From assembly GCA_049472215.1 (NCBI GenBank), contig JBLIRH010000003.1, positions 7,084 through 71,083 of the forward strand: a stretch of 64,000 bases of DNA. The letters are read 5' to 3'. The number at the start of each line of letters is the position of its first letter. Position 1 is the stretch's first letter. Position numbers and translations under genes: made by a program. Of the stretch, positions 1 to 64,000 are shown one piece after another. Source of the stretch: Thermoplasmatota archaeon. Lineage in GTDB: Archaea; Thermoplasmatota; Penumbrarchaeia; Penumbrarchaeales; Penumbrarchaeaceae. The notes under the pieces are model-generated. The model was not told where the DNA came from. It made no database searches and saw only the letters and a list, made by a program, of their open reading frames with translations.

Positions 1-8472: not shown

Positions 8473-10317
8473 TCATCTGAAATACCTATCTCCGTGATAA
8501 TCATTCTCCCCGGAGAGGAGCTTGATGTCGTAGAACCTTGGGAGGCTCTGGAGCACCCTCTCGTCCTGGTACCTTCTATCCATAAGTATCACAAGGTTCC
8601 GTCCCTCGCCCGGGGCGCCCGCCATGGAATTGACCATCTCCATTACACTGGTCAGGGCAGGGAGAAGCACAGATATCACATGTCCGAGGTTCGTCCCGTG
8701 GACCTTCTGCATGTGGACCTTTAACTGGTTCGACCTTGGGGTAGGTGGCGGAATGTGCATCCCGACGACGATCACGGTATCCGGTCTGATGGCCCCCTGG
8801 ATAAGGGACCTTGACAAGAATCCTTTCTGCACGCTCATGATGAGCAGGTCCCCGCCGAGTTCCGTCTCCTCAAGGACCTTTCTCTTCTCGTCCCTTCCCA
8901 TCCCCCTTGTTTCCTCGATGATCGGGCGGTCGAACTCGTGCTCCACCAGTTCCTGCATGACGCTGTCCATGATGAAATAGGAGGGGAAGACCGCCATTAC
9001 CATTCCGGGCGTGGACGAAGTCACCTTGATGATATTCTGGACGATCGTCCTCCAGGTGGAAGCATCCCTGTTCTTGTACGAGGTCTCTACGTTGCCAAAG
9101 CTGACGACCGATGTCCTGGACAGGTACTCATGGGTGATGTAGGACCGGTTCAGGGTATCCTCCGGTTTAAGACCGAGGAGCCTTGTGTAAAGCTCCTGAG
9201 GGTACAGCTTATCCCCGAAGAGGACAACGGTTGGGAAGGATTCGAGTATCGGTCTGACCATTACCTGGAGATCAAGAAGGGAAAGTGAGATCATCCTGAT
9301 GTCCCTGTCCTCCTCTACCGTCCGGGCCACGGAGGAATGCTCTTTCATCCAGAGCTTGAGGAAAAGATAGAGGTCCTTGACCTTCTTTCTGTCCGTTATC
9401 CTCCCGAACATTCCGATGTTTAGGAGCCCCTTAAGGTCGTCCAGAACGTTCTGGATGCCCTCCGATACATTTTTTGAGACAGCATTCGTGCGGTAGAGCT
9501 GGATGAGGTTCTTCCTTTCGAGGGGTTTGTTCGTGTCCCATGAAGAAAGAAGCTCCCTCATGGAATCGAGAAGCACATGGACAGCTTCCCTCTTCGATCC
9601 ATCCAAACCGTCAAGGTCCCAGTTCTCGGAGAGTAGGTCCTGTTCGGTGAAACTGTACCTGAATCGGTTCCATAGATGCTCCGTGAGGGAAGGCGGGTCG
9701 CTGATGGCAAGGATCGTCTCGCCGGGATCATGGCCCATGAACTCGAAAAGCCTGTCCCACCCCTCGGAGAAAATGAAACCGTAATCTGAGACTATGACCC
9801 TCGCCTCCGTGGCGATGTCAATGGCAAGACGTGCGGGACACATCCCCTTCTCCTTGATCGCATCGGTCATGTCTCCGATCAGGGCCCCTCCGCTATCCTT
9901 TATGTCCCTGTAGATGTCCAGGTCGAATCCCGTCTGGTACTCGCACAGGTCCATCCTGTCCTTCCTCACGCAATGATTGAGCAGATCGCCGGGGTCCGTA
10001 TCCGAACCGTCCATATTGCACATCAGGTCCCGGGAGGTGAACGATACAACCTTGCCCCCCGGTCCGCCGATCGTTGCGATCGAGCTCAGAAGCTTCGTCA
10101 TCTCATGAACATTTTCCATGGGAGAAAGGACTATCAGTTTCTTCCTTCGCGACAAGGCTTCCTGGTATATCTTCCGGATGAAGGTCCTTGGAAGCTCCCC
10201 AGTCATCGGGATAAGTGCAAGCATGTGCTTCTTCCGGTCCAGGGCGTGGGCTATATCGCCGTTCACTCCCATAAGAGCACCATTTTGGGTGTTCCCACCC
10301 ATGCTTTCAGCTTCCAT
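8473..10317 (-). CDS. XPD/Rad3-family helicase-like protein with degenerate ATPase motifs (predicted catalytically inactive); 4 Cys of the Fe-S domain retained
   Basis: The motif order is XPD-like. PMTGELPRT replaces the Walker A PTGSGKT. Four Cys occur in Fe-S-domain-like positions (MCNMDG, NHCVRKD, DLCEYQ, GMCPARL), followed by VIVSDYGFIF. AISDPPSL replaces DEAH. The C-terminal half resembles helicase_C_2 (VVGMHIPPPTP, MDRRYQDERV) but lacks the QxxGRxxR motif VI. Start is ATG 10317, or GTG 10326 in the track. Confidence 0.65.
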   Translation of the reverse strand: MEAESMGGNTQNGALMGVNGDIAHALDRKKHMLALIPMTGELPRTFIRKIYQEALSRRKKLIVLSPMENVHEMTKLLSSIATIGGPGGKVVSFTSRDLMCNMDGSDTDPGDLLNHCVRKDRMDLCEYQTGFDLDIYRDIKDSGGALIGDMTDAIKEKGMCPARLAIDIATEARVIVSDYGFIFSEGWDRLFEFMGHDPGETILAISDPPSLTEHLWNRFRYSFTEQDLLSENWDLDGLDGSKREAVHVLLDSMRELLSSWDTNKPLERKNLIQLYRTNAVSKNVSEGIQNVLDDLKGLLNIGMFGRITDRKKVKDLYLFLKLWMKEHSSVARTVEEDRDIRMISLSLLDLQVMVRPILESFPTVVLFGDKLYPQELYTRLLGLKPEDTLNRSYITHEYLSRTSVVSFGNVETSYKNRDASTWRTIVQNIIKVTSSTPGMVMAVFPSYFIMDSVMQELVEHEFDRPIIEETRGMGRDEKRKVLEETELGGDLLIMSVQKGFLSRSLIQGAIRPDTVIVVGMHIPPPTPRSNQLKVHMQKVHGTNLGHVISVLLPALTSVMEMVNSMAGAPGEGRNLVILMDRRYQDERVLQSLPRFYDIKLLSGENDYHGDRYFR

Positions 10318-10418
10318 CAAGCACACCCTAGAACATCACCGGAGCTTGAAGATGAGGCCCCATTCCCTCATTCCAATTACCCTCTACAATGGTACTGATT
10401 CGATTTAAATCGTGCTAC

Positions 10419-10503
10419 GTATCATTGTTTCCGTTGAGGTATCAACAGGAAGAGAAACATATGATACGAAATATCAATATATGATACCCGGAATTCGTAT
10501 CAT
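10419..10503. promoter_or_regulatory. Candidate operator array in a divergent promoter: four copies of the 7-mer GTATCAT/ATGATAC
   Basis: GTATCAT at 10419-10425, ATGATAC at 10461-10467 and 10481-10487, GTATCAT at 10497-10503. The last two form a perfect inverted repeat (ATGATAC-n9-GTATCAT) that ends 1 nt before the ATG at 10505. AT-rich TATA-like stretches lie at 10404-10410 (TTTAAAT) and about 10469-10480. Confidence 0.5.
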
Positions 10504-10504
10504 T

Positions 10505-11263
10505 ATGGCGTCCCATTCTAACATAGTCCATGTGATACCCATGGGTCTTGAACTGGACAGGGTCCTCGGAGGGTTGAAGGAGTTTCCCACGAACCATGCT
10601 ATCCTTCTCTACGGATTGGACCGAAAAAGCTCCATCGAGGTAAAGGCAAGGAACAACGGTGAGCGTCTGAAGGAGATGGTTTCAGCAACCATAGACGTCG
10701 AGGAGATCGAGATGGACATTTTCGATTTCTATTCCGCTTCCAGGTCATTGCGGGAGCTTTTCCAGGACCTCAGACAAAGAGGATATGAGGTATACATCAA
10801 CCTGTCAACAGGGAACCGGATAGTTTCGTCCGCAGCGCTCCTGGCCGCATTCATGACCAGGTCGCACCCCTACTATGTCAAACCGGAGAGATATTCGATC
10901 CCAGAGGATCAGGAGGTCCTCTCCTACGGGGTTGCTAGTGTCATGGAGATACCCTCAGTGACGATAATGGGACCAAAGAAGGAGGAGGAAGAGGTGCTCA
11001 AGGTCCTCGGCAGAATAGGGGGGGTCGCAAGGCATGAGACCTCCCTGATACCTTACCTTGAAACGGTAAGGGGATTCTTCAAGCAGAGGAAGGAGGAAGA
11101 GAGCAAGAGATCATACCTCGCAAGGAACAGAGCCCACCTTTCGAGGGTCCTCAGGTCCCTCGAAAGAGAGGGATATATCAGTCTGATGAAGAAGGGACGC
11201 TACGTCAACGTCGTCCTGACCGAGACAGGGCAGCTCTTCTGCGGACCTCCAGGGGAGGAGTGA
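10505..11263 (+). CDS. Csa3-like regulator: CARF-like Rossmann domain plus C-terminal winged HTH
   Basis: N-terminal IVHVIPMGLELDRV strand-loop, then EIEMDIFDFYSASRSLRELF and INLSTGNRIVSSAALLAAF near residue 100. These match the Csa3/CARF hallmark (D/N-L-T/S-x-G-x-R) at the same spacing. The C-terminus is wHTH-like (LSRVLRSLEREGYISLMKKGRYVNVVLTETG). I prefer ATG 10505 over the track start 10412. Confidence 0.6.
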   Translation: MASHSNIVHVIPMGLELDRVLGGLKEFPTNHAILLYGLDRKSSIEVKARNNGERLKEMVSATIDVEEIEMDIFDFYSASRSLRELFQDLRQRGYEVYINLSTGNRIVSSAALLAAFMTRSHPYYVKPERYSIPEDQEVLSYGVASVMEIPSVTIMGPKKEEEEVLKVLGRIGGVARHETSLIPYLETVRGFFKQRKEEESKRSYLARNRAHLSRVLRSLEREGYISLMKKGRYVNVVLTETGQLFCGPPGEE

Positions 11264-11279
11264 AAGTTCACACCCCTGC

Positions 11280-12176
11280 TCACAGGCCCTTTGAGGCCAT
11301 GTTGATGTCCACCGATCTTCTGGTCCGTATCGAATCAGGAAGTATCACCATGACATCCTGGACGTCAGCCATTCTCCTGAAACGCTCGAGCATGAGGTCC
11401 ACAGCATGGAGGTCCCTCCCGAAGCATTTGAGCCAGAGACCTTTAGGTTTGTGAAGAGGGAACGAGTCCCAGCTCTCCTTTGATATCCTCATGACCTCGG
11501 AATAGCACGACTCGAAGGAGCAGTCCTTGACCATGGTGAGGATTATTGAAAAGGAGGGGAAGGGGTGGATCAGATCTTCCTGAATGACAGGTTTCACCTT
11601 GATCCCGGTCCGATCGAAGAGTGCAGCAAGGAGTGTTGCCGTTTCATCCGGACCCGCTTTGATCGATCCTGCAAGCTCCTCTACCTCCGCCCTCCCGTCC
11701 ATCACAAGGAGAGAGAGCAGTTTCAAAGCCTTTCCCTTCGGTCTTTTCGGTACTTCGTCAGGGAGAAGAGGGATGAAATGGTCGGTGACAGTAAATGGAG
11801 TGGTGATACGCTCCAAAGCCCTGATAGCGGCATTCAGAGACTCCGTATCCCAATGGACTACCTCGACCATCATGAAATCGTCCATATTGGGATAAATGGA
11901 CGCTACCTGGGGCAACCTCGAGATGTTCTCGATGACACTGTCGAATTTCCTGAAGTCGAAATGGAGCTTCAGATACGTGGTGTCGAACCCGAACATCCTC
12001 CTGTCAAAGAAAGCGGAGAAACCCTTCAGGACACCTTCCCGGGAAAGGAGCTTCATTCTTCTGTCGACATTTGGCGCCGATATCCCAAGCTGGGCGGAAA
12101 GGGCTTCGGCATCCCACCTACCGTGGGTGGTGAGGAGTGTGAGGAGCTCCAGGTCCTTGGCATCCATTATGAACAA
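11280..12176 (-). CDS. Tandem Lrp/AsnC-type transcriptional regulator (two HTH plus RAM-like modules)
   Basis: DLELLTLLTTHGRWDAEALSAQLGISAPNVDRRMKLLSREGVLKGF is a typical AsnC HTH. A second module reads LKLLSLLVMDGRAEVEELAGSIK. The gene sits directly upstream of glnA on the same strand. Confidence 0.75.
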   Translation of the reverse strand: MFIMDAKDLELLTLLTTHGRWDAEALSAQLGISAPNVDRRMKLLSREGVLKGFSAFFDRRMFGFDTTYLKLHFDFRKFDSVIENISRLPQVASIYPNMDDFMMVEVVHWDTESLNAAIRALERITTPFTVTDHFIPLLPDEVPKRPKGKALKLLSLLVMDGRAEVEELAGSIKAGPDETATLLAALFDRTGIKVKPVIQEDLIHPFPSFSIILTMVKDCSFESCYSEVMRISKESWDSFPLHKPKGLWLKCFGRDLHAVDLMLERFRRMADVQDVMVILPDSIRTRRSVDINMASKGL

Positions 12177-12272
12177 TAGTTATTTGTTCGGATAATATTT
12201 GCATTTTTCTTTAACTTGAGCGATATCCGATTAACTACGACGTTCGCAGGACCGGTTCAGGAACTTCACTAT

Positions 12273-13649
12273 TCAGAGCGGAAGGTATCTTTTCAGCTCC
12301 CAGTCAGTGACATGGGATCTGAACTCCATGACCTCTTTGTACTTCCTCTCGATGTGCGAGTTGAAAATGTCCTTTCCAACGGCCCTTTCGATGACCTCAT
12401 CGCTCCTTGCCGCCTCGATCGCCTCATGGAGCGATACGGGAAGCTGCTCTATCTGGAGCTCCTTCCTCTTCTTTCTGGTCATCTTGTTAGGATCGGTGGT
12501 AATAGGTTCCGGCGGCTCTATCTTTCTCTTGATGCCATCCAGTCCCGCCTCGACCAGAACAGTGAATGCAAGGTAGGGATTTGACGAGGTGTCCGAATGG
12601 CGCACTTCTATATCGCCGACCCTCCTGGCCCCCGGGGATCCGGGTATCCTTATCATCGCCGTCCTGTTCCTTTGACCCCATGTGGCAAAGACCGGTGCCT
12701 CGAACTCCGGTATCAATCTCTTGTATGAGTTGATGGAGGGGTTCGTGAACAGGCAGGTAGCCCTTGCATGCTCGATGATGCCGCCTATGTAGTATCTTGC
12801 CGTCTGCGAAAGACCTATCTCATCATCGGGGTCGGCGAAGGCTGTCCCGTTCTTGCCTTCGAGCCACATGTGGACATGCATTCCGTTGCCCGAATCCCTC
12901 TCGGTTATCTTCGGGATAAAGGAGACAGAATAGCCGAATTCCCGTGCGGTCAGCCGAGCCAGGAGCTTGTAGAGCATGGAATAGTCCCCGCATTTCACTA
13001 TATCGGGGACGTGTTTGAACTCGACCTCGACCTGATGGGCACCACCTTCGTGATGGTGGAACTTTATGTCGAGACCGGCCTTGATCAGATTGTGTGTAAA
13101 TTCGTTCCTGAAGGGATCGGAATTATCCCAGGGAACCGATGCGAAATACCCCTGTTTCGGGTGGATCGCATGCAGGGCGTCTATCTCCTTCCCTATATCC
13201 GATGCTGTAAAACCTTCCCTGAGAAGGTAGAACTCAAGCTCCGGTTGAAGATGAGCGGCCTTGAAACCCTGGTCTTCGAGGTGCGCACGACATCGCTTGG
13301 CAGCGTTCCTGGGATCTATCTGGAATGGAAATGATCCGTCCGGCTCCCAGGTGTCCGTGACGACCCTGGCTACCCTCTGGACACCTTCACCGTAGGGTAA
13401 TACCAGAAGGGTTTCCGGGTCCGGGATCGCCCTGAGGTCGGAGTTCTCCGTCTTAGCAAAACCAACCGAGGACCCGTCAAAGGTCATGCCGTCCTGCCAA
13501 AGCTTTCCGTTGAGCAGGTCGGAGGCGGGCACCGTGAACGATCTGATCTTTCCGTCAAGATCGGTGAATTGGCAGTAGACCCATGTCACGCCCTCGTCAG
13601 TGAGCTTTGCATTAGCCTGATCGATCAAAGTTTCCCTGCTGGAACTCAT
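12273..13649 (-). CDS. glnA: Glutamine synthetase, type I
   Basis: 458 aa with an N-terminal beta-grasp region (VTWVYCQFTDLDGKIRSF) and catalytic-region motifs (GNGMHVHMWL, NPSINSYKRL, RIPGSPGARRVGDIEVRHSDTSSNPYLA). Confidence 0.95.
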   Translation of the reverse strand: MSSSRETLIDQANAKLTDEGVTWVYCQFTDLDGKIRSFTVPASDLLNGKLWQDGMTFDGSSVGFAKTENSDLRAIPDPETLLVLPYGEGVQRVARVVTDTWEPDGSFPFQIDPRNAAKRCRAHLEDQGFKAAHLQPELEFYLLREGFTASDIGKEIDALHAIHPKQGYFASVPWDNSDPFRNEFTHNLIKAGLDIKFHHHEGGAHQVEVEFKHVPDIVKCGDYSMLYKLLARLTAREFGYSVSFIPKITERDSGNGMHVHMWLEGKNGTAFADPDDEIGLSQTARYYIGGIIEHARATCLFTNPSINSYKRLIPEFEAPVFATWGQRNRTAMIRIPGSPGARRVGDIEVRHSDTSSNPYLAFTVLVEAGLDGIKRKIEPPEPITTDPNKMTRKKRKELQIEQLPVSLHEAIEAARSDEVIERAVGKDIFNSHIERKYKEVMEFRSHVTDWELKRYLPL

Positions 13650-13715
13650 ACAAGCACCTCACGGCCAACGGGAAAGGTTGGCCCTCTTTAAAAAGATTTT
13701 CAGTTCCAGCGCGAA

Positions 13716-15023
13716 TCAGGAAAGCTTCCAATCCTTTCCAGCCATGAGGTAGGTCGGCCCAGTTCTGGATGTGTCGATGTCGATGAACTCCCCCAGAAGG
13801 TCATTTCCGGCCTCGATAACGATGGGAGTGTAATTTTCATCCCTGGCCATCATGGTCCCTTTCTTTCCGACCTCGGTTATGAGACATCTCTGATGATGTC
13901 CCAGCCTTTCCTTGAGTATCGATGGGAGGAGCTTCTGGTGAAATTTCGTGGCTTCCCTTGACCTTTCCTTCTGGACCCATCCTTTCACCTGGTCTTTCAT
14001 TGCATTTGCAGGGGTACCGGGACGCGGGGAGAAACGGGTTATGTTCAGCACATCCGGGGAGATCTCCTCGATCAACTCCATGCTTTTCTCATGATCAGAA
14101 CCCTCTTCTCCGGGGAACCCGATTATCAGGTCAGTTGATATCGATGCCTTTGGAAAGCGTTCCCTTATTCTCCTGAGCATATTCCGATACTCGTCAACAG
14201 AGTATCCCCTGTTCATATTCTCAAGCACCCTGTCTGAACCTGACTGCACAGGCACATGGAAGAACTTGAAGACCCTTGGATGATCGAAACCCGACAGGAT
14301 GCTGTCCAGTCGTTCATCGGCCAGCACAGGATTCATCATTCCTACCCTGATCCTGTGGTCAGGCAGGTCGACCGATGTTATGTCCCGGAGCAGGAGACCC
14401 AGGTCACCACCGGTCATATCAAGGCCGTAGGCGGCCGAATCCTGTGATGTTAGCAGGACCTCCTTTCTCCCCGCCATGACCCCGGAAGATATTCTGGCTG
14501 CAATTTCCGACAGGGGATAGGATCCTACTCCACCCCTGGCGATCCTGGTTATGCAGTAAGAGCAGTTTCCTGCGCATCCCGACGATATCGGGACGATCGT
14601 GTCGATCCTTTCCACGGATGGATGGAAGTATAGAGGGTCAGGCCCATTGCTCACAAGCTCTTCTTCGAACATCGAGGTCAGGGAGCTCTCCAGGGATCCG
14701 AGCCCCATCGAGTCCAATATCCTGGCGTCCGGGAACCTCCTCAAGATCTCTGCCGGAGAGATCGCTGCGAGGCAGCCGGCGACCATCAATCTCTTTCCCC
14801 CGGCCGTCAGTTCCTCCATCCTCCTCCACATTCTTCTCTCGGTCGAGGATATTACGTCGCAGGTGAACAGGATATGAAGGTCCCCTTCAAGACCTTCCTC
14901 CTGAACTCCTGATCCGAGATGGACCTTGAAGCCTCTGGACGATAGTATCTCCGCTGCCCTTCTGGCCTCTCCATGGTTCATCGTACATCCGAAGGATTCA
15001 ATTGTTACGGGAACAGGCTCCAC
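13716..15023 (-). CDS. Radical SAM methylthiotransferase, MiaB/MtaB family (archaeal tRNA t6A37 methylthiotransferase type)
   Basis: N-terminal UPF0004-type domain (IESFGCTMNHGE), radical SAM CxxxCxxC motif (SSGCAGNCSYCITRIARG) and a C-terminal TRAM-like domain. Confidence 0.85.
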   Translation of the reverse strand: MEPVPVTIESFGCTMNHGEARRAAEILSSRGFKVHLGSGVQEEGLEGDLHILFTCDVISSTERRMWRRMEELTAGGKRLMVAGCLAAISPAEILRRFPDARILDSMGLGSLESSLTSMFEEELVSNGPDPLYFHPSVERIDTIVPISSGCAGNCSYCITRIARGGVGSYPLSEIAARISSGVMAGRKEVLLTSQDSAAYGLDMTGGDLGLLLRDITSVDLPDHRIRVGMMNPVLADERLDSILSGFDHPRVFKFFHVPVQSGSDRVLENMNRGYSVDEYRNMLRRIRERFPKASISTDLIIGFPGEEGSDHEKSMELIEEISPDVLNITRFSPRPGTPANAMKDQVKGWVQKERSREATKFHQKLLPSILKERLGHHQRCLITEVGKKGTMMARDENYTPIVIEAGNDLLGEFIDIDTSRTGPTYLMAGKDWKLS

Positions 15024-15080
15024 GCTGGTCAGGAGTTAAAGGTCGTATATACCACTTTTTACCTTGGTCCTAGGTCAGGA

Positions 15081-17402
15081 TCATTCCTCTTTATTGTTCA
15101 GCTTCCCAAGGGACGGAGCCCTCTTGGGGACCTTTTCCTCTATGATACCGTCATCCTGGTCCTTCTTCTTCCTCTTCTTCGGTGAACTTTCATCGCCTTT
15201 GCTGGAGGGCAGTGTCGGAACCTCCTTTTTGGGAAGCGAGGGTTCCTTTCTCGATACGGCTTTCAGCTCACCTCTAGCACCTCTGCCGCCCTTCAGCTCC
15301 GGTGACCTCCTTTTGCCGTAAACCTCATCGTACTTCGCCTTGGTTTCGGCCTCCTTCGTTGCCTTGCTCCTCTGTCCAGTAACGAACAGGGCTATGAAGA
15401 CGACGATCACCAGCACCATCAATCCAAGAAAGAGGATCATCGCGCCCCAGTTCCTGGTCACTTCACCGGACCTTATGAATATCTCATCCTCCGATTTTGC
15501 ACTGGGGGCCTGGGTCTGGATCTCGTAAACATCCCCGTATAGTGACAGATACGCAAAATGGCTCACCCTGGTGCTCACATCGGCCTTCCAGGACACGTTG
15601 AACTCCTTTTCGTCGCCGGGAAGTATCATGCCAACCTCTCCATCGAGGATGACCGTGCCCGCAAGCTGGATCTTCCATTTGACGTCCCCCTCCCTCGTGG
15701 CGTAAGGATAATCGTTCCGGATCGTGAAGATGAAATATATCCTATCATTGAGGTCATATTGGGGTTTCGGATAGAGCTTCAGGTCCGGGATCCCGTCCAT
15801 GTCCATATCTATGATCTTCAGGTCAGTGATGATGAGCCTAAGGGACAGCTGGACGAAGCTCTGCTTTACCAGCTGGCCGTAATTGTATTTGATCCCCACC
15901 ACACCGCTTTCGGGCATGGTCTCCAAGGGGACGAAGGTGGAAAGTGTTACCCTGACCCCCTGCGACGGAGATAGCGAGATAACGATGGATTCGAGATCGG
16001 TCTCCGTGAAAATGAACCTTACCGGATCTGACCCGGAAACGTTGAGCTCGGCATCTCCGGATACCGTTACTTCATCCGTCCCGCCGCCAACCTGGACCGA
16101 ATGGAAGACGAAAGGAGCCCATGCCGGTCTGTTCTCGAGCTCGAGGGTTACCTTATCAAAGAAATTGCCGCGGTTCCAAACGTCGAAGGTGACCAGGTTG
16201 TCACCGAGGGTCATGCGGTAAGTGTTCTGTCCCGATGGAGGTGTCGGGATCGCTTCTACCGCATCCCTTCTTGCCACCTCAACCTTCAACCTGAACTCGG
16301 TGACGTTCGAGGTTCCTGTCGCTTTCATTATCACTTCATGCTTGCCGGCGAAAGCGGTCGGAGGGACGTAAACCACAGGATGGAACCTCCTGGAGGACTC
16401 CGGGTCCACCGATACCGAGAAATCCGTTGGATCGACCGTATCGTTGAAACCGACCCCCCACCCGCTCGGGGTGTAGAATTCGGATATGATCACATAATCG
16501 GTCTCGGTCGCAAGGTTGTCGATGATCAGGTCGAAGGAGACCGAGGAACCTGGGTTGACCTTCTGATACCCGATCGGTGTCACCGATGTCCTCAGATCGA
16601 ATATGGTCTGCACCCTGAATGTTAATGACTGGGATGAGAACGGACGGGTTATGCCCTCCACCTCCGCTTCGGCAGAGGCGACCTTCTGGGAGCCGATCGG
16701 TTCGAACTCCGGTGCCCGGACCTTGGCTATTATCGTCTTTTCCGCCTGCGGCGGTATCAGGAATGTCCTCTCGGAGAACTTGACGGTCCAGGTATCCTGG
16801 ACCGGAACATCCGAGGGCAGCATTCCTGGAATACCGAGGGATACGTTCAATACGACGTTCCCGATGTTCTCGATCACAAGTTCCACATCTGCCGGTACCT
16901 GCCTTCCCAGTATGAAGGAGGAACTCTTTGCCGATATCAGGAGAGGCCCTTTCTGGCAGACGATCTGAAGTGTGATGGTCCAGAACTTCTCGGAACCCTC
17001 GTCCGTCACGTTGATGAGGATGTCCGCGGTACCGATCTTTGGATTCTTGATATAGAGATAGATCGAATCCGATTCGTAGGCCTCGAGGTCCACGGGCATG
17101 TTCTGGTTCCCGTTCTGGAGGAAAACGAGCCATCCTTCAGGGGCACCCGATACCTTCACCCTGTAACGGACCTCGGTTGGAGCCGGATTCTCAAGCCTTA
17201 TCAGGTAGTTCTCGGTCTCCCCGGGCTGCAGGTAATCTATGTAGGTCGTGGTTCCCAGGACTTCCTTGGAATATCCTCCTGAAAGGCTGACCGGATAGCC
17301 TTCCGGCAGGGCGCTTGACTCCTGCGTTCCGATCAAACCGAGCAGTAACGGTCCGATGATCGTGCAGAGGATCGCGATTGGAAGCAGGTGTCTGTATCTC
17401 AT
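15081..17402 (-). CDS. Large surface protein with repeated Ig-like (CARDB/NEW3-like) domains; signal peptide, C-terminal TM and Lys-rich tail
   Basis: 773 aa. N-terminal hydrophobic signal (LLPIAILCTIIGPLLLGLIG). Repeated beta-rich segments of the type YLIRLENPAPTEVRYRVKVSGAPEGW. C-terminal TM (AMILFLGLMVLVIVVFIALFV) is followed by a K/E-rich tail. Confidence 0.6.
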   Translation of the reverse strand: MRYRHLLPIAILCTIIGPLLLGLIGTQESSALPEGYPVSLSGGYSKEVLGTTTYIDYLQPGETENYLIRLENPAPTEVRYRVKVSGAPEGWLVFLQNGNQNMPVDLEAYESDSIYLYIKNPKIGTADILINVTDEGSEKFWTITLQIVCQKGPLLISAKSSSFILGRQVPADVELVIENIGNVVLNVSLGIPGMLPSDVPVQDTWTVKFSERTFLIPPQAEKTIIAKVRAPEFEPIGSQKVASAEAEVEGITRPFSSQSLTFRVQTIFDLRTSVTPIGYQKVNPGSSVSFDLIIDNLATETDYVIISEFYTPSGWGVGFNDTVDPTDFSVSVDPESSRRFHPVVYVPPTAFAGKHEVIMKATGTSNVTEFRLKVEVARRDAVEAIPTPPSGQNTYRMTLGDNLVTFDVWNRGNFFDKVTLELENRPAWAPFVFHSVQVGGGTDEVTVSGDAELNVSGSDPVRFIFTETDLESIVISLSPSQGVRVTLSTFVPLETMPESGVVGIKYNYGQLVKQSFVQLSLRLIITDLKIIDMDMDGIPDLKLYPKPQYDLNDRIYFIFTIRNDYPYATREGDVKWKIQLAGTVILDGEVGMILPGDEKEFNVSWKADVSTRVSHFAYLSLYGDVYEIQTQAPSAKSEDEIFIRSGEVTRNWGAMILFLGLMVLVIVVFIALFVTGQRSKATKEAETKAKYDEVYGKRRSPELKGGRGARGELKAVSRKEPSLPKKEVPTLPSSKGDESSPKKRKKKDQDDGIIEEKVPKRAPSLGKLNNKEE

Positions 17403-17460
17403 TTCGGCACCACCAGTTCATTTAAGATGGGGCTATAAATAATTGGTGGATTGATGAACA

Positions 17461-18588
17461 TCAACCCCCGGACCGGAGTCTGGTTTCGCATTCCTCGAGC
17501 TTGTTTCGGGCCTTCGCCAGGCCAGGCTGGATCTCGAGCGCCCTCCGAAGGAAGATCGATGCTTCCTTCAGAAGGGGCGGGTCCAGGTCCATGAACAATG
17601 ACCCAAGGTTCATCCAGGCCCTTTCGTAATCGGGCTCTATCTCAAGCGCCTGATTGAAGGACCTTATGGCGGATTCCTTGTGGTCCATTTTTTCCTGGAC
17701 CACACCAAGATTGTTAAGGGCCCGGTATGAAGAAGGATTTATCTCGACAGCTTTCTGGAACAGGGCTTGGGCCTCCTCCAGCTCCTCCGTCATGAAATAG
17801 GTGTTCCCCAGATGGTATAGTATCTCATCGTCGTTGGGATATTCTGCCAGTATGTTCTCGAGGTTCCTCCTCGATCCCTCGATATCCCCGGAGGTCATCT
17901 GGTCCAGGGCCGCCTGGATAAGGTCGTACATCCTTTCGTCCCTGCGCTTTGAAATGGTCCTGGTCGTCCCGCGGATCACCCTGACCCTCTTCGGTGAAAC
18001 GATCCGGACCACCTTGGGTCTTGCGACCTCTTCATCGGGACTCTTGTATGCTTCCTTACGAACCTCCTCGACCTGTTTGCTACGGTCCAGCTCACGCTTC
18101 AGCCCCTGAACGTGCTCGGGATCGACGGGGGGAGGCTCGGGAGCTTTATCCTCATGGGGGGGCATGAGCTCCCTGATCAAACGCATATCTATGTCGTCCG
18201 GGATGGTATCTCCGGCCGACTGGTTTGCCCCTTTGGGTCCAGGCCCTTCTCCTCCAGAACCGCCTTCGATCTTCATGTAGGACCTCACCTCGTCTTTGAG
18301 GGAGTTTATCTCCCTGACGAGTGCGTCCTTTTTCTTTACCATCTCGTCCCAGGCCTCCTCCCTCCGGAAGAGGTCGGTCTTGTCGACCTTGCCGTTAAGC
18401 ATTAATTCGATGGTCAGCTTCTTTCTGAGGTCCTCGAGGTCCTTCTTCTCTTTGTCGATCTCTTCCTGAAGGGCTTCCAGGTTCTTCTCCTTCTCCCGGA
18501 TGGATTTGTATTTGTCAGATGTACCCGCTGCTTCCTGAGACCTATCGGTCAGAAGCGCACCAAGACCCCTTCCGAGCGGCTTGTTCAT
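17461..18588 (-). CDS. Coiled-coil plus TPR-repeat protein with ParB-like N-terminal peptide
   Basis: 375 aa. The N-terminus MNKPLGRGLGALL resembles the conserved ParB/Spo0J N-terminal GLGRGLxALL peptide. A coiled-coil follows, then a P-rich linker. The C-terminal region carries about 4 TPR-like repeats (YHLGNTYF, AQALFQKAVEINP, AIRSFNQALEIEP). Confidence 0.65.
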   Translation of the reverse strand: MNKPLGRGLGALLTDRSQEAAGTSDKYKSIREKEKNLEALQEEIDKEKKDLEDLRKKLTIELMLNGKVDKTDLFRREEAWDEMVKKKDALVREINSLKDEVRSYMKIEGGSGGEGPGPKGANQSAGDTIPDDIDMRLIRELMPPHEDKAPEPPPVDPEHVQGLKRELDRSKQVEEVRKEAYKSPDEEVARPKVVRIVSPKRVRVIRGTTRTISKRRDERMYDLIQAALDQMTSGDIEGSRRNLENILAEYPNDDEILYHLGNTYFMTEELEEAQALFQKAVEINPSSYRALNNLGVVQEKMDHKESAIRSFNQALEIEPDYERAWMNLGSLFMDLDPPLLKEASIFLRRALEIQPGLAKARNKLEECETRLRSGG

Positions 18589-18742
18589 CGATTTCTTCCC
18601 CTGCCCAGGTATGACTACCCTATTTTTTGACCCTATAACACAATTGTATTATTAAAGTGGTCTACATGGATAGCAAAATGTATTTGATGGCAGGTGTACT
18701 CAACTTTTTATATGACCTTGTTTTCTCCCTGTTGAAAAACGT

Positions 18743-18820
18743 GCTCCCATAGTGTAGACCGGCCAATCATTCCGGCCTTTCGAGCCGGTGACTCGGGTTC
18801 GAATCCCGATGGGAGCACCA
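18743..18820 (+). tRNA. tRNA-Glu (anticodon UUC), CCA encoded
   Basis: Acceptor GCUCCCA/UGGGAGC. Anticodon stem CCGGC/GCCGG with loop CUUUCGA. T arm CGGG-UUCGAAU-CCCG. Discriminator A followed by CCA. Confidence 0.9.
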
Positions 18821-18932
18821 TCCATTTTTTCAATTATTATTCACAAAGCCAAAAATGGATGACCCCATCATGGGGATTCGAACCTTGGTCCTGGAAATCC
18901 GAGGTTGCCGTTTCCAAGAATTTGTACAAGAG

Positions 18933-18983
18933 GTTAACATGTTAACGTATAACCAAATCCGTTATAAGGAATTAACATGTTAA
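18933..18983. promoter_or_regulatory. Two copies of the palindrome TTAACATGTTAA upstream of the HTH_10 regulator gene
   Basis: GTTAACATGTTAAC at 18933-18946 is a perfect 14-bp palindrome. TTAACATGTTAA at 18972-18983 is a perfect 12-bp palindrome. Their centres are about 38 bp apart, and the second ends about 25 nt before the TTG start at 19008. Confidence 0.45.
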
Positions 18984-19007
18984 ATATGAATAACGGGAAG
19001 GATAGAT

Positions 19008-19646
19008 TTGTACGAAGCGATCCTTGATGTGAGCCTGGACAGGTGCTGGATAGGGGAAACTCTGAAGCGATTTCCGGTCTCCCTGAAGATCATGGACAGC
19101 ATTCCATTCCGGGAAAAAGGGGTTCAGGACCTGGTGGAAATGGATCTCGGCAAGACCGATGTGGACGAGATCACTGAGTTTATAAGCGGTCTCCCCGAGG
19201 TGGATTTCGTCAAACATCAGGACACCTCCAGCAAAAAGAGGGTCAAGATGATCGTCGGTGTGAACACCTGTCCCGGATGCAGGGCACTGGTGGATGCCGA
19301 GACCTTCCTGCTTGCCAGAAGGTCCCTGGACAAGTCCTGGGCCCAGTGGCGTGTCCTGCTGACCAAATCAGAACTGATAGATACCCTCACCAGCAATCTG
19401 ACGAATCTCGGTATGGACCACAGGGTCATCGACCTCCATGAGTTCAAGGATTGGGATTCATTGAAGCAGAGCGAGGAACTGGTCCTGAAGGAAGCACTTG
19501 AAGGGGGATACTATGATTTCCCCAAGAGGATCGGGATCAGGGAGATCGCAAGGAAACTGGGAGTCTCTACTGCGTATGTGTCATATACACTGAGGTCCGG
19601 TCAGAAGAAGGCCATTCAGAAGTATTTCGGGATAAAGGAAAGGTGA
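19008..19646 (+). CDS. HTH_10 (bacterio-opsin-activator-type HTH) DNA-binding protein
   Basis: C-terminal LVLKEALEGGYYDFPKRIGIREIARKLGVSTAYVSYTLRSGQKKAI is typical of the archaeal HTH_10 family. The start is TTG in the track. Confidence 0.7.
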   Translation: MYEAILDVSLDRCWIGETLKRFPVSLKIMDSIPFREKGVQDLVEMDLGKTDVDEITEFISGLPEVDFVKHQDTSSKKRVKMIVGVNTCPGCRALVDAETFLLARRSLDKSWAQWRVLLTKSELIDTLTSNLTNLGMDHRVIDLHEFKDWDSLKQSEELVLKEALEGGYYDFPKRIGIREIARKLGVSTAYVSYTLRSGQKKAIQKYFGIKER

Positions 19647-19717
19647 TCTGGACCGATCAGACCTCAACATGAAGGATTGGTTTAGACAATCAATAATTGA
19701 ATGCATCCAAGCGGATC

Positions 19718-20761
19718 CTATCCACCATCATCTCTGATAGGAATTATATCCTTCGTGTCCAGGACCATCTCGATCTCGTTACCGGGTCGGAAGCTGCTTT
19801 TCCCTCCGATGATACCTCGTAATTCGACCCCCCCCTTCCTCAAGTCCAATAGGAGATCGCGCCCCCTGTACTCAACTGACACAACCTTGCATTTTATCCT
19901 GATCCCCTCTCCCTTGCTCTTGAGGGATTCGGGCCTGAAGCCAATATACCGAGGGGGGGGCCCTTTCCAGGAGATCTTTCCAATCCTCGTTTTCAGGAAA
20001 CCGTTGGAGAAGGATCCTACGGAAAGGATATTGGAAACACCCATGAACTTGGCGGTCTCGAGCCTCTCCGGTCTGCGAAACATGGCCTCCGGAAGTCCTT
20101 CTTCGTGTATCCTTCCATTCAACAGCAGACCGAGCCTGTCCGATATCGAGATAGCCTCCATCTGATCATGGGTCACATAAAGTGCAGTGGTCCCGGATGC
20201 TTTCAGTATCGATCTGAGGTCTTTCCTCAAACCTTCCCGGAGCGAGGCATCAAGTGCTGAAAGCGGTTCGTCGAGGAGGAGGACCTCGGGATCATAAATG
20301 AGTGCGCGTGAAAGAGCTACCCTCTGCTTTTCGCCTCCAGAGATCTCGGAAGGCATCTTTCGCTCAAATCCTGAAAGTCCAGTCAGTTCAAGTACTTCGC
20401 CAACCCTGCGTCTGATATCCTTTTCCCTGACATTCCTTGTCCTGAGGCCGAAAGCCACGTTCGACCTTACTGACATATGAGGGAACAGCGCATAATCCTG
20501 AAATACCATTCCGATGTTCCTTTTTTCCGGCCTGGTTTCAGTCACATCCTTTCCATTGATGGATATCCTTCCATCTGAAGGGTCCAGGAAGCCGGCAATT
20601 ATGTTCAGGACCGTGGATTTCCCCGAGCCAGAACCTCCGAGCAAAGAATAGACCTCACCGTCCCTGACCATCAATGATAGACCTTCGAGAACCTTGCCAG
20701 CCTTGGGTTTGTAGGAGAAATGAAGATCCTGGATCTCGAGGCTCACCGGTCCACCCCCCAT
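19718..20761 (-). CDS. thiQ: ABC transporter ATP-binding subunit (ThiQ/PotA/FbpC-like, with C-terminal TOBE-like domain)
   Basis: Walker A GGSGSGKST, signature LSGGEKQRVALSRAL and Walker B LLLDEPLSALD. The start overlaps the permease stop by 19 nt. Confidence 0.75.
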   Translation of the reverse strand: MGGGPVSLEIQDLHFSYKPKAGKVLEGLSLMVRDGEVYSLLGGSGSGKSTVLNIIAGFLDPSDGRISINGKDVTETRPEKRNIGMVFQDYALFPHMSVRSNVAFGLRTRNVREKDIRRRVGEVLELTGLSGFERKMPSEISGGEKQRVALSRALIYDPEVLLLDEPLSALDASLREGLRKDLRSILKASGTTALYVTHDQMEAISISDRLGLLLNGRIHEEGLPEAMFRRPERLETAKFMGVSNILSVGSFSNGFLKTRIGKISWKGPPPRYIGFRPESLKSKGEGIRIKCKVVSVEYRGRDLLLDLRKGGVELRGIIGGKSSFRPGNEIEMVLDTKDIIPIRDDGG

Positions 20762-22554
20762 CTCATGAAGGCTTTTCTCCCTAATTCTATCCCTAGGAAC
20801 GAAAGGAAGGTGATCAATATCAATATCACAGCAAATGCGTTCATCGGACCGATCTCTCGTCCTCCCCCCTCGATCATGCGATAAAGGAAAACAGGCATCG
20901 TCATATATGCCTCCTTGGACACCATAAGCGTGGCTCCGAGTTCCCCAAGCGAGATCGCAAAGGAGAACACTGCCGCAACCAGTATTCCCGGCATGATAAG
21001 AGGGAGTTTGACCTTGAAATAAGCTTCCAGCGGGCTTGCCCCCAAAGACCGGGCTGCCCTCATCAGGTCACAGGGGACAGCCCTCATAGATGAATAAATG
21101 GCTCTTGCTCCAAGCGGATAAGCAATTACCGAATGGACCATGACCACGATATACCAGGTTCCAGTGAGCTGCAAAGGTCCTGTCGAATAGGCCTTGATAA
21201 GACCATAACCCAGGGCGATCGATGAAGCCCCTAAAGGGAAGAGCAGGAGCATGTCCAGGAAACCCTTTCCAATGAACTTCCGCCGGACCATAATATGCGC
21301 GGTTAACAATGCCAGGGGGACCGAAATCAGCATGGTGAGGGACCCGAACAGCAATGAGTTCACGATCGCTCCAAGCGGCGAGATGGAGAGCATCGGGTCC
21401 TCCTGACGTGATAGGACCGTACCGTAATGGTCCAGTGTAAATCCTCCGCTGCTCCCGCTTGAAGTAATGCTCTCCTGCATTACCACCAGAAGCGGCCCGA
21501 ATATGACCAGGATGACCAAAATAGCATAAACAATGATCAATAGAAAGGGTGCTGGACCGGGCCGCTTTCCACCCCTTCTTGACACTCCCTCCCCAAGGGC
21601 CACTTCCGCTCGTCCCCCCTCCCTTGATGAACTCCAAAGGTAGATCCCCGTGGCCCCCATAACGATGATCGCCTCTATTATGAAAAGCGCGCTCCCGTGA
21701 TGTAGCTTCAGGTCCGTGAACAGTGAGAAGAGCTCGACCTCCAGCGTATGGTTGAGCCCGCCAACTACCAGAATGACACCAAGAGATAACAGACAGAACG
21801 TGAATACAAGCGAGAAGGACGATAATATTGAATATCTCATCTGTGGAAGTGTGATCTGTAAGAATGTTCTGATCCTTCCGGCTCCCATGGACCTTGCCGC
21901 CCTTTCAAGAGTTGGATCCATACTTGCGAACCTAGAATTGAGTATCCTCAACGCTATGGGGAAGTTGAAGAAAACATGTGCGAGAATGATCACCCTCTTG
22001 GTATAGAGGATATCTATGGTTGGAACGGAGGTTCCAAGGGAGGAGTTGATGTCATGGACCCAACCGTTCAACGTCCCCTGGGCCCCGAACAATCCAAGGA
22101 AACCCACTGCAAGTACAAGTGAGGGTAGAACGAATGGTACGGTGCTTGCCGCCATTATCATGGACCTTCCAAAGAATTTGTACCTGGCAAGAAGGTAGGC
22201 TCCGGGAAAGGCCAGGATGACGGTTACAAGGGCGGAAATGAATGCCTGTGCGACGGTGAACCCTATGACCTTCCTCAGTATGCGGTCCTGAAACACGTCC
22301 TTAAGATAATCGAATGTGAACCGACCGCTATCATCGACCACGCCGTACCTGGCCATCAGTGCCAGGGGATATAGACAAAATAGCACCAGGAAAACGGCGG
22401 GTATTGAATAGGTCAATATTGTACCGATCAGCCTGACCGATCTCCCCTTTGCTTTCAATCGATGACCGTCCTTTCTTTCAGAAGAAGGCTTCTCTCCATG
22501 CCTGGTACCAGCGATCATAGTTCTCCAATACATCTTCATTGGTGGGTTCAACAT
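20743..22554 (-). CDS. thiP: Two-domain ABC permease (ThiP-like)
   Basis: About 600 aa, polytopic, with duplicated MetI-like permease halves as in ThiP/FbpB. It overlaps the substrate-binding gene, so the exact start is uncertain. Confidence 0.7.
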   Translation of the reverse strand: MLNPPMKMYWRTMIAGTRHGEKPSSERKDGHRLKAKGRSVRLIGTILTYSIPAVFLVLFCLYPLALMARYGVVDDSGRFTFDYLKDVFQDRILRKVIGFTVAQAFISALVTVILAFPGAYLLARYKFFGRSMIMAASTVPFVLPSLVLAVGFLGLFGAQGTLNGWVHDINSSLGTSVPTIDILYTKRVIILAHVFFNFPIALRILNSRFASMDPTLERAARSMGAGRIRTFLQITLPQMRYSILSSFSLVFTFCLLSLGVILVVGGLNHTLEVELFSLFTDLKLHHGSALFIIEAIIVMGATGIYLWSSSREGGRAEVALGEGVSRRGGKRPGPAPFLLIIVYAILVILVIFGPLLVVMQESITSSGSSGGFTLDHYGTVLSRQEDPMLSISPLGAIVNSLLFGSLTMLISVPLALLTAHIMVRRKFIGKGFLDMLLLFPLGASSIALGYGLIKAYSTGPLQLTGTWYIVVMVHSVIAYPLGARAIYSSMRAVPCDLMRAARSLGASPLEAYFKVKLPLIMPGILVAAVFSFAISLGELGATLMVSKEAYMTMPVFLYRMIEGGGREIGPMNAFAVILILITFLSFLGIELGRKAFMRWGVDR

Positions 22555-23572
22555 GCTGGGTCGCGAACTCGCCGTGTGACGAAAAATACGGGTCCAGCTC
22601 TATACCGGTCACAGCCGGTAGCATAACATTTCTGTGGACCTCTGTCTGAAAATCTTCGGATAGAATGAACTCGAGGAACAACTGGGCAAGTTCCTTGTGA
22701 GGGGCTCCTTTCACAAGACACGCCCCCTCTATCTGCCTGTATCCTTGGTGGTCCGGGACCACTGTCACGGTGTTGTTGGTGCTATAAAACTTCACCTCGT
22801 ATGCAGTGTCCAAACCGTAGGAGATGGCTATGGGAGCTTCCCCTTTCAGCCATGCATCGTACATTGCATCCCATGAGCTCAGGACCCTGCCGTTCGCATT
22901 GTCTGCGAGATCACCGAAGAATGCGGAATAGTTCTCCCCGGCCACGGAGGCTGCCCAGATCATGAAAGAAGAACCGGTGGAAGACGTGCCGGGATCGGGA
23001 AGGATCAATTGTCCGTCATACTGGGGATCGGCCAGGTCCATGAGATCGTCCGGTATCTCGAGACCTCTGTTCCTCATCGTTTCCCCGTTGCATATCATAG
23101 CGAGATAGCCGTAATCATAGGGCACCATGTAATTATCAAGGTCTTCGGCAATGGAAGGGTCCAATCGGGATATGTTCGCTGGTACGTAGGGTTCGAAGAG
23201 GTCTGTTCTCATGGTCTTGTTCTTGTACATCATCGAGTTGTCCACTCCCATGGCTATATCCGCCTTTGGATCATCTATTTCAGCGTTCAATCTCCCGATG
23301 ACCGTTCCAACATCCCCAGGTGTGATTACCTTGACCTTTACATCGTACATCTTCTCGAATTTGGGAATGACCGCAGGTCCCAGCCCATAATCCGGATTTT
23401 GGAAGCTTTCGTAAGTATAAATGACAAGATCAGGTTCTTCCTCCTCTCCGATGAGGTATAGATAATAGACCGTTCCTAACACCCACGCAGTAATAAGTAT
23501 GAATATAATCGCAAGTATCGCGATCGTCTTGCCGGATACTGCACCTTCTTTCATTTTATACATCGTTACCAC
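22478..23572 (-). CDS. thiB: Thiamine/TPP ABC transporter substrate-binding protein (TbpA/ThiB-like)
   Basis: An N-terminal TM/signal is followed by blocks that I recognise from E. coli TbpA: VIYTYESF (vs VYTYDSF), VPYDYGYLAMI (vs VPFDYGYFAFV), DPGTSSTG (vs DPRTSTPG), ISYGLDTAY (vs LSYTTSPAY). Confidence 0.8.
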   Translation of the reverse strand: MVTMYKMKEGAVSGKTIAILAIIFILITAWVLGTVYYLYLIGEEEEPDLVIYTYESFQNPDYGLGPAVIPKFEKMYDVKVKVITPGDVGTVIGRLNAEIDDPKADIAMGVDNSMMYKNKTMRTDLFEPYVPANISRLDPSIAEDLDNYMVPYDYGYLAMICNGETMRNRGLEIPDDLMDLADPQYDGQLILPDPGTSSTGSSFMIWAASVAGENYSAFFGDLADNANGRVLSSWDAMYDAWLKGEAPIAISYGLDTAYEVKFYSTNNTVTVVPDHQGYRQIEGACLVKGAPHKELAQLFLEFILSEDFQTEVHRNVMLPAVTGIELDPYFSSHGEFATQHVEPTNEDVLENYDRWYQAWREAFF

Positions 23573-24446
23573 CTATCATCCCCTGTATCTCTACAGCCCG
23601 GGCAGAAACTTCAAGGGGGGAAGAGCCGAAAATATAAAGACAGGGCTCGATCCCGAAATCGCCAGGGTCGACAAGGATCCGGTTTGCACCAGGACCGTTC
23701 TTCTCCAGAAGTTCTTCGATCTTCGATGACATCCTGTCCAACTCCTGAAAGACCTGGTTGTCCTCCTTCAGAACCGATCTGATATCCTCGTTGAAAGCTA
23801 GACTGATAACAGACCTGATGGTTGGGTCGAAAAACATAGCAGCAAGAAGGACGGCCGCAAGATGACGGGAAGCTCCAAACTCAGGAGGTAGAGGGTCGGT
23901 GATCCTCCCCCTCCGATCGGGAAGACGACCCGGGTAGGATGCAATATCTTCAATGCTGTCTGCTCTCTCCACACCACTGGCGATGTTCACCTTCAGCGCC
24001 GGTACCAGATCGGGAATTGGATGGGTTCTTAGATAGAGAACTGCCTTCTCAAGGTCCTCAAGTACTTTTACCCTTCCACCCTCCTTGAGAGATCCCATGC
24101 ATGCTTTGCAGGGTTCCCTTCCGAATCTGCTTTTATATCTTGGATCAAGCATGCCCCCGGACACCGCCCTGTCGACTGCAAGGCAGAACCTGTCGGTCAA
24201 CTGTTCGGACCCTTCACCCGCACTTGCGGCGGCAGTTAGCTCGTTCGCGACCACCCTGACCATCGGTTCAAGGTCCGGATGAAGATCGGGTTCCTGTTTG
24301 AGATACTTGCTTACCATGGCCTGGGATGTTCCCAACAGCTGGGAGATCGCTTCCTGAGACGATCCTTCAGAATAGAGGGAGACCGCCATCCTTCTGCGGA
24401 CCTCCGGGAGTACCTCTTCAACAATTATCAAGTGGGGGGGCAGCAT
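23556..24446 (-). CDS. thiR: ThiR-like regulator: N-terminal HTH fused to a ThiN (thiamine-phosphate synthase-like) domain
   Basis: HTH segment SQEAISQLLGTSQAMVSKYLK. The C-terminal ThiN-like region contains FGASRHLAAVLLAAMFFDPTIRSVISL. The gene overlaps thiB by 17 nt, so thiR-thiB-thiP-thiQ form one overlapping operon. Confidence 0.65.
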   Translation of the reverse strand: MLPPHLIIVEEVLPEVRRRMAVSLYSEGSSQEAISQLLGTSQAMVSKYLKQEPDLHPDLEPMVRVVANELTAAASAGEGSEQLTDRFCLAVDRAVSGGMLDPRYKSRFGREPCKACMGSLKEGGRVKVLEDLEKAVLYLRTHPIPDLVPALKVNIASGVERADSIEDIASYPGRLPDRRGRITDPLPPEFGASRHLAAVLLAAMFFDPTIRSVISLAFNEDIRSVLKEDNQVFQELDRMSSKIEELLEKNGPGANRILVDPGDFGIEPCLYIFGSSPLEVSARAVEIQGMIGGNDV

Positions 24447-24584
24447 ATAACCGAGTTCTGATTACCTATAACCCGTATATATCGATTTTCCCGCATTGTA
24501 TAACAGAGTAATGAATGGTGCCGGGCCCTGGGGACTCAGAGGATGGGAGCGATGTCCAATCATAAGGCCAAACATATCAAATAG

Positions 24585-26237
24585 GTGAAATACTACTCGG
24601 CGGTCATGAGTCCGGCGGGTAAGAAGAACTACAAGGTCAGGACCGGAGCCAGGACGGCGTCGAAAGGCCTAGAGAAGGAGCTTAAGAGAAAGGCAAAACG
24701 CCTCTCTCAGGACCCTGACCTTGCGCTGCCCAAATGTCCCACAGATGTCCCTTATTTCAAGAGCATCGGAAAGAAGCTGAGGGAGATCCAGAGGATGAAG
24801 GACAACAAGAAGGCGCTGGAAAAGGCTTCGAAAAAGGGCGACCGTCTAGCAAGGGCATATGCGGCCACACTCCTCCTTCTGCATGAAGAGAAGATCCCCT
24901 ACCTTGCCGTCTTCAAATCTCCCTTCGGGGACGTGGGGTATGCTCTGAGGGGCGAGACCTCAAAGGAGAAACTGGTTGGTATCCAGAACTACGAGAACCC
25001 GCGGATCAAGATGATGGCGTTCCTGGAGGAGGTCAAGAAGAAGAAGCTCTTCATGTTCGTGACCGAGGATGAGGTGATATGCACCGGTTCGGATCCCAAA
25101 CCACCCAAGGAGGTCATCGACGCACTTCCGAAAAGACTGGGTAAGGGTATGAGGAAGGAAGGGAACGTCATCCATTCCCCGGACCTGAGAACTGCAACTG
25201 TCGAGAAAATGGAGCCCTGGAAGGAGCCATATCTCGTAGTATCATGGGATTCCGCCGGTATAAAGATGGCAAAATCACTGTCCTATTCCCTCCAGAACCA
25301 GGACAATACCTTTGCGACCTGTGCCTCGTACATGGCGACCGACCGTATCTCGAAACATTTCTCGGTCACCGTAAACGTCCGGCCCCTTTGCGAAAAAGGA
25401 AAGGGATGTCCATGCGACCCTCCGCAGAAGGAGGAAAAGAAGGAGTCCTTCCTATTAAGACTGGGCAAGGTAAAGGAGCAGACCTCCACGGACCAGTACA
25501 TGGAAGGCAAGATGATGGACCACAGGTTGATCGAAAAAGAACTGGATGACTACAGGAAGCGCCTGGAAGAGGTCGGGGAGACCGTCTATATCATATCCAA
25601 CAAATGCTACGGGACCGACCACAAGGCCGTCATGTCCTCCCTGGTCCTGAATGCCGAGGAGAAGGCCGCTCTCAAGAGCTTCTTCTCCCATGCCAAAGGT
25701 CCGCTTATTGCGCAGGATCCGAGCGCTAACAAGATCATGGAGCCATTTTGGAGAGACGTTGGAGAAGCCGTCCTGAAGGACCTTATCGATGATAAGACCA
25801 TATCCAAGGAGGTCTTCAAGGACTATCCGGCCCCCAGGTTCCAGCCGATGACCATCATACAGGAAGCAAGATACAGGGTCGAGGAAACGCAGATGAGGAA
25901 AAAGCTCCCGACCCCGAAGGACCCTCCAAGAATGATCGAATTCGCCTATGAATGCGCCCTTGCCTATCTTGTCAGGGGTGGGGAGGGAGCATCGAGGATC
26001 GTGGAGAAGTACCACGACGACGATATCAAGCTGAAAGCGGCCAAGTTCGCGTTCGTCAAGGGCTTGAACCTCACCCGCAGTGCCGGATGGAGCTATACGA
26101 CCCACGAAATGGGCTATGCTCAGGGCCTTGACGAGATCGTGGTCGAGCTTGCAAAGGACGACCCGGCCAAGTTCAAGAACGGGCTCATAAAGCTCTGGAA
26201 AGCCACCGGATCCACCCAGGACCTGAAATGGAAATGA
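24585..26237 (+). CDS. Hypothetical protein (550 aa), no domain recognised
   Basis: Long ORF with coding-like composition, a basic N-terminus and a Cys cluster (PLCEKGKGCPCD). The track start is GTG; ATG at 24606 is an alternative. Confidence 0.6.
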   Translation: MKYYSAVMSPAGKKNYKVRTGARTASKGLEKELKRKAKRLSQDPDLALPKCPTDVPYFKSIGKKLREIQRMKDNKKALEKASKKGDRLARAYAATLLLLHEEKIPYLAVFKSPFGDVGYALRGETSKEKLVGIQNYENPRIKMMAFLEEVKKKKLFMFVTEDEVICTGSDPKPPKEVIDALPKRLGKGMRKEGNVIHSPDLRTATVEKMEPWKEPYLVVSWDSAGIKMAKSLSYSLQNQDNTFATCASYMATDRISKHFSVTVNVRPLCEKGKGCPCDPPQKEEKKESFLLRLGKVKEQTSTDQYMEGKMMDHRLIEKELDDYRKRLEEVGETVYIISNKCYGTDHKAVMSSLVLNAEEKAALKSFFSHAKGPLIAQDPSANKIMEPFWRDVGEAVLKDLIDDKTISKEVFKDYPAPRFQPMTIIQEARYRVEETQMRKKLPTPKDPPRMIEFAYECALAYLVRGGEGASRIVEKYHDDDIKLKAAKFAFVKGLNLTRSAGWSYTTHEMGYAQGLDEIVVELAKDDPAKFKNGLIKLWKATGSTQDLKWK

Positions 26238-26411
26238 TCCATTAATGGAAACCCTTGAGATCATTCACCGGAATTATATCGGGGACCCCCCCGGGACAGC
26301 CGACCCTGGTCTTTTCAATTAATAATATTGGTTAGAAAATAGTTATATACAATCCTAGGGTTGTTCGATATAACAGTTCCGAAATAGCTGTACCTGGAAG
26401 CTGTTCTGGGG

Positions 26412-28256
26412 GTGAGCAGTTTGGATAAGGCTGCAAAGGGAAAGGACGAGACCATTGAGAACGGGGCGGACAAGGATATCGAGGAAGAAGAATCCCTGAT
26501 CACCATGGAGAAGGACGATATCGTCCTTAAGGATACCAAGACCGGTGCCAAGAGGTCACTTTTCGACGTGGGTTGGCTATTCCGCAAGGAACCAGCGATC
26601 ACAAAAAAGGCGAAGGAGGAGGACCTGGACCCTAAAGAATTGGCTGAAATGAAACCTGCCGAGCGGATGAGGTACAGACGCCGAAAACAGGACAGGGAGC
26701 AGTTGAAAGGGGCAAAGCTCTACGAGATCCCTCCGGTCGATGAAAAGATGTGGGAGATCGTCGACCCGATATACTCCCTCAGGGAACCCTACTCCTACAC
26801 GAGGATGGTCCGCAATAAGAAAACGAAGGACCTTCTATACGATGTGATCGAACCACCGCTCAACGCCGAGGAAAGATACCTTCACGATTTCCTGAAATCG
26901 ACCCTCGAGCACAATATCGAGGTCGACAGGGGTGACGCGGACGATGTCGAGAACGAGATGAGGCTCCGCAATCAGATGAGGAAGTTCCTGGCCCAGGCGG
27001 GGAGAAAGATCGACATCCCCTCCTTCGAGAAGATCTTCTACTACCTTTCCAACTACTTCCTCGGCTACGGGAAGATACAGGTCATGATGGAGGACAGTGA
27101 GATGGAGGATGTATCCTGCGACGGGACCGGCATCCCTATCTTCGTTTTCCACAGGAAATACAAGAACACCCGCACCAGCGTGGTATTCAAGGAGGAGGAG
27201 GAGCTGGACGATTTCGTCGTGGGACTGGCGCAGAGATCTGGAAAGCACATATCCATCATGAACCCGATCCTCGACGCGACCCTTCCTGACGGTTCCAGGC
27301 TGAACGCAACATTTGGAAAGGAGATCACCACGAAGGGATCATCGTTCACCATCCGAAAGTTCAAAGAGGACCCCTTGACCATGGTGAACCTGATACTTTT
27401 CAAAACGCTGTCCCCGGAGATGGCTGCTCATCTATGGCTTGCGGTCCAATACGGCGATACGATGATGGTATCGGGCGGAACGGCCTCCGGAAAGACTACA
27501 ACGCTCAACGCTATCAGCCATTTCATCCCCCCATCATCGAAGATCATCACCATCGAGGATACCAGGGAGATGCAGCTCCCCCATTTGAACTGGATCGCCG
27601 GCCTCACCAGGGAGAAGAAGGGTGAGACGACAGGTCAGTCCATCGATATGTATACCCTGCTTGTGGCGGCTCTTAGACAGAGGCCGGAATATATGATCGT
27701 TGGCGAGGTCAGGGGCAAGGAGACCATGGCCGTGTTCCAGGCAATGGCAACGGGGCAGGTCACCTATGCCACCATACATGCGGATTCGGTTGCAGCAATA
27801 GTCCACAGGCTTGAGAATCCTCCCATCAACATCCCCCGTATCCTGATCCTTGGTCTCAACCTGGTGCTCCTTCAGGCACAGGTCAGGGTCAAGAACAAGA
27901 GAACGAGAAGGATAAAGGACCTCGTCGAGATCGTCGGTCAGGACCCCGTATCACAGGAAATAATCTCGAACAAGGTCTACACATGGAATCCTGCAAAGGA
28001 CGAGTTCCGTTTCTCAGGGCACTCCAACCTCTACGAGAAGATAATGGACAGGGAAGGGTTCACGACGGAGGAGATCACCGAGGAGATCCATAACAGGGCC
28101 GATGTCCTCAGGTGGATGGCCTACAAGGGCCTCACCAATTACCAGGAGGTGGCCAACGTGGTGAACGAGTATTACCGGAACTCCAAACCCCTCGTCGAGA
28201 GGACAAGGAGGGAGCTCACCGCGTTGAGGCTGGAAAAGCCTGACCTCAAACTTTGA
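26412..28256 (+). CDS. Type II/IV secretion-family ATPase, archaeal FlaI/ArlI-PilB-like, with charged N-terminal extension
   Basis: Walker A VSGGTASGKTTTLNAI, Asp/His boxes (IITIEDTREM, IVGEVRGKE, ATIHADS) and the archaeal-type N-domain block YDVIEPPLNAEE. GTG start. Confidence 0.85.
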   Translation: MSSLDKAAKGKDETIENGADKDIEEEESLITMEKDDIVLKDTKTGAKRSLFDVGWLFRKEPAITKKAKEEDLDPKELAEMKPAERMRYRRRKQDREQLKGAKLYEIPPVDEKMWEIVDPIYSLREPYSYTRMVRNKKTKDLLYDVIEPPLNAEERYLHDFLKSTLEHNIEVDRGDADDVENEMRLRNQMRKFLAQAGRKIDIPSFEKIFYYLSNYFLGYGKIQVMMEDSEMEDVSCDGTGIPIFVFHRKYKNTRTSVVFKEEEELDDFVVGLAQRSGKHISIMNPILDATLPDGSRLNATFGKEITTKGSSFTIRKFKEDPLTMVNLILFKTLSPEMAAHLWLAVQYGDTMMVSGGTASGKTTTLNAISHFIPPSSKIITIEDTREMQLPHLNWIAGLTREKKGETTGQSIDMYTLLVAALRQRPEYMIVGEVRGKETMAVFQAMATGQVTYATIHADSVAAIVHRLENPPINIPRILILGLNLVLLQAQVRVKNKRTRRIKDLVEIVGQDPVSQEIISNKVYTWNPAKDEFRFSGHSNLYEKIMDREGFTTEEITEEIHNRADVLRWMAYKGLTNYQEVANVVNEYYRNSKPLVERTRRELTALRLEKPDLKL

Positions 28257-28349
28257 CCGGGATTAGATAATTAGAGGCTTGTTCCACCATTAGAGAGGTG
28301 TTCCATTACCGGTTAATATACCCCAGAAGGTAGCTTCCATGGTGATTTC

Positions 28350-29525
28350 ATGGGAGAGACCCAAAAGATTTGGATGATCCTCGCCCTGGGGGCCGTTGTG
28401 CTCATGGGTTTCGCCGGCCTCGTATCGGCCGTTCAGGAACCAGCCGGCGAGGAGAAGGGATCTGAGAATGTCGATGAGAGCAATGGGATTTCCGAACCGA
28501 AAACCGAAGGACCCCAGGGATATACAGAGATGTTCGGCCAGTTCGAACTGGGAGACGATGGGCTGGAAGGTCGATACGTTAGCTTCGGGTTCGAAGACGG
28601 CATCCTGAAGGACTACTGCTTCGTTCCCGATGAGGAGGTCATCTTCTCTTCAATCGGGTCCGCCAACGATCTGTTCCTGGAGGAGAATACCCGGATGGAG
28701 GGGGCGGTCTTCCATGCGGAATTGGAAGGACTTCATATGATGTCCCATAATAATCCTACGTCCATGGTCCATTTCACATATTCCGGTGAAGAATGGGTGA
28801 ACGTATCCTTCGAACTGTCCGAGGGCGTGGGATTTGGCGAGGTCTCCGATGGAGACCTTCCGCTGTCGGGCCTCGATAAGGATGCATGGATCACCCTCGG
28901 AACCGAGGATTACACCATCGATGAAGGACTTCTCGAGGTCAACTTGACCAAAGGGGTGATAGTCTGTTTCTTCAGGAGCCCCTACCAGACGATGAACTCC
29001 TTCCAGGAATCAACGATGAGGGCCGTTTCCTCCGGGAACATCGATGGAGAGCTACAGGTAAAGAACGCTGAAGGCAGCGGCACCGAATCACAGCACTTTC
29101 CTTTTCAGGGAAAAGTGGAGATGCAGGTGAAAGGGTCCGAGAACGGCAAGATGCTGAAGGTCGAGGTCCAGAGCCAGGAGAAATCCGGAAAGGTGCTCAT
29201 GTTCAAGGTCCAGGGACAGGTGCTTGGTGATGTCGAGGTCGGCAAGGTCAGGATCGAGTTCGACGGGGAGAATGCCGAAAAGAGCGGCTCCTTGAACGAG
29301 GTCCTCATGGGTAACACGACCCGGTGCAAATATTATATAGAAAGGGACGGCGAGGGCTGCTACCAGGCAATGGTCTATGTCCCCGGCTTCTCGACCCACG
29401 AATTAACGTTCAAGACCGAGGACGGACAGGAAGATAGCCCCTTCCTTTCGATCGGGGCCATGATCGGCATCCTATTGGTTTTCCTGGGTATAGCAGGAAT
29501 TGTCGAATATGGCCGTAGAAAGTGA
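28350..29525 (+). CDS. Secreted protein with C-terminal membrane anchor, function unknown
   Basis: N-terminal signal (IWMILALGAVVLMGFAGLVSA) and C-terminal TM plus basic stop-transfer (PFLSIGAMIGILLVFLGIAGIVEYGRRK). Confidence 0.6.
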   Translation: MGETQKIWMILALGAVVLMGFAGLVSAVQEPAGEEKGSENVDESNGISEPKTEGPQGYTEMFGQFELGDDGLEGRYVSFGFEDGILKDYCFVPDEEVIFSSIGSANDLFLEENTRMEGAVFHAELEGLHMMSHNNPTSMVHFTYSGEEWVNVSFELSEGVGFGEVSDGDLPLSGLDKDAWITLGTEDYTIDEGLLEVNLTKGVIVCFFRSPYQTMNSFQESTMRAVSSGNIDGELQVKNAEGSGTESQHFPFQGKVEMQVKGSENGKMLKVEVQSQEKSGKVLMFKVQGQVLGDVEVGKVRIEFDGENAEKSGSLNEVLMGNTTRCKYYIERDGEGCYQAMVYVPGFSTHELTFKTEDGQEDSPFLSIGAMIGILLVFLGIAGIVEYGRRK

Positions 29526-29549
29526 ACCACTGCCCCCGTAGGGACACCC

Positions 29550-29572
29550 GGAGCCGGTCTCTTGCCGGCTCC
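29550..29572. terminator. Hairpin between convergent genes (possible bidirectional terminator)
   Basis: GGAGCCGG-tctcttg-CCGGCTCC is a perfect 8-bp stem, followed by a T-rich run (attcttatctt). Confidence 0.4.
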
Positions 29573-29576
29573 ATTC

Positions 29577-30131
29577 TTATCTTCCTTTGACGAATACCTT
29601 TAACTCGTTGTTGCTGTCAAGGAGTGCCAGCTCGAGGCCTATATGCTCGGCCGCTTCGAAGATCCTGTCATCCCGGTAGAACTCCCCGAACACTATCCGT
29701 TTTATACCGGCATTCGCCATGATCTTGAAGCAGATCCAGCATGGGGAAGCAGTCACATATGCTTCACCTTCCATGACTGACACCCCGTACCTTGCAGCCT
29801 GGGTGATCGCGTTCTGTTCGGCATGGGCGGTCCTCGTACAGTGCCCGTTCTCCATCATATGTCCGACCTCGTCGCAGTGAGGCATCCCCCTGACCGATCC
29901 GTTATATCCCGTGGCCAGGATGGTCCTGTCCCTCACGATCACGCATCCGACATGTTTTCGGTGGCAGGTCCCCCGGGTCGCAACCTGCTTTGCGATGTTC
30001 ATGAAATATACGTCCCAGGACTGTCTTTTGGGGGCATGATCCTGGTCGAACTCGATCTCGTAAACCTGATCCCCCGAAGGCCTGCAGGTCTCCTTATCCT
30101 CCATAAGAACGGCATAATACAACTCAGACAT
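29577..30131 (-). CDS. dCMP (deoxycytidylate) deaminase, ComEB-like
   Basis: Zn-binding motifs HAEQNAI and PCWICFKIM (HAE...PCxxC). Confidence 0.85.
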   Translation of the reverse strand: MSELYYAVLMEDKETCRPSGDQVYEIEFDQDHAPKRQSWDVYFMNIAKQVATRGTCHRKHVGCVIVRDRTILATGYNGSVRGMPHCDEVGHMMENGHCTRTAHAEQNAITQAARYGVSVMEGEAYVTASPCWICFKIMANAGIKRIVFGEFYRDDRIFEAAEHIGLELALLDSNNELKVFVKGR

Positions 30132-30484
30132 AAAACCCTATTGAGCCCGTGGCAAGTAGTTCTCTTTGCTGTCGATCATATAAGAAAATAGAGGGGAGGA
30201 TGGAAACCCTCCCCGGGTGTCGGCTATCCCCAATGGAGACTTCGGGCGAGGCAAGAAGACCTAGGGTCAATCACGCATTCAATCCCCTTTTCCTACCCCC
30301 ACCCATTGAAAAAAAAGGATTAAAAGAATATAAAGGTGAAGAAAAAAACCATAACGGCAAATATGGTGTATTTAAGTTTTATGCCCTGGTCGTGACCCCC
30401 GGGATCTCTAATTTCATGCTCTCATGTCAAAGAATATAACCATCAAATCCGTTTGGAGTTGCATATATCGGAGCCGTGGGAAGC

Positions 30485-33400
30485 ATGAGGTATTCGGCGA
30501 TCCTCCCGGTCTTGTTCATGATCATGATGGTATTTCCACCAGTCCCTGCCGGAGTTGCGGTCCCTCCAGCAAGGGAGACCGGTATCGATCTTGTACCGAC
30601 GCTTGTTTATGATCGGGTCCTGGAAGTCCCCCCCGGCGGAGAGACCAGGGTAGTGATATATCCATGGGGAGGATTGAGAACGGAAGGTTATATTGGACCT
30701 TATATAGACCCTGAATCGAAATTTGGGCAGGCCGTGGACCTTCTTCCGGACTGGCTCAAGGACGATTTCATCAATAATATGGTCGAGGCAGGTTCCAGCA
30801 CATTGTTCCCATCATCTCAGATCGTCCCTGCGTTCGGGGACCTGGATAGGGACGGAGATGATGACATGGTCGTGGGGCGGGGATCCGCCCTTTACTTCTA
30901 CAGGAACATCGGAAGTGCTGGAAATCCTGTCTATATAAATGGTGGCTGGGATGACTGGGTGTACGAGATGAACGTCACGGATCCCGGCGGTGAAGGGTTC
31001 ATTAGCCCAACGATTTTCGATTATACCCATGACGGATATTGTGATCTGATCTGGGGGGACTCGAGCGAATACATGAATTTCATGAAGAATCCCAGGATAG
31101 GTGATGGCTCGACCGAAAGAACGGGGATCATCAGGAGATCATACGTCATAGGGGCGAATACCCCGACACATCTTTCACCTACTGTCTTAGGGATGTATCG
31201 TGACAACATAACGCTCTTTTTCGGTTCGGAAAGTGGAGAGCTGTATTACTATCATGTTACCGTCGAGATAGGGGACGAATTCTACTTTGGATACAATATT
31301 AACATCGTGGAAAGCCCCATTAACGTCAGGACCACTCTGGGACCTGCTTCTTATTCCGCACCAAGGTGCTGGGAACCTATTACGGTTCCGGTTGGGGGGG
31401 AATCGATGCTTTCAGTAGGCTCCGGCGAGGGGATGCTTTATTCTTATACCGTTTCCCAGAACCTTAACGGTCGTTTCGATCTTGCATTGAACAACGGTTT
31501 CTTCAGGAACGTTGCTGCGACGGGTCCAACAACCCCCGTTCCAGCCAACCTCAACGGGGATGGATTCCCGGACCTTGTTCTTTCCAACGGGAACGGGGGG
31601 GCAAGGACATACCTTCAGTTCGGGACGGACCAGTCCCCCTACTGGGCTCCGGACCCCACCATTCCGGCCTTCGAGATCGAGAACTACGAATCGGCCTTCG
31701 ACGAGGTGCATGAGATCTTCGATCCGAACCTCATCGATGATTACCTGGATACCATCATCGAACCGGAGAATGTGAACTACAGGGATGAGATAGGATTCGC
31801 ATGCGCTTTTACTCCGCCTTCGCAGTTGAGGGGCAATCGTCTCGCTTCCCTTTTCGTTGAGAACGCTCGATATATCTACCAGAGGGACCCCCAGCTTGAC
31901 TATGTCAACCTCTACGAGCAACCGGGAGATGACTATTTCACAACGACCACCTACAGGGTCAAGGTCGGCAGCTCCTACGAGTGGATGATCATCCCGAAGG
32001 AGGCTTATTACTGGGGGGTCGTCCACCCGCGGATAACCGAAGAAACGGTGGCTTACGTCGATCCGGATACAGGAGGTGCTGCTTCCCCGGCAGAAGGAGG
32101 CCGGTTCTGGAGGGAGTATCTCTGGGAGCATGCCGACGATGAGTATCCCCCCGGACCGGATTATCCGGACGATCATACGGGGAGGTATGTCTACTATCCA
32201 AGGAACTTCACGCCACCCCTCTTGAAAGAGGAGCTTGAAGGGATTGACATGCTATGGGACCTGCAACCGTACAGTTATCCCGGGGGTTTCGATGATGCGG
32301 GCGAGGTCGACCGCTACCCGTTGGATTTCAGGGAGCATGCGCTCGAGAAAGTCTCGCAGTGGGTGGAGAAGACCCTCCCTCTTAACCAACAGGAATCACT
32401 GGATGATGAGAGGCCGACGCAGCCAGTGAGGATCGCTGCGACTCACAACGGCAACTGCGGGGAGCTGCAGGACCTGACAATAGCGGCTGCAAGATGTTCT
32501 CTCATACCGGCAAGGGGGGTGCATCTGCCTGGAGAGGACCATGTATGGTCTGAGTTCTACCTTGGGGGTTGGCACCAGTGGGATAACTACTGGTCCGATG
32601 CCGGGGGCGTTGTCGCTGACGACCTTAACTACTGGTGGGGTTGGGGAGGAAGGGGAGGCTCGGGTATATGGGCCTCGAATGGAGCAGGACAGGTGTTCGA
32701 TGTTGGTGGTAGATACCGCTCCCCTGACATCACAGGGAGCCTCAGGGTCCAGGTGTTCGATGATAACTTGCAACCGGTCGAGGGAGCAAGGGTCCTTGTC
32801 ATGTCCCACTGGGTGACCGAGCAGATCAACATCGAAACCGGTCCTTATCAGGGACCACTGCCAACTGTCCCTCTTCCAGCGATCTGGGGGTATACGAACC
32901 ATTACGGGTTCTGCGACCTAACGGTATGGAGACAGAACATCAATGTGATGGTGACATCGGACCTTGGAACATATGTCTCCGGAAAGTTCTCGGTTCCTGA
33001 GGACAGCGGCCCGCATATAATGAACGTCATGCTCTCCAGCTCGAAACCATCCAATCCCATGTACACCCCGGAACCGGACCTCACGACGAACGGAACACGT
33101 TACCTCTTCAGTTTCGAGGTCGAAGGCGCATATCAGATGCAGAGAGACTTCTTCAGTGGTGTTCTCTACCGAAACGAGATGCAAAGTGGTGCTGCAGAGC
33201 TGAGGATCCTCCGGAATAACGTGATGATAATCGATTCCCTCCTGAGCGCAGGTGGTGGTTTCACCCAAGAATTGCACAGCGGGGATGGCAGCGTCACCCT
33301 CTCTCTTTCGGACTTTAACTCTATCAAGGAATTCACCAGGGTCCGAGTGAAGGTCTGGGAGGTCGAAGAGGAGCAAGGAGAGGACGTTCCGGACCTTGTC

Positions 33401-35401
33401 CTTGCCAATGAAAATGGACCAGGCGACAAGGGTATTGACAACGGGGAAGAATATTACGTCAATGGTTGGATCGTATCTTCGGACAAGGAATACCTTGACA
33501 GCGTCGGCCCCATCAGGATCCACGGATCCCTCTGGGATGTTCCCTTCACCGCTATCCGCGACCATCCGCTGAACTACGATAAAGAATGGTCCCTCAGGAT
33601 CAGCGCCCACGATGTGGTAGGCATACCAGGAACTTTCAACAGCTTCACGGTCGATGTTTACAATGAAACGCTGGATAACTTCCCGGACCCCATCGATTCG
33701 TTCAGCTGGGAGCCTTTCATCAAGAACCCGACCGGGCCCCGTTGGACCCGGCTGGTATCCGACCAGGATGTCAGTTGGGGGGCGACCCTGGACATCGGAG
33801 CCTATTATGAAGACCCCTATGGAGGATTCAGGGGCATGGGATGGATGGATGATACCTTCATATTCGACCGGATGTCCGAGGAGAACCTATGGCCTGAACA
33901 TTTCATCTCCCAGAATATCTACACCAAGGAATTCAAAGGAGGGGGGCACAAGGTTTCCATGACGGTTATCGACCCCTGCGGAAACCTTCAACCACTGGTA
34001 TATCAAGTGAGGTTCATGCCGATCGCTCCATCACTGAACCTCACCTCACCGGGAGAAGGAGATGACCTCTATACCAACGAGGTCACGGTCGCCGGAGATG
34101 TCGGCGACGATGTTGAGCTCTCATCCCTGAAGGTCCGTATCAATGACGATATTTGGGACATCACCGATTCCGTTCAGCAGGACGGAACATATGAGACCAT
34201 GATCAGGTTCAGGGGAGACCCGGGACCCTACACGGTAGAGGTCAATGCTACGGACAATGTCGATCTCTGGACCGCGAAGATCGTCAATGTGTCTCTCAGA
34301 CCGCCTGTGGATGACGTTCCCCCCACGATCAGGATCGAGGACCCATCAAACGGAAAACGGGTCGAGAAGGGAGAGGTCATAACCTTCCGCGGGACCGCAT
34401 CCGACGAGAACGGTCTTTCGAAACTCGAGCTTTCGGCGAACGGTAGGACCTACGACATCCTCGGGAGCGTCACGGGAAGGACGTTCTCATATTCCCTCGA
34501 TACGACGGATTGGTCGACCGGTGAGAAGAGGATCACCCTGTCAGGAACCGATACCAGAGGCAATCCGGCCATGGATAGCATCCATATCGAGATATACGAG
34601 GTCGTCGAGGAGTTCAAGGATAAGGAAGATCCTTCTGTCAGGATCGACAGCCCCGCTTTGGGATCCACTATATCCCTCGGTTCTTCGTTCTTCCTCTCCG
34701 GGCAACTGTTCGACGACGGACCGGAGATCAGGTTCGAGCTGTCGTGGGACAGAGGGGATTCCTACAATGACCTCACCCGCCTTCTAAGCAACGTATGGGA
34801 TTTCGATGTGGAGATCGATACACTGGATATTATTTCCTCACTGGATATGGACCCGGATTCCCTGAGAACTGTCCTCGAGAACTACCCGCTGATAATGAGG
34901 ATCGAGGACGGGGTCGGACGCCAGGAGCTCGTGGAGCACTACCTTGTTTTTACTGACCAGGAGGCACCTACGTTACTGCCCCCAAAGGTCGAGGTCCGTC
35001 AGGAAATGGACCTCGTTTCGATAGGGTTCACCAGCATCGACGTTACTCCGATCAGGAGTGCGCAGGCAGAAGTGACCTCACCGGAAGGGCAGGTCTTTCG
35101 GAACACCATCCTTGAAAATACCCAGTTGGACCAGGAGGAGGAAGCGACTGCGGGCAGGTTCGATTTCCAGGGGCCCTTCGAGCCCGGAACATATACGGTC
35201 AAGATCACCATCACCGACAGCTGGGGCAACACCGCGGACACAACGACCTCCTTCGATATCGAAAAGGAGAGAACGAAAAGTGGTGGCGGGATCGATCCGC
35301 TGGTGATCATTCTCACGTTGATGATCATCCTGGTGCTCCTTGCGGGTATCATCTACGGTCTTATCCGGGCGTTTCGTCCAAGAAATCCCCCAAATAACTA
35401 G
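30485..35401 (+). CDS. Giant surface protein: FG-GAP repeats, transglutaminase-like Cys-protease core, multiple Ig-like domains, C-terminal TM anchor
   Basis: About 1638 aa with signal peptide MRYSAILPVLFMIMMVFPPVPAG. FG-GAP-type motifs (FGDLDRDGDDDMVVG, NLNGDGFPDLVLSNGNGG). Transglutaminase core NGNCGELQDLTIAAARCSLIPARGVHLPGEDHVWSEFYLGGWHQWD (Cys-His-Asp arrangement). C-terminal Ig-like repeats and TM (LVIILTLMIILVLLAGIIYGLI). I prefer ATG 30485 over GTG 30476. Confidence 0.8.
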   Translation: MRYSAILPVLFMIMMVFPPVPAGVAVPPARETGIDLVPTLVYDRVLEVPPGGETRVVIYPWGGLRTEGYIGPYIDPESKFGQAVDLLPDWLKDDFINNMVEAGSSTLFPSSQIVPAFGDLDRDGDDDMVVGRGSALYFYRNIGSAGNPVYINGGWDDWVYEMNVTDPGGEGFISPTIFDYTHDGYCDLIWGDSSEYMNFMKNPRIGDGSTERTGIIRRSYVIGANTPTHLSPTVLGMYRDNITLFFGSESGELYYYHVTVEIGDEFYFGYNINIVESPINVRTTLGPASYSAPRCWEPITVPVGGESMLSVGSGEGMLYSYTVSQNLNGRFDLALNNGFFRNVAATGPTTPVPANLNGDGFPDLVLSNGNGGARTYLQFGTDQSPYWAPDPTIPAFEIENYESAFDEVHEIFDPNLIDDYLDTIIEPENVNYRDEIGFACAFTPPSQLRGNRLASLFVENARYIYQRDPQLDYVNLYEQPGDDYFTTTTYRVKVGSSYEWMIIPKEAYYWGVVHPRITEETVAYVDPDTGGAASPAEGGRFWREYLWEHADDEYPPGPDYPDDHTGRYVYYPRNFTPPLLKEELEGIDMLWDLQPYSYPGGFDDAGEVDRYPLDFREHALEKVSQWVEKTLPLNQQESLDDERPTQPVRIAATHNGNCGELQDLTIAAARCSLIPARGVHLPGEDHVWSEFYLGGWHQWDNYWSDAGGVVADDLNYWWGWGGRGGSGIWASNGAGQVFDVGGRYRSPDITGSLRVQVFDDNLQPVEGARVLVMSHWVTEQINIETGPYQGPLPTVPLPAIWGYTNHYGFCDLTVWRQNINVMVTSDLGTYVSGKFSVPEDSGPHIMNVMLSSSKPSNPMYTPEPDLTTNGTRYLFSFEVEGAYQMQRDFFSGVLYRNEMQSGAAELRILRNNVMIIDSLLSAGGGFTQELHSGDGSVTLSLSDFNSIKEFTRVRVKVWEVEEEQGEDVPDLVLANENGPGDKGIDNGEEYYVNGWIVSSDKEYLDSVGPIRIHGSLWDVPFTAIRDHPLNYDKEWSLRISAHDVVGIPGTFNSFTVDVYNETLDNFPDPIDSFSWEPFIKNPTGPRWTRLVSDQDVSWGATLDIGAYYEDPYGGFRGMGWMDDTFIFDRMSEENLWPEHFISQNIYTKEFKGGGHKVSMTVIDPCGNLQPLVYQVRFMPIAPSLNLTSPGEGDDLYTNEVTVAGDVGDDVELSSLKVRINDDIWDITDSVQQDGTYETMIRFRGDPGPYTVEVNATDNVDLWTAKIVNVSLRPPVDDVPPTIRIEDPSNGKRVEKGEVITFRGTASDENGLSKLELSANGRTYDILGSVTGRTFSYSLDTTDWSTGEKRITLSGTDTRGNPAMDSIHIEIYEVVEEFKDKEDPSVRIDSPALGSTISLGSSFFLSGQLFDDGPEIRFELSWDRGDSYNDLTRLLSNVWDFDVEIDTLDIISSLDMDPDSLRTVLENYPLIMRIEDGVGRQELVEHYLVFTDQEAPTLLPPKVEVRQEMDLVSIGFTSIDVTPIRSAQAEVTSPEGQVFRNTILENTQLDQEEEATAGRFDFQGPFEPGTYTVKITITDSWGNTADTTTSFDIEKERTKSGGGIDPLVIILTLMIILVLLAGIIYGLIRAFRPRNPPNN

Positions 35402-35507
35402 ATATCTATGTGGAAGTTCACAAAACTTTAAATTCGGAAATGACCATGATGGAGCGGGGGAAAATGGGTTCCCCAAAGGCTGAACGGGAGACAGTCCCAT
35501 CGGAGGG

Positions 35508-36689
35508 ATGGCCGTGGGTTTCAAATCCATAATCAACGAATATATGAACAAATACGATAAGAAGGCAGCGCCTCAAGAGAGGGTAGAAAGGGAGGTAGAG
35601 GTCCAGGAAGCCCCCCAGTTCGTGGAAACGAACCCGGAGGACGAGGAGCTCAGGAGGGTACTTTCGACCCTTCGGACAAATATCAAGATCGTCGGTTGCG
35701 GCGGTGGGGGCTCAAACACGATCAACCGTATCGTGGAGGAAGGTATCATCGGCGCGGACCTTTACGCATTAAATTCGGACGCACAGCATCTTCTCACCAT
35801 ACATGCTCCTCATAAGGTCCTCATCGGGAAAAGGACCACAAGGGGCCTCGGTGCCGGTGCCAATCCAAAGATCGGCAAGGAATCCGCACTGGAGGCAGAG
35901 GAGGAGCTGCGCGCTGCGCTCATGGGAGCTGACATGGTCTTCGTGACCTGCGGTCTCGGTGGAGGGACCGGTACCGGTTCCGCCCCTGTAGTGGCGGAGA
36001 TCGCAAAGCAGCTTGGCGCCCTCACCATAGCGGTCGTCACCAAACCCTTTGCAGGTGAGGGAGAATCCAGGATGGAGAACGCAGAGTGGGGTCTGGCCGA
36101 GCTCGAGGACAATTCAGATACCGTCATTGTCATCCCCAACGACAAGCTCCTTGAACTCGTTCCGAGACTCCCGCTCAACGCAGCGTTCAAGGTAGCCGAC
36201 GAGATCCTGATGAAGGCCATCAAAGGAATAACCGAGATGGTCACAAAGGTCGGACTGGTGAACCTGGACTTCGCCGATCTGAAGACCATCATGAAGGGAG
36301 GCGGTGTTGCGGTCATAGGTATCGGAGAATCCGATGACGGCAACGAGAAGGCCGTAAAGGCAGTCGAGGAGGCGATCAACTCACCACTCCTGGAATATGA
36401 CATTTCCTCGGCGAACGGGGCACTTATCTGTGTCACCGGCGGAGAGGACATGACCGTCACCGAGGCGGAGACCGTTGCAGAATACATCAACGAGAGGATC
36501 AACCGCAACGCCTCTATCATCTGGGGAGCATATATTGACCCAGAACTCAAGGGCGCCATAAGGGTAATGCTCGTCCTGGTGGGGGTTACCTCCGAACAGA
36601 TCTCCGGGAAATCCGTTGGAAAGTTCGGAGACAAAGAGAAGGGTTATACCCGAAGAGAAGAGCGCTTCGGTGTCCAGTTCATTCGCTGA
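35508..36689 (+). CDS. ftsZ: Cell division GTPase FtsZ
   Basis: Tubulin signature [19 protein letters not shown], the N-terminal [12 protein letters not shown] motif and NSDAQHL. GGAGGG lies just upstream of the ATG. Confidence 0.95.
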
Positions 36690-36703
36690 ACGGGAGTGAT
36701 ATC

Positions 36704-37339
36704 ATGCTTAAGTGTCCCCGATGCGGGGAGGAGAACAGGGACAGAGAGCTCTATTGTGCAGGCTGTCAGACCAGACTACCCTCTATCAGCGCGCTGAGGT
36801 CCACCATCAGGAACGGTCTGGAAGCCCTCGATGAGAAGGATTACAGGAAGGCCATGGACAGGTTCACCGACGTTGTGAGACAGAACCCCGGCGACCTGGA
36901 TGCATGGTTCCTGCTTTCCGCGACCAAGGTAAAGCTCGGCAGGGGATCTGAAGCCTGGGAAGACCTGGTGGAAGTTGGACTGGCAGCCGAAACAGGCAGA
37001 TGCACTCACTGCAGAGGTTCCGGTAAATGCAAGGAGTGCGGAGGACCCGGAATCTGCATCATGTGCAGGGGCACCAAGAAATGCTCCTATTGCGGTGGAA
37101 CGGGAGCTTGTCCGACCTGCCGAGGGCAGAGACCCGATGAATGCAATCATTGCAAAGGAACCGGCCAGTGCATCCGGTGCAAGGGATCTGCCGAATGCAA
37201 CTACTGCAGCGGATACGGGAACTGTGCAAAATGCAAGGGGACCGGAAAATGCGTGTTCTGCGGAGGCACAGGCCTCGGTCATGAACTGGACCTTTCTAAG
37301 GTCTCCCGGGAGTTCCACGAGCTTGCGAACTGGTTCTAG
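36704..37339 (+). CDS. Zn-ribbon plus helical (TPR-like) region plus 10 tandem CxxCxGxG-type repeats (DnaJ-Zn-finger-like)
   Basis: N-terminal CPRCGEEN-x7-CAGC. Residues 100-190 (nt 37001-37273) hold ten repeats with a period of about 9 aa: CTHCRGSG, CKECGGPG, CIMCRGTK, CSYCGGTG, CPTCRGQR, CNHCKGTG, CIRCKGSA, CNYCSGYG, CAKCKGTG, CVFCGGTG. The gene starts 14 nt after the ftsZ stop. Confidence 0.75.
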   Translation: MLKCPRCGEENRDRELYCAGCQTRLPSISALRSTIRNGLEALDEKDYRKAMDRFTDVVRQNPGDLDAWFLLSATKVKLGRGSEAWEDLVEVGLAAETGRCTHCRGSGKCKECGGPGICIMCRGTKKCSYCGGTGACPTCRGQRPDECNHCKGTGQCIRCKGSAECNYCSGYGNCAKCKGTGKCVFCGGTGLGHELDLSKVSREFHELANWF

Positions 37340-37728
37340 GTGATCCTTTTTCCGTAGGAGAGCCACCTGCGAATATCACCGTGAGGATCGTCCTCCCTCT
37401 TCACCGATCCGGAGTTCAACAGGTGTATCGCCCTCTTGATGGCAATGCCCTCCTCGAACAGGTCAATTGCCTCTTCACGCGTCATGCAGGTAGTGGAAAG
37501 GTCCTCTTTTATCTCATTGAGACGGTCCATGAGCTCCGGCATCAACCTGTCGCGTTTTCTTGGCTCCTTCGATGCCTCTTCAATAAGCTTGTCCACATCG
37601 ACCCACTGGCCCCTGAAATAGATGAACCTGTTTCGCTTCTCCCCTATGAAGGATAGGGGCCTTTCGAGCTTTGCTAAGAGCTCACTGCAGTAATTCCTGT
37701 CCTCTTCAGAGCTCGGATCGTCGAACAT
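37336..37728 (-). CDS. Hypothetical protein (about 130 aa)
   Basis: The track ORF 37336-37962 runs through tRNA-Phe. I trimmed it to the internal Met (MFDDPSSEED...) downstream of the tRNA. No domain recognised. Confidence 0.45.
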   Translation of the reverse strand: MFDDPSSEEDRNYCSELLAKLERPLSFIGEKRNRFIYFRGQWVDVDKLIEEASKEPRKRDRLMPELMDRLNEIKEDLSTTCMTREEAIDLFEEGIAIKRAIHLLNSGSVKREDDPHGDIRRWLSYGKRIT

Positions 37729-37844
37729 GTCACCTGTGGATTGCGGCCATTGTTCATAATCATTTTGAAGGTAATATGAATAGAATGGCCCCAAAACGGT
37801 ATACCTTTTATATGTGAAGTGAAATGCCCCATCGCTAAACACCT

Positions 37845-37917
37845 GCGGTGGTAGCTCAGTTGGGAGAGCGTCTGACTGAAGATCAGAAGGCCGGGTGTTC
37901 AAGTCACTCCCACCGCA
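37845..37917 (+). tRNA. tRNA-Phe (anticodon GAA)
   Basis: Acceptor GCGGUGG/CCACCGC. D arm GCUC-AGUUGGGA-GAGC. Anticodon stem UCUGA/UCAGA with loop CUGAAGA. T arm GGGUG-UUCAAGU-CACUC. Discriminator A; CCA is not fully encoded. Confidence 0.9.
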
Positions 37918-37951
37918 CCTATCGATCATCCAAGAACAGGAGTGAACAAGG

Positions 37952-38119
37952 ATGGGAGACACTATCTACGACATAGAGATATTCCAGGGAACCAGTTACT
38001 TCATAGCAAAGATCATCGCGCATGAATCCAAGGAGAAACCCATTCGCGAATACAAGACCAACACCCTGGAAGAGCTCCTCGAGAACATAGCCAAGGACAT
38101 CCTCGAGGATAACGAGTGA
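37952..38119 (+). CDS. Small hypothetical protein (55 aa), absent from the ORF track
   Basis: ATG at 37952 is preceded by AGGAGTGAACAAGG. Translation: MGDTIYDIEIFQGTSYFIAKIIAHESKEKPIREYKTNTLEELLENIAKDILEDNE, ending at TGA 38117-38119. Confidence 0.4.
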   Translation: MGDTIYDIEIFQGTSYFIAKIIAHESKEKPIREYKTNTLEELLENIAKDILEDNE

Positions 38120-38125
38120 GGTCCC

Positions 38126-40249
38126 TTACCGCGATCTCCGGTCCAGCCACTCCCTCAACCGCTTCTTTTCCTTTGCCGACATGTAATATTCAGGACCTTC
38201 CCTGCCATTCCTTTTTCTCAGGATTCCCTTTAGGGAAATCAGTGAAGTCTCCCTTTCAAGCTTCTTTTTGGATATCCCGGTGGCATCTGAGAGTTCCTGA
38301 TGGGACAGTTTTACCACATCCAGGAGAGAGACCGCGATCCTCTCCTGCTGCTTGTTAAGGACCAAGGGGCCGTCCACGAAGGAGCCGACGGTAGGATAGA
38401 ACCTGACCAGGGTCCCGTCGGGGATCGGTCTCACGGTCCCGGTCCTCTCCAAATGGACAAGGGTGGATACGAGGTCGCGCCGGCTGAAGTTTGAATATTC
38501 CAAGAGCTCTTTGAAGTGTATCCCGGGTCTTTCATGTACCAAGGAAAGTACCGGTTCTTCGTCGATAGTGCCCCCTCTGAAAATAGCCATTTGAGCGGCA
38601 TAGGATGTCTTTTCAACCATTGTCAATGCCATTGCTATCAACGTCAATGATAAGATCAGGAAGAGAATTATTATCAACCACCATGGGAAGGAACCTGCAT
38701 TCCCATCCCCGTCCCGATCGATTGGAGGAATCTCTATTTGAACGGAATTGGAAATGACCCTGCTGCTGCCATCTAGGTGCTCGAAGCGCACAATGACCGT
38801 GAGATTGACAAGGCCCGAGATATTGGATATGGGGACCTCCACGATGGTGACATTTTCCGGATCGAACTCTTTGAGCGCCAAACCCTGGTGCGATCCCGGA
38901 TAAGTAACGAACACACCGCTATAATTTATCGACTCATCGTTCCCTGATGATCCCTTGTAAAACTTCTGGCCAGAGGGGTCAACGTGCAAATTCACACGGA
39001 CAAGATCGTTCGATACGGACAGAACCTCGATACTTACTTCGGGATCATTGAATGATGAGTTCTCGATCACAGTGAAGTTCCAGGGATACATCCTGACAGA
39101 ATAATATGCATCCGTTAATGAGATCCAATACGAATATTGTCCAACATCCATATTCCATGGCAGGATCCTCAATTTCCCATTGGAGATGAACTCATCTGTT
39201 CCCGATCCATCTGAGAATAGTATTGCCCCCTGGAATAGTTGATAATTTACGAACCCGATCTCATCGTTGGAATCAAGATCGATGAGGACCTCCTCCCCCG
39301 CTTTGAAAACCTTTGGAAGCTCAGACAACAACCTCGGAGGAGTGTTGTTTATGGTTATCTCCAATCTGCTCAGGTCCTTGCCGCCAAAGATATCCAGGGA
39401 TTCCACCTCAAGTACACCCCGGGTCCTGGCGGAAAGACCGGGAAGGAAAGTGAATTTCCCGGTAACGGGATCCAACGTACCCCCAAAATCGTCCCTTATG
39501 ACCTGGTAGTAAGTGGCACCATCACCCTCCGAGCGGCAGTCGAAATCGATGGTCTTCTCCACCCACTCCTGCACGAGACCATAATCCTTTACGGTGATGT
39601 TCGGGAGCTCGTTGACGACGGTTATGGTCCATTCGTAATATACGATCCCGCCGTTCAGATCGTCAAGTGTCAGATTGACCGTCCAGTTGCCGACATGGAC
39701 GTTCCTCGGGGTCCCGGATATCCTTCCGGTCCTGTCGATCTCGAGCCATGTAGTGTTCCATGGGCCGGACTGCTTCATCCGGACCTCCCATTTATCTCCG
39801 TCCTCCCTGAGATCGAACTTGGAAACGTAATCCTGGTCCTCCCAGCCCATGGGGGCAACAGAACCTTCGACTAACAGGGGAGGAGTATTGGCAACACTGA
39901 TGGAGACATCGACAAGGACCTGCTCGGTCGTGGATGTCACGTTCACCGTGAAATTGGTATATCCTACATCATCGTTCCCTGGGGTCCCGAAAAGCAGTCC
40001 GCTGTTCATCTCCACCCATCCGGGCTTATCGACGAATGTCCATATCAGGTCCTCGCCGGAGATGTTGACGTCCTGGAGAAAAGCGTTGAAGGGCTCATCC
40101 TCCTTGGCATTGAAGGTATAAGACGCCTCTGCCCGGGTCGGGATCCCATCTTGTCCTAACGAGAGCTGTAGATCGGTGGGGGGCATGAAAAAGAATGTGA
40201 TGAATAGGAAAAAGATAACAAGTAATGTCCTGGGGAAACCGACCTTCAT
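38126..40249 (-). CDS. Membrane-tethered protein: large Ig-like ectodomain, one TM, cytoplasmic tandem winged-HTH domains
   Basis: 707 aa. Signal/TM (LLVIFFLFITFFFM), then about 500 aa of beta-rich ectodomain, then TM (WWLIIILFLILSLTLIAMALTMV). Two wHTH-like units follow (PGIHFKELLEYSNFSRRDLVSTLVHLERTGTVRPIPDG and LSHQELSDATGISKKKLERETSLISLKGILRKRNG). Confidence 0.65.
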   Translation of the reverse strand: MKVGFPRTLLVIFFLFITFFFMPPTDLQLSLGQDGIPTRAEASYTFNAKEDEPFNAFLQDVNISGEDLIWTFVDKPGWVEMNSGLLFGTPGNDDVGYTNFTVNVTSTTEQVLVDVSISVANTPPLLVEGSVAPMGWEDQDYVSKFDLREDGDKWEVRMKQSGPWNTTWLEIDRTGRISGTPRNVHVGNWTVNLTLDDLNGGIVYYEWTITVVNELPNITVKDYGLVQEWVEKTIDFDCRSEGDGATYYQVIRDDFGGTLDPVTGKFTFLPGLSARTRGVLEVESLDIFGGKDLSRLEITINNTPPRLLSELPKVFKAGEEVLIDLDSNDEIGFVNYQLFQGAILFSDGSGTDEFISNGKLRILPWNMDVGQYSYWISLTDAYYSVRMYPWNFTVIENSSFNDPEVSIEVLSVSNDLVRVNLHVDPSGQKFYKGSSGNDESINYSGVFVTYPGSHQGLALKEFDPENVTIVEVPISNISGLVNLTVIVRFEHLDGSSRVISNSVQIEIPPIDRDGDGNAGSFPWWLIIILFLILSLTLIAMALTMVEKTSYAAQMAIFRGGTIDEEPVLSLVHERPGIHFKELLEYSNFSRRDLVSTLVHLERTGTVRPIPDGTLVRFYPTVGSFVDGPLVLNKQQERIAVSLLDVVKLSHQELSDATGISKKKLERETSLISLKGILRKRNGREGPEYYMSAKEKKRLREWLDRRSR

Positions 40250-40433
40250 TCTTCTTACCCGTCATGATGAATCCCTTCGGAATATATTATTCCTGGGTAT
40301 ATGGTCTCATATCTGATACCAGACCATCCACCAGCTAATGAAGGGCGTCCCCCAAAGGTTTATTAATACCTGCTCTATATCAGCCATTGCCCAGGGGTGG
40401 TTTTGACCATTTTCTGTGCTCTCGCCAACGGAC

Positions 40434-40511
40434 AGCGGGGTGGGGTAGCCAGGATATCCCGTCGGGCTCATAACCCGAAGACCAATAGTTCAAATCTATT
40501 CCCCGCTACCA
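40434..40511 (+). tRNA. Initiator-type tRNA-Met (anticodon CAU), CCA encoded
   Basis: Acceptor AGCGGGG/CCCCGCU gives the archaeal initiator A1:U72 pair. Anticodon stem UCGGG/CCCGA has three consecutive G-C pairs next to loop CUCAUAA. T arm AAUAG-UUCAAAU-CUAUU. Confidence 0.9.
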
Positions 40512-40528
40512 TTTTATAATTGTTTTAA

Positions 40529-40692
40529 GGGGATAGATTTGAACCAGTAATAATATCATAAGCAGCTTGGTTCACCTGGATGTTTAAGAAATGAACAATG
40601 ATGGACATTGTGACTTATTGTTCGGCCCTAACATCCAGGCCAGTAAAATCACAAAGTGATTTTAGCGCGAATCTATTCCCCGCTACCATTTT
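40529..40692 (+). other. Highly structured ~160-nt segment between the two repeat copies (candidate ncRNA or remnant of an integrated/miniature element)
   Basis: Nested perfect inverted repeats. GAACCA 40541-46 pairs with TGGTTC 40568-73. CCTGGATGTT 40575-84 pairs with AACATCCAGG 40630-39. GAACAAT 40593-99 pairs with ATTGTTC 40617-23. TAAAATCAC-AAA-GTGATTTTA spans 40644-64. GGGGATAGATT 40529-39 can pair with AATCTAT(T)CCCC 40670-81. The segment ends in a T6 run. Confidence 0.3.
40670..40692 (+). repeat. 23-nt perfect direct repeat of the tRNA-iMet 3' end (att-like)
   Basis: aatctattccccgctaccatttt occurs at 40493-40515 (T loop/T stem/acceptor/CCA plus trailer of the tRNA) and again at 40670-40692. 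The second copy lacks the rest of a tRNA. Confidence 0.9.
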
Positions 40693-40748
40693 TTAAGCAA
40701 TCAATATATCAATTTTCTCTTAAAAAATGGCCCTTACAATTTGAGATC

Positions 40749-41147
40749 TTATTTCACGATCCTTCTTTCCGTAAGTTCCTGGAAGATCTCAGTGGTCCTG
40801 TATATTATCCAGTTCTTTTCCTGTCTCCCCTCGATGAGACCCGCGTCCTTGAGTATGGAAAGATGATATGATAATTTCGAATTGGAGATATTGACCAATT
40901 CCTTCAAACAACATACGCAGAGTGGTTGTACATCCAGCATGTATGCGATCCGAAGTCGGAGAGGATCCGAGAGAGACCTGTAAACCCTACTCATTTTCTC
41001 TATCTCAACTCCCTCGGGGATCCTTTTGGGAATCTCTTCCAAACCACCAAGATCATCGATTTTTTCCCTTATAGGCTCCGGTATTTCCAATCGCTCACCT
41101 ATTTCAAGATATTTTGAAACAGGAATATATTTATACCGGTCGAACAT
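40749..41147 (-). CDS. ArsR/SmtB-family transcriptional regulator
   Basis: LSDPLRLRIAYMLDVQPLCVCCLKELVNISNSKLSYHLSILKDAGLIEGRQEKNWIIYR is a canonical ArsR wHTH with a Cys pair. Confidence 0.85.
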   Translation of the reverse strand: MFDRYKYIPVSKYLEIGERLEIPEPIREKIDDLGGLEEIPKRIPEGVEIEKMSRVYRSLSDPLRLRIAYMLDVQPLCVCCLKELVNISNSKLSYHLSILKDAGLIEGRQEKNWIIYRTTEIFQELTERRIVK

Positions 41148-41175
41148 GACCTATTTCAAACAAATTTGAAACAGT

Positions 41176-42264
41176 GTGGCCATGGATATCGCCGGGATGA
41201 TCATCAGGGCACTCCTCTCGGGATGGAGCTCATTTCTTGACTACGTAACGAACCATACATTGACCTGTCTGGTCCCTGCACTTTTCATTGCCGGTGCGAT
41301 CGCTGCTTTCGTGAAGAAAGAGGCGATACTGAAATACTTCGGCCCAAACGTGAGAAGGTATGTATCATACCCTCTTGCAGCCACATCCGGAATAATCCTA
41401 GCTGTCTGTTCCTGCACGATCCTGCCTCTCTATGCCGGCATATACAGAAAGGGATCGGGTATAGGCCCTGCAACCGCTTTTTTGTACTCCGGTCCAGCCA
41501 TCAACGTCCTTGCAATCGTATATACCGCAAGTGCACTTGGATATGACCTTGGTGTGGCCAGAGCGCTCGCCGCGATCATCATGTCGGTGGTGATAGGGGC
41601 GTACATGGCGATGATCTTCAGGAAACATGACCGTCAACTCATTTCTCAGGCAAAGAAAGCATCATCATTCACAATGCAGGAAGAAAGAAGCACCAGGCCT
41701 CGATGGACCGTGCCATTGTTCTTCCTTTTGCTTGTCGGAGTCCTGGTGATAGGTGCGTCCTCTCTCTCATGGCTGGTTAAAGGTCCCATAGTGGGTCTGT
41801 TGATCATCGGCTTAGTAGTAATTGTGGTGAAGATGTTCGACCGCAGGGAATCGAAGGAATGGTGGCTTGAAACCTGGTTCCTTTCTAAGAAGATCGTTCC
41901 GATACTTGTGATCGGAGCCTTCGCTGTTGGAGTTATTGCTTATTTCATCCCGCCGGAGACCTTCCAGGATGTTCTCGGCAACGAAGGATTGCCAGCGAAT
42001 TTCCTCGCGGCTGTTATCGGTGCGATCCTTTACATGCCGACCCTTCTCGAGGTACCTATTATCGGAGAGACCTTCGGGTATAGTGATGGCATCATGGGAT
42101 CCGGGCCAGCATTGTCCCTTCTGCTTGCAGGACCGGCCGTCTCCCTTCCGAATATGATCGTCCTTTACAGGATAATGGGTTTAAAGAAAACAGCTGTTTA
42201 CATCGGTCTCGTTATTCTGATATCCACTTTAGCCGGGTATGTATATGGAAATCTGATCGCATAG
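41176..42264 (+). CDS. Permease of the COG0701/ArsP-like family
   Basis: Polytopic 362-aa protein with the family-typical CSC motif (ILAVCSCTILPL). It sits in the conserved ArsR-permease-small thioredoxin arrangement. Confidence 0.7.
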   Translation: MAMDIAGMIIRALLSGWSSFLDYVTNHTLTCLVPALFIAGAIAAFVKKEAILKYFGPNVRRYVSYPLAATSGIILAVCSCTILPLYAGIYRKGSGIGPATAFLYSGPAINVLAIVYTASALGYDLGVARALAAIIMSVVIGAYMAMIFRKHDRQLISQAKKASSFTMQEERSTRPRWTVPLFFLLLVGVLVIGASSLSWLVKGPIVGLLIIGLVVIVVKMFDRRESKEWWLETWFLSKKIVPILVIGAFAVGVIAYFIPPETFQDVLGNEGLPANFLAAVIGAILYMPTLLEVPIIGETFGYSDGIMGSGPALSLLLAGPAVSLPNMIVLYRIMGLKKTAVYIGLVILISTLAGYVYGNLIA

Positions 42265-42278
42265 AGGTGAATTAATTG

Positions 42279-42515
42279 ATGAAGATAGAGGTCCTGGGAT
42301 CCGGATGCGCAAAATGCAAGCTGCTGCATTCGAATGTCGAGAAAGCAGTGCAGAAAGCAGGTATCAAAGCAAAGGTCGTGAAGGTAGAAGACATCGTTGA
42401 GATCATGAATCGAGGGATCATGATCACTCCCGGTCTTGTGATAGATGGCAAGGTCGTTCTGTCCGGAAAAGTGCCAGATGTCGATGAGATAGTGAAGTTG
42501 ATGAGGACTGGATAA
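42279..42515 (+). CDS. Small thioredoxin-fold redox-active disulfide protein (MTH895/TM0996-like)
   Basis: MKIEVLGSGCAKCKLL carries a CxxC near the N-terminus and PGLVIDGKVV near the C-terminus. About 78 aa. Confidence 0.8.
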   Translation: MKIEVLGSGCAKCKLLHSNVEKAVQKAGIKAKVVKVEDIVEIMNRGIMITPGLVIDGKVVLSGKVPDVDEIVKLMRTG

Positions 42516-42589
42516 CATCAGGATAAATATCAGTTATTACAACCCTGATACCTCATAAATTTTAATTACGAATACCAATCTAGAACCTC

Positions 42590-43960
42590 ATGGGTTATTT
42601 GACGACCCATGATTACATCCTGCTCGGGATACGGCTCCTCCCTAATTCCAGCCTGGGATATGACGACAGGGAGGAGCTCGGCAGGTCCCTCGGTTTTTCT
42701 TTCCTCACGGTCAGAAGGTCTCTTACGGACCTGAAGAAGAACGACTGTATCATCAAAGAGAAGGAGGGAACGAAGGCATACTTCAAGATCACCGATGAAG
42801 GCATGAAGAAGGCCGAGGAACTTTATTCGGATATCAGCAATCTGTATTTCACACCCCAGCGTCATGGAGTCCCGACCTCCATCAGATTGACAGAGGTCCT
42901 GAAATTGATCAACGATCCATTTTTCAAGCCTTTTCTGGTCAAACTGTATTTTGAAAAGGATATCTTCGACCTAATGGACACGTTGAAGACATTCGAGATG
43001 CTGAAAAAGGAAACCTCCATTTACAACCTCTTTGAAAAGATCGATATATTCCACGGCTCCCAGGGAATGCCGAATTTTACCCACAGCTTCATCAAGGCAA
43101 CCATGTTCGGGTTGAATGAAAATAGAAAATGGACGAAAGAGAATCCTAGCGAGGGGAACATCCAGGTACTTCTACTAGACGCCGATCTTAAAGCCCGTCG
43201 TGGAGACCTAGAGGAAGCTCTTTCTCTCTATCGTACTATCCTTCAAAAACCCAACTTACCTCAGGAACTGTGGTTCATCGGAATACTGGGATTGGTTAAA
43301 ACATACGGAAGATTGGGAAGAAGAAATGAATGGGAAAAGGCCTTGGAAGAAACCAGGCGACAAACGGATAATAAGATCATTCACGGATACCTCAACCAGA
43401 TAGAGGCCGATCTTCTTGCAACGATCGGTGACTATGACAGGGCAAAGATCCTATTCGAAAAGGCGATCGGCACATTCAGGCATTACAATCTACCTTTATT
43501 CCTATCCATCACCTACAACAACTATGGCATTCTGATGTTCAACAGAGAAATGTATGACGAGGCTGAGAGGATATGGAAAAAGGGAAAGCGTTATGGTTCC
43601 GAAAGTGGTAACAGGTTTTCCACGGTTCCGACAGATATCAATCTGGCCAGTATAATACGTATCAAGGGAGACCTGGAAAAGGCAAGGAAGTATCTGGAGG
43701 ATGCAAAGGATCTGTGTATCTCCCAGAACAATATAGAAATGCTTTCTTCAGTAGAATACAACATTTCCCTGATCATGATCTCCGAAGGAAACTTCGAAGA
43801 GGCCATCGAACTGTTTAACAGATCATGCTTCGATACCTATCCCCTTCTGTCCGAAGATTATAGGGAAGAAAGACTAGCAGTATTCAAGCGAGAGGTGGAA
43901 AAGTATAAATACACCCCCCTCCGCAGAGGTCCAAAATACGATTTGGTTTATATGGGATGA
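42590..43960 (+). CDS. N-terminal wHTH plus TPR-repeat protein
   Basis: N-terminal wHTH-like segment (LGRSLGFSFLTVRRSLTDLKKNDCIIKEKEG), followed by several TPR-like repeats (ALSLYRTILQKPN, AKILFEKAIGTF, AERIWKKGKRYG, ARKYLEDAKDLC, AIELFNRSC). By eye it is more AT-rich than the window average. Confidence 0.6.
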   Translation: MGYLTTHDYILLGIRLLPNSSLGYDDREELGRSLGFSFLTVRRSLTDLKKNDCIIKEKEGTKAYFKITDEGMKKAEELYSDISNLYFTPQRHGVPTSIRLTEVLKLINDPFFKPFLVKLYFEKDIFDLMDTLKTFEMLKKETSIYNLFEKIDIFHGSQGMPNFTHSFIKATMFGLNENRKWTKENPSEGNIQVLLLDADLKARRGDLEEALSLYRTILQKPNLPQELWFIGILGLVKTYGRLGRRNEWEKALEETRRQTDNKIIHGYLNQIEADLLATIGDYDRAKILFEKAIGTFRHYNLPLFLSITYNNYGILMFNREMYDEAERIWKKGKRYGSESGNRFSTVPTDINLASIIRIKGDLEKARKYLEDAKDLCISQNNIEMLSSVEYNISLIMISEGNFEEAIELFNRSCFDTYPLLSEDYREERLAVFKREVEKYKYTPLRRGPKYDLVYMG

Positions 43961-43977
43961 CCGCAAAATCGTGATTC

Positions 43978-44673
43978 ATGACCCGAACTGTACCTCTCCT
44001 TGCTGGCGCATTATCGGTAGCTTCTTTGCTGCTGATGATCCTTATCTCGAATCCTGTTAATGCTGACCCCCAAGAGTACAGAGCATTGATAATTATCTCC
44101 GATTACGAAGGGACCGATGATCATGAACTCGAAAAGGGGGTCGCATTCTACGATTACCTCATCGAGAATGGATACCACGATGACGATATAATCTTCCTAA
44201 CGTCAGAAAATGTATCCTGCATGGACGATAATGTTACTATTGAGAATATCAACGAAGCTTTCCAGTGGCTTATCGATGAAGGGAAACAGAAGACAACCGT
44301 GAATGTATACATCAGCGATAACACACATCATATTGCTTCAAGAAGCTATTATCAGTTCAGCAACGGTACTGTCAACTGCTCGGATATTATCAGATGGATA
44401 GATCAGATCAGCTATGACACCTTGAACTACATCACCCTCGGGAACCACTCCGGTTGGTTCGGCCCCCAGCTCGTGGGGGAGAACAGGGTGGTGATCAGCT
44501 CCATGAGGGAGTTCGAGGAGTCCTTCGTGGACCGTTTCAATATCACCAGGAGCCTGGAGGATCCAACCGCGGACACGGACTGTGATGGCAAGGTATCCTT
44601 CGTTGAGGCTTTCTACAACGAGGAACAACTGCTGATCAGGTATGACCAGCACCCTGTCCTCTGGTGCCCGTGA
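43978..44673 (+). CDS. Secreted hypothetical protein (possible caspase/legumain-like fold, unverified)
   Basis: Signal peptide (VPLLAGALSVASLLLMILISNPVNA). YRALIIISDYEGTDDHELEKGVAFYDYLIENGYHDDDIIFL resembles the start of C13-type peptidases, but I cannot identify a His-Gly...Ala-Cys catalytic dyad. Confidence 0.35.
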   Translation: MTRTVPLLAGALSVASLLLMILISNPVNADPQEYRALIIISDYEGTDDHELEKGVAFYDYLIENGYHDDDIIFLTSENVSCMDDNVTIENINEAFQWLIDEGKQKTTVNVYISDNTHHIASRSYYQFSNGTVNCSDIIRWIDQISYDTLNYITLGNHSGWFGPQLVGENRVVISSMREFEESFVDRFNITRSLEDPTADTDCDGKVSFVEAFYNEEQLLIRYDQHPVLWCP

Positions 44674-44692
44674 TGAATCAGGAGGAAAAGTA

Positions 44693-45034
44693 TTGAAGAC
44701 CACGATAGAAGTGCATGCGGATGACTATCTGCAGGAACTTGAAAGGATCCAGAGGACAATGGCCATGGACCAATGCTTCCCCGAGAAGGAATGTGCGATC
44801 TGCGGGGCCAATGAGGGGATCGCACTGCACTCCCTCATTTCCCAAAGGCTCCAGTTCTCAAAGGAGGTTCCTGTGTGCAGGGTTTGCACAGGTCATCTGA
44901 TCGATACCTGCATCGAGGACTTCTTTCGAAAGATCAAGCAAGAGGAATTCTACCTCTGGAGTCAGATAGTTACACACAACATCCGAAAGAATACCTGGAT
45001 ATCCAGATTGGCCTTCGATATACTCAAGGAATGA
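44693..45034 (+). CDS. Small CxxC...CxxC protein, function unknown
   Basis: I prefer TTG at 44693, about 8 nt after AGGAGGA; the track start 44642 overlaps the previous gene. Contains ECAICG and VCRVCTG. Confidence 0.45.
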   Translation: MKTTIEVHADDYLQELERIQRTMAMDQCFPEKECAICGANEGIALHSLISQRLQFSKEVPVCRVCTGHLIDTCIEDFFRKIKQEEFYLWSQIVTHNIRKNTWISRLAFDILKE

Positions 45035-45128
45035 CGCTCCTCTGTGAATGCGTGAAAGAAGGAGAAAAGGGGGCCGGGGAGAGTGGATCGAAAGATCCTC
45101 TTCATTGGTCCAGAAGAGGAGAATAACA

Positions 45129-45167
45129 GGACCCCGCAACGGGTCAGCGGGGTCCAACCTTTATTTT
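45129..45167 (+). terminator. Stem-loop plus T-run terminator-like element
   Basis: GGACCCCGC-aacgggtca-GCGGGGTCC is a perfect 9-bp stem at 45129-45155, followed by aaccTTTATTTT. It is preceded by a second hairpin, TCCTCTTC-n9-GAAGAGGA. Confidence 0.45.
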
Positions 45168-45223
45168 CGAACCAGGATCACCTCTTTTGATCGCTTCCGG
45201 CCTCAATCGATAATGAATTATTC

Positions 45224-45706
45224 ATGCGCTCCTTACCTGTGACCGGTGGTTGCCAGGTGAGGTCGTACGATGATCTGGAACTCGTAAAGATAACGACCAA
45301 GGACCGGAGCCTTGAAGAGTTCGAGATAAGAAGGAACGTTTTCATCGTAGAACAAAGGGTAGACCCTGAAATAGAGTTCGATGAGCACGAGTCAGATTCG
45401 ATCCACTTTCTCCTCCTGAAGAATAAGTTACCGATCGGATGTGCTCGGTACAGGTGGGAAGGAAGCGACATCAAACTGGAAAGGTTCGCCGTTCTGAAAG
45501 AGGGTCGGGGAAAAGGATACGGCAGGTTTATCATGGAAAGGATGCTTGAGGAAGTGCTCCCTCTTGGACCTGACCGCATCTTCCTGCACTCCCAGACATC
45601 AGCAGCTGGTTTTTACGGAAGGTTCGGTTTCGAACCGTCGGGAGAGATATTCGACGAGGCAAACATCGACCATATCAGAATGATCTACAAAGGCCGGGAG
45701 AAATGA
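45224..45706 (+). CDS. GNAT-family N-acetyltransferase
   Basis: IRRNVFIVEQRV...LERFAVLKEGRGKGYGRFIMERMLEE contains the acetyl-CoA-binding R/Q-x-x-G-x-G/A motif. Its stop overlaps the pepF start (ATGA). Confidence 0.8.
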   Translation: MRSLPVTGGCQVRSYDDLELVKITTKDRSLEEFEIRRNVFIVEQRVDPEIEFDEHESDSIHFLLLKNKLPIGCARYRWEGSDIKLERFAVLKEGRGKGYGRFIMERMLEEVLPLGPDRIFLHSQTSAAGFYGRFGFEPSGEIFDEANIDHIRMIYKGREK

Positions 45707-47508
45707 AGATGGGAGGAAGGAAAGAGGTTCCCTCCAGGGACAGCATCGATGACGAACATAAATGGGACCTTGCACCGCTATACAATAATCCTGATGCTTG
45801 GGAAACCGAGTACAAGGATGTCGAAGCATCCTACCCTAAATTCCTGAAATTCAAGGGAAGGTTGAAGGAAAGCAACGATGTCATTGCGGATTATATCAGA
45901 TTCTCAGACGAACTCTCGAGAAAGCTGGAGAGGGTCTACACCTGGGCGCATCTGAAACACGATGAGGACCTGAACGACGGAGGGTTCCAATCGATGTACG
46001 ACCGGGTCATAAACCTCATGGTCCGGATAGAAACGGAGACATCCTTCTTCGTCCCGGAGCTCCTATCCCTCCCGGAGGACAGGTTGAAGGGACTGCTCGA
46101 GGACCCGGTCCTCGAATTCGCATGGGTCCCCCTTCGCTCCATAATCAGGACCAGGGAACATTTCCTATCGGAAAAGGAAGAAAAGCTCCTGGCAATGGCC
46201 GATGATGTTCTGGATGCTTCATCGAAGACCTACCGGATGCTGAACGATGCCGACCTCAAGTTCCCCACCATAAAGGATGAGGAAGGGAACGAGATCGAGA
46301 TCTCTCACGGAAGGTTCGTTGGCCTCATGATGAGCGGTGATCGGGAGGTCAGGAAAAGGACGCTGGAAGAATTCTTTTCATCCTACGGGTCCCACAGGAA
46401 CACCTTCACTTCGATCCTGGAAGGCGAGCTGAAGAAGAGGGCGTTCCTCGCAAAAGCCCGCAATTACCCTTCCGCCCTTCATGCCTCTCTCGACAGCGAC
46501 GAGGTCACCCCCGACCTCTACAATTCGTTGATCGATGCCGTTCACGGGTCGTTCGGGGACTTCTACCGCTACGTTGAGCTGAGGAAGAAAGCCCTCGGGG
46601 TAAAGGAACTTCACATGTACGACGTCTACGTCTCGTTGGTCAAGGAGTTCAAAAGGAAGGTACCCTTCGAGGAGGCAAAGGAGCTGGTCCTTGAGGCGCT
46701 TGCCCCTCTGGGGAGCGATATTCTCGATATTGTGAAGGAGGGCCTGTCCTCAAGATGGATAGACATATACGAGAACAGGGGAAAAAGGTCTGGAGCCTAT
46801 TCCTCCGGTTGTTATGATTCTCCCCCCTATATCCTGATGAACTACGATGAGAACATAAGGGAGCTCTTCACACTTGCTCATGAAATGGGGCATTCAGTAC
46901 ATTCATATCTTTCGAACAGGAACCAACCCCATATCACAGCCGACTACAAGATCTTCGTGGCAGAAGTAGCCTCGACCGTGAACGAGATCCTTCTCCTGAA
47001 CCATCTGATGAAGATCTGGACAGGGAATGAAGAGCAGACCTATCTGGTGAACCATTATCTGGAAAGCTTCAAGGGGACGGTTTTCAGGCAGACGATGTTC
47101 TCGGAGTTCGAAAGGGATGTCCAGGCGCTTGTGGAAGAGGGAACCCCCCTGACACCTGACCTGCTCTGCGAGAATTACGGTAAGCTCAACAAGAACTTCT
47201 TTGGACCATCCATGGTCATCGATAAGGAACTGGAGCTCGAATGGGCCAGGATACCGCACTTTTACTACAATTTCTATGTTTACAAGTATGCAACCAGCTT
47301 CTGTGTCGCAAATGCGATAGCGACGAGGATACTCGAGGGTGACAAAGAGCAGCTTGACAGATACATTTCCCTGTTGAAGGCAGGGGGATCCAAACCACCT
47401 GTCGAACTTCTATTGGGTGCGGGAGTGGACCTGCGCACGACCGAACCGATAACCGAGGCTTTGAATGTCTTTGGCGACCTCGTCAAGAGGATGGAGAGCC
47501 TTATCTGA
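45703..47508 (+). CDS. pepF: Oligoendopeptidase F (M3B metallopeptidase)
   Basis: 601 aa with HExxH (LAHEMGHSVH) and typical PepF length and layout. Confidence 0.85.
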   Translation: MKMGGRKEVPSRDSIDDEHKWDLAPLYNNPDAWETEYKDVEASYPKFLKFKGRLKESNDVIADYIRFSDELSRKLERVYTWAHLKHDEDLNDGGFQSMYDRVINLMVRIETETSFFVPELLSLPEDRLKGLLEDPVLEFAWVPLRSIIRTREHFLSEKEEKLLAMADDVLDASSKTYRMLNDADLKFPTIKDEEGNEIEISHGRFVGLMMSGDREVRKRTLEEFFSSYGSHRNTFTSILEGELKKRAFLAKARNYPSALHASLDSDEVTPDLYNSLIDAVHGSFGDFYRYVELRKKALGVKELHMYDVYVSLVKEFKRKVPFEEAKELVLEALAPLGSDILDIVKEGLSSRWIDIYENRGKRSGAYSSGCYDSPPYILMNYDENIRELFTLAHEMGHSVHSYLSNRNQPHITADYKIFVAEVASTVNEILLLNHLMKIWTGNEEQTYLVNHYLESFKGTVFRQTMFSEFERDVQALVEEGTPLTPDLLCENYGKLNKNFFGPSMVIDKELELEWARIPHFYYNFYVYKYATSFCVANAIATRILEGDKEQLDRYISLLKAGGSKPPVELLLGAGVDLRTTEPITEALNVFGDLVKRMESLI

Positions 47509-47509
47509 T

Positions 47510-48805
47510 TCACTTCGGCTTGTGATGGCCCCACTTTTGAAGCGCCAGTGCGAGTTCAGGAGAGGTTCTCGCCTTTTCCTCAAGGGTGAGTCCCTCATTA
47601 TGGGCCTCGATAGCCTGGATCGAAGCTTTCGCACCCGCTCGGGTCCCCTTTGGATGCCCGTGTATACCTCCGCTGACGAGGATCACGAGCTCGCTGCCAT
47701 AAATATCCAGAACATCGGGAACAAGGCCAGGATGGAGACCACCTGAAGCCACCGGGAATGCGGTCTTTATCGATCCCCAATCCTGAGGGAGGAGAAGCTT
47801 TCCTGTCTCCTTGACCACCTTCTCCCTGAGCACATCGGCCAGGGCCTTCACCTCGACCCTGTCCCCGACGAGCTTACCCACCGCTGTTCCGGTATGTATC
47901 TGGTTCACTCCTATCAACCTCATCATCTTGGCAATGAACTGCATTGTAAGTCCGTGTTTTGGGTTCCTGTCAAAAGCCGCATGCATAGCCCTGTGGGCAT
48001 GGATAGCCATGCCCAGATCTCTGAGATGCTCCCTTATCGTCTGAACGCCTGCATATCCTACGATCACCACATCGACCATGGCAAATCTGAAACCGTGATC
48101 GTGAAGAAGGTCCGCCCTCCGCTTCATCTCATCCACTTCCGCGGTGATGTTGATGTATGCATCCTTGATCTGGCCGGTCTTTGCTTCTGCCTTGTCCCTG
48201 TACCTCGCCAGGAGCTCCACCCTTTTATCGAACTTGTTGAAGACCGTCGAGGTCAGATTCTCGTCGTCCTTGACGAAATCAAAACCGCCCATCCATGTCT
48301 CGTAACCTATCTTGGCATGCTCGAGGGCCGAGAAACCTATCTTGGGTTTCGGCACCGCCCCTGTAAGAGGACGGTCATGGACCTTCATTATCCTGCGGAT
48401 GCCCTTCATCGAATAATTGGGTCCCTTGAAGCTTGAAATATACTTGTCCGGGAGGGTAGCATCTATCAGCCTGAGGTTCTCGACACCCTTCATTCCGAAG
48501 ATGTTACCTGCGATACCCGAAAGGAGCTGGCATGCGTTGCCTCTTTCCCAGAGGTCCAACGGATAGGCGACCTTGAGATAGTTTCCCTCCATCTCGAAAG
48601 CTGTAGCCTGAAGACCTCTCATCCTTGGAGGCAGCTGCGACAAGGTCGTCCAGGTTCCGGTAGAGCTTTCGGAAGCGATCCTTCCCGCTGTTTCCTTCTT
48701 TGACATCCCGGCGGGAGGTTCAAAGTAAAAAAGGACTATGATCTCGGATCTGTCCGGCTTGTAGCCCAGATCGACGAACTGGTCGTACCAGTCTATCTTG
48801 GTCAT
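47510..48805 (-). CDS. rbcL: Ribulose-1,5-bisphosphate carboxylase large subunit, form III (archaeal type)
   Basis: Catalytic motifs are present: VPKPKIG, GGFDFVKDDENL (carbamylated Lys), IHAHRAMHAAF, and SGGLHPG/GGIHGHP. No small-subunit gene is nearby. Confidence 0.9.
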   Translation of the reverse strand: MTKIDWYDQFVDLGYKPDRSEIIVLFYFEPPAGMSKKETAGRIASESSTGTWTTLSQLPPRMRGLQATAFEMEGNYLKVAYPLDLWERGNACQLLSGIAGNIFGMKGVENLRLIDATLPDKYISSFKGPNYSMKGIRRIMKVHDRPLTGAVPKPKIGFSALEHAKIGYETWMGGFDFVKDDENLTSTVFNKFDKRVELLARYRDKAEAKTGQIKDAYINITAEVDEMKRRADLLHDHGFRFAMVDVVIVGYAGVQTIREHLRDLGMAIHAHRAMHAAFDRNPKHGLTMQFIAKMMRLIGVNQIHTGTAVGKLVGDRVEVKALADVLREKVVKETGKLLLPQDWGSIKTAFPVASGGLHPGLVPDVLDIYGSELVILVSGGIHGHPKGTRAGAKASIQAIEAHNEGLTLEEKARTSPELALALQKWGHHKPK

Positions 48806-49202
48806 GAGCTGTAATAGGAAAGGTCCGGTATAAACCTTGATACTGATAATTTATCGCCGTTCCATCTTTCCATGGTATCTCCTTTGGCCCTGCTGAAGCA
48901 AAATGCTTATATCTGATGTCCACATGGGTGCATTTGACGCATAGGCAAGGATAGATAAGAATGGACGGGGAAACAATATCCCCTGGTTCCAATGACATGT
49001 CTACAGGACCCGGATGCTGGATGCATCCGAACGCTTTCGATGAGGACATCAATTGGGGGCCCTTTGGCGAAGGTCGGTCCGGGAAAGGACCAGGAACCAG
49101 GGTCGAGAACAGGATCCAAAATGATGATTACGATGCATCTATCGTTCTTTTTCGTATCTTGATGTCTCCTGACCTATGCGCACATGGATCAGGTGATACA
49201 CT

Positions 49203-51461
49203 ATGGCAATAGAGAGGTTCGAGACGGACTACTCTGGAAAGAAATTGATAATCGAAACGGGCAGGATGGCCCATCAGGCCGATGCGGCTGTAATGGCAAG
49301 GGTCGGCGACACGATGGTCCTGGCCACGGTCTGCATGTCAAAATATGCCAGGGAAGGGATGGATTTCTTCCCTCTAATGGTAGATTACGAGGAGAGATAC
49401 TCGGCCGTGGGAAAGATCAAGGGACCGAGGTTCCTCAAGCGAGAGGGCAGACCCTCGACCGAGGCTGTGCTAACTGGAAGAATGATCGACCGTGGGTTGA
49501 GACCCTTGTTCCCGGACGGGCTCCGGAACGAGGTCCAGGTCATCATCATGCCACTTAGCGTTGACGGTGAGAACAAGCCGGACATAGTCGGAATGATCGC
49601 AGCCACGATCGCCCTTGAGATCTCCAATGTCCCCTTCGACGGGCCCATAACGGGATGCCGCGTTGGACTCGTGGGCGGGGATTTCGTTGTGAATCCCACT
49701 GTGGACGAGATCGAGTTCTCGGAGATCAACCTTGTCGTCATGGGCGACGGAAAGAGGATCACTATGGTCGACTGTGATGCCAAGGAGCTCGATGACGAAT
49801 ACTCGCTTAAGGCCTTCGAGGAGGCCATGAAGGCGATGGACCCTATAACCAAGTTCATGAAGGACATCTCCAAGAAAGTGGGCAAACCAAAGACAAAACG
49901 CGAAGACCTCAAATGGCGCGGGGAGGCATCGGATGAAGAGGTCAAGATCATGGACAAGATCAAGAAGAAGGCCATCAAGGATCTCGACAAGTATCTCTTC
50001 AACCAACCCGTCGGGTCAAAAGGGGAGAGGAAGGCCATAATCAGCGAGCTCGAGGATAAACTCGTGGAAGAGTTCAAGGGGAAGCTCAAGACGAAGGAGC
50101 GGTCGGAGGAGGAGACAGAGAAATATCTCCATACCCTGATCTCCAATTTCTTCTTCGACTTCATCGAGGAGCAGGTTACCCTCGCTATTCTGAACGAGGA
50201 CAAGAGGGTCGACGGTAGGAAGCTCGACCAGATAAGACCGCTCTCGGCCGAGGTCGGCCTCGTGCCCAGGGCTCACGGCTCCGGTCTCTTCTCAAGAGGT
50301 GAAACGCAGATCCTCAGCTTTGTCACCCTCGGTGCTCCCGGCGACGATCTGATAATTGAATCGATGGAGACCGATGACAAGAAAAAATACTTCCATCACT
50401 ATAATTTCCTGCCCTTCTCGGTAGGAGAGGTCAAACCCCTCAGGGGAGCCGGAAGGAGGGAGATCGGACATGGCGCACTTGCCGAGAAGGCTCTCCTGCC
50501 AGTTCTTCCGAGGCTCGACCAATTCCCTTACACAATAAGGGTCGTCTCCGAGGTAATGGGATCAAATGGCTCCTCATCAATGGGCTCAACTGTCGGTTCC
50601 ACTCTGGCATTAATGGATGCGGGTGTTCCGATAAGCAAACCCGTTGCCGGCATCGCTATGGGACTTGCCTCCGACGGTAAGAAATACAAGATACTCACCG
50701 ACCTTCAGGACCTTGAGGATGGAAAGGGAGGTATGGACTTCAAGTTCACGTCAACAGAAAGCGGGATAACAGCCATCCAGATGGACACGAAGACCCCGGG
50801 CCTCACCATCCAGATGATCAGGGATACCTTCCCCCAGATGAGAAAGGCCGTAAACGAGATCCTCCAGGTGGTAAAGACCGCCATCCCGGAGCCTAAGAAG
50901 GAACTTTCGGATTTCGCTCCGAGAATAATCTCGCTGAAGATCGACACCGAAAAGATCGGTGAGGTCATCGGTCCGGGAGGAAAGGTCATCCGGGGTCTAT
51001 GCGAAGATTACAGTGTTCAGATCGATGTCGAGGACGACGGTACGGTAATGATCACATCCACGGACTCCGCCAACGCAAAGCAGGTCGAGGGCATCATAAA
51101 GAGCATCGTCAGGGAGATCGAGGTCGGGGACATCTTCGAGGACGCCGAGGTCGTCAAGATCATGCCTTTCGGGGCTTTCGTACGTCTCACTCCGAAGACC
51201 GACGGGCTGCTCCATGTATCCGAACTTGACTGGACCCACGTGGATAAAGTTACTGACAAGGTACAGGTCGGCGACAGGGTCCGGGTCAAGGTCATCGAGA
51301 TCGATAGGGGCAAGGTCGAGGTTTCCCTGAGGGCGCTGACGCCGAGACCGGCTGACGTCGAAGTGAGAAGCAGAAGGGACCAGAGACGGTCCGGACCCCC
51401 AAGGAGACCTCAGAGAAGGGACGGTCAGAAACCGAGACGAGGCCCCCCGAAGAAACGATAG
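49203..51461 (+). CDS. pnp: Polyribonucleotide nucleotidyltransferase (PNPase) with KH and S1 domains and an R/P-rich tail
   Basis: 752 aa with two RNase PH-like halves (FPLMVDYEERYSAVGKIKGPRFLKREGRPS; FHHYNFLPFSVGE...GRREIGHGALAE). KH domain (IGEVIGPGGKVIR). S1 domain (GDIFEDAEVVKIMPFGAFVRL). C-terminal RRDQRRSGPPRRPQRRDGQKPRRGPPKKR. Confidence 0.9.
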   Translation: MAIERFETDYSGKKLIIETGRMAHQADAAVMARVGDTMVLATVCMSKYAREGMDFFPLMVDYEERYSAVGKIKGPRFLKREGRPSTEAVLTGRMIDRGLRPLFPDGLRNEVQVIIMPLSVDGENKPDIVGMIAATIALEISNVPFDGPITGCRVGLVGGDFVVNPTVDEIEFSEINLVVMGDGKRITMVDCDAKELDDEYSLKAFEEAMKAMDPITKFMKDISKKVGKPKTKREDLKWRGEASDEEVKIMDKIKKKAIKDLDKYLFNQPVGSKGERKAIISELEDKLVEEFKGKLKTKERSEEETEKYLHTLISNFFFDFIEEQVTLAILNEDKRVDGRKLDQIRPLSAEVGLVPRAHGSGLFSRGETQILSFVTLGAPGDDLIIESMETDDKKKYFHHYNFLPFSVGEVKPLRGAGRREIGHGALAEKALLPVLPRLDQFPYTIRVVSEVMGSNGSSSMGSTVGSTLALMDAGVPISKPVAGIAMGLASDGKKYKILTDLQDLEDGKGGMDFKFTSTESGITAIQMDTKTPGLTIQMIRDTFPQMRKAVNEILQVVKTAIPEPKKELSDFAPRIISLKIDTEKIGEVIGPGGKVIRGLCEDYSVQIDVEDDGTVMITSTDSANAKQVEGIIKSIVREIEVGDIFEDAEVVKIMPFGAFVRLTPKTDGLLHVSELDWTHVDKVTDKVQVGDRVRVKVIEIDRGKVEVSLRALTPRPADVEVRSRRDQRRSGPPRRPQRRDGQKPRRGPPKKR

Positions 51462-51581
51462 GATCGAGTCCCCACGTCCGAACTGGCACTCGAACAACCC
51501 CTTCAGCGTTAGCTTCGCCTCTGACCCCCATAATATATTTATAGGGCGAACCTGTCCACGATGGGAGAAGGAGGGATCGAA

Positions 51582-52388
51582 ATGTCATCGGGGATCAGCG
51601 CACCGATCGTCCAGGGAAAGGACATCGTAAAGATTTACGACACCGGTTCGGTTAAGGTCGAAGCACTTAGAGGAATTGACCTCGTTGTGAAGAAGGGGGA
51701 AATGGTCGCTGTGATGGGACCTTCGGGTTGCGGGAAGACAACACTTCTGAACTGCCTGTCAGGCCTCGACGAGACCACCTCCGGGAAGGTTTACGTCGAA
51801 GGTACCGACCTGGCGTTGATGAAGGACGATGAGAGGACCGAATACAGGGCAAGACACATGGGTTTCGTCTTTCAGTTCTATAATCTGCTTCCGGTCCTAA
51901 CAGCCGTCGAGAACGTGGAGATGGTCCTGCTTCTGTCAGGCATAAAACCCAAGGAGGCCAGGCAGAGGGCCGAAAAGGCCCTCGAGGTGGTCGGATTGAA
52001 GGGATACGAGAAACACCGGCCCTCCCAGCTCTCAGGAGGTCAGAGACAGAGGGTGACCCTTGCAAGGGCTCTTGTCAACGATCCGAAGATCGTATGGGGG
52101 GACGAGCCCACAGGCGATCTTGACAAGAAGAACTCCAACGACGTGATGGTGATGATGCAGAAGCTCAACCAGAAGCTGCAGATGACCTTCGTCATCGTCA
52201 CCCACGATCCCGATGTGGCCGCCATGTGCAGGAGGATCATCCACATGGAGGACGGCAAGATCGTCAAGGACGTTCCGATCACGGCAAAGGATGCACTGGT
52301 ACATCCAAAGGGTATCTCATATGGCGACTGCGGGGACAGGACCACTGGAGCTGCCAGGATATCGCTGCAGGAAAAAGCATCGATGTGA
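51582..52388 (+). CDS. ABC transporter ATP-binding subunit, MacB/LolD/FtsE-like
   Basis: Walker [10 protein letters not shown], signature [15 protein letters not shown] and Walker [12 protein letters not shown] prefer ATG 51582 after GAAGGAGGG over the track start 51561. Confidence 0.85.
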
Positions 52389-52401
52389 GGGGGGAATATA
52401 G

Positions 52402-55400
52402 TTGGGATTCGGGAGGTGGATGTCGGAGCATATCGGGGAGCTGGTACTTGTCGGCATCTTGTTCTTGATGACACCCATGGTGTTCGTCGGATTCCTGGTC
52501 CCCACCGATTACAGGGGGATCTTCCTGATCCCGGCCCTGTTCTTCCTGATCCTGCTCTTCATCGTGATCCTGATCCTGGCCCTTTCCAACAAGCTCCAGT
52601 TGATGATGGGATTGAGGAACCTTGTCAGGCACAAGAGCGACACGGTGATAGCGATCCTCGGTTTCATGATCGGCACATCGATAATCTGCTCATCCCTGGC
52701 TATCGGGGATACCATGAGCAATATGATAGAATCATTGGTCTACGATACCTATTATCTCCGGGATGAATATCTTTATGTAACCGACGAAGAGGGAGGAAGC
52801 TATCTCTGGGATGGCGACAACGCCACCATGATATCCGACCTTGTTTGGTCCCTCAACGAGAACGAAACACTGATCGACGGGGTTTCATGGGAACTTCTCT
52901 TCTCCGCTCCGGTCAGCAACGAGAAGAACAATCTCTTCGAACCGATAGTTTCCCTGAAAGCCTTCAGTCCGGAAACCGAAAGCGCTTTCGGATCCCTCGA
53001 AAGGTTCGGGGTCCCTGTGGAATATGACCTTGGCATGGATGAGGTCTTCATCACCGACGAGGTTTCCAGGATCATAGAGGCGGATGTCGGGGACGATCTC
53101 CGGATCTCATCGGAGACCTACATGGGAGGCAGGGTCTTCAAGGTCAAGGAGATCGTGGACAGCGACGGTAGAGCTGCCTGGGGGAGCAACAATATCTTTC
53201 TTTCATTCCCCGCGCTTTGGGACCTGTTCAATATAACGAACGCAACAGCGGAGAATCCCGGTCTGAACAACAACTGGACCGGCGGATACTACAACATGCT
53301 TTTCATCTCCAACAAGGGCGGGGTTGTCAGCGGTGCCGATCTTTGCTCCAAGGTAGTGCGGCGACTGAACGAGAAGCTTGAGAAGATCCCGCACCCCGTT
53401 GATACCAGAAAGAACCTCGAGGTCACCTATGACAAGCAGTCCAACGTTGATATGGCGACATCACAGATGAGCCAGTTCACCACCATGTTCCTGACATTCG
53501 GTACCTTTTCCATAATTGCTGGCATCACCCTGATCATCAACATCTTCGTAATGCTGTCGGAGGAGAGGAAGGAGGAGATGGGTATCTCCAGGGCTGTCGG
53601 AATGAAGAAAAGGCACCTAAGAATGGTCTACCTCTTCGAGGGGACCGCCTATTCGTTCATGTCATCGTTCGTGGGAGTCATACTCGGTGCAATTACTGGA
53701 TACGGGATAATATTCGCCGTTCAGAAGATCATCGACTCCATGACCCAGGCGGAACTCGAGATCCTTGAATATTATACGGTCTCTCCCTTTTCACTGATAC
53801 TTGCATTCATCGGCGGTTTCTCCATAACCATTGGCACGACGATCCTCATTACCCAGCTAATTGCCAATCTGAACATCGTTTCGGCGATCAGGAACACCCC
53901 CATCCCAAAGGTCAAGGGAAAATTGATCGTATGGGCCTGGAAGAAGTTCGGGGCATGGGACCAGGCCATGATGACCGGGGACGGAACGACCAAGGCCAAG
54001 GTTATCAATTTCCTGTTCGACCGGGTTGTCCTGTCCGGGGCCATAATGTTCTTGATCGGGTCTTTTCTGTTCGTCATCGGATTCCTGACAGAACTCATAT
54101 GGCCCGTTTTCCTCGGGATCTCCCTCAACATCATCGGAATTGGACTTCTTATCAGGTTCTTTGCCAACGAGAGGATCACCTACAACATCGTCGCGGTTCT
54201 CATCCTCATAATATACATAATCCCCACACCGGAACCCGTTGCAAGCTTCGGAGCGAATCTGGAGATGTTCATCATCTCCGGGATCTTCATGGTCACAGCG
54301 GGTGTCCTGCTGCTCGTCTGGAACACGGACATCATCCTCTGGGGGATCGAGAAGGTCATCACGGCCATCAGAATGTCGCCGGCCGCCATCAAGATGGCTA
54401 TCTCATACCCGATAAAAAAGAGGTTCCGGACCGGGGTGACGATCTTCATGTTCGCCCTCATAATTTTCACCATAACGACGCTGTCCATGATGGTCCACAC
54501 CTTCAACATCAACATAAAGGAGATCGAAAAGGATGTTGGAGGAGGTTACGATATAATCGGGATATCGCTGTTCCCCATCGATAACATGGAAGAGGGGCTT
54601 CTCAGGGAAAAGGAACGCGGCAACAGCGATGCGTATGACCTGGTGGACTGGGACAGGACCGTTTCCCTCAAGCAGGGGATCCTTTACTACAATATGACGC
54701 TCCCCTTCGGAATGGGCAACCAAGAGGTCCAGACCGGCTGCGGCGGCATTTCGGACAAGTTCATCGAGACGAACAGGTACGGCTTCAATGATATCGCATG
54801 GGAGGTCATCGATCCGAACGGGTCCATGGAACGAAACGACAGGAACGTATGGAACGCGTTGAAGGATTCCCCCGATTGGGTCATTGTCGACAGCTCCTGG
54901 GGGGAGAACGAGTACGGCCCTCCCGGAATGGGATCGGCCCTGAAGGCTGGGGATAACATCTCCGTCGTAAGCGCAACAGGGGTCCAGTATAACAAGACCA
55001 TAATCGGCATCTCCAAACTCATGGGGTACCGTTCCGTATTCCTTTATGATACATATGCCGAGGAGCAATTCTCGGTACGGGACAAGGTGCTGCATCTCAT
55101 CAGTATAAGGGGCGATGTAGACACGAGGGAAGCCGCAAACGAACTGAGAAAGGCCCTTTATCTTTCCGGTTTCTATGCTATTGTTGTCGAGGAACTGCTG
55201 GAGCAGGTCCTCGAGATCCAGAACAACTTCTTCAACCTCTTCAAAGCGTTCCTCGCTCTTGGCCTCATCATCGGTATTGTCGGTCTTGGGATCGTGACAC
55301 TGAGGTCCGTTTACGAGAGAAGGCACGAGATCGGTATGATGAGGGCCATAGGTTTCAAGAGGCTGATGGTCGTGGGGGCGTTCCTCGGTGAATCCGCTTT

Positions 55401-55623
55401 CATCGCAGGATCAGGTCTCTTCATCGGGACCGTCCTGGGAATAATCCTCGGTTGGATACTGTGGAGGGACGAACTGAGGAAGGTCTTCCCCGAATTCGGT
55501 ATCCCGTGGGTGGAACTCCTGTTGATCGGCGGGGGTGCATTCCTGGTGGCCCTTCTCTCCTCGATCGCACCATCCCTGAAGGCTGCAAGGGTCATACCCG
55601 CAGAGGCACTGAGATACGAGTGA
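52402..55623 (+). CDS. Double FtsX-domain ABC permease (YbbP/MacB-type) with two large extracytoplasmic domains
   Basis: 1073 aa with two FtsX-like 4-TM bundles (about aa 390-510 and 950-1070), extra TMs between them, and about 300-aa and 200-aa loops. Starts 14 nt after the ATPase gene. Confidence 0.8.
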   Translation: MGFGRWMSEHIGELVLVGILFLMTPMVFVGFLVPTDYRGIFLIPALFFLILLFIVILILALSNKLQLMMGLRNLVRHKSDTVIAILGFMIGTSIICSSLAIGDTMSNMIESLVYDTYYLRDEYLYVTDEEGGSYLWDGDNATMISDLVWSLNENETLIDGVSWELLFSAPVSNEKNNLFEPIVSLKAFSPETESAFGSLERFGVPVEYDLGMDEVFITDEVSRIIEADVGDDLRISSETYMGGRVFKVKEIVDSDGRAAWGSNNIFLSFPALWDLFNITNATAENPGLNNNWTGGYYNMLFISNKGGVVSGADLCSKVVRRLNEKLEKIPHPVDTRKNLEVTYDKQSNVDMATSQMSQFTTMFLTFGTFSIIAGITLIINIFVMLSEERKEEMGISRAVGMKKRHLRMVYLFEGTAYSFMSSFVGVILGAITGYGIIFAVQKIIDSMTQAELEILEYYTVSPFSLILAFIGGFSITIGTTILITQLIANLNIVSAIRNTPIPKVKGKLIVWAWKKFGAWDQAMMTGDGTTKAKVINFLFDRVVLSGAIMFLIGSFLFVIGFLTELIWPVFLGISLNIIGIGLLIRFFANERITYNIVAVLILIIYIIPTPEPVASFGANLEMFIISGIFMVTAGVLLLVWNTDIILWGIEKVITAIRMSPAAIKMAISYPIKKRFRTGVTIFMFALIIFTITTLSMMVHTFNINIKEIEKDVGGGYDIIGISLFPIDNMEEGLLREKERGNSDAYDLVDWDRTVSLKQGILYYNMTLPFGMGNQEVQTGCGGISDKFIETNRYGFNDIAWEVIDPNGSMERNDRNVWNALKDSPDWVIVDSSWGENEYGPPGMGSALKAGDNISVVSATGVQYNKTIIGISKLMGYRSVFLYDTYAEEQFSVRDKVLHLISIRGDVDTREAANELRKALYLSGFYAIVVEELLEQVLEIQNNFFNLFKAFLALGLIIGIVGLGIVTLRSVYERRHEIGMMRAIGFKRLMVVGAFLGESAFIAGSGLFIGTVLGIILGWILWRDELRKVFPEFGIPWVELLLIGGGAFLVALLSSIAPSLKAARVIPAEALRYE

Positions 55624-55737
55624 TGTAAAGCCTTCTGTTGCCATAAATGAGGGGGCGGAGCATGCATATGTTCAACGTTCGTATGACAATCATTTTATAG
55701 TCTTGTCCAGGGTATTTTTTATGTTGGGGGCTCTATC

Positions 55738-58700
55738 ATGACATGCCCGGGAGCGAGGAGAAGTCTACTGGTCGTACTGCTTGCGATTATTGTCCTGCCC
55801 GTGATCTCATTCGTTCATGTTCAGGGGGACGGTGGGTATATACCCATGATGAACATCAATGTCTACGAACCTGGTCAGAACGCGATCATCTGCTGGAACG
55901 GTGAGCAGGAAAGGATGTATCTGTCGATTAACATCTATGCGGACGAACCGACAGAAGGTATCCATTTCGTACCGTTTCCCTCACTTCCCAGGGTCTCCCT
56001 GGGCGATTTCGAGACCTTCGAGAACATGGAACGGGTCTTCCTCCGGGAACTTGATTTCCATAGTTTCGATAATTACAACAGCGACGGTACCAGCGGTGGA
56101 GGGGGAGGTGAAGAAAAGAGCTTCGAGGTAAAGTTCACCGCAACGCTCGGAAGCCACAGCATCACGGTGATCGAGGTTGTAGACCCTGAAGATTTCAAGG
56201 ACCAGATCAATGAGCTCATGGAGCAGGTGGGATCGACCATAGAGGCATGGCCGACCGGTCTTGAGGACGTTATTGTTGGATACTGCAACAAGGGATACAG
56301 CTACTTCGCGATCGACCGGTTCCAGATAGGCAACGAACCCGGGTCCGTCGAGCCCCTGATATACGATTTCAAGAGCAGGGAGCTCGTCTTCCCTCTCGAG
56401 ATATCATCGATCTTGAAGGGGCAGACGAGCGTGAAGCTTGCGCTGATCACATCTGAGGACCATCCTATCGACATCTCCGGGGTAATTGGTAAATATGGTA
56501 AGAAGGGGGAGGGGATCCTATCTCTATCCGATGTGCTCGAGGTCGATCCATCCCTGGACAAGCTGTTCGACGGTCGTTGTATCGGCCAGTATTTCGAGAT
56601 GCGATTGAACCTTCCTGATCTCAAAGGGGACTTCATTATCTCGACCCTTCCAGGAGTGTCATGGTGCATGGCAGGAAAGGCGACAGCGGAATATAGTTCC
56701 CACAACGGTCTGGGCCAGTCGCAGCTTCTAGTCTACGAAAGAACATTTTATCCTGATGAGGATGGGATCAGACTTGTGGATGAGACAAACGGGGAGGTCC
56801 TTTGGGAAGTCGGACCGATGAGAGAAATGGCAGCGATATATGATCACAAGTTCACAAGGAATGCTATCTTCGATGACCTGAACGGCCTGGGTGGACCCGA
56901 GGTCATACTGATAGATTCCACCTACAACCGAACATGCTACGAAACCTACGTCACCAGGCTCGATCCCGTCGATGGATTGACTTTATGGAGCAGGAAAGTC
57001 CCTAACCGATCCTACAGTGGGGGATACCTTCATCTGACCGGATACGATCAGACACTTCTGGTGCTTTATTCTACTTCGGATATCCTTGTCATCTCACTTC
57101 AGACGGGGAGCTTTTGGAACAGTTCATCATACTCCAACGTTCTAGGGTCAGCATCGCTTTCGGCTGTCAGCACCAAAGAAGCCGATATGGTGCTCCTTGA
57201 GAACACAAAGTACAGAATGACATCCGTCATAGATCCCTGGAAGGATCCGATAGAGACCCTGTGGTCCGTTCCTGAAAATGTGTATACCACCGTTCATTTC
57301 GGAGCGGAGGACCTTCTCCTCTTCAAGGATAACGATCTCTACAGGTTCAGGGAATGCCTGAACGGCTCCATAGTGAATTCGTACAGGACCGGCAACAACA
57401 TGATCGGGTGCTATGTTGATGAAGCTGCACCTGGCTGGCTCTACGGGATAACCTTGACGTACGATTATCCGAACCTGGTTGTCGATAAGGTCTCCATCTC
57501 CCACAAGAACATCAATTGGACATCGAGTATAGGACCGGGTATCGGAACACCAGCGGGAATGGACCAGTACTCCTGCACTTACACTGACATAAACTCCGAC
57601 GGAGTATGCGAGATCGTTGTATACATTCCGAGCACGACAAACCCATACGTAGCCGGATACGTTCCGAGCAAGCTGTCGACCTTCGTTCTTGACGGCGTTA
57701 ACGGAAGCCTCCTCTTCAACTCCCCGGGAAAGCTAATGGGCATAATGGACGGCACCCCTTCAAGGGCCCCGCAGATCTGTCTGAACGAGATGTACCATAT
57801 CAGCATTCACAACCTGAGAAGCGGAGATCGTCTGGTGAGTGCTGAAAAACATTTCCCATTATCCGGCGAGGTCCTCAGGTCGATGAGGGATATCAATGAT
57901 GACGGTTTCACGGACATCATCACAACGACGTACAATCGCTCATACTATGACTATTATTATAGTATTAAACACGGCGATGCATTCATCAACGGATACACAC
58001 AGAAATGCGAGAGGTTCGTTGAGATCGACACATCCACAGCCTATCAGTTCGGGTCGATCCTCTCAGGAGCCGATGGGAGGATACTATACCGGGAAGGGTA
58101 TAGACTGTATTCCAGGGCCGTGGAGTCCAGACTTATGATGCAAGCCGACAGCGATGAGGTTTACATTGACGGTACTTTGAGGTTCTTCCTTAAGGCGGGA
58201 GATGGAGCGATCCCTGCGGATATCGAGGACATCGAGCTATCAAGCAGCCTCGCGATGGGAATGTTCGTCAACCTGAAGCAGCTGCTTCCGGGGCTCTATT
58301 CATTCGAATGGAAGGCCCCCCAGACCTACACCGGAGAGGTCACAATAAAAGCAAGGGTTCTTGTCGAAGGGGTCCCGGTTTCGGAAGCAAAGACGACCGT
58401 CATAGTGAAGAAAAGGACCGATGTGAACGAGGACATTTCAATGCTCTCCTCCCAGGCATCGATAAGTGCCAGATCAGTGAACATCAACGAACCGGTCCTC
58501 GTGGAGGTGGATATCGGGGGGCAGCATGATCCGTTGCTGCTGACCCTCAAGTTGACGGACCTCAGCCTATGCGGCATGGTCTCACAACCGATCATGACCC
58601 TCGAGAACAGATATGTAGGCTCTTTCATACCTGTCAGGGAGGTCGAGATAGCAAGCCTGCTCCTCGAGGTCAGATATGGTGAAGAGCTGGTCCTTAGAAG

Positions 58701-59550
58701 GCTCTGGGCCATCGAGGTCCTTGAAAGGGTGGAGATCGAACATGAAAAGGAGGATCATTTGGCCATCGGTGATCCACAGGTCTTCCCGAGGGTCCTGGCG
58801 CCCGAAGGATCGTCACTGATCTTCATACCATTTTCGGGAACTGACAGACATGACGACATCAGGGTCATCTGCGACGATGACGGGAGGGGAGGATCTTTCT
58901 CGAACCTGCGGATACTCATGGGTTCGTTGATAGTCCTCGATTACCACGCTCCGTCGACCGAGGGCTCCGTCGCCATAACCGCAGTCGTATATCTGGAAGC
59001 GGACCCTGTGGGTTCGGTGAATACATGGCTGTCGGTCGTTGAGGATCCAAAGGTGGAGCCTCGATCACCCACTGGACTTTTCGTTTCATATCGGACCGTA
59101 AGGAGCGGAAGCATCTGGCAGCCGACAACGGATATTTTCATCACCGTCACGCGGGATGAAAAGTTGCTGGAGAGCATCAACTACATTCAGGTGAACAGTA
59201 TCGGTGGGATCAATGTCGATCAGGGTACGGCATACGATGATATCACCCTTCATCTGGTAGCAAAGCACTCGGTAGCTGTCCTGGGTCCCATTCAGATCCT
59301 TATCTGGGATGAGTTCGGAACATCGCAGATAATCGATATTTACCTGAACGAGACCCCAGTCTCAAAGGAGGAAGGACCGGTGGAAGAACCCGGACCGCAA
59401 AATGAGAATGGTGAAAATACAGATTGGTACCTGCCAGGAGCGATCATTGCCACCTTGGCAATGGCCCTTGTATTGATCGTGATCTCTGCTGCACTATGGG
59501 ACCGAATGAGGAACGATGGGTTCGCTGGTCCGCCCGAGCGTAAGAAATGA
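55738..59550 (+). CDS. Giant surface protein: signal peptide, DUF2330-like N-domain (tentative), FG-GAP/beta-propeller-like middle, C-terminal TM
   Basis: 1270 aa. Signal (LLVVLLAIIVLPVISFVHVQG). GGYIPMMNINVYEPGQNAIICWNGEQERMYLSINIYADEPTEGIHFVPFPSLP resembles the DUF2330 N-terminal pattern. FG-GAP-like motifs (DINSDGVCEIVVY, DINDDGFTDIITT). C-terminal TM (LPGAIIATLAMALVLIVISAAL). Confidence 0.55.
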   Translation: MTCPGARRSLLVVLLAIIVLPVISFVHVQGDGGYIPMMNINVYEPGQNAIICWNGEQERMYLSINIYADEPTEGIHFVPFPSLPRVSLGDFETFENMERVFLRELDFHSFDNYNSDGTSGGGGGEEKSFEVKFTATLGSHSITVIEVVDPEDFKDQINELMEQVGSTIEAWPTGLEDVIVGYCNKGYSYFAIDRFQIGNEPGSVEPLIYDFKSRELVFPLEISSILKGQTSVKLALITSEDHPIDISGVIGKYGKKGEGILSLSDVLEVDPSLDKLFDGRCIGQYFEMRLNLPDLKGDFIISTLPGVSWCMAGKATAEYSSHNGLGQSQLLVYERTFYPDEDGIRLVDETNGEVLWEVGPMREMAAIYDHKFTRNAIFDDLNGLGGPEVILIDSTYNRTCYETYVTRLDPVDGLTLWSRKVPNRSYSGGYLHLTGYDQTLLVLYSTSDILVISLQTGSFWNSSSYSNVLGSASLSAVSTKEADMVLLENTKYRMTSVIDPWKDPIETLWSVPENVYTTVHFGAEDLLLFKDNDLYRFRECLNGSIVNSYRTGNNMIGCYVDEAAPGWLYGITLTYDYPNLVVDKVSISHKNINWTSSIGPGIGTPAGMDQYSCTYTDINSDGVCEIVVYIPSTTNPYVAGYVPSKLSTFVLDGVNGSLLFNSPGKLMGIMDGTPSRAPQICLNEMYHISIHNLRSGDRLVSAEKHFPLSGEVLRSMRDINDDGFTDIITTTYNRSYYDYYYSIKHGDAFINGYTQKCERFVEIDTSTAYQFGSILSGADGRILYREGYRLYSRAVESRLMMQADSDEVYIDGTLRFFLKAGDGAIPADIEDIELSSSLAMGMFVNLKQLLPGLYSFEWKAPQTYTGEVTIKARVLVEGVPVSEAKTTVIVKKRTDVNEDISMLSSQASISARSVNINEPVLVEVDIGGQHDPLLLTLKLTDLSLCGMVSQPIMTLENRYVGSFIPVREVEIASLLLEVRYGEELVLRRLWAIEVLERVEIEHEKEDHLAIGDPQVFPRVLAPEGSSLIFIPFSGTDRHDDIRVICDDDGRGGSFSNLRILMGSLIVLDYHAPSTEGSVAITAVVYLEADPVGSVNTWLSVVEDPKVEPRSPTGLFVSYRTVRSGSIWQPTTDIFITVTRDEKLLESINYIQVNSIGGINVDQGTAYDDITLHLVAKHSVAVLGPIQILIWDEFGTSQIIDIYLNETPVSKEEGPVEEPGPQNENGENTDWYLPGAIIATLAMALVLIVISAALWDRMRNDGFAGPPERKK

Positions 59551-59560
59551 GCAGGTTGGA

Positions 59561-59908
59561 TCAAAGTTCCAAGGAGTTCTCCCAGACCCCGTGGATATTG
59601 CAGTATGAGGTCGCGATAAGGGATTTGAAATCAGATAATGGTATGTGGAAATCCGCGCTCGGCTCTGTATAGGACGGGGCGAAGTTCACCTTTCCGAGGT
59701 CTATGACCATTCCATTATCCTTGATCCCCATGAGCTGGGCCCAGACGATGTGGTGCTCTACCAGGTTTGGATGAGCGATCTCCTTGCCCACTATTATCCT
59801 GACTACGTCCTTCCCGCCTTTTCCCTCACCTTTGCATATCTCGATCTGTGGGACGTGCTTCTCCTTTCCCTCGTTCTCGCCGGTCTTGTAAACATCGCAT
59901 GTCTTCAT
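59561..59908 (-). CDS. sor: Superoxide reductase (1Fe-SOR/neelaredoxin type)
   Basis: GKEKHVPQIE, GKEIAHPNLVEHHIVW, YTEP and SYCNIHGVWEN match the Fe-ligand motifs of Pyrococcus-type SOR. I prefer the internal Met at 59908; the track ORF extends to 59965. Confidence 0.9.
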   Translation of the reverse strand: MKTCDVYKTGENEGKEKHVPQIEICKGEGKGGKDVVRIIVGKEIAHPNLVEHHIVWAQLMGIKDNGMVIDLGKVNFAPSYTEPSADFHIPLSDFKSLIATSYCNIHGVWENSLEL

Positions 59909-60040
59909 CCTTTTCACCTTCCCTGTTTTGCCTGAACGGGACTTGGAAGAGATAAAGGTATTCATAGTATGAATTCCTGAAATGTTAAGTGGTCAGGCTA
60001 TCACTAAATCATTTATTAAGATAGAGAACGATGGGGGGCC

Positions 60041-61441
60041 ATGGACAGGAGACTGGTGTTCGGTATTCCGGCCGTGGTCATCGCCGCGATACTGGTAACG
60101 ACAGTCGTCATCTCTGTTGATTCGATCATCGGTAATGATAGTTCCTATAGGATCATCGATTTCGACACCGAACTCGCAGGTACACACGTGCGAAAGCTCG
60201 TCCAATGGGGGCCGCGGATGACCGGATCCGAGGCAGAGGGGATGGGGGCAGATTATATTGCCCAGCAGTTCACCGACGCCGGGCTCGAGGATGTCCATAT
60301 CGAGACCTATCAGGTCCCCCTTTTCGAGGTAGGGATCGCGGAACTCTCCCTTGTGGAGTATTACCCCCTCAAGAACCTTCCAAGACCATTCGGCCAGACA
60401 ATGGAGTTCACCCATATGGAGGAATTCGTGCTCCAGGGTTATTCAGGATCCCTGGCCTGGTCCGATTTCAGGGACGATCTCGAGGTGGTCAACATAGGCA
60501 ACGGCAGCGATCCCGGTTCCTACTCGAGAAGCCGTGGAATGGTGTGCTTCGTCGAGCAAACAGCGGATACACCGGGAAATGTGGAGGTCTACGAGAATGC
60601 CTATTCTGCCGGAGCAAGGGCCATAATCCTTCAGAACATAATGAGAGGCGAGGAGATCGGATACCTCCCCATGTTCAAGACGAGCCAGTACCACGAACCT
60701 GACCAGGCTGCAAGGGACATCCCCTTCATGATGGTGTCGAAAGCCTGTGGTGATGACATATTGACCAGGACGTCAGGCAACTTCAAACTGCGGATGAACA
60801 TAGACGTTCGCACACAGAACATGGACTGCAGGGTCGTGGTAGGGGACCTGAAGGGAAGTCGAGATGACGGGATGATCGTTTTCGGCGCCCATCACGACAC
60901 ATGTTACAATACCGTGGGAGTTGTCGACAACACTGTGGGACCGGCAACCCTGATCGAGATCGCCAGGGGGATGAGCGGAGAGAACACGAAGAACACCATA
61001 AGGTTCGCGACCTTTGGTGGAGAGGAGGAGGGGCTTTACGGCTCCATCGCCTACTATAACGCCCACAAGGCCGAGTTCCAGGGCACGATCGATCTTTACA
61101 TCAATTTCGACATGGCGCACGTCGACCCCGACACCACCAGCTTCACAATAACAACCACATCCAACTCGACCATACCTGTCCTGAAGGACATCAGGGATGA
61201 CCTGGTAAGGTCGGAGCCGGTTCTTGGCAAATATGATATCAACGTGGTCTACAACGATATGACATGGGCCGCTTCGGACCATTGGCCCTTCGTCAACGGG
61301 GGGCATGAGGCGATGGGAGGTTGGGGATCCGGATGCATCGAATATCACACCTACAAGGACGACCTCACCAACCTCAACGAGGAATCACTCCAGATCGGCG
61401 GAAGGATCTTGGGCAGCTATGCTCTTATGAAGGCGAGCTGA
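60041..61441 (+). CDS. M28-family aminopeptidase with PA domain, N-terminal membrane anchor
   Basis: Zn-ligand blocks GAHHDTCYNTVGVVDNTVGPATLIEIARGM and FATFGGEEEGLYGSIAY. N-terminal TM (VFGIPAVVIAAILVTTVVI). Confidence 0.85.
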   Translation: MDRRLVFGIPAVVIAAILVTTVVISVDSIIGNDSSYRIIDFDTELAGTHVRKLVQWGPRMTGSEAEGMGADYIAQQFTDAGLEDVHIETYQVPLFEVGIAELSLVEYYPLKNLPRPFGQTMEFTHMEEFVLQGYSGSLAWSDFRDDLEVVNIGNGSDPGSYSRSRGMVCFVEQTADTPGNVEVYENAYSAGARAIILQNIMRGEEIGYLPMFKTSQYHEPDQAARDIPFMMVSKACGDDILTRTSGNFKLRMNIDVRTQNMDCRVVVGDLKGSRDDGMIVFGAHHDTCYNTVGVVDNTVGPATLIEIARGMSGENTKNTIRFATFGGEEEGLYGSIAYYNAHKAEFQGTIDLYINFDMAHVDPDTTSFTITTTSNSTIPVLKDIRDDLVRSEPVLGKYDINVVYNDMTWAASDHWPFVNGGHEAMGGWGSGCIEYHTYKDDLTNLNEESLQIGGRILGSYALMKAS

Positions 61442-61456
61442 TCGATCTTCCTTCAG

Positions 61457-62278
61457 GTGAAATATTATTACCCCCAACACCATGTTACCTTAGGGGGAAT
61501 TCGATTGAAGGACAACGGGAACGGGGTATTCCGTAAACTGAGGATATTCAATCTGGTAATGGCCGTCCTACACTTTCTTCAGGGTCTGGTGATGGTCATC
61601 ATCAGCAACGACTTTACCATCGAGGTCACGAGGGGATATCTTGATTTCGACCCTGTGACGGAGCGGTTGTTCCCGGAAACGGCGAACGTCCTCGATATCC
61701 GGTTGGGGCCGCTGATCGCATCGTTCCTTTTCATGTCATCCGTCGCTCATTTCCTGATCGGGACCGGGCTCTACAAGAGATACGTGAAGGACCTGAGGAA
61801 AGGAATGAACCGCTTCCGCTGGTACGAGTACTCGATCAGTGCTTCCGTAATGATAGTGGCCATCGCAATGCTGACCGGCATTTATGACCTGGGGACCCTC
61901 TTGCTGATCTTCTTCATGAACCTCATGATGATACTGTTCGGTCTTCGAATGGAGGTCCATAACCAGGGCCGGGAACATCTGGATTGGTCCCCCTTCATAT
62001 ACGGGTGCATTGCAGGGGTGATCCCATGGATAGCGATCGGAATACACCTCTTCGGTGCAGGCGGAGGGGATGGCGGTCCTCCGACCTTCGTTTATTACAT
62101 CTACGGTTCCATCGCGGTCTTCTTCAATTGTTTTGCCATAAACATGGTGCTTCAATACAAGAAGGTCTGGAAGTGGAAGAACTACCTTTTCGGTGAGACA
62201 GTATACATCATCCTCAGCCTCGTGGCCAAATCGCTTCTGGCCTGGCAGGTGTTCGCCGGGACGCTCAGACCCGGATAA
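61457..62278 (+). CDS. Heliorhodopsin
   Basis: 7-TM protein with the blocks I recall from heliorhodopsin 48C12: LRIFNLVMAVLHFLQG (vs FNRIAGVFHLLQM), NRFRWYEYSISASVMIV (vs FRWVEYSLSSSVMIV, Glu counterion), YGCIAGVIPWIAIG (vs FGCIAGIVPWIGLL), and YIILSLVAKSLLAWQVFAGTLRP (vs YIVLSLVAKSALAWQIFSGTLIP, retinal Lys). The start is GTG 61457, or TTG 61505 after a GGGGG motif. Confidence 0.9.
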   Translation: MKYYYPQHHVTLGGIRLKDNGNGVFRKLRIFNLVMAVLHFLQGLVMVIISNDFTIEVTRGYLDFDPVTERLFPETANVLDIRLGPLIASFLFMSSVAHFLIGTGLYKRYVKDLRKGMNRFRWYEYSISASVMIVAIAMLTGIYDLGTLLLIFFMNLMMILFGLRMEVHNQGREHLDWSPFIYGCIAGVIPWIAIGIHLFGAGGGDGGPPTFVYYIYGSIAVFFNCFAINMVLQYKKVWKWKNYLFGETVYIILSLVAKSLLAWQVFAGTLRPG

Positions 62279-62284
62279 GCGTGA

Positions 62285-63199
62285 TCATAGGACGACTCGA
62301 TCCAGCCTGTGAAGTCCTGAATCCAGAACTAACTTCACCGCTCTGAGATATTCGTCCCTGGAGGGTCTCCTTCCCATTCCCTCGCATTCCATGGCCTTGT
62401 ATTCCGGCCTGTACTGTCCCATCACGTTGATGTAGGTGTCCTTTGAGACCTCATCGGAAAGGAACCTTGCGATCTTTTCTGTTCCCGCCAGATCGTTCGG
62501 CAGGACAAGATGCCTGACAAGCAGTCCTTTCTCAGCTACTCCTCTCTCGTCCATAATGAGGTCTCCCACCTGCCGATGCATCTCCCTGATGGCAGCGAAA
62601 TTTACTTCTGGGTACTTTTCAACGCGGGAAAGCCTCCTGCCCACGGAAGGGTCAGAGTACTTCATATCCGGCATGTAGATGTCCACTATACCCTCGAGGA
62701 CCCGCAGGACCTCGAGAGGATCGTAACCTCCCGTATTATAGACAATGGGAAGTTCGAAACCCCGCATGCATGCTATTTCCAGGGCTTCAAGGACCTGCGG
62801 TACGACATGGGTTGGTGAGACGAGGTTGAGATTATGGCAGCCAAAGCCCTGGACACGCATCATTAAAGAGGCAAGGCGTTCAGCGTCCGCAACCTCTCCT
62901 GTCACCTTCTGGCTTATATCCCAGTTCTGGCAGAACCTGCATCCGAGATTGCATCCCGAGAAGAAGATCGTCCCGGACCCGTTCCTTCCCACAAGTGGAC
63001 CCTCCTCACCAAAATGGGGGCCGCAGCTCGAAACCACCGCATAACGCCCGATCCTGCAAAACCCTTTTTCATCTTTTAACCGGTCGACCCCGCACTTCCT
63101 TGGACATAAACGGCAATCTACCATCATTTCCAGTGCGAGGTCCCTACGTCGTTCAAGCTCTCCCGATCGAAAGAGTTTTACATAGGACGCGACGGACAT
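62285..63199 (-). CDS. Radical SAM protein, PflX-like (pyruvate formate-lyase activase-related, COG1313-type)
   Basis: CxxxCxxC motif in FFSGCNLGCRFCQNWDIS, with an additional N-terminal Cys cluster (CRLCPRKCGVDR). Confidence 0.7.
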   Translation of the reverse strand: MSVASYVKLFRSGELERRRDLALEMMVDCRLCPRKCGVDRLKDEKGFCRIGRYAVVSSCGPHFGEEGPLVGRNGSGTIFFSGCNLGCRFCQNWDISQKVTGEVADAERLASLMMRVQGFGCHNLNLVSPTHVVPQVLEALEIACMRGFELPIVYNTGGYDPLEVLRVLEGIVDIYMPDMKYSDPSVGRRLSRVEKYPEVNFAAIREMHRQVGDLIMDERGVAEKGLLVRHLVLPNDLAGTEKIARFLSDEVSKDTYINVMGQYRPEYKAMECEGMGRRPSRDEYLRAVKLVLDSGLHRLDRVVL

Positions 63200-63282
63200 A
63201 CGACCCTCATGGGACTATGGAGATTTGAAGTTGGCCTCCTTCATCAATCATCTTTTTATATGGATATCAAAGTTGAGGGAAC

Positions 63283-64000
63283 ATGGTATCCCTGCGGGAA
63301 CTGGGGAACAGCCTTGCGTTCATAACGGGAGGTTCAAGCGGCATCGGCCTCGCCACCGCCAAAATCTTGGCCTCCAAGGGTTGCCGGATCATTCTTGCTG
63401 CCAGGGACCCTGTCAAACTGAAAAAGGGACGATCGAAGATCGATGGTGTTCTGGACACGATCTCCCTGGATGTCTCATGTTGGAAAGAGGTGGAAGCGGC
63501 CTGTCAGAGAACGATAGAGACCCATGGTGTCCCGAACATCATAATCAATTCCGCGGGTATCGTGCATCCAGGAACACTTGACAATCTGAAATTGGACCAG
63601 ATAGACGATATGATAGATATCGATCTCAAAGGTACTATGTACGTATGCAGGGCCTTTGGTGGGAAAATGGATTCCCCCGGACACATAGTCAATATATCTT
63701 CGATGGCAGGTGTGATCGGCCTTTACGGATATACGGCCTACAGTGCCGCCAAGTTCGGGATCTGGGGATTCTCCGAGGCGTTGAGGATGGAGATGAATCC
63801 CAAGGGCATAGGGGTCTCAGTGATATTTCCGCCGGATACACAGACACCCCAGCTGGATTTTGAGAACCGCACCAAACCGCAGGAACTCAAAGAGATATCA
63901 GGGACCATCAGCCCGATACCCCCTGAAAAAGTGGCGAAGGCCATCCTATCCGCAATTGTCTCCGGGGAGTTCATGGTATTTCCTGACGCTTCATCGAGGG
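63283..64000 (+). CDS. Short-chain dehydrogenase/reductase (SDR), partial; runs off the window end
   Basis: Absent from the ORF track because no stop lies in the window. My own translation from ATG 63283 gives MVSLRELGNSLAFITGGSSGIGLATAKILA... It has the TGxxxGxG cofactor motif, NSAG, and the catalytic S...YSAAK. Confidence 0.85.
   Translation, partial: MVSLRELGNSLAFITGGSSGIGLATAKILASKGCRIILAARDPVKLKKGRSKIDGVLDTISLDVSCWKEVEAACQRTIETHGVPNIIINSAGIVHPGTLDNLKLDQIDDMIDIDLKGTMYVCRAFGGKMDSPGHIVNISSMAGVIGLYGYTAYSAAKFGIWGFSEALRMEMNPKGIGVSVIFPPDTQTPQLDFENRTKPQELKEISGTISPIPPEKVAKAILSAIVSGEFMVFPDASSR

What the first reader, a model, noticed from the sequence alone, without database searches (positions are those of the whole stretch)
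59561..63199. Heliorhodopsin directly downstream of an M28 aminopeptidase, with superoxide reductase and a radical SAM gene as neighbours
The 61457-62278 product has the diagnostic heliorhodopsin blocks, including the TM7 retinal lysine (SLVAKSLLAWQ) and the TM3 glutamate (RWYEYS). Heliorhodopsin function is still unresolved. Here it sits 15-63 nt (depending on start) behind a membrane-anchored M28 peptidase on the same strand, which suggests co-transcription. A 1Fe-SOR lies about 1.5 kb upstream on the opposite strand, which would fit light-associated oxidative stress. This neighbourhood offers a testable functional context, such as a light-regulated ecto-peptidase or stress response. The glnA in this window is about 48 kb away, so I do not infer the published HeR-glutamine synthetase link from position.
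Basis: partly seen in the sequence, partly recalled or inferred. Interest (0 to 1): 0.65.

Follow-up and report, generated by a model that had tools for sequence, protein, structure and literature searches.

The report
Heliorhodopsin gene in inherited gene block
The window holds a genuine light-sensing heliorhodopsin gene next to a peptidase gene, but comparison with relatives indicates the two are neighbours by shared ancestry, not a working pair, so the locus is largely ordinary.

Summary
All four genes are real and correctly identified: 1Fe superoxide reductase (SOR), a membrane-anchored M28 aminopeptidase, a TaHeR-like heliorhodopsin (HeR) with the retinal lysine and glutamate counterion in place, and a radical SAM gene. 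NCBI already annotates this HeR. Its start is most likely TTG 61505 (257 aa), 63 nt after M28.

The SOR–M28–HeR arrangement is not unique. It recurs in five other contigs from one narrow Thermoplasmatota lineage. There it is part of a longer collinear backbone running from PNPase-like, ABC and FtsX genes through to SDR genes and giant surface-protein genes.

The M28–HeR junction is one of the least stable in that backbone:
- A PIN gene is inserted in one relative and a TPR gene in another.
- One relative keeps M28 in place but has neither HeR nor SOR.

Seven other HeRs at 79–87% identity have unrelated neighbours. About 140 more distant HeR loci have no adjacent M28 or SOR.

HeR also has its own TATA-like and Shine-Dalgarno-like elements inside the 63-nt spacer, and these recur whatever gene lies upstream.

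The likeliest reading is a stand-alone photoreceptor gene in a vertically inherited block. Functional coupling to M28 or SOR is weakly supported. Two loose ends remain: a conserved tail-to-tail HeR/radical-SAM pair, and the joint absence of SOR and HeR in one relative.

The parts
49203..51461 (+). PNPase-like exoribonuclease (RNase_PH x2, KH, S1). Left end of the collinear backbone shared with relatives.
   Evidence: Pfam. 74-80% identical counterparts in L081 and L083.
51561..55623 (+). ABC ATPase (51561-52388) and MacB/FtsX-type permease (52402-55623), 13 nt apart. Backbone genes.
   Evidence: Pfam. Counterparts in L081, L083, L155, L156 and L157.
55738..59550 (+). 1270-aa membrane-anchored surface protein (DUF2330 N-terminal domain, weak FG-GAP). 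A variable insert between FtsX and SOR.
   Evidence: Pfam. Present also in L156. Absent from L081, L083, L155 and L157.
59561..59908 (-). 1Fe superoxide reductase (neelaredoxin type), probably 115 aa. The ORF extends to the ATG at 59965.
   Evidence: PF01880 1.5e-22 and TIGR00332 above cutoff. 2hvb Pyrococcus SOR 1.9e-19 with EKHVP, HPN..EHH and CNIH aligned. Relatives are called at 115 aa.
59909..60040 (.). Divergent SOR/M28 intergenic region. Holds an A/T-only run at 60011-60019 and a G-run at 60033-60038 ahead of the M28 ATG.
   Evidence: Read from the sequence. Promoter and ribosome-binding roles are inferred.
60041..61441 (+). M28 family aminopeptidase with an N-terminal membrane anchor or signal sequence and a PA-like insert. 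The catalytic domain is predicted to be outside the cell.
   Evidence: PF04389 8.3e-30. 6hc6 YwaD 1.9e-13. One hydrophobic segment within residues 1-32, and motifs HHD284, DNT296, EEE328, FDM356 and SDH412.
61442..61504 (+). M28-HeR spacer, 63 nt. Holds a TATA-like A/T run at 61460-61470 (AAATATTATTA) and an SD-like G-run at 61493-61497.
   Evidence: The A/T run occurs in 11 of 16 HeR loci against a 6.6% background. The G-run occurs in 14 of 16 against 3.1%. Function is inferred.
61505..62278 (+). Heliorhodopsin, 257 aa from the TTG start. The alternative GTG at 61457 is unlikely.
   Evidence: PF18761 2.6e-101, NF038020 347.7 bits. TaHeR 6is6 2.7e-86. H23, S78, H82, E108, S112, S238 and K242 are present and invariant in 33 relatives. 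K/R-rich N-terminus and loops 2-3 and 6-7.
62285..63199 (-). Radical SAM protein of uncharacterised subfamily, with a CNLGCRFC cluster motif and an extra N-terminal Cys cluster. Convergent with HeR, stop codons 6 nt apart.
   Evidence: PF04055 5e-13. No NCBIfam above cutoff. No PDB relative by sequence. The same tail-to-tail pair occurs in L150, L155 and L001.
63283..64000 (+). SDR-family oxidoreductase, running off the window end. Backbone gene.
   Evidence: tblastn 75% identity to the L150 SDR. PF00106 5.3e-43.

Best explanation
The locus is a stretch of vertically inherited, collinear chromosome in a narrow lineage of Thermoplasmatota. Four functionally independent genes happen to lie side by side.

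HeR is a TaHeR-type retinal photoreceptor. It has seven transmembrane helices with the N-terminus inside, Schiff-base Lys242 and counterion Glu108. It is most likely transcribed from its own promoter in the 63-nt spacer and translated from TTG 61505 behind a GGGGG ribosome-binding site.

By homology it should act as a slow-cycling, non-pumping light sensor or regulator. Its partner, if any, is not identified by this neighbourhood.

M28 is an ecto-aminopeptidase that feeds peptide scavenging. SOR is a cytoplasmic superoxide detoxifier of an anaerobe. The radical SAM gene is an uncharacterised enzyme.

Shown here: gene identities, residues, synteny pattern and conserved upstream elements. Inferred: promoter use, topology, and the absence of functional coupling.
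For: Gene identities.

Collinear backbone in the carriers and in L157 (PNPase-like, ABC, FtsX, [giant], SOR, M28, HeR, [rSAM], SDR, 245-aa gene, SDR, giant, FG-GAP). At the sequence level: PNPase 74-80%, ABC 76-78%, FtsX 49-59%.

The M28-HeR junction is indel-prone: PIN in L083/84, TPR in L155, HeR absent in L157. L157 is nested among carriers on the M28 tree and has no remnants.

Seven HeRs at 79-87% identity lie in unrelated contexts.

No adjacent M28 or SOR in about 140 more distant HeR loci.

The M28 subfamily is far more widespread than the block: 871 homologues at E <= 1e-20 and dozens of 466-470-aa orthologue clusters.

HeR's own upstream elements recur whatever the upstream gene: 11/16 and 14/16 loci against 6.6% and 3.1% background, binomial P of 3e-10 and 9e-20. 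All four direct junctions are 57-64 nt long and contain both elements.

Published surveys of HeR neighbours do not list M28, SOR or radical SAM (PMC11109279; PMC8612252).
Against: The SOR-M28-HeR trio persists in six lineages whose M28 proteins have diverged to 60-63% identity, while the genes outside the trio vary. That is more persistence than for some other junctions.

SOR and HeR are both missing from L157, which could hint at a link.

The window's spacer has no clear oligo-T terminator, so some read-through from M28 is possible.

The loci used for the promoter statistic are phylogenetically related, and the background includes coding DNA, so the P values overstate independence.

Only two M28-centred neighbourhoods could be sampled.
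Confidence: 0.68

Rival explanations
1. M28 and HeR form a functional pair. They are co-transcribed, or at least co-regulated, and HeR modulates the membrane-anchored ecto-peptidase through contacts between transmembrane helices. Peptide scavenging would then become light-dependent. This would be analogous to published HeR regulation of glutamine synthetase, photolyase or an ABC transporter.
For: Same strand with a 63-nt gap and no obvious terminator. Adjacency or near-adjacency in six lineages across 60-88% M28 identity. Both are membrane proteins. Precedents for HeR regulating a neighbouring gene's product: PMC9529153, PMC9769723, PMC11109279. One class of HeR transcripts in freshwater Actinobacteria includes a peptidase (PMC8612252).
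Against: PIN or TPR genes are inserted between the two in 2 of 6 carriers. M28 is retained in place without HeR in L157. HeRs at 79-87% identity lie elsewhere with no M28 nearby. HeR has its own promoter-like elements in the spacer. The M28 catalytic domain is predicted to be extracellular, whereas two of the published partners (glutamine synthetase, photolyase) are cytoplasmic. M28 orthologues are much more widespread than the block.
Confidence: 0.1
2. HeR and SOR belong to a light and oxidative-stress response. HeR senses light, which predicts photo-oxidative stress, and SOR removes the resulting superoxide. They are kept near each other for co-regulation and are lost together when a lineage moves to dark, strictly anoxic habitats.
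For: SOR accompanies HeR in all six carriers, and both are missing in L157 although M28 between them is kept. Bulzu et al. proposed a link between HeR and oxidative-stress mitigation from enrichment of redox genes near HeRs (PMC8612252).
Against: SOR is on the opposite strand and separated from HeR by M28, and further by PIN or TPR in some carriers. No SOR homologue occurs within 8-10 kb of any other HeR in about 150 loci. The co-absence is a single observation and is equally explained by ecology. SOR is a common gene of anaerobes.
Confidence: 0.08
3. The functionally relevant neighbour is the convergent radical SAM gene (or the SDR gene downstream), not M28. The HeR/rSAM tail-to-tail pair is kept as a unit, for example because the enzyme acts on the chromophore or a cofactor of HeR, or through overlapping 3' ends.
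For: The HeR/rSAM pair has stop codons 2-10 nt apart in the window, L150, L155 and also L001. L001's outer context is unrelated and lacks M28, SOR and SDR. An SDR directly follows HeR in L081 and L156. Distant SDRs flank HeRs in Chloroflexota and Saccharibacteria loci. SDR is one of ten frequent HeR neighbour groups in PMC11109279.
Against: rSAM is absent next to HeR in L081, L156 and L083 and in the other six non-carrier contexts (all seven except L001). Convergent genes cannot be co-transcribed, and a 2-10-nt gap leaves little room for insertions, so the pair can persist passively. The SDR stays in place without HeR in L157. SDR is a huge family, so chance adjacency is common. No biochemical rationale is known.
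Confidence: 0.08

Closest known systems
TaHeR, heliorhodopsin of Thermoplasmatales archaeon SG8-52-1 (PDB 6is6, 7u55; E108D mutant 7clj)
   Same: Alignable over residues 22-272 of the 273-aa GTG-start ORF with one 4-residue insertion, E = 2.7e-86. Same numbering up to residue ~187. Glu108 counterion, Schiff-base Lys (K242 here, K238 in TaHeR), His23, His82, Ser78, Ser112 and Ser238 are all present. Same phylum.
   Different: It is a diverged relative of TaHeR, not a near-identical copy. It has a 4-residue GGGD insertion in the loop between helices 5 and 6. No spectroscopy or structure exists for this protein.
HeR-partner operons with demonstrated regulation: AbHeR-glutamine synthetase (PMC9529153), TfHeR-photolyase (PMC9769723), OcHeR-OmrDE ABC transporter (PMC11109279)
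   Same: HeR lies on the same strand as, and close to, an enzyme gene. A regulatory interaction is conceivable.
   Different: In those cases the authors assign the partner to the same operon. Here the neighbour is a predicted extracellular M28 peptidase, the junction carries its own promoter-like elements, it is interrupted in some relatives, and it is confined to one lineage. glnA is 48 kb away. The ABC/FtsX pair nearby is MacB-type and is separated from HeR by three genes.
Proposed link between HeR and oxidative-stress genes (Bulzu et al. 2021, PMC8612252)
   Same: A redox-defence gene (SOR) lies within 1.5 kb of HeR.
   Different: That study reports glyoxylases, thioredoxin, peroxidase and catalase, mostly in Actinobacteria, but not SOR. 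Here SOR is divergent from M28 and is found near HeR only in this lineage.
SDR-family neighbour group of HeRs (Cho et al. 2024, PMC11109279)
   Same: An SDR gene lies downstream of HeR: directly in L081 and L156, and after the rSAM gene in the window, L150 and L155.
   Different: The SDR here persists without HeR in L157. It is only about 27-37% identical to the SDRs near bacterial HeRs in my loci.

Membership tests
Heliorhodopsin (PF18761 / NF038020) | Scores above the curated family cut-offs over the full length | tested here: met
   PF18761 338.4 bits (cutoff 26.7), profile positions 1-242 of 242. NF038020 347.7 bits (cutoff 100).
Heliorhodopsin (PF18761 / NF038020) | Retinal Schiff-base lysine in helix 7, aligned with TaHeR K238 | tested here: met
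   K242 in the 257-aa product (K258 of the GTG ORF) aligns with chain K244, which is native K238. Invariant in 33 relatives.
Heliorhodopsin (PF18761 / NF038020) | Single glutamate counterion in helix 3, aligned with TaHeR E108 | tested here: met
   E108 aligns with chain residue 114, the position that is Asp in the 7clj mutant. Invariant.
Heliorhodopsin (PF18761 / NF038020) | Seven transmembrane helices with the N-terminus cytoplasmic (inverted relative to type-1 rhodopsins) | tested here: met
   Prediction only. Hydrophobic segments are consistent with 7 TM. K+R counts: N-terminus 4, loop 2-3 7, loop 6-7 4. Loop 1-2 has 3 K+R but 6 D+E, and loop 5-6 has 0 K+R.
Heliorhodopsin (PF18761 / NF038020) | Binds all-trans retinal, absorbs visible light, slow photocycle without ion pumping | not testable with these tools
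   Needs expression with retinal and spectroscopy. No retinal or carotenoid biosynthesis gene was found among the window ORFs scanned.
Peptidase family M28 | Pfam domain above cut-off, with the co-catalytic zinc ligands and catalytic Glu present | tested here: met
   PF04389 104.4 bits (cutoff 21.3). Motifs HHD284, DNT296, EEE328, FDM356 and SDH412. In the YwaD 6hc6 alignment, query HHD, DNT, EEE and SDH align with HYD, DNG, EEL and SDH; the FDM motif aligns with LDM. Assigning these motifs to metal ligands rests on my knowledge of the family.
1Fe superoxide reductase (neelaredoxin type) | SOR iron-centre domain without the N-terminal desulforedoxin domain; His4-Cys ligands and the EKHVP motif | tested here: met
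   TIGR00332 66.7 bits (cutoff 61.9). The two-domain dfx_rbo model scores far below its cutoff. 2hvb 1.9e-19 with EKHVP, HPN..EHH and CNIH aligned.
HeR-partner operon (light-regulated neighbour enzyme) | HeR and partner under a single promoter | tested here: inconclusive
   Same strand with a 63-nt gap and no oligo-T run. But a TATA-like A/T run and a G-run in the spacer are conserved upstream of HeR in unrelated contexts. Transcript data are needed.
HeR-partner operon (light-regulated neighbour enzyme) | Adjacency recurs across HeR-bearing relatives beyond general synteny | tested here: not met
   Found only in six lineages that share a longer collinear backbone. Interrupted in two of them. 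HeR is absent in L157. Absent in 7 close and about 140 distant HeR loci.
HeR-partner operon (light-regulated neighbour enzyme) | Physical interaction and light-dependent change of partner activity | not testable with these tools
   Requires biochemistry.

The most novel reading that the evidence does not exclude
In this Thermoplasmatota lineage the heliorhodopsin genuinely works with one of its neighbours. It could gate the membrane-anchored M28 ecto-peptidase by light. It could form a light and superoxide stress module with SOR, given that both are present in six lineages and both are missing in L157. Or it could depend on the conserved tail-to-tail radical SAM enzyme. Any of these would give archaeal heliorhodopsins a first assigned partner.
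Probability: 0.12. Interest if true: 0.6.

Novelty: new member of a known kind. Interest (0 to 1): 0.2.

Why it matters
No function is known for archaeal TaHeR-type heliorhodopsins, so a reproducible gene neighbourhood would be a useful lead. This analysis shows that the M28/SOR neighbourhood is real and recurrent, but that it is best explained by inherited gene order in one narrow lineage. It should therefore not be given priority as a functional clue.

The practical results are:
- a corrected gene model for the HeR (TTG start, own promoter-like region);
- a defined set of natural variants for anyone who wants to test coupling: carriers, interrupted carriers and a HeR-less relative;
- two small leads that might repay a wider survey: the HeR/radical-SAM tail-to-tail pair, and the joint absence of SOR and HeR.

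Tried and rejected
- **GTG 61457 as the HeR start (15-nt gap, which would favour an operon).** Rejected. NCBI's product and nearly all relatives are about 257 aa. A G-run lies 8-12 nt before TTG 61505. The extension is interrupted by in-frame stops in 8 of 12 relatives.
- **Link to the published HeR-ABC transporter system.** The nearby ABC/FtsX pair is MacB-type and is separated from HeR by the giant protein, SOR and M28. It stays in place in L157 without HeR. Rejected.
- **Retinal or carotenoid biosynthesis genes in the window.** None found among the ORFs scanned with Pfam: the ORFs of 150 aa or more that do not lie within a longer ORF, plus the five genes at the locus.
- **Remnants of HeR or SOR in L157.** None at tblastn E <= 10.
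- **Bacterial promoter/terminator scanner.** Not used, because it does not cover archaeal promoters.
- **Literature search pairing heliorhodopsin with aminopeptidase, M28, superoxide reductase or desulfoferrodoxin.** None of the 15 top-ranked papers listed mentions heliorhodopsin.
- **Sequence search of the rSAM protein against the PDB.** No hits.

Full report

Yes. The ORF list shows 59561-59965(-), 60041-61441(+), 61457-62278(+) and 62285-63199(-).

Pfam and NCBIfam assign them as follows:
- 59561-59965(-): the SOR iron domain (PF01880 1.5e-22; TIGR00332 above cutoff; the two-domain desulfoferrodoxin model far below its cutoff).
- 60041-61441(+): Peptidase_M28 (8.3e-30), with a weak PA insert.
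- 61457-62278(+): Heliorhodopsin (PF18761 2.6e-101; NF038020 347.7 bits against a cutoff of 100).
- 62285-63199(-): Radical_SAM (5e-13), with no specific NCBIfam above cutoff.

The SOR aligns with Pyrococcus 1Fe-SOR 2hvb (1.9e-19), with EKHVP, HPN..EHH and CNIH conserved. M28 aligns with YwaD 6hc6. It carries the HHD, DNT, EEE, FDM and SDH motifs and a single N-terminal hydrophobic segment behind an "MDRR" start. That predicts an outward-facing catalytic domain.

**2. The heliorhodopsin.**

Its best solved relative is TaHeR (6is6, E = 2.7e-86). The 7clj sequence, which I know as the E108D mutant, shows Asp where 6is6 and the query have Glu. That fixes the numbering:
- The query Glu in RWYEYS is the E108 counterion.
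- The Lys in SLVAKS aligns with chain K244, which is native K238.

In the 257-aa product these are E108 and K242. With H23, S78, H82, S112 and S238 they are invariant in an alignment of 33 relatives at 61-84% identity. The roles of the His and Ser residues are recalled from the TaHeR literature, not tested here.

Charged-residue counts fit a cytoplasmic N-terminus. K+R is 4 in the N-terminus, 7 in loop 2-3 and 4 in loop 6-7. Loop 1-2 is acidic (6 D+E against 3 K+R), and loop 5-6 has no K or R.

The protein already exists in NCBI as "MAG: heliorhodopsin HeR [Thermoplasmatota archaeon]", 257 aa (P0001). The 257-aa model starts at TTG 61505. A GGGGG run lies 8-12 nt upstream. The alternative GTG-61457 extension is not conserved, because in-frame stops occur in 8 of 12 relatives. 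The gap to M28 is therefore 63 nt, not 15.

**3. Is the neighbourhood conserved?**

I collected 157 loci:
- 80 from a scan of GTDB species representatives with an archaeal HeR alignment;
- 63 from a metagenome scan with the HeR itself;
- 14 from twelve exact-protein contig look-ups, one of which found nothing.

tblastn with the window's SOR, M28, rSAM and giant protein found an adjacent SOR and M28 only among the closest HeRs.

Carriers of SOR(-)/M28(+)/HeR(+):

| Locus | HeR identity | Arrangement around the block |
|---|---|---|
| window | – | giant, SOR, M28, HeR, rSAM, SDR |
| L150 | 85% | identical order including rSAM and SDR |
| L156 | 84% | found through its M28 (83% identical); has the giant protein, no rSAM |
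| L081 | 83% | no rSAM |
| L083/L084 | 81% | 110-aa PIN gene between M28 and HeR |
| L155 | 78% | 464-aa TPR gene between M28 and HeR |

Non-carriers at similar HeR identity:

| Locus | HeR identity | Neighbours |
|---|---|---|
| L148/149 | 87% | RRM protein and glycosyltransferase |
| L151 | 83% | dodecin and EamA |
| L082 | 81% | unknown genes |
| L085 | 81% | no M28 hit in 1.8 kb upstream |
| L001 | 80% | giant β-helix protein upstream; rSAM, Fic and S8 peptidase downstream |
| L152/153 | 79% | MarR-MatE |
| L154 | 79% | PAC2 and CBS |

No locus with a HeR at 72% identity or below has an adjacent M28 or SOR. The single distant M28 (34% identity, L003 = L088) lies 4.3 kb away.

**4. Why the adjacency is best read as inherited order.**

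The carriers share much more than the trio. The backbone runs PNPase-like, ABC, FtsX/MacB, SOR, M28, HeR, SDR, a 245-aa gene, a second SDR, a ~1000-aa protein and a ~1690-aa FG-GAP protein. The window has the same left and right flanks. Sequence identities are 74-80% for PNPase, 76-78% for ABC and 49-59% for FtsX.

Within this backbone the M28-HeR junction is among the least stable. It is direct in four carriers, interrupted in two, and HeR is missing in L157. L157 (M28 75% identical) keeps ABC, FtsX, M28, SDR, the 242-aa gene, SDR, a giant protein and FG-GAP. It has neither SOR nor HeR, the spacers are clean (107 and 116 nt), and no remnants are detectable. On an M28 tree L157 is nested among carriers, so the absences are most simply secondary losses.

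On a HeR tree the carriers form two neighbouring subclades, with non-carriers nested between them. That fits a single origin in a narrow lineage followed by losses or relocations.

The M28 subfamily itself is widespread in Thermoplasmatota. There are 871 homologues at E <= 1e-20 and dozens of 466-470-aa clusters at 45% identity or more.

**5. Transcription signals.**

Across 16 HeR loci with different upstream genes:
- An A/T-only run of at least 8 nt lies 25-60 nt upstream of the start in 11. Random positions in the same loci give 6.6%.
- A run of at least four G lies 5-16 nt upstream in 14. Background is 3.1%.

The four direct M28-HeR spacers are 57-64 nt long and all contain both elements. 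In the window these are AAATATTATTA at 61460-61470 and GGGGG at 61493-61497.

This geometry fits an archaeal TATA box about 26 nt ahead of a start site, with a short leader carrying a Shine-Dalgarno sequence. That reading is inference from general knowledge of archaeal promoters. The loci are related and the background includes coding DNA, so the P values are generous.

M28 has a similar arrangement: an A/T run at 60011-60019 and a G-run at 60033-60038. For comparison, the ABC-FtsX pair upstream is separated by 13 nt, which is operon-like. The window's spacer has no oligo-T run, so read-through from M28 cannot be excluded.

**6. Mechanism judged most likely.**

HeR is a stand-alone, TaHeR-like photoreceptor gene with its own promoter. 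M28 is an ecto-aminopeptidase of a peptide-scavenging archaeon; the window also encodes an M3 oligopeptidase. SOR is a general oxygen-stress enzyme of an anaerobe. Their proximity reflects shared ancestry (confidence about 0.68).

Rivals:
- Light-regulated ecto-peptidase (about 0.10).
- HeR-SOR light and oxidative-stress module (about 0.08). It rests mainly on the joint absence in L157 and on the general proposal of Bulzu et al. (PMC8612252).
- A relevant rSAM or SDR partner (about 0.08).

**7. Comparison with what is known.**

Two published surveys of HeR neighbourhoods do not report M28, SOR or radical SAM. PMC11109279 lists ten frequent neighbour groups, including SDR, ABC transporter and glutamine synthetase. 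PMC8612252 reports two-component systems and redox genes. A full-text search pairing heliorhodopsin with M28, aminopeptidase or SOR terms listed no paper mentioning heliorhodopsin among its 15 top-ranked results.

The HeR is a new member of a known, structurally characterised family. The neighbourhood is a lineage-specific feature with no evident functional meaning.

**8. Loose ends.**

- The HeR/rSAM tail-to-tail pair has stop codons 2-10 nt apart. It is kept in the window, L150 and L155, and also in L001, whose outer context is unrelated. In my data this is the only adjacency that survives a complete change of context. Such tight convergent pairs can persist passively, and the pair is absent from most other contexts.
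- SOR and HeR are jointly absent in L157, but this is a single case.

**Verdict.** Interest is low (0.2). The most novel reading not excluded is a genuine HeR partner among these neighbours, with a probability of about 0.12.

Noticed in passing
window 62276-62287; L150 3453-3467; L155 8757-8764; L001 10772-10787: HeR and the radical SAM gene are tail-to-tail with stop codons only 2-10 nt apart. The pair is kept in L001, whose surrounding genes are entirely different (no M28, SOR or SDR). The two rSAM proteins are 68% identical.
   Followed up: partly
L157 3815-3921 and 5326-5441: A close relative (M28 75% identical, same ABC-FtsX...SDR backbone) lacks both SOR and HeR on either side of M28. 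Spacers are clean and no remnants are detectable. On the M28 tree it is nested among carriers, so both genes were probably lost.
   Followed up: partly
L083 7457-7789; L155 6499-7893: Unrelated genes are inserted exactly at the M28-HeR junction in two carriers: a 110-aa PIN-domain gene and a 464-aa TPR gene.
   Followed up: yes
L016 9184-9915; L044 9167-9898; L056 9060-9791; L050 6180-6938: SDR-family genes directly flank distant HeRs in Chloroflexota and Saccharibacteria loci. This matches the SDR neighbour group of Cho et al. 2024. In the window's lineage an SDR also lies just downstream of HeR (window 63283 onward).
   Followed up: partly
L004, L009, L013: Contigs labelled 'uncultured Gammaproteobacteria bacterium' encode HeRs 55-61% identical to this archaeal HeR. 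Heliorhodopsins are reported to be absent from diderm bacteria, so these are probably mis-binned or mislabelled contigs.
   Followed up: no
window 47510-48805 (-) and 45703-47508 (+): A RuBisCO large-subunit homologue lies next to an M3 oligopeptidase F gene. It is probably the archaeal form III, which is my inference.
   Followed up: no
window 40001-46000: A lower-GC stretch (0.45-0.49, against about 0.52-0.55 elsewhere). It holds an ArsP-type permease (41176-42264), a TPR protein (42590-43960) and an unassigned 231-aa ORF. It may be acquired DNA.
   Followed up: no
window 1720-4731, 4739-7624, 30476-35401, 38126-40249, 55738-59550: The window contains many very large predicted surface proteins (FG-GAP repeats, transglutaminase-like plus Ig domains, He_PIG, DUF2330). 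The 1003-aa ORF at 1720-4731 and the 773-aa ORF at 15081-17402 have no Pfam match at E <= 1e-5.
   Followed up: no
window 11280-15023: glnA (12273-13649, -) is flanked by a protein with an AsnC-type HTH domain (11280-12176) and a MiaB-like radical SAM methylthiotransferase (13716-15023). It is unrelated to the HeR locus by position.
   Followed up: no
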